Part shown: positions 1 through 49,058 of the stretch, piece after piece
Position numbering within the stretch: position 1 is the stretch's first letter
Layout: every line of letters begins with the position of its first letter
Virus record (IMG/VR): IMGVR_UViG_3300033485_000022
Coordinates: 1 to 49,058 of that record
DNA length: 49,058 bases
From: a virus
Lineage: Duplodnaviria > Caudoviricetes
Strand: one strand, 5' to 3'
Program-made: the position numbers and the translations under genes
The notes under the pieces: model-generated
Seen by the model: only the letters and a program-made list of their open reading frames with translations
What the model was told of the DNA's origin: nothing
Database searches by the model: none

Positions 1-126
1 TGTCTTACAGGCCCTTCTTGGGCCTGCGCGGTGTTGTGGCGCAAGTACCGACAACTTCAAAGGTCTGTTCGGTAAAGAAACCCTCCTAAACAAGTACGCC
101 GCGATCATGTCCGAGTCCCGCGATAC
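1..126. repeat. Terminal direct repeat, left copy (circular contig overlap)
   Basis: Bases 1-126 are identical to 48913-49038, and the primase-helicase reading frame is continuous across the junction. Confidence 0.95.
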
Positions 127-778
127 GAACCGCTCTGACATCGACAAACTTCTACAAACGTGGAAGGCGATCACCGGCGGCGACGTAATCAACGTGGCCC
201 GCAAGTACCGGGATGCCGTGGACGCTCGGCTATTTTGTCGGCTGACTTACGTGGCGAACGAGGCGATCCAGTTCGATGATGTGAGTCAGGCGATGGCAAG
301 CCGGATGAATCTGCTCTACTTCCCGAACAACTACCGCAAGCGCAATCCTGACCGGACGCTTGAACAGACGCTCAAGACTGAACTTCCCGGTATCGCCCTG
401 TGGGCGGTCGAGGGACTCAAGCGGCTGTTGGCAAATGATAAGTTCACAACGCCGGAGGCGAGCAAGGTCCATTTGGCGGCGTTGGCCGAATTGACGAACC
501 CGGTGGGCGTGATGTTGGAGGAGTGCTGCATCATGCACACTGGCAGCGATTTCGCCGCCTACGAGGTCGAGTGCAATCGGCTCTACAGCTTGTGGAAAGC
601 ATGGTGCGACAAGACCCGGACCAAGACGAGTCTGTCCCGCATCGGGTTCGGGATGAAGCTGAGCCATTTGGAAATCCCGATCACCCGGCAGCGGGTCGAG
701 GAGAACGGGAAGCGTAGTTATGTGTACCGTGGGCTTGAGATCAGGCCCGGAATCATGCAAGAATATTGTTTGGAGTGA
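1..778 (+). CDS. C-terminal part of primase-helicase (SF3/D5-like helicase and winged-helix end), continued from 47408
   Basis: Same frame as the open-ended ORF starting at 47408. Motifs KAITGGD..NVARKY, YVAN, SRMNLLYFPN and LYSLWKAWC are typical of P4/D5-type helicase C-termini. Confidence 0.9.
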   Translation, partial: VLQALLGPARCCGASTDNFKGLFGKETLLNKYAAIMSESRDTNRSDIDKLLQTWKAITGGDVINVARKYRDAVDARLFCRLTYVANEAIQFDDVSQAMASRMNLLYFPNNYRKRNPDRTLEQTLKTELPGIALWAVEGLKRLLANDKFTTPEASKVHLAALAELTNPVGVMLEECCIMHTGSDFAAYEVECNRLYSLWKAWCDKTRTKTSLSRIGFGMKLSHLEIPITRQRVEENGKRSYVYRGLEIRPGIMQEYCLE

Positions 779-782
779 GATC

Positions 783-959
783 ATGTACGAGTGTATGGAC
801 TGTGGCGCGGAGTTTGAGACGCCCGCTATGAGTGACACACCGGAAGGCGAGTGCCCCGAATGTGGCAGCGACGACATCATGGAGGTCGATGACTACTACG
901 AGGCCGAGACCGTCGATGACCTGATGGACGAACTCGATAGCGAGGAGGAAATCTTATGA
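783..959 (+). CDS. Small zinc-ribbon protein with acidic tail
   Basis: MYECMDCG...CPECGS; GGAG RBS upstream; stop overlaps the next start. Confidence 0.7.
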   Translation: MYECMDCGAEFETPAMSDTPEGECPECGSDDIMEVDDYYEAETVDDLMDELDSEEEIL

Positions 960-1219
960 GTGTACGAGACGACGTTTTCAACATGGTCCACGATGAACGC
1001 GAGCGGCAAATCACCTTGGCCCACGGCGGGGACACCGAGGAGTTTGACAAGGGCAATTCACAGAACGATTGGATTGCCTACGTGAACGCCTACACCGGCC
1101 GGGCCGCCCAAAAGGTATTCCGCAACGAGAAAGAGGGACAGACGTTCCTTACTAACATGACAAAGGCGGCGGCGATTTGCTTGGCGGCACTTGAGGCCCA
1201 CATGAAAGGGTACTGCTGA
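956..1219 (+). CDS. Small helical protein, possibly MazG-like NTP pyrophosphatase fold
   Basis: ERERQ...W...AAAICLAALE pattern resembles small phage MazG-like proteins; GAGGAGG RBS. Confidence 0.45.
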   Translation: MSVRDDVFNMVHDERERQITLAHGGDTEEFDKGNSQNDWIAYVNAYTGRAAQKVFRNEKEGQTFLTNMTKAAAICLAALEAHMKGYC

Positions 1220-1857
1220 TGAAAACAACCCTCTCCATTATCTGTATCCTCGCCCTCGGCCTCGGCATCGGGTGTGCGAGTCTGTCGGACTACATCACCC
1301 CGGCGACCGTGGATCAACACGCAGTAGCCTACGCCGCGAGTGCCGGCGTGGTTGACGCCAACGACTTCGACGGGTACGCCAACCTCGAAAAAGCCATCCG
1401 GCTTGAGGTCGCGGTCGGCAATGCCTACGAGGTTAAGACCCTCGTACTGACCCAGATGCAAGAGAAGAACCAACTTGATTATGGTGTCCTCCGCGGCGTG
1501 ACCGTGAATAACACCAAGATCGCCCGCGAGCGCGAGGCCGCGCTGTTCGGGGAGACCGGCCTGCTCTCAATGGGGCTTTCCCTGCTCGGCGTCGGTGGAC
1601 TCGGCGGCATCCTCGGCCTGATGCGTAAGCGACCGGGTGACATCACGCCGCAGGAGTTGGAGCAGACCGTCGCCGACATCAAGGGCGAGGTTACGGCCAA
1701 GGATCGGCAGTTTATTGAGGTTGTCAAAGGCGTGCAGGCGTTTATCGACAGTCACAAGGATGATGGCATTGCCTCAGAGTTGAAGGCGGCTATCAGTCTC
1801 GTGCGGTCGGCGGACACCAAAGAGGCTATCGCGTTGGCAAAGGCGGTGATCGCGTGA
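1219..1857 (+). CDS. Predicted lipoprotein with internal transmembrane segment
   Basis: Signal peptide with lipobox-like LGIGC; second hydrophobic Gly-rich stretch GLLSMGLSLLGVGGLGGILGLM followed by RKR. Confidence 0.7.
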   Translation: MKTTLSIICILALGLGIGCASLSDYITPATVDQHAVAYAASAGVVDANDFDGYANLEKAIRLEVAVGNAYEVKTLVLTQMQEKNQLDYGVLRGVTVNNTKIAREREAALFGETGLLSMGLSLLGVGGLGGILGLMRKRPGDITPQELEQTVADIKGEVTAKDRQFIEVVKGVQAFIDSHKDDGIASELKAAISLVRSADTKEAIALAKAVIA

Positions 1858-3833
1858 CCATCACACTGACCACTCCTGTAAAAGAACTCCGTGGCGTTGG
1901 GCCGTCGAAATCGGCGGCCCTTGCACGCCTCGGCATCAAGACTGTAGACGACCTCCTGCACCACTACCCATCGGGGTACTACTTCGCGCCGCCGGTCGGG
2001 TCATCCGATGATTTGGAGATCGACAAACCGATCACCCTCTACAGTAAGGTCGAGCGAGTCCAATATACAGGATTCACCGGGAATACGCGATTTGTAGCCC
2101 ATCTTGCAGGATATGATGTCACATGGTTTAACGGCGGTTATCTCCGTGAGGTCATATTCTCCGGCTCCTACTTGATGATTTCCGGGGTCCCCGAACATGA
2201 CAAGTTCGGATTTACAGGGTTCTTCCACCCCGCTTTCAAGGTCCTCAAACCCGACGAGACCCCGAACCCCGCGGACCTCAACACCGTTACATACCCGGTG
2301 ACATCGGGAATCACGAGCAAGGATATCACGCGGTTGGTGCGGCAAGTGCTTGATAGCAGTGTCGGGCAAGATTTACCATTCTCTATCTACGACATCCATC
2401 ATCCCGATTGTCAAATGGATGTGGATAATGCTCGTCTTGTATTGAAACACGACGAGCTATTCTACATGCAACTCGCCCTCGCCGTTCGCCAGGCCCGGCG
2501 CGAACAGGTGCCGCCGAATGTGCGGTGCCTCGTACCGAATCCCGCACAGGTCGATAAAACATTGGGATATTTTCCGTTTGAGTTCACAGATGACCAATAT
2601 GATGTTATGTGGGAGGTTGTGTTTGATCTCTGCGCCCCCCGTGCCATGAACCGCCTCCTCCAAGGCGATGTAGGGTGTGGCAAGACCGCCGTGGCCGCCT
2701 ACGCCGCTATTGTCACGGCGTTCAACGGCGGGCAGACGGCGATCCTCTGCCCGACCGAGATTCTTGCCCGGCAGCACTACGAGACGGTCAAGGGGTATTT
2801 CGAGAGGGCGGGGGTACGGTGTTGCCTCATGGTGAGCGGGCAGATGTCCGCCAGAGACTACTACAATGTCGATATCGTAGTGGGTACGACGGCCATTCTC
2901 ACGGAATGTGCCCACTGGCGGAATCTCGGCCTCGTCATCATAGACGAGCAACACAAGTTCGGCGTCGAGCAGCGCGCCGCCCTGCGCCGTCACGGCAACC
3001 CCCATTGCCTCGTGATGACCGCGACCCCGATCCCTCGGACGATGGCGATGACCGTGTTCGGGGACCTTGATGTCAGCACTATCAAGACGATGCCGCCGGG
3101 GAGAGTACCTGTAATAACCAAGTGGTGCAGTCGTGACGGCAAATTGACCGGCGTGGCGATGGCTACTATAGTCAACGAACTCTCCGCCGGCCATCAGGTC
3201 TATGTCGTCTGCCCCCGGATCGAGGCCCTCGATGACGAGATGCGAGCGGTGGAGGAAGTATGGCGGGAATATCACGAGCTATTCCCCGATGCCCAAGTCG
3301 TTGCCTTGCACGGGCAGATGCCCTCTTGGGTAAAAACAGATGTATCCCGATGGTGGGCCGAGTCATACGGTAAGGGCCGGATTCTCGTCTCTACTACAGT
3401 TGTAGAAGTCGGGGTGGACAACCCTAACGCGACGGTCATGGTGATCGAGGGTGCCGAGCGGTTCGGTCTCGCCCAACTCCACCAGCTACGCGGGCGTGTG
3501 GGTCGGGGCAAGGATCAGAGCTATTGTTTCCTCCTCAGTGACACCGACTCCACCGAGGCCCGCGCCCGGCTCAAGGCGATGGAGCGCACGAATGACGGGT
3601 TCGAGATCGCTGAGGCCGACCTGCGCCAGCGCGGGCCGGGCGACCTCCTCAGTACCAAGCAGCACGGTCTACCGGACTTGCGTATCGCAGATTTGGTAGA
3701 GGACTATGACCTGCTCGTGGAGGCCCGGCGTGAGGCACGGGCGATGGTTGCCGAGGGACCGCTGCCGGCGTCGGTGCAAGCGGAATTGGAGAAGCGATTT
3801 GGTAGTAATCTATTGTTGGGAGATGCGGCATGA
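1854..3833 (+). CDS. recG: ATP-dependent DNA helicase RecG
   Basis: LRGVGP N-terminus, RLLQGDVGCGKT, PTEILARQH, IIDEQHKFGVEQR, MTATPIPRT, AERFGLAQLHQLRGRVGRG, DLRQRGPGD (TRG motif). Confidence 0.93.
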   Translation: MTITLTTPVKELRGVGPSKSAALARLGIKTVDDLLHHYPSGYYFAPPVGSSDDLEIDKPITLYSKVERVQYTGFTGNTRFVAHLAGYDVTWFNGGYLREVIFSGSYLMISGVPEHDKFGFTGFFHPAFKVLKPDETPNPADLNTVTYPVTSGITSKDITRLVRQVLDSSVGQDLPFSIYDIHHPDCQMDVDNARLVLKHDELFYMQLALAVRQARREQVPPNVRCLVPNPAQVDKTLGYFPFEFTDDQYDVMWEVVFDLCAPRAMNRLLQGDVGCGKTAVAAYAAIVTAFNGGQTAILCPTEILARQHYETVKGYFERAGVRCCLMVSGQMSARDYYNVDIVVGTTAILTECAHWRNLGLVIIDEQHKFGVEQRAALRRHGNPHCLVMTATPIPRTMAMTVFGDLDVSTIKTMPPGRVPVITKWCSRDGKLTGVAMATIVNELSAGHQVYVVCPRIEALDDEMRAVEEVWREYHELFPDAQVVALHGQMPSWVKTDVSRWWAESYGKGRILVSTTVVEVGVDNPNATVMVIEGAERFGLAQLHQLRGRVGRGKDQSYCFLLSDTDSTEARARLKAMERTNDGFEIAEADLRQRGPGDLLSTKQHGLPDLRIADLVEDYDLLVEARREARAMVAEGPLPASVQAELEKRFGSNLLLGDAA

Positions 3834-4042
3834 AGTGGTATATGCGATTACGTAAATGGTGGAGGATTCGGCATGACCAATGCCCGATTTGTGGATGCAG
3901 TCTCGACTATCGCGACGCGACGTGGGATGAATATTTTGATGGTAATGTTGTAGCGTGGCTTTTCTGCCCCAATGGGCACGGTAAGAGAGTTCACACGCGA
4001 TCTAATCCGCAATTTCCGACTTATTCTGGCGATTACCTGTGA
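3830..4042 (+). CDS. Hypothetical Zn-finger protein
   Basis: CPIC...CPNGH; ATGA overlap with recG. Confidence 0.55.
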   Translation: MKWYMRLRKWWRIRHDQCPICGCSLDYRDATWDEYFDGNVVAWLFCPNGHGKRVHTRSNPQFPTYSGDYL

Positions 4043-4278
4043 TCCACCACCCTGACCAAATCCTCACTTGGCTTCGCACCCACGCCGACCGGGACCGGGT
4101 AGTTCAGAACGCTCTTGCAATGCCGCGAGCCGTGACGGTCTGCTCGGTCCTGCGGCGGGGATGGTCGGTGAGGGTTGTGTCACGCCGAGGAGTGGAGTAC
4201 AATTTGATGGTGGTAATGGACCCGGTGACAGGTGATCCGTGTAGATGGTACAGGAGTGCGAACAATGTGGTTACATGA
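4039..4278 (+). CDS. Hypothetical protein
   Basis: GTGA overlap with previous gene; tight packing. Confidence 0.5.
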   Translation: MIHHPDQILTWLRTHADRDRVVQNALAMPRAVTVCSVLRRGWSVRVVSRRGVEYNLMVVMDPVTGDPCRWYRSANNVVT

Positions 4279-4415
4279 ACATACTTGGTTATTGTGTAGA
4301 ACCGGGCGGAAACCCCGGAAGTACCGTTGGTATCATAGACAGTTTCCCCGGTTGTTTCTTCGGCTGGGGGACTCTCTACAATGCCCGTGCGGTTGCGTGC
4401 AGCGGTGGGTGAAAT

Positions 4416-4628
4416 ATGAGCGTAACTGATCTAATCCCCCGCGACCAGATTCAAACGTATCTGCGCAAGCGCACGGGCACGCTGGTATCCAAGCAACGCA
4501 TCACCCGATGGGTGAACGCCGGGGAACTCCGCACCGTGCGGATTCCCCGGCGGTGCAAGTGGTGTAAGCCGGGGCTCTACATCAGTCGGCAGTCGCTTGA
4601 GACACTTATTTCCCGCTACTCAGCATGA
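4416..4628 (+). CDS. Small helix-turn-helix DNA-binding protein (excisionase/MerR-like)
   Basis: VSKQRITRWVNAGEL...YISRQSLE pattern of HTH_17/Xis-like proteins; GGGTGA RBS. Confidence 0.6.
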   Translation: MSVTDLIPRDQIQTYLRKRTGTLVSKQRITRWVNAGELRTVRIPRRCKWCKPGLYISRQSLETLISRYSA

Positions 4629-4800
4629 CGATCAGCGAAACCACCGTCGTCCCCAAGGCCAGAATCGCGGACACTACCGCAGCCACAAACGCTTGCGAGA
4701 GCCGGGCGTGAAGCTCGACGTGTTTGTTAGTCCATTCTACCAGTTGCTCGGTACGCTCATCAACCCGGATTAACAATTCAACTTTCTCCTCGTGTGTCAT
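4606..4800 (-). CDS. Small membrane protein, holin candidate
   Basis: LIRVDERT coiled segment plus C-terminal hydrophobic helix; last gene of the structural arm. Confidence 0.5.
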   Translation of the reverse strand: MTHEEKVELLIRVDERTEQLVEWTNKHVELHARLSQAFVAAVVSAILALGTTVVSLIVMLSSGK

Positions 4801-7800
4801 TTCCGTAATCTCCTCCGCACCGGCTCCCGGCGCACGGGGCCGCGTTTCTTCGGCGTGTAGGTCTGCACACCCTCGCCAAACAGATTCAGCATTTCCAACG
4901 CTGCCCCCTTGGGCACTCCCTGATCCTTGATGAGTTTCAACACGTCCTCGAAACCGAGCGGAACAACCGCCTTCCCCAACTCATCGGCCAGCGTGATCGG
5001 CTCGCCGGTGAAGTCCTTGCCGGTCCATATATCCACCACGAGTCCGGGGAAGTACCCCAATTTGCCCCGTGCGAACCGCAGAGCCACGCTGCCCCGCGTG
5101 TCCCCGCGATAAGGGAAATCGGGAGCGTTGGGACTCAACGGTACAATCTCCCCCTTCTGGGTCTTGGTCTCGCTCCGCAGTACCCGCTCGCCCAGAACTG
5201 TAACTTGCGAGAGCCCGGACAACGGATCGAGCCGCGTATTGCCGATCACGATTTTCCCGAAGTTCGACGACCGGCGATCGCGCTCCACCTTGCCGCCGAA
5301 CACATGCTCATAGAGCCACGTCATCGCCGCGACTCCGGCCAAGTATCGGGCGTACTCTTGAGCGATGATGCGCCGGGTCCGCCACGTCGGGGCCTGGCCG
5401 ATGGGCATACCGAGCCGGTACTGAATCCGGCTGACGGTAAAGCGCGGGGACCAGAGCAGGCCATTAAGGACCGGCGTGTACTTCTCCAATCCCGCCATCG
5501 ACCCGCGGCCGGTCATCACGTTCACGTAGTTCGCGATGGCCTTGGACTCGTCCAGAGACAATCCACCCGGCCGCCGCCAGCCGCGCTCCATCGCATCAAA
5601 CGAGTCACGACGAATCATGTTGAGCAGAGTGACAAACCCACGATTCGACCCCCGGACCAGCTTTCCGATACCGGGTGCCCGCTCGATCAGATTGCCAGAA
5701 AACGCCTCCTCGCGGGCGTTGAGTCCCCCGGCGTAGTCGGTGAACTCCAAGCCGACACGGTTGTACCACCACGACCGCTCACCGTTGAACATCTCATTCT
5801 GAATCTTCCATGCCTTCTCCGGGTCGAACGCCGCCCGGATCGCCTCCGGCAACCGCCGCAGAGTGCGGATCGGGTGGGACCGCAAGGCAATACCGCCCTG
5901 CCGGGCGAGAGCCGACATATCGAGAGACGACTTCCACTCCTGCACGTCACGGAACGGCTGGGTGATAGCCCGGAGTGGGTGATTCCAGATCGGATCGAGT
6001 TGGGCGATGCGTTTGTTAAGCTCCTGCCGGGCACGATAAATCTGATAGTCGAGTTTCTCCAACTCCTCGCTGCGCAGGGGTTTCTCGCCCTTGGGCGGCA
6101 ACTGGTAGTCGCCGGTGCGGAGCCGCTCCTGCAATCGGGCCAACTGTTTTTCGAGTCGGGCCTTTTGCCCGCCCTTGCTTTCGGCGATCCGCTTCCGCAA
6201 TTGCTCCACGACTTCGCGGAGTGCGACGACCATCGGGACAGGTTCCCGCTCGCCGATCTTGGGGGCCTTTTGCGGCGCGGTGCCGGCGTTCAGGTGGTCT
6301 TGTAGGGATTTGACCGTGGCCCGCAGCGTGTCGATCTCACGTTGGGCCGCTGCCTGCCGACTAAGTTCTGTCTGCAATGCCGCCTTGCGGGATCGCAACT
6401 CATCGAGTTCATCCAACTCGCGAACTTGCTCGGTACGGGGCATCTTCTGGTACGCCCCCTCCTCGGCCCGCTTTTCGAGAGCGGCGATCTCCCGCTCTAA
6501 CTTCTGCATCTTGGCGGCGTTGTCCGATACCTTCGCCCGCTTGTTGAACTCCGCTTGAAGTCGTTTGTACTTGGCCTGTAGATCGGCCACAACCTCGCTC
6601 ACGGGACCGCGCTCTTTGATGGTGAAGTCGCCGGAGGCAATTCGGTTTTCGAGGGTCGAGATCAGACGCTCATACTTCGCGATCTGTGCCGGCTCGCTGT
6701 CCTTCAACTGCTCTTTGTAGTGGGCGAGCGTATCGCGGAGAGCCCGGATATGCTCGTTCTCATTCCGCAGATTGCGGTTCGGCTCCGGCACTGTCCCCTC
6801 TTCAAGATGCCAGAGAATCTCATCAATCGCCGTTCGTAGCCGCTTGTCGGTGCGGGCCTCCCGGCGGAGGGTTTGGAGCAACAGCCGCATCTCGTCCACG
6901 TCCCGTGCTTTCTTGGTCGTGGCGTTCACGATGGCGTCGGACAGGCTGTACCGATTGATCTGGTCGAAGTCCGATTGCAGCCGGGCCGCGACATCGGACA
7001 CGCCTCGGATGCCCGGCCGCGAGCCGAGGTTCATCGCCATATTGTAGAACAGTTTATCGAGATTATCGTCCTCGCTCGGATTCTTGGCCCGCTCCATGAG
7101 TTCGGCCAATTCCGCGTCTTTCTCCGCTTCGGTCATCTTGGAGTATCGAGATCGACTTTGGCGGATCGCCTGGTTCGCCTTGCGGGTCGTCTCGATCTTG
7201 CGGACCTTCTCCGCTCGCTCCACGGTCTCTTTAACTTCTGCCGACTTGGCGTGGACCTCCGCCGTCTCAGCGGGGGTCAACCTGTCGCCCTTGATTTCCT
7301 CGGCCTTGGCCTCCATCGCCGAGGGACTCATTTCATCTTCCAAGAGCCGGGCCGCCGGGTTCTGGCGGGACAGACCAGTAAAGGACCATTCCCGTCCACC
7401 AAGTTTCGTCACTTGTGACAGGTTGTCGATGTGATCCTGATAGGTCTTGCGGGCCTCGATGTTTGTCTTAAGTTCCTGGCTATTGGCCGGCAAGTCTTTA
7501 GCCTTAGCAATAAGAGCGTCTCGTGCATCGCGGACTTCCACGATACGCTTGCGGAAACCCTGCTCCTCCGCCGGAGTCATCGCCCGCGGGTTGGCGAGAA
7601 TCTCCGCCGTCAAGGCATCGACCTCCCCGGCAGATGGGGCCTCGGCCGCCCATTGGGCTTGCCGCTCAGCCAAAGGCACGCGCCCGGTCCTTTGCAACGG
7701 GGGCAGATCGGCCTCCGCCCGTACCGCGGCGGTGTCTACGTTGCGGGTAGAGATCGGAGGACGTTCGCCGGTGGCAACCGCCGGTTGTGGCTCACCTGTT

Positions 7801-8921
7801 ACCAACGAAGGCTCTTGTGGCGCACCAACCGGGGGTTTCTGCACCTCAACCTCCTGCCCCACAGCCCCCTCCATACGCACGCGCGTCTTAGCCGTAGCCG
7901 ACGACACATCCTCCGGCCCGGCGAACGGCGACACGAACGCCTCCGGTTCCTCCATCGCTGCGACCTTCTCGATGGTGTCCAACGCCGCTTCCTTGCGAAT
8001 CGCGGTCCCCAATTCCCCAAGGCCGCGCTTGACACCCAGAGCGGTTTTCATCGGCCCGCCGACTGCCGTACCACCCGCAATCGCCGTCAGAACTTTCTCA
8101 AGATTCTGCCGGGTCAATGACTCCTCCCCGTGGATCGTGGCCGCCCCGATCTGTGTGACCTGCTGTAAACCTTCCTCCAAACCCTCAGCCGCAGCACCGA
8201 TAGCCTGGCGGGCGGTAATCTTTCCCCCTTGCTTCACCATCTGACCATAGAGCTTTTTCCGCGCGGCATTGACTAACACCGGCATCGCCGACTTGCCGAC
8301 CTTGAGAACCTCATCGGCCTGCAACCGTTCAAGCAAACCCATGACCGGCCCAGCAATCCACCGCTCGGTCTCGGCCTGCTCGTGGGTCGCCCCCGCCTTA
8401 CGGGCCTCCTGATAGACCATCTCCCCACCCGTCGCCGTACCCACGGCGAGGGGTCCCACCGGGCCGAAAATCGAGGACGCCACGGATGCCACGAGTACCG
8501 GCGCGGTCTCACCGGCGGTGTTTACGATGAACCCCGCCGGACCCGTCCACGTAGGAGCGAGCGAGGGAGCATCGGCGGTCTTGTAGATGTCGGCGGCCTT
8601 ACGGCGCAACCGGCGCACCGCGGCCTCGTTGCCTGCCTGTACCTCCGGTGTCTTGATGTACCACCCACCGGGCACCTGCGCTCCGGCTTCCATCAGGGAC
8701 GCCAGCGCACCGGAGGCCGTCGCCGCGGCTTTGATCCCGCCGCGAGCGAGAGCGTGCCGGGCCTCCTCACGCAGCGGGGCGGGGGCCTTGGGCTCCGGGG
8801 CCAACGCCTGCCGGGCGGCAGCGAGGAGATCGGGAGTCACCTGCGGCTCGCGGCGTTGCAACTCAGTCAGGGCCTCACGACGGCGCAATTCGGCACGGGC
8901 TTGTTCTGGGGTAATCGGCAT
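4797..8921 (-). CDS. Large internal virion/DNA-ejection protein (1374 aa)
   Basis: Size, position at the end of a podovirus-like tail module, Gly/Ala-rich amphipathic N-terminal region, long coiled-coil repeats. Confidence 0.65.
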   Translation of the reverse strand: MPITPEQARAELRRREALTELQRREPQVTPDLLAAARQALAPEPKAPAPLREEARHALARGGIKAAATASGALASLMEAGAQVPGGWYIKTPEVQAGNEAAVRRLRRKAADIYKTADAPSLAPTWTGPAGFIVNTAGETAPVLVASVASSIFGPVGPLAVGTATGGEMVYQEARKAGATHEQAETERWIAGPVMGLLERLQADEVLKVGKSAMPVLVNAARKKLYGQMVKQGGKITARQAIGAAAEGLEEGLQQVTQIGAATIHGEESLTRQNLEKVLTAIAGGTAVGGPMKTALGVKRGLGELGTAIRKEAALDTIEKVAAMEEPEAFVSPFAGPEDVSSATAKTRVRMEGAVGQEVEVQKPPVGAPQEPSLVTGEPQPAVATGERPPISTRNVDTAAVRAEADLPPLQRTGRVPLAERQAQWAAEAPSAGEVDALTAEILANPRAMTPAEEQGFRKRIVEVRDARDALIAKAKDLPANSQELKTNIEARKTYQDHIDNLSQVTKLGGREWSFTGLSRQNPAARLLEDEMSPSAMEAKAEEIKGDRLTPAETAEVHAKSAEVKETVERAEKVRKIETTRKANQAIRQSRSRYSKMTEAEKDAELAELMERAKNPSEDDNLDKLFYNMAMNLGSRPGIRGVSDVAARLQSDFDQINRYSLSDAIVNATTKKARDVDEMRLLLQTLRREARTDKRLRTAIDEILWHLEEGTVPEPNRNLRNENEHIRALRDTLAHYKEQLKDSEPAQIAKYERLISTLENRIASGDFTIKERGPVSEVVADLQAKYKRLQAEFNKRAKVSDNAAKMQKLEREIAALEKRAEEGAYQKMPRTEQVRELDELDELRSRKAALQTELSRQAAAQREIDTLRATVKSLQDHLNAGTAPQKAPKIGEREPVPMVVALREVVEQLRKRIAESKGGQKARLEKQLARLQERLRTGDYQLPPKGEKPLRSEELEKLDYQIYRARQELNKRIAQLDPIWNHPLRAITQPFRDVQEWKSSLDMSALARQGGIALRSHPIRTLRRLPEAIRAAFDPEKAWKIQNEMFNGERSWWYNRVGLEFTDYAGGLNAREEAFSGNLIERAPGIGKLVRGSNRGFVTLLNMIRRDSFDAMERGWRRPGGLSLDESKAIANYVNVMTGRGSMAGLEKYTPVLNGLLWSPRFTVSRIQYRLGMPIGQAPTWRTRRIIAQEYARYLAGVAAMTWLYEHVFGGKVERDRRSSNFGKIVIGNTRLDPLSGLSQVTVLGERVLRSETKTQKGEIVPLSPNAPDFPYRGDTRGSVALRFARGKLGYFPGLVVDIWTGKDFTGEPITLADELGKAVVPLGFEDVLKLIKDQGVPKGAALEMLNLFGEGVQTYTPKKRGPVRREPVRRRLRK

Positions 8922-8924
8922 AGG

Positions 8925-9998
8925 TTACAATCCTGCAATACGGCGAAGTTCGGCGTCGGAGAGTTTCGATACGTCGTTCGGGTCGGCGGCTACTGTCCGC
9001 GGAGCCACACTCTGCGCAATCGGACTCGCGGACTTCCGGGCAACCGCCAGCGTAGGAATATGTCGTCCCATGATCTGCTCGCGGTAGACCCGCTCCTGCT
9101 CGATCAGGGAACTAACATAGGGTTTCAACTCATAGTACCGGCGAACTTCCTCCGGGGTTGCATCTTGGAACAAATCCTCGTTGCCCTCATAACCGAGCCC
9201 GGAGTATTTGCTATTGTCCCTGTACTCCGGCTTGAGGACTTTCAACCGCTCCGGGGACGTGGATTTCCAAAACAGACTCCCGCTCGTCTTGGCCGGGGCC
9301 ATGACGTACTGATCCATCTCCCGCTCGAACGCCTGCCGCACCGGGACGACCTCCGCCAATGCCTGCTTGGGGGATAGGTCCTTGGCCTTGAGCATCGACG
9401 CCGGCACATCTTTCCCTACTGCCTTGTATTGTAGTGACATTGCCTCGGAGGGGTCGAGTTTGCCGCTGTCGGCGAGGCTCTGGTACAGTTGAACCTCCCG
9501 CTGTTGGAGGACCATGTTCATCGCGGCGGTACTCTTGGCCTGCTGCTCGGCGGCGTCAAGAGCCTCCATGTCACCGCGAATCTTCGCTTGGAGGTCGAGC
9601 TTCTTTTTCCGGTAGGTCGTCTCCAAGTCCTTCACCCGCTGCTGCTTGGCGGCGGCGTCCAGATCGGAATTGTTGACAGCCTCAACATCGAGCATGGCCT
9701 TTTGATAGGCGAGGTCGATGTCGGGGTCAATGGACTTCTGCAATGCCTCCCGCTTGGTCTTGAACTGACCGAGGACCGTATCGAGGGCGGTCTTGCTGTC
9801 GGCGGTGAGGATGTCGAGCGGGTTGCCGAGGGTCTGTGCCGTGGGCTGCGACGGCGCGGGGGCGATCTCCACCCACGGCTGCGAGCCCGTGCGCATTTCC
9901 GCGAGGTTCCGCTGCACCGTCGCGTTCTGCCGCTCGATCATGGTCCGATCTTCGGGGTTCTCGGCTTCATTCAAACTGACAAAAGGTAGTCCGGGCAT
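8925..9998 (-). CDS. Probable internal virion (ejection) protein
   Basis: AGGAG RBS before the ATG at 9998; helical; C-terminal DVSKLSDAEL motif; position. Confidence 0.55.
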   Translation of the reverse strand: MPGLPFVSLNEAENPEDRTMIERQNATVQRNLAEMRTGSQPWVEIAPAPSQPTAQTLGNPLDILTADSKTALDTVLGQFKTKREALQKSIDPDIDLAYQKAMLDVEAVNNSDLDAAAKQQRVKDLETTYRKKKLDLQAKIRGDMEALDAAEQQAKSTAAMNMVLQQREVQLYQSLADSGKLDPSEAMSLQYKAVGKDVPASMLKAKDLSPKQALAEVVPVRQAFEREMDQYVMAPAKTSGSLFWKSTSPERLKVLKPEYRDNSKYSGLGYEGNEDLFQDATPEEVRRYYELKPYVSSLIEQERVYREQIMGRHIPTLAVARKSASPIAQSVAPRTVAADPNDVSKLSDAELRRIAGL

Positions 9999-10008
9999 TG
10001 CTTGTCTC

Positions 10009-10977
10009 CTATGAATCGGTGTAACCCGTGTAGAGTCCATTAACAAAAATCAAAGTTCGCGTCCCGCCGCCTACCCTTGCAACGGCAATGCTGGCTGTAA
10101 CCCCGTCATCATCGGTGAGCACCCGCATCCAGCCCGCCCGCGTAAGTGTGGCACTGCCGCTCAACGTAAATCCACCCGACGCGGCAAGTTCCGCAACTGT
10201 GGCAACGGTTAGCGTAGCCGTACCGCCCAGAGTAAACCCGCCCGATGCCGCCAATTCCGCCACTTCCGCCGCCGTCAATGTAGCCGTGCCACTCAGGGTA
10301 AATCCACCGGAGGCGGCGAGTTCTGCCGGCACCCCGGTCAACATATCCTCGTGGTTTTCAATCAGGCCGGAAGTAGAAGGAGTAGCGGGCTGCTGCCGAG
10401 CAGAGCAGGCGTATAGATAACGAAAGTCGTTTTGCTCTCCGGCACTACAATCACGAGTCAGGGTGTCTACAAGAGTAAATCCGGCCTCATCGTTATAGTT
10501 TCCGGTGCAGATGTAGACGGTATACTGCCCCGTACCATTCGCCCCTCCATTGTCGTCACGGTAGATGTCTAAATAATACTTGGTCTCCAAGGACAGATTA
10601 ACGGAGAAATCCTGATTGGTGGTGACACCATTCTCTACCAACCGAAGAAAAATGAGCGGCACACCCCCCGAACTCTCAAAATAGAACACCGCCTGATAGT
10701 CACCACTGGCACCCTCAATCGTAGACGGGGCACTGACCGCGTTGGTGAGTAGCCAGAAATAGAGGAACGAAGAATTTTCAGCACCGCCCGCCGCTGGCGT
10801 GGTGAACTGGCACCGCCAATGCAGATCACCAGAGAAGTACCCTGCCGTAAAGTCCTTGTAGACAGCGGCTACTGGCGTGGACTCGTCCATGTTGGTCACG
10901 GTGATCGCGGCTGCGGCTACCGTCAATACGCCATCAGGGTCCGATTCAGTGTAGGTAGTGTAGTTTTGAACAGCCAT
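10009..10977 (-). CDS. Tail fibre/appendage protein with three tandem AELAASGGFTLSGTATLT repeats
   Basis: GAGG RBS before ATG 10977; beta-rich N-terminal domain; 22-aa repeats near the C-terminus. Confidence 0.6.
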   Translation of the reverse strand: MAVQNYTTYTESDPDGVLTVAAAAITVTNMDESTPVAAVYKDFTAGYFSGDLHWRCQFTTPAAGGAENSSFLYFWLLTNAVSAPSTIEGASGDYQAVFYFESSGGVPLIFLRLVENGVTTNQDFSVNLSLETKYYLDIYRDDNGGANGTGQYTVYICTGNYNDEAGFTLVDTLTRDCSAGEQNDFRYLYACSARQQPATPSTSGLIENHEDMLTGVPAELAASGGFTLSGTATLTAAEVAELAASGGFTLGGTATLTVATVAELAASGGFTLSGSATLTRAGWMRVLTDDDGVTASIAVARVGGGTRTLIFVNGLYTGYTDS

Positions 10978-10979
10978 CC

Positions 10980-12053
10980 TTATTCCTCGTACCGAGAATA
11001 GAATCTCTTGGTGTCCGTCTGATAGACCAAATCGCCTTCTTCGGCATCGGCCGCCGAACGCTCCTGTCCATCTGCTACGCGAATAATTCGTCCGTACCGT
11101 GACCACACGGTTAAGGTCGCCGTCCCGCTCAACACAAGACCGGAAGCAGTGGACATATCCACGTACTCCGCCAATGAAAGACGACGAAATGCATCGTCAT
11201 TGTGCCCCGGACTCAGCCAACCCCCACAGAAGTAGATCGCTCCGTCGAACACGCACGATGCCATCTCTCCGTTGGGTGATATGACATTCGACGCTACGCT
11301 CCATGTATTTTGCACCAGGTCCAAAACCTGCACGTCTCCCGTGAAGTCATAGGCCCCATCGACCGCCCCACCGATCATATACAACTTGTCCCCGACGACA
11401 TCTATCTCTTTGTAGCAGGCGGCAACCGGGCAATCGGCCAGACTGGAAAAGCTGTTGAGAGCCGGGTCATACAACAGCACTTGCCGAGTCGCCCGGAGGT
11501 CATTAGGATACCCACCCATGTCGCCGGTGCCGCTGACGAGGACAATCTTGTCACCATAGGGAGCGGCGAAATCTCCAAGGGCCACGGGCGAGAACCAACT
11601 GCGGCTTTCCCAAGAATCAGTACCCGGATTGTACACGTCGATGTAGGATGCAAACGTGTGACCAGGATTCGTCAACCCACCAAAGATGTAGATTTTCCCG
11701 CCGACCACTGCGCCGCCCATGTCCTCGCGGGCGTGAGGCATGTCGGCCTTCTGCGTCCATGAATCTTGCGACGGGTCATACTCATAGGTCTCGTCTGATT
11801 TCACGCCGAGGTCGCTGCGGTATCCGCCGATCAAATAGAGTTTCCCGCCGACCGCTTTCCACACTGGACTCTGCCCAGAAATCGGGGCGTCGGCCTTGCG
11901 GGTCCAATGGCCGGTCGTCGGGTCGTAGGCGTAGAGCCGATTCATCTCCACGCCCTCAGACCCCCCGCATACGGCGTACAAAATCCCGCCGCACTCCTCG
12001 AATCCGTGTTGGCCGAGTGGAATCGGCAGCGATTCTAATGTAGTGACATCCAC
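10980..12053 (-). CDS. Kelch-repeat beta-propeller protein
   Basis: About six GG-Y/W repeats (LYAVCGG, LYLIGG, IYIFGG, LYMIGG, IYFCGG with YDP..W). Confidence 0.9.
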   Translation of the reverse strand: MDVTTLESLPIPLGQHGFEECGGILYAVCGGSEGVEMNRLYAYDPTTGHWTRKADAPISGQSPVWKAVGGKLYLIGGYRSDLGVKSDETYEYDPSQDSWTQKADMPHAREDMGGAVVGGKIYIFGGLTNPGHTFASYIDVYNPGTDSWESRSWFSPVALGDFAAPYGDKIVLVSGTGDMGGYPNDLRATRQVLLYDPALNSFSSLADCPVAACYKEIDVVGDKLYMIGGAVDGAYDFTGDVQVLDLVQNTWSVASNVISPNGEMASCVFDGAIYFCGGWLSPGHNDDAFRRLSLAEYVDMSTASGLVLSGTATLTVWSRYGRIIRVADGQERSAADAEEGDLVYQTDTKRFYSRYEE

Positions 12054-12054
12054 G

Positions 12055-12432
12055 TTAGTCCGCCGTCATATCAAACGCACCAATGGCAAACCGGGCAATC
12101 TTCCCGGCGGTGATCTCCACTCCACCCGTCAAGGCAATAGAGAAAAGCAGATTACCCGCCGAGACAGCATCAAATATGCCCACATGCGTCACAGTTCCCC
12201 AGCCGTCCCCGGTCGCTTCGGGGAACGTAATCGCCAACCCGTTGCTTTTGGTTCCGCCCGACGCGGCATCCCATGTTGCGGTGGTTGTCGCTACTCTGGC
12301 GTAACCATCACCGACCGGCTCTGCGAGACCAGACGCATCATCAAGTGGGTCGGCGGTCGAGAGCCCCACCCAACGATTTGTCTCCAAAAACAAATCCAGT
12401 ACAACATCTTCGCCTGTGTTACTCAAACTCAT
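12055..12432 (-). CDS. Small beta-sandwich tail-fibre adaptor-like protein
   Basis: VGLSTADP..GYARV..ITFPEAT..WGTVTHVGIFDA..GNLL is a widespread phage minor tail/fibre family signature; AGGGAG RBS. Confidence 0.75.
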   Translation of the reverse strand: MSLSNTGEDVVLDLFLETNRWVGLSTADPLDDASGLAEPVGDGYARVATTTATWDAASGGTKSNGLAITFPEATGDGWGTVTHVGIFDAVSAGNLLFSIALTGGVEITAGKIARFAIGAFDMTAD

Positions 12433-13376
12433 GGTAACTCCCTGTAGAAATAAAGATTTCCCGTATCCTCTTGATACACTACATCGCCATTGTCCGAAGT
12501 AGACGATAACGCCAATCGTGCCGCCGTGTTGGCTACCAACGCTATGCCGCCGCTTGCCTCTTGAAACGCAAACGTCGTCGCTCCAGTCGCCGTCAACACA
12601 TGCCCTATTGTCAGCCCCGATACCGTGCCCGCTACGCCGCTTACCACCCCGGCATCGGCCCGCAGAATCCCCGACGCCCCGGTGAGCGTAAGCCCAGAGA
12701 ACATCGCTGCCCCGGATGCGAGGATGCTGGCCGTCTCGGCGGCTCCGGCATCGACCGACAAGCACTTACCCGCAATGCCTTCGTGGCTGAGTCGGAGTAC
12801 CAGCACGTCGGCGTCCTCAGCCTCGAAATGGCACAGGTCCGATGCCCCCGGATTGCCAGTATGTTGGTGAACGTGGAACAGGTCCCCGGTGAACGCCCCC
12901 GATGCCTGAATCTCAAACGCCCCATCGTAAGTCGGCTGATTCGTGGGGTTTGTGAAATTGAACGACAGCGAAAAGGCTGCGTTGTTAAAGGTCTTGTTCG
13001 CCGTCATGTTCGCCAGAGCGTTGAGCGGGGCGTTTCCGCTCACGACGCCCGCGGTCGCCTGCAACACACCGGAGAATCCAGTCAAGGTCAGCCCGGCGAA
13101 TGTCGGACTCGCTGTAGTGCGAATATCCTGAATCGTGTTCAGTGTCGGCGCGGAGAACGACATACTCGATCCCAGCGTCACCGACTGTAATACCTTATCC
13201 GTATCCGTGTAGACGAGTCGATCTGCTGTTAGGTTAGGGAGAGTTAAACTACCGAACGCCGGCGTGCCGGTTGGCCCCAAGGCCGCTCGGATACGCGCGA
13301 GAGCCATCACAGTATCCCGCTCGAATCGAGACGATCCAGCGACGGGAAGATTGATTGTATTGGCGTATTCGGTCAT
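12429..13376 (-). CDS. Tail fibre protein
   Basis: Repeated P(T/A)F(A/G)xLTL and G(V/I)LxAxAGVVSG fibre segments; C-terminal GDVVYQEDT motif. Confidence 0.7.
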   Translation of the reverse strand: MTEYANTINLPVAGSSRFERDTVMALARIRAALGPTGTPAFGSLTLPNLTADRLVYTDTDKVLQSVTLGSSMSFSAPTLNTIQDIRTTASPTFAGLTLTGFSGVLQATAGVVSGNAPLNALANMTANKTFNNAAFSLSFNFTNPTNQPTYDGAFEIQASGAFTGDLFHVHQHTGNPGASDLCHFEAEDADVLVLRLSHEGIAGKCLSVDAGAAETASILASGAAMFSGLTLTGASGILRADAGVVSGVAGTVSGLTIGHVLTATGATTFAFQEASGGIALVANTAARLALSSTSDNGDVVYQEDTGNLYFYRELP

Positions 13377-13942
13377 CGGGCGAAAGCACCTGTGTAGTAG
13401 GGGGCTGGGGCACCACCGGCACCGCGCGCCGCGTTCAATTCAGCAATGTACTTCTCAAGACCTTGCTGTGCTACATTCGATTGATACCCCAGCGCGGCGT
13501 TGCTCATGCTCGCCCCCGCTCCGATGTTCGCCGTCTGTAGCGAGGTCTGCGCCCCAAGGTTCTGCCCGTACATCCCCGCCGCCGTCTGACCGAGCCCGGT
13601 CAGGATGCCGGCCTTCTGCTGGCCGAGCATGGTGTTGAACGCCGGGCGGTTGGCCTCGTCGTAGGCAATCCCCGCCGCGGGCATGTTCAGGGTGTTCGCC
13701 ATACCGGAGTTGACCGACTGCATGGCAATGTCCGAGAGCGTCCGCCGCTTACCGCCCTGATAGGACTTCTCCGCCTCCCCGGTCAAGCTGGCGAGGGCCT
13801 CGCGGAACAGGCTGGACACGTCGCCGTAGCCTGCGGGCTGACTGCCCCCGCCCGCAACGGGAGCTTGGCCCGCGTTCCACGCCGCCATTCTCGATTCACC
13901 CGTCGCTCGCGGTCCACCTGCATATTGTCGTGTCGTGAACAT
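13373..13942 (-). CDS. Probable internal virion protein
   Basis: Ala/Gly/Gln-rich low-complexity sequence directly after the nozzle gene. Confidence 0.5.
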   Translation of the reverse strand: MFTTRQYAGGPRATGESRMAAWNAGQAPVAGGGSQPAGYGDVSSLFREALASLTGEAEKSYQGGKRRTLSDIAMQSVNSGMANTLNMPAAGIAYDEANRPAFNTMLGQQKAGILTGLGQTAAGMYGQNLGAQTSLQTANIGAGASMSNAALGYQSNVAQQGLEKYIAELNAARGAGGAPAPYYTGAFAR

Positions 13943-15537
13943 CAGTGTAACCTCCTGCCCGGCGCACCGCCGTCAATCAACAACTTCTCCATGCCCCACG
14001 TCTCACTTATCGTACTATTCCCAATCTTGATACCTGCGAACGCCCCCCGCACGCCCCGCCGCCGCTTCGCGCCTCGCATCCGACCAGGGCCGGTGAACGT
14101 CATCGACAACTGTGGGCTCGTGCCGGCGATCAAGTCCTCAAGCATCGTCTCGGCCACATCCTCGGTCCACACCTGCACCGTAGCATCATCGACCGCCCCA
14201 GTCGCCCCGCCCGCGAGGATTAGATCGAACGCCTCTATAGAGCCATCCCGGCCGTCCTCAGCCAGCGCGATCGGGCCGAACGTAACGTAGGAGTCAATGG
14301 CCGTCCCGTCGTCGTTCTCCTCGGTATCGACGTGCCAGCGAACGTACCCGTCTTTGCAGCCGAGGAGCAGACCCTTATAAGCTGTGGCGTTGGCGTCGTA
14401 TTGGAAAATCGAGTAGACCCCGTGGGCGGTCGCGTGCGTATCGGGGAACATACCCCCGGTTTGCAAGTCGAGCCAATAGTTCGTGCTGGTGCCGTCCGCG
14501 AGCAAGGTGATGCAGACCTTGATACCTTGACGCACACCGTCAAACCCCATCGTGATTCTATGGGTTGTGGGGTCCGCTCCGGTATCAGTGATGAGCGTCG
14601 GCAACCGAGTGGCGGTCAGATTCTCGACCTGCTCTGCCCCCTTGGCGAGTTTGTAGATGCCCCCGGTGCCCCAGAAATACAGGTTGCCATCGCCGTCGAA
14701 GCACCACGAGGTAGAGTCGAAAATGCCGGTGCCGTTGATATCAACCATCTGCCCGCCGTAGGCCGGGTTGTCGATCATAATGTGCATCGAGGTTGCACAG
14801 CCGATGATGAGTTGCCCATCCCGTGCCGGGATCAAAGCCCGCACCACGTCCCCGATCTGTCCCGCAACCCCGGACCCGATCACGGTCGCCCGGTCGGCGG
14901 TTGTGCGATTGGTGTTCCAATCCCACGGATTGCCCGCCGCCGAAGTCGGAGCCTGATGCGGATAACTGGGATTGCCACTGAGGATACATCGCCCCCCGGA
15001 CAGGCACCCAATGTACGCCTTGGCCGGCATCGAGCCGTAGTTTGTCGTATCATTGCCGTAGACCGTCCAGTTGTACCAGTGAGGCGGAGCGGTCTCGGCC
15101 CCGGACGTGGTGAACGAGATCGCGTTGCCGTCGTCGTCGGTCCCGGTGACGCCCTCGGTGCCAAAATCGGCGGTCGTGGTCTTATATCCGTAAATCGTTA
15201 CCGCCCCGGAGAGCGCGGTCACGTAATCCACGATCATCGCCGCCCCGCCGGCCGCCGTTAGAATGTTGCCCCGATCCGGGGGATTGGCCCCGACATCAGC
15301 GGTCGCGATCTTGGTGTTCTGGAAATCGGCGACCTTGAGTTTGGCCCCGTTGACGACAAAGACCTTGCCGTATGCCTCGAACATCATCAGACGATCCGAG
15401 GTATCAATGGCGTTCCCCGTCGTCGTCAATTCTGCCCATTCTCCTGCGCCCACGGCTAAGTCCTCATAGTAAACGGCATTGTTGCCGATAGCAACGAGCC
15501 TCTTTTTCGTATTGTCCCCGGCGAGTGATACGGTCAT
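13942..15537 (-). CDS. Tail nozzle/packaged-DNA stabilisation-like beta-propeller protein (main part)
   Basis: 531 aa beta-rich; motifs G.LYFWG..GIY and C-terminal RRGVRG..GIKI..W.ME resemble P22 gp10/T7 gp12-like proteins; position after the adaptor. Confidence 0.6.
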   Translation of the reverse strand: MTVSLAGDNTKKRLVAIGNNAVYYEDLAVGAGEWAELTTTGNAIDTSDRLMMFEAYGKVFVVNGAKLKVADFQNTKIATADVGANPPDRGNILTAAGGAAMIVDYVTALSGAVTIYGYKTTTADFGTEGVTGTDDDGNAISFTTSGAETAPPHWYNWTVYGNDTTNYGSMPAKAYIGCLSGGRCILSGNPSYPHQAPTSAAGNPWDWNTNRTTADRATVIGSGVAGQIGDVVRALIPARDGQLIIGCATSMHIMIDNPAYGGQMVDINGTGIFDSTSWCFDGDGNLYFWGTGGIYKLAKGAEQVENLTATRLPTLITDTGADPTTHRITMGFDGVRQGIKVCITLLADGTSTNYWLDLQTGGMFPDTHATAHGVYSIFQYDANATAYKGLLLGCKDGYVRWHVDTEENDDGTAIDSYVTFGPIALAEDGRDGSIEAFDLILAGGATGAVDDATVQVWTEDVAETMLEDLIAGTSPQLSMTFTGPGRMRGAKRRRGVRGAFAGIKIGNSTISETWGMEKLLIDGGAPGRRLH

Positions 15538-16136
15538 GCCGTCATCTCATACCAAATCTTATTGTTGGCTGCTGCGATCAGGCGTTTCTTGGTCGGCCCA
15601 GCGGACGGCGGGGTGAACACATACGCTGCGGGGCCATAGAGATCAATGGTCAAATTCCCAGCAACTACCAATGCGCCCTTGTGCATTTGCAGTACGATAC
15701 TTGTGAGACTGTAGGATGACGCGGCAGTAAAAGGTTGTGCATACCATGTTGTATTGCCAAAATATATTGATGAAGAGCCGCCCGTTAAAGGTCCTTTATC
15801 TTTCTCTACTGCACTCGCCTTTGTTATATAGTGGAAGTATTGACTTGTATCTCCATATGCAGCCCACGTACCGCCAGAATTTGTACTTTTTAATGCGCCA
15901 CCGCCAGTATATCCCCCTGCTTCACTCCAAAAACGCCAGCCAATCCCGGTGTCAAACGTGGCTCCTGTGGCACCTGGGGCACTCGCGACTACCGCGTAGA
16001 CCTGTCCTGATACGATGGTAACTGCGGCATCGAAGGTAATCTCTATGGTAGGGACAGGGGTAGTGTACGGGACCAAGATACTTGAATCTATGGTCTTTGT
16101 CGCTCGCAACACTCCGCCAGCAATCGGAGAAGCCAT
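15534..16136 (-). CDS. Beta-sandwich virion accessory protein
   Basis: WYAQPFTA..YSLTSI.L and SGQVYAVV motifs of jelly-roll-like appendage domains; C-terminus shares a motif with the next gene's N-terminus. Confidence 0.55.
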   Translation of the reverse strand: MASPIAGGVLRATKTIDSSILVPYTTPVPTIEITFDAAVTIVSGQVYAVVASAPGATGATFDTGIGWRFWSEAGGYTGGGALKSTNSGGTWAAYGDTSQYFHYITKASAVEKDKGPLTGGSSSIYFGNTTWYAQPFTAASSYSLTSIVLQMHKGALVVAGNLTIDLYGPAAYVFTPPSAGPTKKRLIAAANNKIWYEMTA

Positions 16137-16363
16137 CAGGGACTCTCCACGTAACTGACGCTACACATACTGCATACTGGTTGCTCCGCCGCTCCGATCT
16201 GGGTCCCCGCGCCCCACTTCGCCAGGCCCGGCCGCTGGCCGCCGCGGAGACGACCAAGAAAGTACGGCCGCACATTGAACAATCGGGGACTGGTGTTCTC
16301 CGGCTGGACACCGGGGAGCCCGCCCTTATGCAATCCACCGAAAGGGAAATTCAGAGTAGCCAT
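16136..16363 (-). CDS. Short protein resembling the N-terminal segment of nozzle proteins
   Basis: FPFGGL..P..SP..NVRP..GRLRGGQRPG; AGGGTGA RBS. Confidence 0.55.
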   Translation of the reverse strand: MATLNFPFGGLHKGGLPGVQPENTSPRLFNVRPYFLGRLRGGQRPGLAKWGAGTQIGAAEQPVCSMCSVSYVESP

Positions 16364-16369
16364 ATCACC

Positions 16370-17644
16370 CTACGAGTAAGTCACCATGCCTCTGTTGGTG
16401 TAGTACACGGCCTCGCTGCCCTGTCGCATGAATCCACCGGGCCGACCCACGCCGAGTTTCCGGGGAGCCGAGCGGGCGTCGATGGCGTACGCGGCAGGGA
16501 GATCGACCGAAAGGAACTTCTCCATATACCCGCGCTTGACATCGGTGAACTCCTGCTCGGTCTGTGCGAGACACGCGGACACGATGGCCTGATCGAACTG
16601 CAACCCGGCCGGATGGACCTCGCCGGAATCGACAATGTAGACGCTGTTCGCTCCGGGGTCCGTGCCACCGGCCGCGCCGTTCTGGTAGAGCCAATCGGCC
16701 ACAGTGAACACGCCGGTCGCGCCGGTGTAGTCGGTCACAACCGCATAGCTCGTCTTGCCGGTCCCGCTGATGATTCTGACGGTCTGCCCGTTGAAATAGT
16801 CATTGGCGTAGAGCCCGGCCAAATCAGCATCGGTGATACTCGTCGCCCCGCCGGCGTTCGCCGTCCCGGCGATCAGGGTCAGCTTGTCGAAATTCGCCTT
16901 GTACGGAAACACAATGGTATGCTCGTTCGTGGGCTCCGGGTCCACGATCAACTCCCACCGGCGTTTCGTACTGTTGGGAAGAACCGCCGCGAGGAACGGG
17001 GCATCGCCGCCGTTGACGCTGATCTCCCGCAGCCGGCGGATATCGGCCTCGCTCGTCCACTCGATCCCGCAGGCATCGGATTCAGCCTTGAAAGTTATCT
17101 GGCCGGTGTGTTCGCCTTGGAAGTCCTGCGTGAGCAAGTAACGGGCGGGATCGGAGTCGATGACTTGGGTAGAGCGGCAGATGCGGTACTCTGATGTCGT
17201 ATCGGGAGTGGACCCCCCAGAAAGCGCAGTGAAAGCGAACACGCCGGTTGCGCCGGTATAACCTGTGATCGTCGCATACTCGTCCTTTCCCGTCCCCGCG
17301 GTAATGCGAAGGACATAGGTGTTGAAATAGTCATTGGCGTAGTCGCCTGCAATCCCGCCATCGGTCAGACTCGCCGCGGTGCCGGCGGTCGCCGTGCCGG
17401 TGTAACCTCGGACCAGGTTGACCTCCATGAGTCGGTTCCGCCATCGCCAACCCTCCGGGGGGGCCTTGGCGATGAAGTCGCGGATCGCGTGGTTGACCAC
17501 GCGGAGACATCGGGCGAGGTTAATGGGGTCTATCGGAGCCATCTCGGCCTCGTTCCCGGCCGAGCCGTAGTAGCCGACCTCCGCCGCGAGTGCGACTTCT
17601 TTTACAAGGTCATACGTAGTGAGGGCACTGGTTACTTCGGCCAT
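16370..17644 (-). CDS. Head-tail adaptor-like protein with two inserted repeated beta domains
   Basis: Helical N-terminus (VVNHAIRDF..WRW) plus duplicated GTA.AG..S.TD...YANDYFN...RI..GTGK..YA.(I/V)T.YTGATGVF. Confidence 0.6.
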   Translation of the reverse strand: MAEVTSALTTYDLVKEVALAAEVGYYGSAGNEAEMAPIDPINLARCLRVVNHAIRDFIAKAPPEGWRWRNRLMEVNLVRGYTGTATAGTAASLTDGGIAGDYANDYFNTYVLRITAGTGKDEYATITGYTGATGVFAFTALSGGSTPDTTSEYRICRSTQVIDSDPARYLLTQDFQGEHTGQITFKAESDACGIEWTSEADIRRLREISVNGGDAPFLAAVLPNSTKRRWELIVDPEPTNEHTIVFPYKANFDKLTLIAGTANAGGATSITDADLAGLYANDYFNGQTVRIISGTGKTSYAVVTDYTGATGVFTVADWLYQNGAAGGTDPGANSVYIVDSGEVHPAGLQFDQAIVSACLAQTEQEFTDVKRGYMEKFLSVDLPAAYAIDARSAPRKLGVGRPGGFMRQGSEAVYYTNRGMVTYS

Positions 17645-17647
17645 TGG

Positions 17648-17821
17648 TTATGCTCCCGGTGCGAGGGTGTCGCCCATTGCTTTCACATCTTCCGCGTGTT
17701 CTTTCGCCCCATCGTACAACATCTGCACTGACTGGCTGGCGAGACTGTGTTCCTCGCGCGTGAGACGAGTTTGACTGACGATGTGGTCGAGAATCTGTCG
17801 TGCTTGTTCGAGATTCAGCAT
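17648..17821 (-). CDS. Hypothetical protein
   Basis: AGGGGAG RBS before ATG 17821. Confidence 0.5.
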   Translation of the reverse strand: MLNLEQARQILDHIVSQTRLTREEHSLASQSVQMLYDGAKEHAEDVKAMGDTLAPGA

Positions 17822-17864
17822 GGTACTCCCCTTTGTCACAAATATAGATCGTTGTTTCTGACAA

Positions 17865-17967
17865 CGCCCCAAGAGGGACTCGAACCCTCATCTCCCGGTA
17901 AACGCACGGGGTCCTACGCGTGCGGGCGACTTACAAACTGGCACCCGCTTCCTTGGACGATTGGGGC
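17865..17967 (-). ncRNA. tRNA-like RNA with ~40-nt D-loop and non-canonical anticodon arm
   Basis: Acceptor stem GCCCCAA/TTGGGGC, T-arm GAGGG-TTCGAGT-CCCTC, D-stem GTCC/GGAC; no encoded CCA. Confidence 0.75.
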
Positions 17968-18022
17968 AAAAACGCCCGGTACGCCGGACGTCAAGCCGGA
18001 GATACTATCTCCGGGGTAGCTC

Positions 18023-18062
18023 AAAAGTAGGCCGCCGAGCGGGGGAACGGCACCCGGCGGCC
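18023..18062 (-). terminator. Probable intrinsic terminator after the capsid genes
   Basis: GGCCGCCG/CGGCGGCC stem followed by TACTTTT on the minus strand. Confidence 0.55.
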
Positions 18063-18098
18063 CGAAACAATCGGGGCTATCTGGCCCCGTCAATTATG

Positions 18099-18359
18099 CT
18101 ACGTCCCCGCGGCCACGTAGGCGAACGCACTCGACGCCTTCGTACCCTCGTTGATGTAAACCCACGCGCTGCCGCTGGCGTCCGTATGGATGAAGATGCA
18201 ACCGGGGGCATAGCCCACCGTCGCATCGGCCGGGAAAGTCGAGCCGTAGGCCAGAATGACTCCATCCTCAGTCGTCAGCACCGCACGCGGAGTCGCCGCG
18301 CCAGCCGGAAGGGGGTTGGCCGTGAGACGCTCGGTAACAATGTCACCACGCAAACTCAT
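18099..18359 (-). CDS. Small virion (head fibre/decoration-like) protein
   Basis: GYAPGCIFIHTD...YINEGT motif; AGGAGG RBS. Confidence 0.55.
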   Translation of the reverse strand: MSLRGDIVTERLTANPLPAGAATPRAVLTTEDGVILAYGSTFPADATVGYAPGCIFIHTDASGSAWVYINEGTKASSAFAYVAAGT

Positions 18360-18370
18360 AGTCAGCCTCC

Positions 18371-19228
18371 TTAATCAATCTGGTTGAGATTCACGAACGG
18401 CGCGTTGCTGGCACCGCTTGAAGCGTTATCCATCGCCACGCCGGCAATACGAATACCGCTCTCAACCGTGATGTCGTTGCTCGACACAACCGAGCCGTTA
18501 CCGACCCACACGATAGTCCGGTCGCCCGCGCTATCACAGGTGTTGCCGTCGCTGGTGATCCACGCGATGCCCTTGGTCTGAATCCAGCCGTATTGACCCG
18601 TAGTAAGAACGCGAGCCGAAACGCCCAGATAGGTCACGTAATCGCCGCCAGCATTGTCGCCCAGAACACAATAGAATGGATTCTCGATCAATTCGATGTT
18701 GGTCGTGCCGACCGTCACCGCCGTCACCAGCGGGGCATCGAGCCGAAGGCACAGGGTCCCGCCCGCCGTAGCAAGAGCCGGGTGGGAGATGATCCGCCGC
18801 ATCTGGGGATGCTGCGCCGAACCGTTACCAACGACAACGTAACCGCCGGCCAACTCATTCGCCGACAGAACGCCGGTCGTAAGGACGCCGATCTCGGTGT
18901 CAATGGTCACGGAGACACTACGACTGCCGACCACGCCGGCGGCGAGACCCGTGCCATCATTGGCCGAGGCGGCGGTAGCCTGCGCCGGAGCGACCGCGTT
19001 GGTATTGGATTTCTTGGACTTGTAGGCACCGACTTCGGGATTGCAGGTGCCGGAGGCATATGCATAGCGGAACACGCGGCCATCGGGCAGAACAACCCGG
19101 TCGCCGATAGTCCACTGGGGGTCCTTGGTGGTGGAGGCTTCGTACAGGAAATCGTACCCGCCAACGCCATCGTTGCGGTAGACCTCCCCGCCCTGCCCCA
19201 CGTAACTAACACGATTGACAAACGCCAT
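18371..19228 (-). CDS. Capsid cement/decoration-like protein
   Basis: DGRVFRY and GQYGWIQTKG motifs; directly downstream of the capsid gene. Confidence 0.6.
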   Translation of the reverse strand: MAFVNRVSYVGQGGEVYRNDGVGGYDFLYEASTTKDPQWTIGDRVVLPDGRVFRYAYASGTCNPEVGAYKSKKSNTNAVAPAQATAASANDGTGLAAGVVGSRSVSVTIDTEIGVLTTGVLSANELAGGYVVVGNGSAQHPQMRRIISHPALATAGGTLCLRLDAPLVTAVTVGTTNIELIENPFYCVLGDNAGGDYVTYLGVSARVLTTGQYGWIQTKGIAWITSDGNTCDSAGDRTIVWVGNGSVVSSNDITVESGIRIAGVAMDNASSGASNAPFVNLNQID

Positions 19229-19267
19229 ACTTTATCTCCTCATTTTCTCAGGAGCGTAACCCCGTGG

Positions 19268-20371
19268 TTACGCAGTCAAGGCTTTGTGGATCACGAACCC
19301 CGCATCGCGAGGACTGTCACACCAAACATTGCAAGCCCCATCCTTGAACATCGTGAAAACCGTGTGTTGGACCGTACCGCCGTTGACCGGCCCGCGCGTC
19401 ACCATCCAGTAACCGGAGTAGGTCACGGGGACAAAGTGCGAGAAGTCAATGCAGTAGATCGGATCAGCCGTGTCGCTGGTCTCAGGATCGGTCAGGCCCT
19501 CAAGGGTGTCGATGTCGATGACATCATGCCCGTTGATGAGCATGTCGGTCCCCTCGCCTACGAGCATCCGGCCGAAGGTCTCTTTCGTCTGATGCACGTC
19601 GTCCTTGGCATCGAGGTAACTGAATAAGTCCTCCTTAACAGTCTGGCCGGTGTAAACCCGACGCTTCGCAGCCTTGCGGGTCTCAAACTGCGTGGCACCC
19701 AGCGGGGCGCGGAACTTGGTACGCAGAAACGCCTTGCGGAGCCGCTTCACGAGGTCATCATTGACCGCCGTGTAGAGATCGGCCCAGTTGCACCACTGCG
19801 AATACACGTTGGCGTCAATGCCAGCGCAGGTCGTGGAGGTCGTCGCATCCTGATACCGGATGGTCTTGCCGACGAACCCCGCCGTGGTGGTGTCCTTGTT
19901 CATCATGCGAATGTAGTACCCGACGCCGCGAATCTCTTTGCCCGAACTCGACGTGGGGGTTTTCCAGAACGACGCCTCGAACAACTTGGCGAGGTCCCAA
20001 ATCGCCTGCATTTCCTTGACCTTGGCGAGATCAATGAACCCCTCCGGGTCGCTCTTGTTTTGGAGGATTTCCAACTCGTCCCACGACCAATTCGTCGTGA
20101 ACCGCTTCCACGGCATCGTGAACTCATGCAGAGTTTCGCCCTGCGCGAGTTCATCCTTCTCGTAGTAATCCACCCAGCGAGCATTGCCGGTGGGGCTCAA
20201 CATCGCCTTGCCGGTGATGGTGGTGCCGCCCTGCTTTTTGACGTTATCCTTCTGAAAGATTCTCGCGGCCTCGAAACGGGTGTCATCCCAAGTGACCGTC
20301 AATTCCTGCTTCGGGTACTTGGTGTGAGTCGTCGCGATCAGGCCGGAGAGTTGGTCATACGTGTAAGCCAT
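19268..20371 (-). CDS. Major capsid protein
   Basis: 367 aa, strong AGGAG RBS, position after portal and scaffold, C-terminal NVWCDSPRDAGFV. Confidence 0.75.
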   Translation of the reverse strand: MAYTYDQLSGLIATTHTKYPKQELTVTWDDTRFEAARIFQKDNVKKQGGTTITGKAMLSPTGNARWVDYYEKDELAQGETLHEFTMPWKRFTTNWSWDELEILQNKSDPEGFIDLAKVKEMQAIWDLAKLFEASFWKTPTSSSGKEIRGVGYYIRMMNKDTTTAGFVGKTIRYQDATTSTTCAGIDANVYSQWCNWADLYTAVNDDLVKRLRKAFLRTKFRAPLGATQFETRKAAKRRVYTGQTVKEDLFSYLDAKDDVHQTKETFGRMLVGEGTDMLINGHDVIDIDTLEGLTDPETSDTADPIYCIDFSHFVPVTYSGYWMVTRGPVNGGTVQHTVFTMFKDGACNVWCDSPRDAGFVIHKALTA

Positions 20372-20410
20372 TGTTTTTCTCTCCTGCGAGCGGACTCGCA
20401 GGTATCGGAA

Positions 20411-21436
20411 TTAACCGAGAACCTTTTTGAGTTCCGCCGCCATTTCTTGAACTGCTTGGTCTTTGTTGTACCCGGTGGATACCGGGGGTTTCCCGCCGCT
20501 CGGTTTGAGGGTGACGCCGGCGGCCCGCTTCTGAACGGACTTCACAATCCGCTCGCGGACGAACTGCTCCGCCATCGGGGCGGAGACCGCCAGATGCGCC
20601 ATCTCCAAAGCCTGTGCGGCCGACATCTGCATCCCTGTCATCACCGCCCCATCGAGGATCATCTGTGCCCGATTGCAGACTTCTACGCGATTGGCCCGCT
20701 GGCCGGGGGTGAGGGTGTCCCACGCTCCGGTCTGACCGACCTTGCCATAGAAGTCACCGTACACACCCATCTCATCAGCGGAAAAGAAGGTGTTGATCTG
20801 CTGACGGACAGCGACCTCGCGCTCGATCTCAACCTGCCGGTCTTGAACCGGCTCCGGTGTAGCCGGGGCCTGTGGCCGAGTAGGCTGTGGCTGATCGGGG
20901 ACCAACTCCAACAGGACATCGACAAGCGGGTCGTCCTCGTACTTCTCCTTGAGTTGTTTCTTTAACGCTTCCTTGCGGGACGGTTGCGCGGCCGGGGCGG
21001 GTGCCGCCGGGGCCTCCCTGAGTTGCCGCGCACGCTGACCCAACTCCCCAAGCTGTTTGCTGGCCGCGTTGACCTGCTCATAGCACTTGGCGAGGGTCTT
21101 GAGGGCCAAGGCCGGGTTCTGGTCGTAGAGTTCACCGACCTCCTCGGCTTTCCAGCCCATGTGCAACGCCGCCCGATAGTGACTGTCGGGGATCGCTGGT
21201 TTGTCGTCTGCCGGCTTCTCCGCAGGGGTCTCCGGTTCCTTCGGCTCCGGGGTAGCGGGTTCCTCGCCTGCCGGCTTCTCAGCCGGGGTAGGCTTGGGCT
21301 CCGCTGCCGGTTTCGCAGGGGGTTCCTCTTTGGGTGCCAGGGTAGACGCCGCAGGCGTTACGCCCGCGTCCGCGCGACCACCATCGAAATCAATCTTCTC
21401 AATCTCAGCGGCGAGTTCTTCTGCTTCTTTCAACAT
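20411..21436 (-). CDS. Capsid scaffolding protein
   Basis: Pro/Glu-rich disordered N-terminus, helical core, basic C-terminus; directly upstream of the capsid gene. Confidence 0.65.
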   Translation of the reverse strand: MLKEAEELAAEIEKIDFDGGRADAGVTPAASTLAPKEEPPAKPAAEPKPTPAEKPAGEEPATPEPKEPETPAEKPADDKPAIPDSHYRAALHMGWKAEEVGELYDQNPALALKTLAKCYEQVNAASKQLGELGQRARQLREAPAAPAPAAQPSRKEALKKQLKEKYEDDPLVDVLLELVPDQPQPTRPQAPATPEPVQDRQVEIEREVAVRQQINTFFSADEMGVYGDFYGKVGQTGAWDTLTPGQRANRVEVCNRAQMILDGAVMTGMQMSAAQALEMAHLAVSAPMAEQFVRERIVKSVQKRAAGVTLKPSGGKPPVSTGYNKDQAVQEMAAELKKVLG

Positions 21437-21450
21437 CGTTCAGTTCCCCA

Positions 21451-21654
21451 TCACTTAACAAATACTTGTTCAGGTACGCGTTCCAGATCAAACATGAACG
21501 GACCAATTCGCAATATCCGATGCCATGCTTCCGGGGAATCAAAAAATCGGCTAAAATGATACCGGAGACTCCATGCCCACATTCGAGAGTAACCGGCATA
21601 AAAATACAGTCGGTGTCGTTTACTCAGGCATAGATAGATCGCATGTTGTTTCAT
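21451..21654 (-). CDS. Hypothetical protein
   Basis: AGGGG RBS; fills the intergenic gap. Confidence 0.4.
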   Translation of the reverse strand: MKQHAIYLCLSKRHRLYFYAGYSRMWAWSLRYHFSRFFDSPEAWHRILRIGPFMFDLERVPEQVFVK

Positions 21655-21665
21655 CCCCTATCCCC

Positions 21666-22004
21666 TCAATATTCTCTATTGTGAGGCACCTTCACCTTAC
21701 CGCGTGCCTCAAGGTACTTCTCACGTTGCTTGACGCTCGTGAACACCGGCCGACAGGCCGCGTCGAGCGGCACGTCCGGGTATCGCTGCCGATGCTCGAC
21801 GGCCTGATCCGGGTGGATCGCGAGCGAGTCACTGTGAATCTCGTTGTGCGTGTCGCTCAGATTCGTGCGGACCTCGGCGGCATAGTCCCGATCCATCGGG
21901 GTCCCACATTGGCGACACGTCTCCACCGTATTCGAGGCCGACATGGGTTTCACAACCTCATCGGCCCACCCGCATTTCGGGCAAAGGTAGTCGTAATAGG
22001 GCAT
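21666..22004 (-). CDS. FmdB-family zinc-ribbon protein
   Basis: MPYYDYLCPKCG...KPMS...CRQCG; GAGGGG RBS. Confidence 0.8.
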   Translation of the reverse strand: MPYYDYLCPKCGWADEVVKPMSASNTVETCRQCGTPMDRDYAAEVRTNLSDTHNEIHSDSLAIHPDQAVEHRQRYPDVPLDAACRPVFTSVKQREKYLEARGKVKVPHNREY

Positions 22005-22112
22005 TATTCCCCCTCCTCGCAATGGAGGATAAAAGAAAGACTTTGGACTTTAATCGCGGCGTATTGGCACGAGAGATTGGCGACTACAGCTAAGAGAATG
22101 AGCCACACCATC

Positions 22113-22346
22113 TTACTTTCTCCTCCGCTCGGCCTCTTTCTCCGCGTCGGTCTTGATACCGCCGGCGGCGTCACCCATGCCTTTCTGAATCTGCTTGGTC
22201 CGCCGCATGGACGCATCGACCGGCTTCGCGAACGCCTCCTCTATCCCGTAGTCGGTCTTGAGCGTCTTGTTCACCTTCTGCCGCTCCGCCTCGTCACGGG
22301 GTTTGCCGACACCAATGTCTCTTTTCTTGGGTTTGCCGAACGCCAT
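22113..22346 (-). CDS. Small basic hypothetical protein
   Basis: TGATG overlap with the portal stop; GGAGG RBS. Confidence 0.55.
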   Translation of the reverse strand: MAFGKPKKRDIGVGKPRDEAERQKVNKTLKTDYGIEEAFAKPVDASMRRTKQIQKGMGDAAGGIKTDAEKEAERRRK

Positions 22347-24154
22347 CAAATACCTCCCATCTGCGCCTCTGCGGCTGTGGCCTGTGCGTTTTGATTGAAC
22401 TGCTGCGCCGGAGTCCCCACCGGGGTCCCGCCGACCGGGAATCCGCCATTCTGCGTCGTGTCCATCATGCCGCCGGGGCCGCTCCTGCCTTCTTTCTTGT
22501 TCTGCTTTCCCGCCGTCGCGGCATACCACTCCATCCGGGCCGCAAAGTTCGGGTCGTTAAACATCCCACTTGCAACCTCGACAATGCCCATGTCCGTCGC
22601 AACGCGAGTGAGATACTCCTGAATGTTGTACGGTTGCCCCGCCTGCATCGAGACCATGAGGGCCTGAAACGCCTGCGGGACAATCTGCGTGGTAAACTGT
22701 GTCACGAGTCGGGCACGGGTCGTCGGATCGGAGACCGTCTTGGCCCGGCGAGTAATCGTGAAGCCCAGCGTATCGAACTCACCTGTCCGGTCCTGCGGTG
22801 TGAGCCACAATTGCCGCTCGTTGCCAGCGGAGTCGCGCCGGATGAGTGGGATGCCCAGCTGGCCGGGGACGAACATCAGATCGTCATTGTGCAGATACCA
22901 CGCCTGCTTGCCGCTGATGTCCTCGGCGAACTCATACATCATGTCCCGCATGTCGGAGATCGAGACCGAGGCGTTCTGCTGTAGAATCTGCTGTCCGGTC
23001 GCCTTGTCCGTGCCAATACCGGCCCCGCTCATCAGGTCCGGGTTGCCGGCAATGAGGTTGAACCAACTATAAATCGTCTGAGTCATGGCGACTGTTTCGG
23101 CGGAGGGTCCCTCGAACGATTGGATGTTCACGCCCGCCGGATTGTTGCTCGCGATCCACTCGCCGTCCTGCGCCCCTTGAATCGCCTCCGCTACGTCGGC
23201 GTTGGCCGGGTCGTAAATGCCGACGTTCTTCTGACGGTCGGCCTGCTCCATCGCCTTTTTGAACAACCGATTCGCCATGTCCGACAGGTCCCGCCACACG
23301 CCTACAGGCGCGATCGGGAACGGGTTGTCGGGCACCGGCTGAGTCAGAGCCCCAAAACTGTAGGGACCGGACGGCGGGCCGTAGTACGGCTCGACCTTGA
23401 GGAAATCAAGCGCGTCCATTTCTTCGGGATCGGGGATGTAACAGATCGACTCGGCCTCCGGCACGTAGACCTCCACGATATGCACGTAATCTTGGAGGTC
23501 CATCGTCTCGTTGGCGTGGTTCTCGTCTTTGCTGAGGTCCTGTGCTCGGTCGTCTTTCTTCATGCCCGCCCGCGGGAGGGACTTGATGAGTTCCTCGTTG
23601 AATCCCGCAGCGGCGAGCAGTTTGTTACGCTCGATGCGGATACGATGGCCGAGGAACGCCGCCCGGCTCCAACTCGTGCAGCACGCATCGCCGGTCATGT
23701 CATCGAGGCTGATCCGTTCGGTGTAAAGCTGGCCGGGATCGACCCGGACATCGGGAGCCACGGTGAATAGTTGGCCACTGGCGGCGATGGAGGTCTTGGC
23801 GACGGTCAAGCCGAAACAGGCATCCACGGCGCAGGCGCGGAGGAGTTGGCCCTGCTTGATTTTCTTGTGAAGCTCATCGAGAGCCAGGCCGAGTTTCTCA
23901 GCGTACTCGCGCTGCGCGATAATGGGCGTGAGGATTTGGTTGCAGCCAGACGGAATGACGCTGGGGACCAGGGAGCGGATCGCGAGGAATACCAAGTTGA
24001 TAGGCTCCTCGCCGGTCATGCCCTGCGTCTCGGCCATGTACTTGCCGACGTAGGACTTCATGTGCGAGGCGCGGGCCTTGCGGAATCGGTCGAAGCGTTT
24101 GAACCCCTCCTGTACCGACTCGCTAATACGTTGTGCCGTCAACTCTGTCGCCAT
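22346..24154 (-). CDS. Portal protein
   Basis: 602 aa directly after terminase; helical clip/stem pattern with ATGQQILQQNA, P22/T7-like. Confidence 0.75.
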   Translation of the reverse strand: MATELTAQRISESVQEGFKRFDRFRKARASHMKSYVGKYMAETQGMTGEEPINLVFLAIRSLVPSVIPSGCNQILTPIIAQREYAEKLGLALDELHKKIKQGQLLRACAVDACFGLTVAKTSIAASGQLFTVAPDVRVDPGQLYTERISLDDMTGDACCTSWSRAAFLGHRIRIERNKLLAAAGFNEELIKSLPRAGMKKDDRAQDLSKDENHANETMDLQDYVHIVEVYVPEAESICYIPDPEEMDALDFLKVEPYYGPPSGPYSFGALTQPVPDNPFPIAPVGVWRDLSDMANRLFKKAMEQADRQKNVGIYDPANADVAEAIQGAQDGEWIASNNPAGVNIQSFEGPSAETVAMTQTIYSWFNLIAGNPDLMSGAGIGTDKATGQQILQQNASVSISDMRDMMYEFAEDISGKQAWYLHNDDLMFVPGQLGIPLIRRDSAGNERQLWLTPQDRTGEFDTLGFTITRRAKTVSDPTTRARLVTQFTTQIVPQAFQALMVSMQAGQPYNIQEYLTRVATDMGIVEVASGMFNDPNFAARMEWYAATAGKQNKKEGRSGPGGMMDTTQNGGFPVGGTPVGTPAQQFNQNAQATAAEAQMGGI

Positions 24155-24157
24155 AGT

Positions 24158-26068
24158 CTACCCAAACGAATACGATTGCTGCCAGCCATTCCCGCGTTTC
24201 TGTGTCTTTTTCCACTTCTCGAACCGCTCGCCCCACGTCCCGCGCTCCGCCTTCTCGCTCTCCGGCTTCGGCCTGAGGACCTCTTTGTCCATCACCGTGA
24301 GGGCGTCAGCGATAACCCGGTCGCCGTGACCGAGGTAATCCGCCTTGTCCTTGTCCACCAACTCCGCCGGCCCGCACCCGCCAGAGGGGTACGTGATATA
24401 AGTCTTGGCCTGGTCAAGACTTTGCCGGTCCCGGTTGATGATTCGATTCTCGATCAGAGCCCGCTCGTAGGCCCGCAGCAACAGCGGCTTGCGCTCCCGG
24501 CTGCTGTGCCAGCCCCATCGGGCGGTCTTTTTCTCCGCTACGTTCCCGACCGTCTCATCGCGGTAGTAGTGCGGGTAATGGAGTTCGTGGACGAATACAT
24601 TCCCGAAGTCCATGCCAGGGCCGTTTTGCTCCCAGATCACAAAGGGAAGACGTTGGGGTGCGCCGCCGCCCACCCATAGACATAGCGCCGCCACAACTCT
24701 CGCGGCGTTGTAGGGGGGAGTTGTTTTACTCGCCCACTTCGCGACAATTTCGCCCGTTTGCTTGCACTTGATCGAGACGACGCTTTCGCTCGTGCCTTCA
24801 CCGCCCAACCCTTTACTCAGGTCGATACCGAGAATGTAACTCTTGCTCTGGTCGAGCCGCCCGCCCGTCAGCGGTGCCCACACCGCGAGTTCACCGTCTT
24901 TGGCCCGCGTCAGTTGCACGGCCTTGAGGTCGCGGGTGCGGAGCACCTTTGGCACGTCGGCGTTCGCCAGCTTGTCGCGGAGCTTGATATTGAACCGCTC
25001 GTGTGGCTCCCGACAGTAGAGCGCGGCGTGCTTGTCGAGATCAGTGCCAGTAAAGAACGTGTCGCCGACCGCACCCTCCATCGCGTAGATTTCCTTGGCG
25101 ACTTCCTTCCACCCGTTACGCTCGATCTCGTGCTCAATGAACGGCGACGTGATCCGGTATTCCTTGGTGGTGTCGTCCTGCACGATGAACCGACTCGCGC
25201 CCTTGCGGGGATGGTCCCACGCCATCAGGGAGAATACCTTAATCGTGCCAGAGTTCTTCCAATTCGAGTAGCAGGTCCCCGGCATATCGACGGTCGAGTT
25301 CACGATCCGGCACGGGCAGACGGCAGCGGTACTGCGCTTGATGCTCTCGCCGTTCTGCATCTTCGCCATCTCATCGAGGAGGATCAACTGTGCCCGGTCG
25401 CCGGAAAACGCTGACTTGTTCGTGGACTCGCCCGCAATCGTGCTGCCATTCAGGACGTTGTGAATCCGCATACTCGTCCGGTTCTCGCGGCCCCGGATCA
25501 GCACGCCCGGCGGCACCATCCACTCCGGCAAGTATGTATTCACCGTGTCATGTTTGTAAAACAACGACTTGCTGATCGGGCTGTCCACGAGGTCCTCCAC
25601 CCTGCTCATCTCGCGAAGCTGTAGATTGCTCCGACCAAACAACCACTGCCAATGAATGAACAGGGCGATGAGCCACGAGGCCCCCATGTCTCTACTTTTG
25701 TCAATGAGCCCGTCATGGCCCCGCGTGATGCAGTCCATGAGGAACGCAACCATCTCATCCTGTCGCTCGAACGTGATGAAGGGATGCAGCGCGATCGACG
25801 CTGGGACGTACCCGTGTGTCTCTTTGCTGACCTCCATCTCCCACAACGTCCATGCGAAGGTGTTGATCCAGTACAACGCCGATTGCTTGCACGCGGCGAG
25901 CAAGTCCTGTTGCAGCACCGTGTCCTTGGCCGCCCGGTGCAGAAGTCGCTCGCGATAGGCGACATTCTCTGCCTCTCGCATCGGGACCTTGAGGCCGGTC
26001 GTGGGGTCGGTCCACCACTCGCGGTTTGTCGGAAAAGGAGTCGAGAGTTCCGGCTTGATGCTACTCAA
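24158..26068 (-). CDS. Terminase large subunit
   Basis: Walker A variant IDKSRDMGASW, Walker B LILLDE, nuclease motifs ILGID and HGDRVIADAL. Confidence 0.9.
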   Translation of the reverse strand: MSSIKPELSTPFPTNREWWTDPTTGLKVPMREAENVAYRERLLHRAAKDTVLQQDLLAACKQSALYWINTFAWTLWEMEVSKETHGYVPASIALHPFITFERQDEMVAFLMDCITRGHDGLIDKSRDMGASWLIALFIHWQWLFGRSNLQLREMSRVEDLVDSPISKSLFYKHDTVNTYLPEWMVPPGVLIRGRENRTSMRIHNVLNGSTIAGESTNKSAFSGDRAQLILLDEMAKMQNGESIKRSTAAVCPCRIVNSTVDMPGTCYSNWKNSGTIKVFSLMAWDHPRKGASRFIVQDDTTKEYRITSPFIEHEIERNGWKEVAKEIYAMEGAVGDTFFTGTDLDKHAALYCREPHERFNIKLRDKLANADVPKVLRTRDLKAVQLTRAKDGELAVWAPLTGGRLDQSKSYILGIDLSKGLGGEGTSESVVSIKCKQTGEIVAKWASKTTPPYNAARVVAALCLWVGGGAPQRLPFVIWEQNGPGMDFGNVFVHELHYPHYYRDETVGNVAEKKTARWGWHSSRERKPLLLRAYERALIENRIINRDRQSLDQAKTYITYPSGGCGPAELVDKDKADYLGHGDRVIADALTVMDKEVLRPKPESEKAERGTWGERFEKWKKTQKRGNGWQQSYSFG

Positions 26069-26465
26069 CCGTTTCCTCCGCCATCCTGTTCAGCCGCTCC
26101 ACCCCCAGCCGGCTCACCTTCTCCGGCACCGTCTCCCGGCCGGTCTCTTTGTCCGCCTCCACCGTACCGGCCTTACCCTCAACCCGTTCGAGGACGATCC
26201 GAACGTAGTCCAGACTTGGCGGTATCACGGTCCCGTCATCTTTGAACACAGGTAGAGCCATCTTCCAGATATGCCGGGCGAGGGCCTCGGCCTTACTCAC
26301 CATCTTCGGCATCCCCGGCGCACAACCCTTGGGGACATCGGGGAGAATGACCTGATCGCACTCGGTCCCAATCGCGCGGAGATACCCACTCAGGAGTTGT
26401 CCCGCGCGGGCCTTCTGGCCGAGTTGGAGGAGGTCGGGGTTCTCTTTGGTCTGCTTCTTAGCCAT
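26061..26465 (-). CDS. Probable terminase small subunit
   Basis: 134 aa directly upstream of and overlapping terL; IVLERVEGKA motif. Confidence 0.55.
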   Translation of the reverse strand: MAKKQTKENPDLLQLGQKARAGQLLSGYLRAIGTECDQVILPDVPKGCAPGMPKMVSKAEALARHIWKMALPVFKDDGTVIPPSLDYVRIVLERVEGKAGTVEADKETGRETVPEKVSRLGVERLNRMAEETVE

Positions 26466-26659
26466 CACCAAGTCACAATCGGACCTTGCGGGTGCGGATA
26501 CGGTAACGGTCGATAGGGTTCCATCGGCCGATACGGCAACTGGTCTTGCCACGGTCTCATTTTCTTCCCACAGTGCGGACAACGTGGCGTGTGGTCGCAG
26601 TCGCAGTAGTCATCTTTGAATTTCTCGTCCATCACCTTCTTGAGTTCATCAATGGTCAT
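26465..26659 (-). CDS. Hypothetical Cys/Pro-rich protein
   Basis: CPHCG; tight packing. Confidence 0.5.
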   Translation of the reverse strand: MTIDELKKVMDEKFKDDYCDCDHTPRCPHCGKKMRPWQDQLPYRPMEPYRPLPYPHPQGPIVTW

Positions 26660-27187
26660 TTACACTCCGATTCGCATATTGTCCCCGAACAACCGGAGAC
26701 TCCGCACCTTGCCGAGATCGGTGAGGTACACCTGCTCAATCTTGAGCCCCCACCCGCTCGCCGCTTCGGCCACACCGCGGCGGAGTTCTTTCTTCACCGC
26801 CTCGATGTCGCCGCACTCCGACAGATTGCGGGTCGAGATGTATTCCAAGATCACGCCGAGGGCGAGCGTGCTGAAAGCCTTGTCCACATCCTGCACGGCG
26901 AACAGGGCCTTCTCGATGTCCACGATGCGGTATCGAATGGTCCCCGATACCACGAGGCCATGTCCATCTTTAGTCGTCACGGTCTGCGGAGGAAGGTCCA
27001 CTACCTGCGTCACCACGTCCATGCGGACGATGTACTGCACCACCGGCCAGACGAAATACCACCCCGGCCCGATGATCTTGTAGCGTTTGCCCCCGGTGAT
27101 CCGGGCACCCTGTTCGGTCGGCTCCACGAGGATGATGGAGGGGAGCAAAGCGAGGATTTTATCGAATAGGCGTTCAAGCCACTGCAT
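26660..27187 (-). CDS. SPFH/Band 7 domain protein
   Basis: VEPTEQG..IGPGWYFVWP..DLPPQTVTTKDG..RYRIVD..WGLKIEQV. Confidence 0.88.
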   Translation of the reverse strand: MQWLERLFDKILALLPSIILVEPTEQGARITGGKRYKIIGPGWYFVWPVVQYIVRMDVVTQVVDLPPQTVTTKDGHGLVVSGTIRYRIVDIEKALFAVQDVDKAFSTLALGVILEYISTRNLSECGDIEAVKKELRRGVAEAASGWGLKIEQVYLTDLGKVRSLRLFGDNMRIGV

Positions 27188-27375
27188 CAATACACCCGCG
27201 CCTTGTCCAGCGTGCGCCCGGTCTCACTCAGCACGTAAATCTCGCTACCACTCGGCAATTCTACGCATCGGCCATCGACCTCAATCACAGGAGGCGTAGA
27301 ATTGCCGCGCCGAACCTGCACGTCCTTAGCGTCGAAATACCGATCCCCGAAATCTGTCACCACTTTCACTACCAT
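27187..27375 (-). CDS. Hypothetical protein
   Basis: IYVLSETGRT motif; AGGAG RBS. Confidence 0.55.
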   Translation of the reverse strand: MVVKVVTDFGDRYFDAKDVQVRRGNSTPPVIEVDGRCVELPSGSEIYVLSETGRTLDKARVY

Positions 27376-27386
27376 CTGTCTGTCTC

Positions 27387-27542
27387 CTATCTGTGCTTTG
27401 GTTTACTGAATCCACCCTTCTCCCGCTCCGGTTTCCATCCGGTCTTACGCATCGTGCCGTAGACATAGGCCCGCTTCCGGGCTCCGCTGAAACCCTTGGC
27501 CTCGGCCTGGAATTCCAACTTTTCCTCAAGTGCTTTAGGCAT
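27387..27542 (-). CDS. Small basic protein (51 aa, not in the ORF track)
   Basis: Manual translation MPKALEEKL...RAYVYGTMRKTGWKPERE; GGGTGAAGGA RBS. Confidence 0.65.
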   Translation of the reverse strand: MPKALEEKLEFQAEAKGFSGARKRAYVYGTMRKTGWKPEREKGGFSKPKHR

Positions 27543-27578
27543 GGTCCTTCACCCGGTAATACACGACACCAGGAAACC

Positions 27579-27944
27579 TCAGCCAATCATAGGGGGGGCA
27601 ACAAGTCCCTCGACCGCGATCTGCAAGTCATCGACCTTCGCATTGATCGCGTCCACCGTAGCCCCGATCTGTGCGACATTCGTTGCCCCGACAGAGAACG
27701 ACTTCACCGCCTTGCCGGAGTTCGCGTCGTCAATCTGCACCAGCCATAGGCCCTCCGCATCGGGAGTGAAGGACTTTTTATACCGGCCGGTCGTACCGAT
27801 CTCGGTCATCGCCCCACTCTGCCCGGCATCGAGCGTACCGGCCTCGTCGTACACATCCATCGTGACCACGATACCAGAGGCACCGCCGGCAGCCTGATAG
27901 ATCACATCAATCAGTTCACTTATTTTGTAGGTCTTGTCCGCCAC
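27579..27944 (-). CDS. Ig-like beta-sandwich protein with short C-terminal coiled coil
   Basis: MTEIGTTGRYKKSFTPDAEGLW; GAGGGTGA RBS. Confidence 0.55.
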   Translation of the reverse strand: MADKTYKISELIDVIYQAAGGASGIVVTMDVYDEAGTLDAGQSGAMTEIGTTGRYKKSFTPDAEGLWLVQIDDANSGKAVKSFSVGATNVAQIGATVDAINAKVDDLQIAVEGLVAPPMIG

Positions 27945-28104
27945 GAATCACCCTCCCAGAACGGATAATCTTGTGAGCATGTACGAGTTCTGCGTACCTC
28001 TGCTCAAACATCTCCTTGGTGATGAGCCCACGCGCTAGTTCCCAGCGAAGCTCCTCCTCCTCGCGGCTGATCTGCGGCGGCCGGCGTGCGCTGCCCTTGC
28101 CCAT
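27916..28104 (-). CDS. Hypothetical protein
   Basis: MGKGSARRP..SREE..RW N-terminus; TGATG overlap. Confidence 0.55.
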   Translation of the reverse strand: MGKGSARRPPQISREEEELRWELARGLITKEMFEQRYAELVHAHKIIRSGRVIRGGQDLQNK

Positions 28105-28391
28105 CACTTCTCCCCCTTTGGGTACACCACCTGAATCTCATCCTCCTTGAGCACGAGAGCCGGTTTGCCCTCGATCTCCAAGTCGAATTTGCCTGTGTGC
28201 ATGATCCGCACATAAGTTGTCATCGGGATCAGCACATGATCCCCCACGTCGATGCACTGGACGCCGGGACCGATGGCGATGACCTCGGCGAGCGGGTTGT
28301 TCTCCTGCGCCGAATCTGGAAGCAAGATGCCTTTACGCTCGGACTGTTTCTGACCTTGGATGACGACGAGACTGTTCCCCAGACACTTCAT
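28104..28391 (-). CDS. groES: Co-chaperonin GroES-like protein
   Basis: 95 aa; GILLPDSAQE mobile loop, AEVIAIGPG, VGDHV, LVLKEDEI. Confidence 0.85.
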   Translation of the reverse strand: MKCLGNSLVVIQGQKQSERKGILLPDSAQENNPLAEVIAIGPGVQCIDVGDHVLIPMTTYVRIMHTGKFDLEIEGKPALVLKEDEIQVVYPKGEK

Positions 28392-28414
28392 CAGTTCCCC
28401 TTTCTCTGTGGGCC

Positions 28415-29203
28415 TCATAGCCCGGTCTTGTTGAACCCATCCTCCTCGACCCCCAGATTCTCCGGCTCCTGTTTATCAGGCACCGGCTCGAATCGGCTGA
28501 GGGCGAACCAATTTTGCACCGTATCGAGCCGGTCCTTGAACACGGCGACTGGCACACTGTAGTTGATCCCGGCTCCCGGCACCCCGGCGACAAGGACGCC
28601 AATGACCTCGCCGCGGGTATTGAACACAGGACCCCCGGAGTTACCGGGGTTTGCCGAAGCGTCGGACTGGAAAGTCACCCGCCAGCCATACCCATACCCG
28701 CCCGGCTTGGTGCCATCGAGGTCCCGCTGCATCGCGCTGAGGATACCGAGGCTGACACTATTGAAATTGGCCTTGCCGAGCGGCGAGCCCATGATAAAAA
28801 GTGGGTCCCCGACACGCATGGTGGTCAGATCAGCGAGCTTGGCCGCGGGGAGCCGCACGCCGGCAGGCAGATCGAGGAGCAGGAACGCAACGTCGTTGTC
28901 CTTGTCCTCAAGGGCGTACTTCACGGGGTAACTCTTGCCGTCATCGAGGGTGACCATATAAGTCCCCGGCATGTGATCGGTGACATGTTTGGCGGTGAAT
29001 ACGATGCCGTCCTCGCTGACGATACACCCGGAGCCCTCGCACTCGCCCTGCTTCTCAACGTGGACGACAGTGGAGCGGACCTGTTCGACCTGCGGGGCGA
29101 TGCCCTGGGGGCCGGCATGGTAGTCGGGGATGCTGGCCCCAAGAACGAGGGCGATGACACAGATTACGACGAGTGGTGCGTACTGGCGCATGGTGTCCTC
29201 CAT
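28415..29203 (-). CDS. Trypsin-like serine protease (S1C/HtrA-like, no PDZ domain), exported
   Basis: GSG..IVFTAKHV, DVAFL, ANPGNSGGPVFN..GEVIGV; N-terminal hydrophobic segment. Confidence 0.92.
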   Translation of the reverse strand: MEDTMRQYAPLVVICVIALVLGASIPDYHAGPQGIAPQVEQVRSTVVHVEKQGECEGSGCIVSEDGIVFTAKHVTDHMPGTYMVTLDDGKSYPVKYALEDKDNDVAFLLLDLPAGVRLPAAKLADLTTMRVGDPLFIMGSPLGKANFNSVSLGILSAMQRDLDGTKPGGYGYGWRVTFQSDASANPGNSGGPVFNTRGEVIGVLVAGVPGAGINYSVPVAVFKDRLDTVQNWFALSRFEPVPDKQEPENLGVEEDGFNKTGL

Positions 29204-29220
29204 GTGCGGCTGTGCCGCGG

Positions 29221-29562
29221 TTACTGGACCAGTTCAACCAAAAATCCGAGACCGTTGTTCACGTCGGTCGTGTAGTGCAGAGTCGTGTACCCGGCCGGAA
29301 TCTGAATCTCGATGCTGTGGTACAGCGGACAGACCCAGCGCACGTTGCCGTCGGTCGCCACGGTTGCCAGGCCGAATCGGAATCCGCCGGTGATGTAGGC
29401 GGTGAATCGGTAGCGGGACCCGGCCGTGACCGTGGCCGTGGTCTCCGTACCCGCTGTGGCCTGTGTGAGCTTGAGGGCGGTCTGCGTTACTTTCGGTTGA
29501 CTGGACTCCGGGGACGGTGAACTGCGAAACCCGGTATTGTCAACACCAATCGCCGTCGTCAT
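29221..29562 (-). CDS. Hypothetical beta-rich protein
   Basis: GGAGG RBS; ATGA overlap. Confidence 0.55.
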   Translation of the reverse strand: MTTAIGVDNTGFRSSPSPESSQPKVTQTALKLTQATAGTETTATVTAGSRYRFTAYITGGFRFGLATVATDGNVRWVCPLYHSIEIQIPAGYTTLHYTTDVNNGLGFLVELVQ

Positions 29563-29747
29563 ACTGCCTCCTGTACAAAAAGACTACATGCGGCATCGTC
29601 TTTATCTGTGATCGACCGTTTCCAGAACGCCGGGTTTTCGACATCGTGCGTCCGGTCAATGACAAACACCGGAGGATTGGCGAAACATTGCCCGGTGTCT
29701 ATGTTTGGGGACTTGTCAAAATAGATACAATCTTTGCACTGAGACAT
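29559..29747 (-). CDS. Small Cys-rich protein
   Basis: CKDC..GQC..PP..W..C pattern common in phage small proteins. Confidence 0.6.
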   Translation of the reverse strand: MSQCKDCIYFDKSPNIDTGQCFANPPVFVIDRTHDVENPAFWKRSITDKDDAACSLFVQEAV

Positions 29748-29802
29748 GGTTTCACCGTCTTAGGGCATTTTTTTTTCTCCCCTGTGACCGGATTGCGCGC
29801 TC

Positions 29803-29875
29803 AGACCCCCCATACCTTACCGGGTTAATAGAAAGAGGGGGGCTCCCCTCACTAACCCGGTATGGTATGGGGGGT
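29803..29875. repeat. Long imperfect palindrome made of two copies (A, B) of the CCCCCCATACC(A/T)TACCGGGTTA motif
   Basis: 29803-29827 pairs with 29853-29875; inner GAGGGG/CCCCTC stem. Confidence 0.9.
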
Positions 29876-29970
29876 GCAGGGGTTGATTCCGAGGCTTGGG
29901 GCTGGATAATCTGCTACATCTGTAGTAGGTGTGTGCGGATCGTAGCGGTTATACCATGTAGGTGGTGTGG

Positions 29971-30171
29971 TTATCGGGGTTGTATGAACTGTAGCATTTC
30001 ACGCTGGGGGGTGCCGGGGAATGAGGTCTCCACGGCCCCGGTCTGGGTATCGAGGCGGAATACGATGTTGCCGCTGTCGGTGACGGCGATCTGGTAGCGG
30101 CTGGGTGCGACAGCCCCGGCGGCGAGGGCGAGGGCGATGCCTACGGCGATTCCGATGACGAGATTACGCAT
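29971..30171 (-). CDS. Small exported/membrane protein
   Basis: Hydrophobic N-terminus; RYQI..VFRLDTQTG. Confidence 0.6.
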   Translation of the reverse strand: MRNLVIGIAVGIALALAAGAVAPSRYQIAVTDSGNIVFRLDTQTGAVETSFPGTPQREMLQFIQPR

Positions 30172-30492
30172 GTTGGGTCCTTTCTTTTGTCAGAAATATC
30201 GACCGATGTTTGTGACTTCCTTGAGCGTAAGTTCGTCCACACTTGCGCGTAAGTGAGGACGTTTGTACACGAAAGGTTTACATCTGCGCAAGTTGGCGTA
30301 CTATAAGTCGAGTTTCCGGCGCGGGAATAGTGGACGACTTATATCCAGAATTGAATTTTGGGGTCGCGGGGGAGGTCCAGGTACGAGGGGTCCCAGGCGG
30401 ATAAGGCAAGGGCAAGGGTACCACCGTGGGGGTCGCGCGTGCGTGCACGCTCCTATTCCAGACAGTGACACGCAATTAAATCCACAATCCAC

Positions 30493-30521
30493 TTGACGCA
30501 CAATACTCTATTGTGTATACT
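30493..30521 (+). promoter_or_regulatory. Sigma70-type early promoter P1 with palindromic spacer
   Basis: TTGACG-17 nt-TATACT; the spacer is CACAATA-ctc-TATTGTG. Confidence 0.85.
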
Positions 30522-30567
30522 CTGCATAGCTGGCAAGCAAACCAAAACCTTAATAAAGGGTGAAACC

Positions 30568-30903
30568 ATGAAAACCATTGCAACAATCTGGGAAGTCTGG
30601 ACGTATGACGTTTGGGGCAATGCCGAAGATGGATGGGAAGTCAACGACTGTTCGTGCATCGACCGACACTGCGAACTGGAATTGCTTGTTGAAACCTACA
30701 ACTACGGTACGCCCCGTGCGTTTGACGGTGCAAGCCCCACCGATGAGGATATCAAAGACGTACTAGGAATTAGGGCCGATGTCGCTATCGAAACCGACGG
30801 TGACGACTTGGCTATCTACGTCACGGCGGCCGATGACGGCTATCCTCTCGGCGAATTGCACTGCATTTCGCACAAGTCTTTGTCGCCTATCGAGGCCCAG
30901 TAG
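30568..30903 (+). CDS. Acidic early protein
   Basis: AGGGTGA RBS; YDVWGNAEDGWEVND motif; D/E-rich. Confidence 0.75.
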   Translation: MKTIATIWEVWTYDVWGNAEDGWEVNDCSCIDRHCELELLVETYNYGTPRAFDGASPTDEDIKDVLGIRADVAIETDGDDLAIYVTAADDGYPLGELHCISHKSLSPIEAQ

Positions 30904-30965
30904 CCACACTACGGCCGCACCATGAGGCGGCCGTAAGTGGCAATTGTGCCAATAGAGGGTGAAAT

Positions 30966-31073
30966 ATGGCTATCTACGTCAACAAATTGCACGCATGGTT
31001 ATTGTTCACCGGTCCGTATGTGTATCTCTGCCGAGATTTGCAAGGGTACTATCCGATGAGGAAATTGGCGTGA
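30966..31073 (+). CDS. Small early peptide (35 aa, not in the ORF track)
   Basis: GAGGGTGA RBS directly before the ATG. Confidence 0.5.
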   Translation: MAIYVNKLHAWLLFTGPYVYLCRDLQGYYPMRKLA

Positions 31074-31137
31074 GCATACGTGCAATCGCATGGGCAACTA
31101 TTATCGCAAGTATCATTCTATGGTAGGGGATAAAACT

Positions 31138-31323
31138 ATGCTGTATGCAATCAAGATCACTACAGGCGCATGGCGCATGCTGCGCAATAAGCGCGACGCA
31201 ATTCGATGGGCAAAACGTCTTGGCAAAGGTGCCGAAGTATGGGCGCATGCCGACATCCCAGAAGTAAACGTATGGGACTGGCCGACGTTCCGTATTAGCG
31301 CGAAACGTATCTATCCATTGTGA
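31138..31323 (+). CDS. Hypothetical early protein
   Basis: AGGGGA RBS before ATG 31138. Confidence 0.55.
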   Translation: MLYAIKITTGAWRMLRNKRDAIRWAKRLGKGAEVWAHADIPEVNVWDWPTFRISAKRIYPL

Positions 31324-31335
31324 GAGGGTGACAGT

Positions 31336-31806
31336 ATGCTTATCAGTGACACGCAACAACTCCGCGGCGCAAAAACGCAATACGGTAGTGACATCCAGAC
31401 GTATGACGATGGTTTCGGTCCGCTATGGATCATGCGGGACAGTATGGACATTATGGGCATTGTCCGCGCGCAGACATGGGAAGATGCCTACTCTATCTGT
31501 GAAGATGAGTTTTTCCCAGAGGCGGACGATACCATAGAGGAACTCATCGCGGAATATGGGCATAAGCGCGAGCATGTCCGCCGGCCCGATGGTACGTGGG
31601 ACACTATCGAAACTCCCGACGCTGACGCATGGTATGAAAACGAACTATTTCAAGAGGCATACGGGTTTCGCCCCAATGGTCCCAATGTGCGCGACAAGCG
31701 CGGACATGGTATCTACGCAAAAGACTTGAACGGTGAATATCTTGACGCATTGGGACCGGCATTGTTGGCGCAGTTGGGTATTGTACTGGACATCGTATCG
31801 GGGTGA
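31336..31806 (+). CDS. Acidic early protein
   Basis: GAGAGGGTGA RBS; 156-aa ORF. Confidence 0.7.
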   Translation: MLISDTQQLRGAKTQYGSDIQTYDDGFGPLWIMRDSMDIMGIVRAQTWEDAYSICEDEFFPEADDTIEELIAEYGHKREHVRRPDGTWDTIETPDADAWYENELFQEAYGFRPNGPNVRDKRGHGIYAKDLNGEYLDALGPALLAQLGIVLDIVSG

Positions 31807-31828
31807 TTGTGTCTATACGGGAGGCAAT

Positions 31829-31969
31829 ATGTCCGCAAACGAGTTTAACTATGAATGTGTATCGCGTACCATCGACCCGGCGATTGCACTGGAAAATGAA
31901 CACATTCGCGAGGCATTAGCGGCGCGAAACGATGACTACGTGCGGGAAGTGTTAGACACGGAGTTTTGA
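31829..31969 (+). CDS. Small acidic early protein
   Basis: GGAGG RBS; IDPAIALENE..REVLDTEF. Confidence 0.55.
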   Translation: MSANEFNYECVSRTIDPAIALENEHIREALAARNDDYVREVLDTEF

Positions 31970-32390
31970 TCGTGGGGGCGGTTCTGGCCGAAAAGTTATC
32001 CACAAGTTATCCACAATCGCCCCCGGAAAAATTCGCCCCCTAACTACAATCTGGAAAACCCCAACTATGAACAGCGCAGTTAGGGAGCAAAAACGGCCTT
32101 GACACTATCAATAACCCCTATTCTCCCTAACCTCCCTAACTAAAAGAGAAAAAAGAATAGAGTATAGAACAGTATGATAGTCATCACAAGAGAGAAAGAG
32201 AGAGACAAACCCTATGAGCGCGGCACCCTCTCCATAGTGAAACTGTTTGCGCGCGCTGTTTTGGTGGCTACGGGTTTTTGAGCTAATAATTTCAAAAAAC
32301 CCACGGCATACCATCAAAAACGGCGTTTCTAAGTAGGGGTGGCAAGCCACTTTTAGACCAGCAAGTTAGGGGGGGCAACGTCCAATAACA
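31970..32390. promoter_or_regulatory. Putative replication origin region
   Basis: Non-coding; tandem TTATCCACA at 31996-32004 and 32007-32015; five CCCTAAC/GTTAGGG copies; A-rich purine tract 32142-32210. Confidence 0.6.
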
Positions 32391-32773
32391 TAACCATGAG
32401 ACAGCTATACAAAAACAACGATGACTTTTTGTTGGCCGATGACGGGCAAACACCCCCCGCGGGATATATTCCCGTCGATTATTTACCGCCGGCCGCCGAT
32501 ACCATCCAATATTCATACCACTGGCTACGGGGTGACGGTTGCCATAAATCGACCCGATACGAACTCCTCAGAGAATCCGGCCCATTTCGAGTAGGCGGAC
32601 AACGCCAATACGTTCGCAAGCCCCGCAACCGCAACCGTCGGCGACTGCAGGCGCAACTCTACCGGGCGCGGCGACATTTGACTTGGTATGAAAAACTCCC
32701 GCTATGGCCGCCCGTTGTAGTTGCCCGTATAGCTGCGCTGCGAAAAAAGATCAACAAAATAAATACAGAACTC

Positions 32774-32802
32774 TTGACACCGGACCCACAATAGCGTATA
32801 CT
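32774..32802 (+). promoter_or_regulatory. Sigma70-type early promoter P2
   Basis: TTGACA-17 nt-TATACT; the spacer contains the CACAATA half-site. Confidence 0.88.
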
Positions 32803-32869
32803 ATAAACATGCTGGCAAGCAACCACGGCCCCCGATAACCGGGCGGCCACAATCTGAGAGGGTGAAGCA

Positions 32870-33556
32870 ATGTGCAGATACATCAGTTTCTTTCATCATC
32901 CTCAAACGCATGATGTTCTCGTGAGTGACTTGAACAGCCACGGGAACACCGAACGTGACTTGAAACTTGACCCCGATGGCCCATACCGCGAGGGCCATTA
33001 TCTGCCCGATGGTGAGATCGAATGTCGGCTTGCCGATGAGGATATAAAGGCGGGATGCACAACCGCCGACTGCGAAGCAGCCATACGGGCTAAATGGCCC
33101 ACGTTTAACGATTTCGAGGAGTGGGCGGACAGCATAGTAAACAATGAGGACACTATTTGTGAGCGTGAATACAATCAATTTCTCGAAAGTTGGGACGACT
33201 GGGGCGCGGACGATTTCCGCAAAGCCATTGCCCGCGCATTGGGCGCGGACGACGACGCCGACTTGGAAACCGCACTTGATGACGTGCCCGATAATGACTT
33301 GCGGAAACTCTATATGGATAACGCGGACAACCCATACTATTCCGACGGCGGCGGTTGTTACATACCGGATATCGAGCAAGCCGCAGCTAGCGTCACGCTT
33401 GACGACGTTCTGCCCGACTACGGCGCGGCCCTTGAGCGCGAAGTGTTGAGCAAGTCCCTACTGACCGGCACCCCGGACTTGTTCGGCGACGACATGCGGT
33501 GGTATTGGAACAATGAACCGCTTGAACTTGACACGGCCCGCGAACTTTTGGCCTAA
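32870..33556 (+). CDS. Highly acidic early protein
   Basis: GAGAGGGTGA RBS; 228 aa, strongly D/E-rich. Confidence 0.75.
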   Translation: MCRYISFFHHPQTHDVLVSDLNSHGNTERDLKLDPDGPYREGHYLPDGEIECRLADEDIKAGCTTADCEAAIRAKWPTFNDFEEWADSIVNNEDTICEREYNQFLESWDDWGADDFRKAIARALGADDDADLETALDDVPDNDLRKLYMDNADNPYYSDGGGCYIPDIEQAAASVTLDDVLPDYGAALEREVLSKSLLTGTPDLFGDDMRWYWNNEPLELDTARELLA

Positions 33557-33627
33557 CCCCCGGCCCCACCGCCGGGGACGGACCCCCGGCGCAACGGCCG
33601 GCGATTATGCCGATAGAGGGTGACAGT

Positions 33628-34194
33628 ATGAAACCGCTAAAACGTATCCGGTATTACACCATGAACAGTTGGAATTTGAGCACGGCCCCGGCATACAACC
33701 TGAAAATCCACCACGTCATCGACCGGGACCTACAGAACAAAGTTTTTGACCTTCTGGAAGTCGATGACTACCGCGCCGAAATAGGCGCACTTATCGCCGA
33801 CTTCGGCCGGGCGCACGGTTATGAGTGGCAAGCCGGTTTCAACGGGCGCAGCGGCGGGTATCTCGTGCTCTACCGGGGCGGCCAGAAGCCCAGCGGCCAT
33901 AAAAGCCACTGTACCCAATGCGGACAGCGGAATTTTCAGGCCGTGCCGGATGGTGAAACCGGCAAGTGCGGCCGTTGCGGGGCGGCGGCCCGCGTCAACG
34001 ATACCACCGTGCATATGGAAACGTTCAGCTACCCCGGCAAGGGCATCGAAGATAATGAAGTCCCCGGCCCCGTGTTGCGGGCATTTCGCCGGCTTGCGGT
34101 TTCCATTGTCAAGACCACGGAGGACATGGCGCGGACGTGCGAAGTATATGACGAGGAGTACACCGAAACTCATACCCGCAAGGCTATTCGATAG
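33628..34194 (+). CDS. Early protein with inserted zinc finger
   Basis: GAGGGTGA RBS; GFNGRSGGYLVLY; CTQC...CGRC. Confidence 0.7.
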   Translation: MKPLKRIRYYTMNSWNLSTAPAYNLKIHHVIDRDLQNKVFDLLEVDDYRAEIGALIADFGRAHGYEWQAGFNGRSGGYLVLYRGGQKPSGHKSHCTQCGQRNFQAVPDGETGKCGRCGAAARVNDTTVHMETFSYPGKGIEDNEVPGPVLRAFRRLAVSIVKTTEDMARTCEVYDEEYTETHTRKAIR

Positions 34195-34290
34195 CCCCCA
34201 CTGGCCCGGCCCGGCGGGGACCACCCGGACCCGGCCTGTAGTGACTATCAGCAACCGCCCGGATACTGGGCCAATATGAGAGGGTGAACC

Positions 34291-34473
34291 ATGCACAACG
34301 ACACAGAGCGCGCCCAATGGATCGACAACGACGAGGGCCTTTACAACTGGTGGCGCGGTAGCCGCCAGAGCAAGCGGGATTTCATCCGGGCCAACCGGGC
34401 GGACATCGACGCCGCGATTGACAACGTAGTCGGCGGACACAAGCCGGCGCACTATCTCGCCTATGGAGCGTGA
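34291..34473 (+). CDS. Small early protein
   Basis: GAGAGGGTGA RBS; WIDNDEGLYNWW. Confidence 0.7.
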   Translation: MHNDTERAQWIDNDEGLYNWWRGSRQSKRDFIRANRADIDAAIDNVVGGHKPAHYLAYGA

Positions 34474-34476
34474 ACC

Positions 34477-35103
34477 ATGTATATCCAGATAACCACCCGC
34501 TGTAATATGCACTGTGAGCATTGCTGTTATTCGTGCGGCAAACGGGGCCACGATATGAGCGCGGAGACCTACGCGGCGGCCTTAGCCTACGGTGATGAAT
34601 ACCTGAGCATTGGCGGCGGCGAACCCACGTTACACCCGCTATTCTGGCAATTTCTGGGACAAGCTATCGCTGCAGCGGAGACCGTTTGGCTTGCCACGAA
34701 CGGAAGCCAGACGGAAATTGCCCTTGCTCTCGCGAAGCTGGCCCGCAAGGGGGTAATCGGCTGCGCTCTGTCCCAAGACTGTTACCATGATGAGATTGAC
34801 GATAGGGTAGTCGATGCGTTCACGCGCGAGCCTCGCCCGTATGACTACATTGGCCGCGGCGATGCAGCGGACGGCCGCGAGATACGCGACGTGACCGGCA
34901 AGGAAATCAAGGCGGGCCGATGTCGGCATGGGTCCGATGACTGCCCGTGTAGTGACCTTATCGTCAAGCCCGATGGGCGCGTGTTCGCGTGCGGGTGTAA
35001 GCGCGCCCCGTGCTTCGGCAACATCACCGGTACGGTAACTATTCCCGACAACTGGGAAGTCGGTGAATGTTACCGGCAACAATCCGCGGCCCAGGCTGCA
35101 TAA
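34477..35103 (+). CDS. Radical SAM protein with Cys-rich SPASM/twitch-like C-terminus
   Basis: CNMHCEHC (CxxxCxxC), GGGEPTLHP, ATNG, C..LIVKPDGRVFAC..FGNI. Confidence 0.9.
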   Translation: MYIQITTRCNMHCEHCCYSCGKRGHDMSAETYAAALAYGDEYLSIGGGEPTLHPLFWQFLGQAIAAAETVWLATNGSQTEIALALAKLARKGVIGCALSQDCYHDEIDDRVVDAFTREPRPYDYIGRGDAADGREIRDVTGKEIKAGRCRHGSDDCPCSDLIVKPDGRVFACGCKRAPCFGNITGTVTIPDNWEVGECYRQQSAAQAA

Positions 35104-35113
35104 AGGTGAACCC

Positions 35114-35353
35114 ATGCAACTTGTTATTGTAGGTGATTACAACCGCTGGGGGTATTCGATTTTTGAGGCTGATACTGGCCGCGAAATTTATACCTCTGGC
35201 AATAGCCAGTATGATAGCGGTGCGAGCTTGGACCCCGGCACGCCGGGGGCTCTACCACTGCGAACGATCCGAAGCCATTGCATTGGTACCGCCCGCGAGA
35301 TCGCCGCCGAGTGCGGTGGGGTCTATGGGGGTGTTGAGAGGGGTGAAGAATGA
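35114..35353 (+). CDS. Hypothetical early protein
   Basis: AGGTGA RBS before ATG 35114. Confidence 0.6.
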   Translation: MQLVIVGDYNRWGYSIFEADTGREIYTSGNSQYDSGASLDPGTPGALPLRTIRSHCIGTAREIAAECGGVYGGVERGEE

Positions 35354-35580
35354 CCATTTACGAGCAATTGAAAGCCGCCGGCGTCCCGCTGGACCACCAC
35401 GAGAGCGACCTATACGCACGGGTAGAACCCAAGAGCCGTATGATTGTAGCGGCCAACTGCCCCAGTGCGAAAGTGTTCCGGTCCCAGATCGACGGCGAAC
35501 TTTGGTATGATATCCCGTTCGCCTATGATCCGTGGTGGGCTGAGCGGGGGTTAAAGTCGATACCACTGAATAACCGATAG
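35350..35580 (+). CDS. Hypothetical early protein
   Basis: GAGGGGTGA RBS; DHHESDLY...WYDIPFAY. Confidence 0.7.
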   Translation: MTIYEQLKAAGVPLDHHESDLYARVEPKSRMIVAANCPSAKVFRSQIDGELWYDIPFAYDPWWAERGLKSIPLNNR

Positions 35581-35625
35581 ATATTACTGCCCGGCGGGCG
35601 CGCATCTTGCCCTCACTGGGGCAAC

Positions 35626-35653
35626 GGTTTCGCCCTCATTGCTTGCCAGCATG
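35626..35653 (+). ncRNA. Candidate antisense element complementary to early leaders and RBS motif
   Basis: GGTTTCGCCCTCA-TTGCTTGCCAGCATG; the last 15 nt are the exact reverse complement of 32808-32822. Confidence 0.45.
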
Positions 35654-35704
35654 AGACACGTCACCGGCCGCCCGCTGGGTATTACCAGAGAGGAGACAGA
35701 GACT

Positions 35705-35866
35705 ATGACCGTAAGAGACGCCCTTACGCAGTTGATTGAAGAACTCGAAAAGCCTTGCATAACACGCGGGGATGCAATTCGCCGGGCGGGAATTGTTCAG
35801 TTAGCACGGACAATTCTTGGCTACCCGTCCCGCGAATCAATGGAGGGGGCCGATCATGCGGAGTAA
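35705..35866 (+). CDS. Hypothetical protein
   Basis: GAGGAG RBS before ATG 35705. Confidence 0.5.
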   Translation: MTVRDALTQLIEELEKPCITRGDAIRRAGIVQLARTILGYPSRESMEGADHAE

Positions 35867-36098
35867 AGAGGAACAGCGTGACATCGTGCCGAGCCAGAAG
35901 GCTCGCGACATCACCGATGTCCTGATTGCCCGCTACGGCTTGTTGTGGGCGGTCGAGATCGGCCAGCACATTCAGGCCCAGCTTGGCGCGGCGGTCGAGC
36001 AACAAAAGCGGCTGCACCCGGAAGATTGGGTACAACCGGCACAACCTGAACCGACACCGACGAAAAAAACCTTAACCATGCCCCGAATTGAGGCGTAG
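35856..36098 (+). CDS. Hypothetical protein
   Basis: GGAGG RBS before ATG 35856. Confidence 0.55.
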   Translation: MRSKEEQRDIVPSQKARDITDVLIARYGLLWAVEIGQHIQAQLGAAVEQQKRLHPEDWVQPAQPEPTPTKKTLTMPRIEA

Positions 36099-36127
36099 AC
36101 CCCCCATACCATACCGGGTTAGTGAGG
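36097..36127 (+). repeat. Third copy (C) of the CCCCCCATACCATACCGGGTTA motif
   Basis: 36099-36127 is the exact reverse complement of 29847-29875 (29 bp); 36097-36121 matches 29803-29827 at 24 of 25 bases. Confidence 0.92.
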
Positions 36128-36136
36128 AGAACAGTG

Positions 36137-36640
36137 ATGCAGAACCAACATCCCGAAGATCGTGCCGCAGACCGAGTGACAGAGGCATTTTTGCGGCAAT
36201 GCCGCAAGGAGGGCCGGATTACCGACAGGGAATTGGCGGAAATCAGTTTGGATCGTGGCGGTATCGGGTGCTCAAAGCCGACAACCGTGCTACGGATTGA
36301 GAGCTTCATAGCGCGGATTCACGAGGAAACGGGTCTACCAGAGCCCGACATTCACCGCATCCTCGCGCTGCACCTGAAATCGGTGCATCTCACGGTACGG
36401 CATTTGGAGTTGTATCTGAACTATCCAGCATGGACAGAACAGGAGTTGGCAGACCTGTTTGGGATCACTCAAGATGGAGTCTCGGATGCTCTTGCTGCCG
36501 TTCGCCGCGCGTGGCCCGGCCTTCGATTCGATGTTTCCCACGAGGGCGATTATGGTGTGCCGGCCTTGGAGAACATGAAGCGCATCGAGCACTACGACTG
36601 TTCCGGCCGCCTCGATAGCGAGAAAGTGGAGTGGTTTTGA
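36137..36640 (+). CDS. HTH transcription regulator (sigma70 region 4-like)
   Basis: LTVRHLELY...WTEQELADLFGITQDGVSDAL; GAGGAG RBS. Confidence 0.65.
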   Translation: MQNQHPEDRAADRVTEAFLRQCRKEGRITDRELAEISLDRGGIGCSKPTTVLRIESFIARIHEETGLPEPDIHRILALHLKSVHLTVRHLELYLNYPAWTEQELADLFGITQDGVSDALAAVRRAWPGLRFDVSHEGDYGVPALENMKRIEHYDCSGRLDSEKVEWF

Positions 36641-36804
36641 TGGAAAGCTCATACTGGGACCCGCATCTTGAATCTCGGCGATGCCTATACTGCAACGAGA
36701 TTTTCGACCCGAAAACTCCTTGGCACATGTATTGCTCTGAGGAGTGTGAGAGAAATGCAGAGAATGAGCGGCCTTCTGCCACTGCAATAGGTCCCTACGA
36801 CTAA
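36640..36804 (+). CDS. Small Zn-ribbon protein (54 aa, not in the ORF track)
   Basis: RRCLYCNEIF...YCSEEC; TGATG overlap. Confidence 0.6.
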   Translation: MESSYWDPHLESRRCLYCNEIFDPKTPWHMYCSEECERNAENERPSATAIGPYD

Positions 36805-36888
36805 CCCAGCGGGCCGCCCGGCTACGGCTATGGCCAACACACGTAAAGCGCACGGACGCGGCCCGCTTTTATCTCTTTGGAGGAAACC

Positions 36889-37161
36889 ATGAATCCCAAG
36901 ATCGAACAGTGCAAAGCCGTCATCGCCAAGTTGCAAGAGGAACTCAAGCGGTTGGAGGACGAGCCAACGCCCCGGCATGGGGACATAGTGGCGTACCACG
37001 GTGAACGACGCATTATTGTGATTGTTGAGGATGGCACGCCCCGCGCCTACGATGTCAACGGCCATATGGTGGCCGGTGGATCGTCTGACGGCGTGGCCTA
37101 TTGCTACACGAGCGGTTGCTACACCGTCCTCGGCAACGTGTTCGACTGGGAGGCGAAGTGA
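36889..37161 (+). CDS. Hypothetical protein
   Basis: GGAGG RBS; N-terminal coiled coil, C-terminal VLGNVF. Confidence 0.65.
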   Translation: MNPKIEQCKAVIAKLQEELKRLEDEPTPRHGDIVAYHGERRIIVIVEDGTPRAYDVNGHMVAGGSSDGVAYCYTSGCYTVLGNVFDWEAK

Positions 37162-37757
37162 TGGAGGTCAAGGACACCAACCCGAAGGACTCCATCGGCG
37201 TCAAGAAAGTCCCGCTGCATCTTGTCCCGTGCGAAGTCCTGTTCGAGATCGGCCTTGCCATGCTTGAGGGTGCCCGCAAGTACGGTGCCCACAACTACCG
37301 GGCCACAGGCGTCCGGGCATCGGTGTATTACGATGCTGCCATGCGGCACATCATGGCGTGGTGGGAAGGCGAGGACATCGACTCCGATAGCGGGCTGCCT
37401 CATATCATCAAGGCTATCGCGTCTTTGGCGGTCCTGCGGGATGGGCAACACGTCGGCAACTGGGTAGATGACCGGCCCATTCGGCTCGCACGCGGGGCGG
37501 ACGTGAAGGCCCTGAATGAGCTTGCGGCCAAGATCATCGAACGATATCCGGCGTGTAAGGCCCCGTTCATTGATGTAGGGCGAGCCCCCGCTGCCGAGAA
37601 GCCCAAGACCTGTGTGGGCTGTGTTCACTTTGACCCCACCGCGGAAAACCCGCGTATGCAGTGCGATACTCGCGAGCGGTATTGTAGTGGTTCGGGTGAT
37701 TCTGTGTTGTTGTGCTCAGCATACCGTGCCGCATATACCCCCAAGGAGCCCGCATGA
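37161..37757 (+). CDS. dATP/dGTP diphosphohydrolase-like protein (DUF5664-type) with Cys-rich tail
   Basis: TNPKD..G.KK..LHLVP..GARKYG..NYR..YYDAAMRH..WWEGED.D.DSGLPH. Confidence 0.85.
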   Translation: MEVKDTNPKDSIGVKKVPLHLVPCEVLFEIGLAMLEGARKYGAHNYRATGVRASVYYDAAMRHIMAWWEGEDIDSDSGLPHIIKAIASLAVLRDGQHVGNWVDDRPIRLARGADVKALNELAAKIIERYPACKAPFIDVGRAPAAEKPKTCVGCVHFDPTAENPRMQCDTRERYCSGSGDSVLLCSAYRAAYTPKEPA

Positions 37758-38146
37758 GAGCCTACCTATCCCATCCGATCCGCGGGGCCAAGGGTGCCGC
37801 CGCGACCCGCGAGGACATGGAGGCCAACAACCGCCGGGCCATCGAGTTCGCCGCCCAAGTGCGGGCGGAGTTTCCCGGCCTCGATCTGTACGTGCCGGCG
37901 GAGCATGATGAATTTGTGATCGAGGCATACGAAATGGCGTATCTGGCCGAGTCAGACATCTTGGCGATAGATGTTCGACTTGTGCAAAAGCGGGATATGC
38001 TGATTACATATGCTCCCGAATCTCACATCTCCAATGGAATGCGCATAGAGATCGAGGCCGCTCAAGCCGCACGAAAACCCATCGCGTTCACGACCGGCGG
38101 CATGGACCCGATTCACGGCGTATTGGAGAGCTTTTTGCATGGCTAA
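37754..38146 (+). CDS. Nucleoside 2-deoxyribosyltransferase-like fold protein
   Basis: AYLSHPIRG...YVPAEHD...D..L...D...SNGMRIEIEAA. Confidence 0.65.
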   Translation: MRAYLSHPIRGAKGAAATREDMEANNRRAIEFAAQVRAEFPGLDLYVPAEHDEFVIEAYEMAYLAESDILAIDVRLVQKRDMLITYAPESHISNGMRIEIEAAQAARKPIAFTTGGMDPIHGVLESFLHG

Positions 38147-38849
38147 GGTCCTCGCTATCGGCGATCCCCACGAGCCCGTCTGCCATCCTGGTTATCGGGC
38201 GTTCTGCCGCGACCTGCGCGACCGCCACGGCTGCGAGAAGGTGGTCATCATCGGAGATATTTGTGACCACCACGGCATCAGCTTTCACGCCGCGAACCCG
38301 ATGTGTCCCGGCCCGCAAGACGAGTACAAACTGACCCGCCAGAAAATGCAGTTGTGGCATAAGGACTTCTCCGGGGCCATCGTGACAATCGGCAACCACG
38401 ACGCCCGCGTTGCTCGTCTCGCGGAGTCAGTGAAAATCCCCTCGTTCTACCTGCGGGATTACAACGACGACAAGGTATGGGGCACAAAGACTTGGAAGTG
38501 GGTCGAGGACATCGTGATTGACGATGTGTACTACTTCCACGGCACGGGACGCTCCGGGCTGCACCCCGCCTACAACGCCATGAAAGACATGCTGATGTCG
38601 GTTGTCATGGGACATTGCCACTCGGCGGCTGGCGTAAAGTGGCGGGCCAACCCCACGCGGCGAACCTTTGGCATGGATACAGGCTGCGGGATCGACGTGG
38701 ACGCCTACCAATTCGCCTACGGGGCGCACATGCCCTCGCGGCCGATTCTGTCGGCGGGTGTCATCATCGACGGCGTACCTCAGCACTTTATTATGCCGTG
38801 CGGGATCAAAGAGAAATATCACAAGTCTCGATTCAAGGGAGCGAAGTGA
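38139..38849 (+). CDS. Calcineurin-like metallophosphoesterase
   Basis: IGDPH, IGDICD, GNHD, FHG, GHCH motifs. Confidence 0.9.
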   Translation: MAKVLAIGDPHEPVCHPGYRAFCRDLRDRHGCEKVVIIGDICDHHGISFHAANPMCPGPQDEYKLTRQKMQLWHKDFSGAIVTIGNHDARVARLAESVKIPSFYLRDYNDDKVWGTKTWKWVEDIVIDDVYYFHGTGRSGLHPAYNAMKDMLMSVVMGHCHSAAGVKWRANPTRRTFGMDTGCGIDVDAYQFAYGAHMPSRPILSAGVIIDGVPQHFIMPCGIKEKYHKSRFKGAK

Positions 38850-38850
38850 G

Positions 38851-39066
38851 ATGAGCGCCAGGCTTGTAGTGATTGTTGATTACTTTGAGGACGACAAAGT
38901 ACAGGGCTTTTTCTTAATCCCAGAGGAGAAGGAAGTCGCCGACTTGTATGCAGAATACCGGGATTGGGCAGAGGCTAATGCCGCTGATTCAGACGAAACG
39001 CCGTTCTTTGATTTCCTGAAAGTGAAGGGTTACGAGGAGGTTGAGGCGGAGGTATTCGAGGTATGA
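38851..39066 (+). CDS. Small acidic protein
   Basis: GGAG RBS; tight packing. Confidence 0.55.
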   Translation: MSARLVVIVDYFEDDKVQGFFLIPEEKEVADLYAEYRDWAEANAADSDETPFFDFLKVKGYEEVEAEVFEV

Positions 39067-39509
39067 CCCTCCAACTCCCCCACGTCCCCCCCGTCGTCAA
39101 GGGCTTCCAGTTCACCGGCGTAGCCGAACACCAGACTCGCCAAGCCCTCGCCGTCGAGATCAGGCAGACCATCGAGGCCCTGATTAAGAGCACCTACGTC
39201 CCCGGCTGGCAAAGCATGTTCTACAAGTTCATTGACTGCATACCATCGGGGACCGTGCGGGACCTCGCCCGACTGCCCTACCCCGTGCAGGGGCCGAACG
39301 ACACGGCGGGGACCAAGATCGGGGTGGTATACGCGCGACTGTCATTCATCATTCAGCGGTATTGGGACCAGTGCCTCGATGGCACGGACAACGCCGCCCG
39401 CATCCGGGGCTACCTCGGCGACCTGCGCGAGATCGCGGCCTACGGGATAGATCGGTGCCGGTTGAGCGGCGACGTGAGACACGGGTATTGGTTGGAGGTC
39501 TCGCAGTAA
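39063..39509 (+). CDS. Hypothetical protein
   Basis: GGAGG RBS; ATGA overlap. Confidence 0.65.
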   Translation: MTLQLPHVPPVVKGFQFTGVAEHQTRQALAVEIRQTIEALIKSTYVPGWQSMFYKFIDCIPSGTVRDLARLPYPVQGPNDTAGTKIGVVYARLSFIIQRYWDQCLDGTDNAARIRGYLGDLREIAAYGIDRCRLSGDVRHGYWLEVSQ

Positions 39510-39730
39510 TGGCATCGAATCGGCCATGCCCTGAATGTGGTGGTACTGGATTAGTAACTGGCTTGATGGAAGGTGAGTGCTGTTCAGCTTGCAACGGTAC
39601 TGGGGTCTTTAGACCGGCGCATTGCCCGCATATTGACTGCCCGGAGAGGGACGTTTGTGGCAGAATTGAGCACTCTGTACCACTGCCAATACGTTCATTT
39701 TGGTCCTACATCAAACACCTATTCTATTGA
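39509..39730 (+). CDS. Small protein with DnaJ-type CxxCxGxG zinc finger
   Basis: CPECGGTG...CSACNGTG. Confidence 0.6.
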   Translation: MASNRPCPECGGTGLVTGLMEGECCSACNGTGVFRPAHCPHIDCPERDVCGRIEHSVPLPIRSFWSYIKHLFY

Positions 39731-39890
39731 GCGAGAATATGAATCACATTGCATGTGCCATCGTGTTCGCCGTGATTACGTGGGACGTGAATATACACTG
39801 CCGAAAAGAGGGTGGTAAGTGCGAACCGCATTGGGCGGACCTCCTCATCGTCGGTATGTGGTTCGTGGCGTTTCTGGGGGCGGTGTGCTG

Positions 39891-41936
39891 ATGCCTGAGC
39901 CCTGGCAGGACATTCTCGCGCTCGCCGGATTTCCGACCGATGTTATCGTGTTGGACTTCGAGAGTTACTTTGACAAAGAGTACAACTTTGACAAGCTCTC
40001 CGGCGTCGAGTACGTCATGGACCCGCGATTCGAGGTCACGGGACTCGGCGGCTGGGTACAACCGAACGGGTCTGGTCTGCCGTGGTTTCGGGGACCGGAT
40101 GATGTTCAGTTACAGATAGCCGATTTGCTCGATCTGTATGGCCCCGACCTCACCGGCGTCACCGTCGTCGGCCAGAACCTTAAATTCGACGCCCTCGTGC
40201 TCCGCGAGCGGTATGGCATCACGCCCCGTTACACGGTGGACGTGCTCGACTTGGCCCGCCATCTCGACGCCCGCGACCGACACAGCTTGGAGCATTTGGC
40301 GGTCAAGTACCACGCCCCGACGCCAAAGGGCGACACGATGCAATTCAAGGGCTTGCGCTGGAATCACATGACCTGCGAGCAACGTGCCGCCCTTCGGGAC
40401 TACTGCCTCAACGATGTTGATATCGAGACGTACCTGTTCAAGACCCTGCTCCCGCGAATCACGCGACCCGAAGCGGAGCTACGCCTTGCGAATCAGACGC
40501 TCCGGCAATACCTCGTGCCACAGATCAAGATTGACACCGATCTCGGCCGCCGACTCATCGTGGATATGCAGGCCGAGCTACAGTTGCCCGTGGATCGGGT
40601 GAACGCCCTCGGCGTTAAGGTAATCACACCAGGCAAAAAGACCAGTCGCACGAGTCGTCCCCCCACCGTCAAGGCTGTGACGGTGGATGATGTCTCCAAG
40701 GATGGGACTTTTCTTGCCCTACTTCGGGAGACCCTTCCTGTCGGGGAAGCCATCCCTATGAAGCAGGGCAAGAAAAAGCTCATCCCCGCGCTCGCAAAGA
40801 CCGACGAGCAGTTGGATTACTTGCTGTCCCACCCATGCCCCGCGGTGAGAGCCCTAATGGAAGCTCGCAAAGCCTCCGATAGCTGGCCCACCCATATTTG
40901 CCGAGTCGTGCGACTAATAGATCAGGCGACAGCGCGTGGTGGATTTATGGGTGCGCCACTCACCTACTACGCCGCACACACCGGGCGATACGGGGGCACG
41001 GGTGGGACCAACTTTCAAAATTTCGGAGCCCGCGACGTACACGAGCTTGTCAAGCAGGTGGGGCAGATGCTAAGTGCCCCCTCTGGGTATATCCTCGGCA
41101 CCGGCGACCTGTCACAGATTGAGGCGCGCACTGTGGCATGGTTCGCCGGCCAAGAGGACATGCTACAGGCGTTCGCCCAAGGGCGGGACCTCTACAGCGA
41201 GTTCGGGACCGAGCAGATTTACCACCAAGAGGTCCGCAAGCCTCGCAAGGATGACCCGCCCGACGTATATCAAACCATGTTCAATCGGCGGACGGCCAGC
41301 AAGGAAACGATCCTCGGTGCCGGCTTCGGCATGGGCGGGACGCGCTTCACGCAATACTGCAAAGAGAAACCTGTTCTCAAGGTTGCGATAGAGTCCGGGG
41401 ACCTCACGCCCCAGTTATGCCAACGCGCGATCGCCGTCTACCGGCAGCGGTACTCGATGATCCCGAAGCTGTGGAAGGAAGTCGAAGCAGCTTGGCGATT
41501 CGTGGCTCGCTACACGGATCAGCGGGCGACGGTCAGCCACAGCGGCAGATGCCTCACGTTCTGGAATGAGAACGGCACCGTTACGGTGCAGCTACCGTCG
41601 TCCCGCTGTCTTTTCTACCCTCACGCCCGCGTCGATAGCGAGGGAGGGTGCGCCTACCACTGGGGCCATTTGTGGGGTGGGAGCATGGTGGAGAACATCG
41701 TGCAGGCTACAGCGCGGGACGTGTTCACCGATGGGCTACTCCGGTTGGAGGACGCCGGGTTTAATGGCCTGTTTAGTGTCCACGATCAGGCAATATGCCT
41801 GTTGGCCCTCGATGCCGAATATTCGGCGGAGGACATGCTTGCTGAGATGCACCGGCTCCAATGTATCGTGCCGTCGTGGGCGACGGGACTACCAGTAGCC
41901 ACGGAGGGAGATTTGACGAAAGCGTATCATAAGTGA
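39891..41936 (+). CDS. Family A DNA polymerase with 3'-5' exonuclease
   Basis: Exo LDFESY, QNLKFD, YCLND; TGR; motif A DLSQIEAR; motif B R..SKETILG..FG; motif C VHD. Confidence 0.92.
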   Translation: MPEPWQDILALAGFPTDVIVLDFESYFDKEYNFDKLSGVEYVMDPRFEVTGLGGWVQPNGSGLPWFRGPDDVQLQIADLLDLYGPDLTGVTVVGQNLKFDALVLRERYGITPRYTVDVLDLARHLDARDRHSLEHLAVKYHAPTPKGDTMQFKGLRWNHMTCEQRAALRDYCLNDVDIETYLFKTLLPRITRPEAELRLANQTLRQYLVPQIKIDTDLGRRLIVDMQAELQLPVDRVNALGVKVITPGKKTSRTSRPPTVKAVTVDDVSKDGTFLALLRETLPVGEAIPMKQGKKKLIPALAKTDEQLDYLLSHPCPAVRALMEARKASDSWPTHICRVVRLIDQATARGGFMGAPLTYYAAHTGRYGGTGGTNFQNFGARDVHELVKQVGQMLSAPSGYILGTGDLSQIEARTVAWFAGQEDMLQAFAQGRDLYSEFGTEQIYHQEVRKPRKDDPPDVYQTMFNRRTASKETILGAGFGMGGTRFTQYCKEKPVLKVAIESGDLTPQLCQRAIAVYRQRYSMIPKLWKEVEAAWRFVARYTDQRATVSHSGRCLTFWNENGTVTVQLPSSRCLFYPHARVDSEGGCAYHWGHLWGGSMVENIVQATARDVFTDGLLRLEDAGFNGLFSVHDQAICLLALDAEYSAEDMLAEMHRLQCIVPSWATGLPVATEGDLTKAYHK

Positions 41937-42478
41937 AAGGTCGCAACTATGCTCGCGAGCGTTCTGAGTTATCCCGTAAGGTTCGGCCGCTGGGTCAGTT
42001 CATTGTGGACCGCCTGCATGAAGCGCGTCCGGGGCTATCGGCTCCTCCGCAAGTACAAGTACAGCCGCCGCAATGCCCTCCGGTGGTGCGGGGAGAATCT
42101 CAAGTACCTCACGATGGAACCGAGCCCGCTGCCGCCTCCCGGCCTCACCGCCCTCGATCTCGAACAGGCCGCGAGGCTCCGGTCCTCCACGCCTGCCTCG
42201 CGTGGCTGCACCGGCAAGGCATCTTCGCATACCGCCAAAATACCGGCACGGCATGGATCAACGGCCAGCCGGTGAGCTTCGGGTATCCCGGTGCGGGGGA
42301 CATCACCGGGATTCTTCCCGATGGCCGGCGGCTTGAGATCGAGTGTAAAAGCCCCACCGGCAAGCAGAGCGAGAAGCAGAGAAAGTTTCAAGAGAAGATC
42401 GAGCAGAATGGCGGAGTCTACCTGCTCGTGCGAAGTGAGCGAGACTTAGAGGAACAATGGAAATGCCGCGAGTTATAG
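41933..42478 (+). CDS. VRR-NUC domain nuclease (start uncertain)
   Basis: GAGDI...IECKSPTGKQSEKQ..F...GGVY. Confidence 0.8.
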   Translation: MKGRNYARERSELSRKVRPLGQFIVDRLHEARPGLSAPPQVQVQPPQCPPVVRGESQVPHDGTEPAAASRPHRPRSRTGREAPVLHACLAWLHRQGIFAYRQNTGTAWINGQPVSFGYPGAGDITGILPDGRRLEIECKSPTGKQSEKQRKFQEKIEQNGGVYLLVRSERDLEEQWKCREL

Positions 42479-42861
42479 GTTGTCGGTATCCGCATAATAA
42501 GCCGACAACCGCCTACCGTAAAGGATGCCGATGTCGTCGTTGCATGGACGCCAATAATATGTGGCAGAAGGACTACCATCGGCGAAATCCCGACAAGGCC
42601 ATAACGTATATTCGCCGCCGTAGATTCAAGATGGAGCCGGAGGATTATGCAAGGATGCTGCGAGAGCAGCGCGGCGGTTGTGCGGTATGTGGACGCACTA
42701 CCAGTAAAGGAAAGCGGCCTCTATCAGTAGATCATTGTCACGCTACAGGGAAAATACGCGGACTCTTGTGTGATAGATGCAATACAGCACTCGGTTTACT
42801 GGGTGATGATGTAGAAAGATGCCAAAGGCTTGTTGAATACCTGCGGAAATCACAAAGTTAG
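42457..42861 (+). CDS. Endonuclease VII-family (His-Me) nuclease
   Basis: Q.GGCAVC..LSVDHCH.TGKIRGLLCDRCNTALG. Confidence 0.9.
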   Translation: MEMPRVIGCRYPHNKPTTAYRKGCRCRRCMDANNMWQKDYHRRNPDKAITYIRRRRFKMEPEDYARMLREQRGGCAVCGRTTSKGKRPLSVDHCHATGKIRGLLCDRCNTALGLLGDDVERCQRLVEYLRKSQS

Positions 42862-42872
42862 TGGAGGGTGCA

Positions 42873-43758
42873 GTGGGACAAATCATCTGTGGCGATTGCT
42901 TGGAGGAAATGCGGCGGCTACCCGAACAGTCTGTCGATATGGTGTTCGGGTCGCCGCCGTACTGACGAAGATGCCCGAACCTATGGTATCGACTTCAACC
43001 TAAAAGGTCAAGCGTGGGTTGATTGGATGGTACAGGTGGTCCGCGAAAGTCTGCGGGTCAGCCGGGGCCTCGTGGCGTTCGTGGTCGAGGGCAAGACCCG
43101 ACATTTTTCTTGGTCCGGTACGCCGGTCCTGCTCATGGCGGACCTGATCCGAGCGGGAGTTACCTTACGCAAGCCTCCAATCTACGAGCGCGATGGTATT
43201 CCCGGTAGCGGCGGTCCTGACTGGTGGAAGAATCGGTATGAATTTGTGGTGTGCGCCACGAACGGCGGTCGGCTGCCGTGGTCGGACAATACGGCGTGTG
43301 GGCATCCACCGAAGTATGGGTGTTTTGGCGGACAGGTGCCACAAGGATACTCTGATGGCGATGTCTCCAATGTAAAGACCCGGCGGGCCGGGGGACCGTT
43401 CTCGAATCGCGGTCAAGACGGAAAACGGACGCACCGAGAATTAAAGGAATACGACCTCGCCAATCCTGGCAATGTTATTGACTGCGGTGCTTGCGGCGGC
43501 GGGCATCTTGGCTCCGACCTCGCCCACGAAAATGAGGCCCCCTTTCCTGAGAAACTCGTGGAGCCGTTCATCCTGTCGTTCTGTCCACTGGGGGGAATAG
43601 TGCTGGATTGTTTTGGAGGATCGGGGACTGTTGTCGCCGTCGCCGAAAAACACGGCCGCAACTGGATCGCGATAGACATCCGGCCCAGTCAAATAGACCT
43701 AATGCACCGGCGTATCCGCGAAGTCCGCGGGCCGCTGCCGATGCCCATAGTTAAGTGA
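42873..43758 (+). pseudogene. N4/N6 DNA methyltransferase (beta class) interrupted by a +1 frameshift after SPPY
   Basis: GTG 42873 gives GQIICGDCLEEMRRLPEQSVDMVFGSPPY then TGA (42963-42965). The +1 frame continues DEDARTY...APFPEKL...VLDCFGGSGT. Confidence 0.85.
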
Positions 43759-43768
43759 GGAGAAACCC

Positions 43769-44008
43769 ATGAAGATTGAGATTTACAACCCGTCCGCACC
43801 CGAACCAGAACAACCGACACGCTTGGCCCTCAAAGAGTATGCAGGCAGCATCAGACTCGTCGCCGTCAATGCAGCGGGGCATACAGTATCGTCGGGCAAT
43901 CTGTTGACTTTCGAGGACGACGGTACAGTTTATCGACACGAGTCTGTCAACGAGACCCTTGGTTTCCAACTCGACAGTCAGGGTCGCATCATTATGAGGG
44001 GTTTGTGA
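43769..44008 (+). CDS. Hypothetical protein
   Basis: GAGGAG RBS. Confidence 0.65.
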   Translation: MKIEIYNPSAPEPEQPTRLALKEYAGSIRLVAVNAAGHTVSSGNLLTFEDDGTVYRHESVNETLGFQLDSQGRIIMRGL

Positions 44009-45183
44009 CCATGCGTGAACTCCGCCTCAGCGCAACCGCCGACGCCGACTTTCAGGCGTGTCAGCGGCGATACCAACTCGCGTATCTCTATGATTTGACC
44101 AAGGACACCGACAAGGATAGCCTCCGCCTCGGCGGCAACTGGCATCGGTGCCACGAGCTATGCGAACTCAAGGCCGGTGCCGTGTGCCCGGACTGCTCCC
44201 GGCACGAGGCCATCGACCCGAACTGCTACGTCTGCGGCGGCACGGGCTACGTCCTGGCCGATACGATGGACCGCGTGGCCCGGTATCTCAGCCACGCCTA
44301 CGCCGTGGTGCCCGACAACAAGACCCGCGACGACTGGGAAACCGAGCGTGTGACGCTCCTGTATAGCCTTTCGGGTCACAGATGGCTCTACGCCGCCGAG
44401 GAGGACCGATGGGAAGTGATCGGAAGCGAAATCAAGGTCGTCATCCCGGTCATCAACCCGGATACCGGGCGGAAGATGCCTAAGATCGTATTCGTCATCA
44501 AGGTCGATAGACTCGTGCGGAACAAGATCAACGGCCTCATCTACGTCTGGGAACGCAAGAGTACGAGTCATAGCATCACCAGCGCGGAATATTGGAGCGG
44601 CCTTGCCCAAGGCGATCAGGTCAGCGGATACATCTATGGTGCTCGGTTCGCCCAAGTCAACGGCTTGCTCAAGCCCTATGGTGTATTGCCGACAGAGCCG
44701 CCCGTCGCGGGGGCCTGGTGTGACGTGTGGCATAAGCCCGATATTCAGCCTAAGAAGGTGAGTAAGGCGGACCTCAAGACGCTGGCAGAGACCGGGGAGT
44801 ATTGCGGAACTCACGTACAGTACCCAGCATCGGTACATCCCGCAGTGATCGGCGAATCCATCGTAGAGTCTGCCGAGATGTACGGTGCCCGCCTCCTCGG
44901 CGACATCGCCGAACGTCCGGAACACTACTTCGCACAGCGCGAGGTCTCCCGCACGGACAAAGAGCTTGAGCAGTTCCAACGCCGGCTTTTCAACATCGGC
45001 AAGCAGATTAGGCACGTCGAGAAAAACGACCTGTGGGTGTGTAACCTGCAATCGTGCGAGAACAAGTTCAAGTGCGAGTTCATGGACTTGTGCCGCTCCG
45101 GCGTGCAGGTGAGCCCGGAGGCCGTGCCGATTGGGTATCGGAAACGTCATCCACAAGCAGAGGAGGTACAGATAGATGGCTAA
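44005..45183 (+). CDS. PD-(D/E)XK exonuclease (RecB/Cas4-like phage exonuclease)
   Basis: CQRRY, G..WH, E..IKVD..WERKS, Q..GY, C-terminal C..C..C. Confidence 0.8.
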   Translation: MTMRELRLSATADADFQACQRRYQLAYLYDLTKDTDKDSLRLGGNWHRCHELCELKAGAVCPDCSRHEAIDPNCYVCGGTGYVLADTMDRVARYLSHAYAVVPDNKTRDDWETERVTLLYSLSGHRWLYAAEEDRWEVIGSEIKVVIPVINPDTGRKMPKIVFVIKVDRLVRNKINGLIYVWERKSTSHSITSAEYWSGLAQGDQVSGYIYGARFAQVNGLLKPYGVLPTEPPVAGAWCDVWHKPDIQPKKVSKADLKTLAETGEYCGTHVQYPASVHPAVIGESIVESAEMYGARLLGDIAERPEHYFAQREVSRTDKELEQFQRRLFNIGKQIRHVEKNDLWVCNLQSCENKFKCEFMDLCRSGVQVSPEAVPIGYRKRHPQAEEVQIDG

Positions 45184-46024
45184 GGCCCCTACCGTAACGC
45201 CCCGCGTCAGTGCCCCAGCCCCGCCGAGCATCGCCCGACAGCCGGCCAAGACCTTCACCGTCGCCCCGTGGATCGGGTCCAATGAGGGGGAGAAGATCAT
45301 TGTGTACGCCCCTTCCGGCATGGGCAAGACGACCCTCGCTGCGATGGCCCCCGATCCGGTGTTCATCGGCATTGACGACGGCGGCCGGAAGATCGTCAAC
45401 CCCAAGACCGTACAGCCGGTACTCCACGTCCCCGGCGTCGAGACGTTCGGCGACGTGCGGGCCGTGCTGCAAAGCAACGTGTTCGACAACCACGCTTCGG
45501 CGGTGATCGACACCATCACCATGCTCCAACATTGGGCCTTGCCGTTCATGTTCGCGACGATCCCGCATGAGAAAGGCACGCGGGTCACGAGTATCGAGGG
45601 TTATGGCTACGGCAAAGGCTACCGGCACCTGTTCGACATGATGCACATGGTCCTCGCCGATTGCGACCGCCTCGTCAGGATGGGAAAGAATGTCATCCTG
45701 ATTTGTCAGGAAGCGGCCACAGCTGAGACCAACACCGCCGGCGAGAACTACCTAAAATCCGGCCCTAACCTCCACCACTCCGACAAGGCATCTGTCCGCA
45801 AGGACTATATCGAGTGGGCCGATCACGTCTTTCGGATCGGGTGGGAGAACGCGGCGGTCTCCGACCGGAAAATCACCCCAGTCAGCGGTCGGTGTATCAA
45901 CGTCAAGCCCGATGCGACTTTCGAGGCTAAGTCCCGCGGCACCACGTTCGCCGATGTCCCGGTCGTCGCGTTTGAGCGACCGGATGACGATAGCCTATGG
46001 CAGTTCCTTTTCGGAGGTAAGTAA
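45176..46024 (+). CDS. AAA_24/Sak4-like ATPase (single-strand annealing)
   Basis: VYAPSGMGKTT, VIDT, SIEGYGYGKGY, EWAD, AKSR. Confidence 0.85.
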   Translation: MAKAPTVTPRVSAPAPPSIARQPAKTFTVAPWIGSNEGEKIIVYAPSGMGKTTLAAMAPDPVFIGIDDGGRKIVNPKTVQPVLHVPGVETFGDVRAVLQSNVFDNHASAVIDTITMLQHWALPFMFATIPHEKGTRVTSIEGYGYGKGYRHLFDMMHMVLADCDRLVRMGKNVILICQEAATAETNTAGENYLKSGPNLHHSDKASVRKDYIEWADHVFRIGWENAAVSDRKITPVSGRCINVKPDATFEAKSRGTTFADVPVVAFERPDDDSLWQFLFGGK

Positions 46025-46269
46025 TGCACGGACCATACGATGATTGGAGTTCTGATAACAAATGGGGATCACATTATCCAAAATCGGAGCAATTGCCGTC
46101 AAAGCCGACGGACATCATCGAGGATGACCCCGCTTACCGTCCGCCGTGTTGTCACCCGCAACATGAGCCCCCGCGCCATATCTGTATTCCGCCGGGTAAG
46201 CGGTTGCGGCATCGGTGCCCCGGCTGCGGGAAAGAGACGGTGATCGTCGGGCACCATGTATTCATGTGA
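46024..46269 (+). CDS. Small Cys/His-rich protein
   Basis: CCHPQHEPP.H..HRCPGCG; GGAGG RBS. Confidence 0.6.
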   Translation: MHGPYDDWSSDNKWGSHYPKSEQLPSKPTDIIEDDPAYRPPCCHPQHEPPRHICIPPGKRLRHRCPGCGKETVIVGHHVFM

Positions 46270-46282
46270 GGAGGTAAGTAGT

Positions 46283-46417
46283 GTGACACCCAAACGTAAC
46301 GCCCCGTGCCCGTGCGGCAGCGGGCACAAGTACAAGAAGTGTTGTGGCAAACCGCCCACCGAAGAACAGAGAGTGCGGTTTGCGAAACTGAAAAGAATGT
46401 TTGAAATCGGAGGTTAG
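46283..46417 (+). CDS. Stand-alone SEC-C motif protein (44 aa, not in the ORF track)
   Basis: RNAPCPCGSGHKYKKCCG; GAGGAGG RBS. Confidence 0.8.
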   Translation: MTPKRNAPCPCGSGHKYKKCCGKPPTEEQRVRFAKLKRMFEIGG

Positions 46418-46420
46418 TGA

Positions 46421-47338
46421 ATGTCGAACATCAATCAACCGGGAAACTATCGCGGCCTCGTCGTGGACCGCGGCCTCAGTACCTCGTCGGGCGGGCACTT
46501 GCAGATGGAAGTGACCATGCAGGCGACCGAGAAGTATGATGAGGAGAATCAGGTGTGGTCGCCGTTCAATTTCGAGGATTGCGAGGCGCAAGCCTACCTC
46601 AACCTCATCACCGGCAAGGAAAAAGAGAACGCGATCAACTGCCGCCAGATCATGCGGGCGTTCGGTTGGGACGGCATGGCGTTCTCCACGCTGAACAATC
46701 CCGATTCGCCGCTGGCTACGCAAATTCAGTGGCGTATGGGGATGGAGACCTACAATGAGGTTGAGCGGTGCAAGGTTCAGGGCATCAGTGCCTACGATGC
46801 CGCGCCCGGCCGGCAGGTCGAGAAGCTCGACCCTGCGGCAGTCCGCGCCATTGACGCCAAGTATGCCGGTATCTTGAAGAATCTCGGCGGCGGCCCGAAG
46901 CCCAAGAGCGCGACCCCGCGGCCCGTGGCTCCGGCCCCGGTGAGCCCGGACCCTACGCCGGCTGCACTTCCGACGCCTCCCGTAGCGGCGGCTGCTTTGG
47001 CTGCCGCTGTGACTACTGCGCCGAGTGGAGAAAGTACAGTCGTTACGCCCGCCCCTGAGAAGCCCAAGCGCGGCCGCCCGGCAGCGCCGAAGGCCCCGCC
47101 CGCAGCCCCGGCAGTGGTCACGCCGCCGCCGGTGATGCCTGTGGCGACAGCGGCACCAGTGACTCCGATGACCCAGCAAGACGCATGGGACGCCTACACC
47201 GCCAAGGCGGCCGGCAAGACCGATATGGAGATCACGAACACTTGGACCGGCATCGTCCACGAGATCGGCGGCGACGAGAAGGTCGGCGCGGACTGGTCGG
47301 GCGTGTACGCCCAGTGCTGTAGCAAGCTGGGGGTCTGA
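46421..47338 (+). CDS. Probable ssDNA-binding protein (DUF669-like OB fold with Pro/Ala-rich linker)
   Basis: PGNYRG.V...SSGG..Q N-terminus; position after the Sak4-like ATPase. Confidence 0.6.
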   Translation: MSNINQPGNYRGLVVDRGLSTSSGGHLQMEVTMQATEKYDEENQVWSPFNFEDCEAQAYLNLITGKEKENAINCRQIMRAFGWDGMAFSTLNNPDSPLATQIQWRMGMETYNEVERCKVQGISAYDAAPGRQVEKLDPAAVRAIDAKYAGILKNLGGGPKPKSATPRPVAPAPVSPDPTPAALPTPPVAAAALAAAVTTAPSGESTVVTPAPEKPKRGRPAAPKAPPAAPAVVTPPPVMPVATAAPVTPMTQQDAWDAYTAKAAGKTDMEITNTWTGIVHEIGGDEKVGADWSGVYAQCCSKLGV

Positions 47339-47407
47339 TACCCCGGCGTATCATGGGGCACGGAGGCCCCGCAGAGGGGATAGCGGTGTAGCTGAGTTCA
47401 TAAAGGC

Positions 47408-49038
47408 ATGTATGCCATGACGGATTTTAACGACCTCCTACTTACATTCCAATCCAACATGTACCCTTGCATGGTGGACGCCCTCGCCGCCGACCTCGGC
47501 GTGACATCGGACGCCATTCGGCGGCTCGGCGTGGGCTACTACCCTAAAGAGGGCTGTTGGATTTTCGCGGAGCGTGACGGCGACGGCAAAGTCACCGGCC
47601 TGCTCCGGCGATATCAAGACGGCAAGAAATACACATGGGAAGGCAGTAAACGAGGGCTCTACTATGAATGTCTGGGTGTACGACAAAAAGGCAAAGACCT
47701 ACCGGAGTACCGGCCCCAATTCGTTCGAGTGGGAGACGCTGGGGTGGAGTGCCCGATTTGCCACAGGGAGCGGGATGGCTGTCTCGTGTCTGATGAGGAC
47801 ACAGAGGACCCCGCTTGCGTCATTTGCGTCCGAACCCCCGACGGTGCAGAGCGTAGCCTTGAAACTGGGGCTGGGTACTTCCATCGTCGTCATGCCCAGC
47901 CTGATTATCGAGGAGGAGCCGTATCTGTACTGCCTGTATCGGATCAGCCGGTGGTTGTCACTGAGGGCGCGTCTGACTGCCTGGCTGCGATGTCGATGGG
48001 CTACGTGGCGGTCGGCCGGGCGAACGCGGACGCGACCCATAAGGGACTCGCGGGGCTACTACAGGGGCGCGAGGTCATCCTTGTCGGCGACCGCGACCCT
48101 CACGGCGTGGGACAACGCGGATTAGAGGCAGCATTTCAGACCCTTCGCCCCATAGTCCAATCCATAGTCAAAGTCCTCCCGCCAGAGGGCAAGGGCAAGG
48201 ACCTCCGGGCCTGGCAACCAACCCGCGCGGAGTTCGAGGCCCACGTAGCCAAGGCCGGCATCACCACCGATGACGGCTCGGTCCTGGCCGATACCGCTCC
48301 GCTCGCCTTGGTCAAGAACTGGATTCAGGTCATGCACATGCGCGACGGCACACCGCTGATCCGCCGGGTCCACGGCGACTACTATATTTGGGAGGGTCCC
48401 ACCTATCGAAAAGTCAGTCAGGAGGAAATTCGTGGCGAGTGGTATGCGTTCTTCACCGACAAGCAGGCCAAGGTCCCGACCGGCAAGGACATCAAAATAC
48501 AAACCATACGACCCGACCGCAAATTCTGTGCTGACCTTCACGATGCGGCGAGTGCGCACTGTAACGTCCGCATCGAGGATGGTGTTCACGAGCCATTCCT
48601 GATCGCGGCCCGTGCTCCGATGGACCTTGCCCGCGCGGTGGTGTTTCAGAACGGCATCCTGTACGTCACTGATGGCCGATTGTCGCCGCTCACCCCAGAT
48701 GTGTTTCTAACGAGCACCCTGCCCTACGACTACAACCCCCGATATCAGTGTGAGAAATGGGAGTGGTTCGTGAGGGACATCTTCAACGGAGACCCCGAAT
48801 GTATCGCCCTACTTCAAGAGTGGTTCGGGTACAACCTGATCGCGTCCAACCACATGCAGAGCATGATGTTCCTGTTCGGTGTTCCTGGGTCGGGCAAAAG
48901 TACAACTGCCGGTGTCTTACAGGCCCTTCTTGGGCCTGCGCGGTGTTGTGGCGCAAGTACCGACAACTTCAAAGGTCTGTTCGGTAAAGAAACCCTCCTA
49001 AACAAGTACGCCGCGATCATGTCCGAGTCCCGCGATAC
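47408..49038 (+). CDS. Primase-helicase, N-terminal part (Zn finger, TOPRIM, SF3 helicase Walker A); ~760 aa in total when joined to 1-778
   Basis: Manual translation: CPIC..C..C, VVVTEGASD, LVGDRD, KDLR, FQNG, LQEWFGY, FLFGVPGSGKST; absent from the ORF track because it runs off the window end. Confidence 0.88.
48913..49038. repeat. Terminal direct repeat, right copy
   Basis: Identical to 1-126. Confidence 0.95.
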
Positions 49039-49039
49039 T

Positions 49040-49058
49040 AATGATACGGTGACCACCG
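49040..49058 (+). other. Illumina P5 adapter-like remnant (artefact)
   Basis: AATGATACGGTGACCACCG matches the P5 sequence AATGATACGGCGACCACCG at 18 of 19 bases and begins where the terminal repeat breaks off. Confidence 0.85.

Follow-up and report, generated by a model that had tools for sequence, protein, structure and literature searches.

Organization of the early region

The window, by which we mean the whole stretch of DNA analysed here, is a complete virus record of 49,058 bases from a tailed phage. A PHROGs scan of 55 ORFs recognises family-A polymerase, primase, helicase, terminase, portal and capsid genes; integrase, repressor, antirepressor and partition families were found neither among these 55 ORFs nor among 23 + 45 ORFs compared with Pfam, and no tRNA or tmRNA was detected. 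The terminase of the closest cultured phage is at most 29% identical to that of the window. The primase gene seemingly spans both ends of the record (47396-49058 and 1-778), and the record is therefore a circular permutation. Unusual cargo is carried at five loci (1854-3833, 26660-27190, 28104-28418, 28415-29203 and 10980-12053), comprising a RecG-like helicase with a wedge domain, an SPFH protein, a GroES-like co-chaperonin, a trypsin-like protease and a Kelch-repeat protein.

Small genes of unrecognised function are clustered at 30568-35580 and are read from P1 and P2, the two top-scoring sigma-70-like promoters in the region, both near consensus. Family and similarity searches returned no informative match for the first gene behind either promoter. 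The framework of the region is as follows:

30493-30521, plus strand: early promoter P1, sigma-70-like, TTGACG-17-TATACT (consensus scan 10/12; predicted +1 at 30528)
32774-32802, plus strand: early promoter P2, TTGACA-17-TATACT (consensus scan 11/12; predicted +1 at 32809)
35350-35580, plus strand: last early-type ORF, 76 aa, no family, with its stop 9 nt before the element described below
35705-35866, plus strand: ORF after the element, 53 aa, not common to the post-element ORFs of relatives

Two further features of the region are recorded here as separate observations. At 31996-32015, two tandem perfect copies of TTATCCACA, which we take to be a DnaA-box word, lie between GC-rich arms and precede a purine-skewed, AT-rich tract that separates the P1 block from P2; site and tract together are a possible origin. 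In the early regions of the three relatives a similar skewed tract is present, but no such tandem pair was seen. Further out, a 23-nt near-perfect inverted repeat at 29805-29875 has a second copy 6.2 kb off at 36097-36130 (32 nt inverted, 25 nt direct), just ahead of the gene at 36137, and a comparable repeat pair occupies both equivalent places in the relative G006.

Complementarity between the early leaders and a downstream tract

The word GCTGGCAAGCAA occurs three times in 49 kb, at 30529 and 32811 on the plus strand and at 35639 on the minus strand, and no further copy was found there at one mismatch. From dinucleotide composition, 0.005 copies would be expected by chance, and 7e-5 of the 15-mer at 32808-32822. 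Both sense copies begin 1-3 nt past the predicted +1 of P1 or P2, whereas the inverted copy lies in the tract behind the last early-type ORF. The features of the two leaders are:

30529-30540, plus strand: P1 leader box (target block A), complementary to the element over 12 Watson-Crick pairs
30557-30567, plus strand: RBS of the first P1 gene (target block B; gene start 30568), 11 bp, one of them G.U
32809-32822, plus strand: P2 leader box (target block A), complementary to the element over 14 Watson-Crick pairs
32827-32848, plus strand: predicted P2 spacer hairpin, left as a loop between blocks A and B if both are paired
32858-32868, plus strand: RBS of the first P2 gene (target block B; gene start 32870), 11 bp, two of them G.U

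Among 16,346 sequence windows on both strands, with the leaders' own opposite strands set aside, the tract is the top partner of either leader (-23.5 against -19.9 kcal/mol for the next site, and -25.2 against -21.1 kcal/mol). Of 3000 random 16-mers, only 0.27% find a downstream Watson-Crick match of at least 12, and none a match of at least 14. The P1 leader box has identical letters in the independent run X2; X1, which may be where this DNA comes from and is the one run of four that covers the tract, shows no variant over it.

An earlier, sequence-only reading of this DNA had described a 15-nt reverse complement of 32808-32822 and a 12-nt match to the P1 leader at 30529-30540. We find both, and all coordinates check, but base 32808 is the predicted -1 of P2, and the RNA helix with this transcript would therefore comprise 14 bp. 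The proposed antiparallel order of the two blocks relative to the 5' leader and the RBS is supported, as is the pairing, G.U wobbles included, of the 5' part of the tract with the RBS of each leader.

Fold and anatomy of the element

The feature is larger than was originally noted. An 11-bp closing stem encloses both guide segments, giving an element of ~90 nt (35590-35679) with a predicted closed three-stem RNA fold (z -3.7 on the plus strand versus -2.0 on the minus strand). Its parts are:

35590-35600, plus strand: closing stem, 5' arm, the first 10 nt invariant in 4/4 genomes
35607-35624, plus strand: second stem-loop, with a CCC/GGG core kept in 4/4 genomes and a variable loop and flanks
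35626-35637, plus strand: anti-RBS segment, partly masked in the third arm, co-varying with the first-gene RBS in G001
35639-35652, plus strand: anti-leader segment forming the third-arm tip, with an unpaired loop UGCC; its sequence changes together with the leader in both G006 and L238
35651-35665, plus strand: third arm, 3' strand, masking both guide segments in the free fold (fold and accessibility calculations)
35669-35679, plus strand: closing stem, 3' arm, with neither a U-run nor a conserved CCA behind it

The P2 leader box itself is predicted to fold into a small 5' hairpin, and its loop, GGCA, is complementary to the UGCC loop of the element. YUNR is a motif of antisense recognition loops; each anti-leader contains such a word, to which we give little weight, as it is likely enough by chance. 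Plain co-folding of the partners opens the closing stem, because loop-loop pairing cannot be modelled in this way, and the method was therefore set aside.

The TTGCCC/GGGCAA hairpin at 35607-35624, which had been taken to hold a second anti-RBS copy, is real, but it does not follow the RBS change in G001 and its CCC/GGG core is kept whatever the RBS; it is best read as a structural arm. Across four genomes, 12 of the 13 core pairs never vary, one varies on one side and none shows a two-sided change, so the core is conserved in sequence and its RNA structure is predicted rather than proven. The invariance of the stem sequence hints at a protein-bound stem.

The element lies on the same strand as, and downstream of, both promoters. 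A promoter-like site of its own, weak and on the plus strand, is present only in the window, and three of the four genomes have none. No U-tail or processing signal behind the stem is shared by the four, and a terminator-like site at the element was found only in G006, on the 3' arm, not in the window, G001 or L238.

Two smaller observations concern its surroundings and its fold. The word CCGATAR stands 9-13 nt 5' of the closing stem in three of the four genomes (window 35572-35580, G006 and L238) and includes the upstream stop codon in two of these. In the G006 element (L106:3424-3461), GAGGC pairs with GCCTC on either side, giving two near-equal folds; according to the fold model, leader binding would pick between them.

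Relatives carry elements matched to their own leaders

Three relatives with terminases 76-84% identical to that of the window (G001, G006 and L238) keep the same closing stem just behind an early-gene stop codon, and a P1-equivalent promoter is present in each. In all four genomes the element stands roughly 10-30 nt 3' of that stop codon. The gene on its other side is common to only one of the six genome pairs (G006 and L238), so the element has no fixed downstream neighbour.

The four genomes have three leader types, and each element is the complement of its own genome's leader. The GCTGGCAAGC type is found in the window and in G001, the closest relative (terminase 84%, polymerase 68% identity), in which the element is 72% identical, lies right behind the early stop codon and has a plus-strand fold z of -6.6. 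The same leader box as in the window stands behind two G001 promoters; the first RBS is TGAGGAGAT rather than AGGGTGAA, and the anti-RBS segment of G001 is altered to match TGAGGAGAT. G006 (terminase 76%) has the leader AGTCGAACGA behind both promoters; its complement was predicted from the leader first and then located inside the same closing stem. In L238 (terminase 77%), a third leader, GTGTCGGCAAA, follows both promoters, and complements of 14 and 12 bases lie inside the same stem. G006 and L238 had been chosen by terminase similarity only. The compensatory changes for which the relatives were searched are thus present at both blocks: the anti-leader changes in step with the leader, and the anti-RBS block co-changes between the window and G001, which have the leader in common but not the RBS.

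The sequence-only reading had left room for two other accounts of the tract, as the relic of an inverted leader cassette or as a third sense leader on the minus strand. In their favour, the minus strand reads as a leader box with an RBS-like word after it, and in the window an ORF of 117 codons on that strand starts within the tract. The best minus-strand promoter, however, scores only 6-7/12 and is misplaced in all four genomes, minus-strand ORFs are not conserved in 4/4, and a relic would not follow three different leaders. With no minus-strand promoter in any of the four, we reject both variants as extremely improbable.

Not every member of the group has the element. It is present in three of the five close relatives with a complete early region (G001, G006 and L238), and was not found in the other two, L237 and G005, nor in the more distant L039 and L043, whose early regions are also full; its absence from L237 and G005 makes it dispensable in the group. 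G002, L091, L094 and L095 were too incomplete to be scored, though L091 has a one-base variant of the window's leader. The four carriers are not resolved as one clade in a terminase tree.

A hairpin word, GGCRATTRTGCC, was noted at 30939 and 33600 of the window, usually after a larger hairpin and directly 5' of an early RBS. It recurs in the four element carriers and in L091 and has no copy in L237, G005, G002, L039 or L043; it may be a processing or stabilising cassette tied to the element system. L039 (3326-3790) has two promoters with another leader design in common (a short 5' word, a hairpin and AACGGATC), for which no antisense partner was found.

Specificity of the pairing

For all eight leader promoters of the four genomes, the element is the best partner in the region (z -4.5 to -6.7), with a margin of 6-11 kcal/mol over the second-best site except for G006 P2, where it is 0.1 kcal/mol. 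In relatives that lack the element, 13 promoters were examined in the same way, and their best sites are scattered. When the interior of the element was shuffled 1000 times, p was at most 0.001 for each of the eight leaders, so that the match of the tract to the leaders holds against shuffled controls, both window leaders included. In rough calculated sums that include opening costs, net binding at block A is -10.6 to -14.1 kcal/mol for cognate pairs versus -4.5 to +8.5 kcal/mol across leader types. The window and G001 cross-react at block A and are separated by block B: with both blocks, again as rough sums, their cognate pairs reach -17.6 to -23.3 kcal/mol versus -7.7 to -14.6 kcal/mol for swapped pairs. 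Of five independent non-Watson-Crick positions within or at the ends of the helices, four are G.U on the plus strand, a weak signal from a hand count (p ~0.2).

The RBS block is more variable. It spans 9-11 bp and co-varies in the window and G001, shrinks to 5-7 bp in L238, where it adds <1 kcal/mol and the leader genes are not first among 18 starts, and is absent in G006. Taken alone, block B in the window is marginal (shuffle p 0.032 and 0.071). Unmasking of the anti-RBS segment by leader binding would be modest (3.2 kcal/mol in the window, <1 in G001 and L238).

It had been suggested that the tract shuts off many early genes through the shared start motif GAGGGTGA. The part of this claim that stands is the predicted targeting of the leader-bearing first genes, which take ranks 1-2 of 51 candidate starts in the window and of 17 in G001. 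Two leader-less early genes in the window come close behind (-19.1 and -18.6 versus -20.2 and -20.1), and there may be weak multi-targeting in this genome. In G001, however, three GAGGGTGA-type starts score just -5.3 to -7.7 against the element, and G006 is without the block. We conclude from the G001 and window rankings that the RBS block tracks the first gene behind a leader and not the GAGGGTGA motif. Being weak in L238 and absent in G006, it also shows that a translation block is not a step shared by the four genomes.

The block that all four genomes have in common covers just +1 to about +14 of the transcript. This is the size of abortive products, and the promoters are near consensus, so the roles might be reversed, the element being the target: a cis sensor refolded by early 5' ends or abortive RNAs that controls read-through or downstream translation. 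In three genomes (the window, G006 and L238) some 7-10 nt separate the stem from the next RBS, the 3' arm of G006 has its terminator-like fold, and a precedent is offered by phi10 of T7, where abortive RNAs of 5-6 nt bind the 5' arm of the intrinsic terminator T-phi (PMC2952870). As in T7, the first bases made from a phage promoter are complementary to a structured downstream element; here, however, the pairing takes 10-14 bp in a loop arm, the anti-leader lies outside the closing stem, and no terminator or U-run is conserved. The other three genomes have no terminator-like site at the element, the anti-RBS segment is a poor match to the RBS behind the element (-11.7 in the window and -5.3 in G001), and the downstream genes differ between genomes. 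In two genomes, moreover, the RBS with which block B co-varies lies 25-60 nt into the leader, past abortive length. We regard such a sensor as rather unlikely.

The pairing begins at +1 to +2 in seven of the eight leaders and at about +5 in G001 P3. Pairing at the 5' end of an RNA can also protect that RNA, so that the repressive sign of the effect is something we infer. If the element capped early 5' ends, in cis or in trans, against 5'-end-dependent decay, this register would be expected; several promoters of element-less relatives (G005, L039) start with a 5' hairpin of their own, and an unrelated phage, L081, has a one-stem version in cis 27 nt behind its leader. Against such protective or activating pairing, the second helix of the window and G001 covers and co-varies with the Shine-Dalgarno, which points to repression, and protection gives no reason for leader divergence among relatives. 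It is in our judgement unlikely.

Finally, the boxes could work in DNA, as protein-binding or recombination sites or as targets of a protein-carried guide RNA directed to promoter DNA. The closing inverted repeat is invariant, as it would be for a protein-bound site or scaffold, the boxes overlap start sites, where repressors bind, and a gene ~450 nt downstream is helix-turn-helix-like (a weak match). A DNA device is nonetheless improbable: the target is split by a ~10-40-nt spacer that the element does not have, the second block is an RBS matched with G.U pairs, no recombinase family appears among the ORFs scanned, and the orientation is the same in all four genomes, with no strand-changing joint seen in the contigs.

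Searches for further members

A strict promoter-plus-leader pattern matched no viral contig. A looser one gave 11 matches: three loci that belong to G001 or to a fragment of that phage, one in L081, and seven others that were judged chance or set aside. The anti-leader-plus-stem pattern was found in one viral contig, G001, and 76 times in metagenomes, where a sense leader follows a promoter only in the window's own record and G001; the remaining 74 were judged chance. Of 47 matches to the closing-stem pattern only G001 and G006 are real. Relatives collected by way of an early gene (15 loci) or by way of the polymerase (12 loci) proved too distant, and a match to GCTGGCAAG in L021 was rejected, as it apparently lies within a gene. 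BLAST of the tract against five terminase relatives returned nothing, not even in G006 despite its element, and such blanks therefore mean little. A covariance model, R1, recovered only its four training members from 67 sources (best other match 27 bits); in 41 records it found only G006 and a 16-bit match in G005, which lies in an ORF without a matching anti-leader and was discarded.

L081, a phage without protein similarity to the window, combines at 9900-10051 on the minus strand a promoter with the leader box of the window. One hairpin follows 27 nt downstream of the box; its tip bears the anti-leader, and the words of its closing stem resemble those of the element (z -5.3). The arrangement, which model R1 misses, may represent a compact version acting in cis.

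The element, a putative RNA known from four members through sequence-level evidence, is real and conserved, with unusually clear guide-target co-variation, and is best read as a variant of phage antisense control.

Comparison with known antisense systems

By analogy, the element is most likely a C4/CI-like antisense RNA made from the early transcript. C4 of P1 and P7 (Rfam RF01695) is a three-stem RNA processed from a longer transcript of the unit that it controls; one of its segments acts on an RBS and another, upstream, gives specificity, with few base changes separating immunity groups (PMC5320573). The element is of about the same size, is predicted to fold into three stems in the window and has, beside the anti-leader, a putative RBS segment that is strong in two of the four genomes; its specificity segment differs between relatives together with the targets, across three leader types. 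By its lack of an Rfam match, of an RNase P signature and of a lysogeny context, and by its downstream position, it is nevertheless outside the C4/CI family.

The RNase P signature at a closing stem includes a 3' CCA, and no CCA stands directly behind the element's stem in any of the four genomes. The stem starts with CCC in all four, unlike that of C4, which starts with GGW at its 5' side as part of the same signature (PMC5320573). Both guide segments of the element are in one arm (a multi-stem fold is predicted in 4/4), and it is located not in an operon leader but 2.8-5.1 kb 3' of its targets, the first bases of transcripts. The ORFs scanned include none of the integrase, repressor, antirepressor or partition families that would indicate a C4-like context, and Rfam, C4 and its relatives included, gave nothing above noise in the window at 29000-38000 or at loci L072, L189 and L075, which cover the elements of two relatives.

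The CI RNA of P4 (seqA/seqC) is likewise processed from the transcript it controls and pairs there, leading to premature termination (PMC4825925, PMC3632133). CI sits in the leader between its targets, whereas the two targets of the element are upstream, in separate leaders 2.8 and 5.1 kb away; the one-stem version of L081 is nearer the P4 layout than the element of the window.

In its proposed timing logic, with an RNA from the far end of the targeted message, the element resembles OppZ. Small RNAs from 3' ends carry the U-tail of an intrinsic terminator, at which Hfq binds; the element differs in having no U-tail and a long closing stem, in serving two promoters and in a specificity that changes between relatives. 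OppZ and CarZ of Vibrio cholerae are 3'-end sRNAs that pair with their own polycistronic message, block translation and trigger Rho termination, in a feedback that for OppZ requires full transcription first; OppZ depends on Hfq and RNase E and binds an internal intergenic site (PMC9438474), whereas the element would bind the 5' end. Further general background is given in PMC2864571, PMC5499578 and PMC8201110. A literature search, which covered few subscription papers, found no prior description of such an element.

Proposed mechanism and significance

Within a conserved frame, the four genomes carry complements to the predicted start sites of their own early transcripts, changed together with three leader types. 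We suggest, from these sequence comparisons, that the element is probably an antisense RNA made from the early transcript, which would clamp and repress new early transcripts and so provide delayed feedback and silencing of kin.

From P2, 2.8 kb away, or from P1, 5.1 kb away, transcription by host RNA polymerase would run on into the element. Given these kilobase-scale distances and the lack of a promoter of its own, bar the weak site in the window, the RNA would appear a minute or two late at a general elongation rate of RNA polymerase. The invariant GC-rich stem, as predicted by folding, would close and stabilise the RNA, whether excised or within a long transcript. The tip loop of the third arm would then make a kissing contact with the small hairpin at the 5' end of a newly made early transcript, and the pairing would extend to 10-14 bp; because a helix of more than one turn in a closed loop needs a free end, the extreme 5' end would be the suitable target. 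In the window and G001, a second helix of 9-11 bp would then cover the Shine-Dalgarno of the first gene, and lost translation of this gene would, by analogy with OppZ and P4 CI, lower the whole operon through polarity or Rho termination. A terminator-like site closes the P1 block in G001, so pairing with the P1 leader of that phage would be in trans.

The early operons would come under delayed negative feedback. The same RNA would also silence a phage that enters later and has this leader, and we propose that leaders have diverged among close relatives for this reason.

More tentatively, a constant RNA scaffold with an exchangeable guide might read nascent early starts as a self tag, timing shut-off and excluding kin. 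An extension of this idea, which we offer as a similarly doubtful possibility, is that leader and guide race towards new specificities, that the invariant stem is a handle for a protein of the host or the phage, and that the scaffold can be re-aimed at whatever transcript start is chosen. Both concern a lineage without recognisable lysogeny genes. The shut-off of early promoters used by the host polymerase in repressor-less phages and the exclusion of close kin are usually credited to proteins; here a small RNA element appears to act via the very start of transcripts. Three leaders with three matching guides on one scaffold amount to a natural compensatory-mutation experiment, and the four elements and eight leaders form an orthogonal set that could be tested in E. 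coli without phage or host. If the proposal is true, the element would be a small 5'-end silencer that can be re-targeted, and would extend C4-like control to a new setting.
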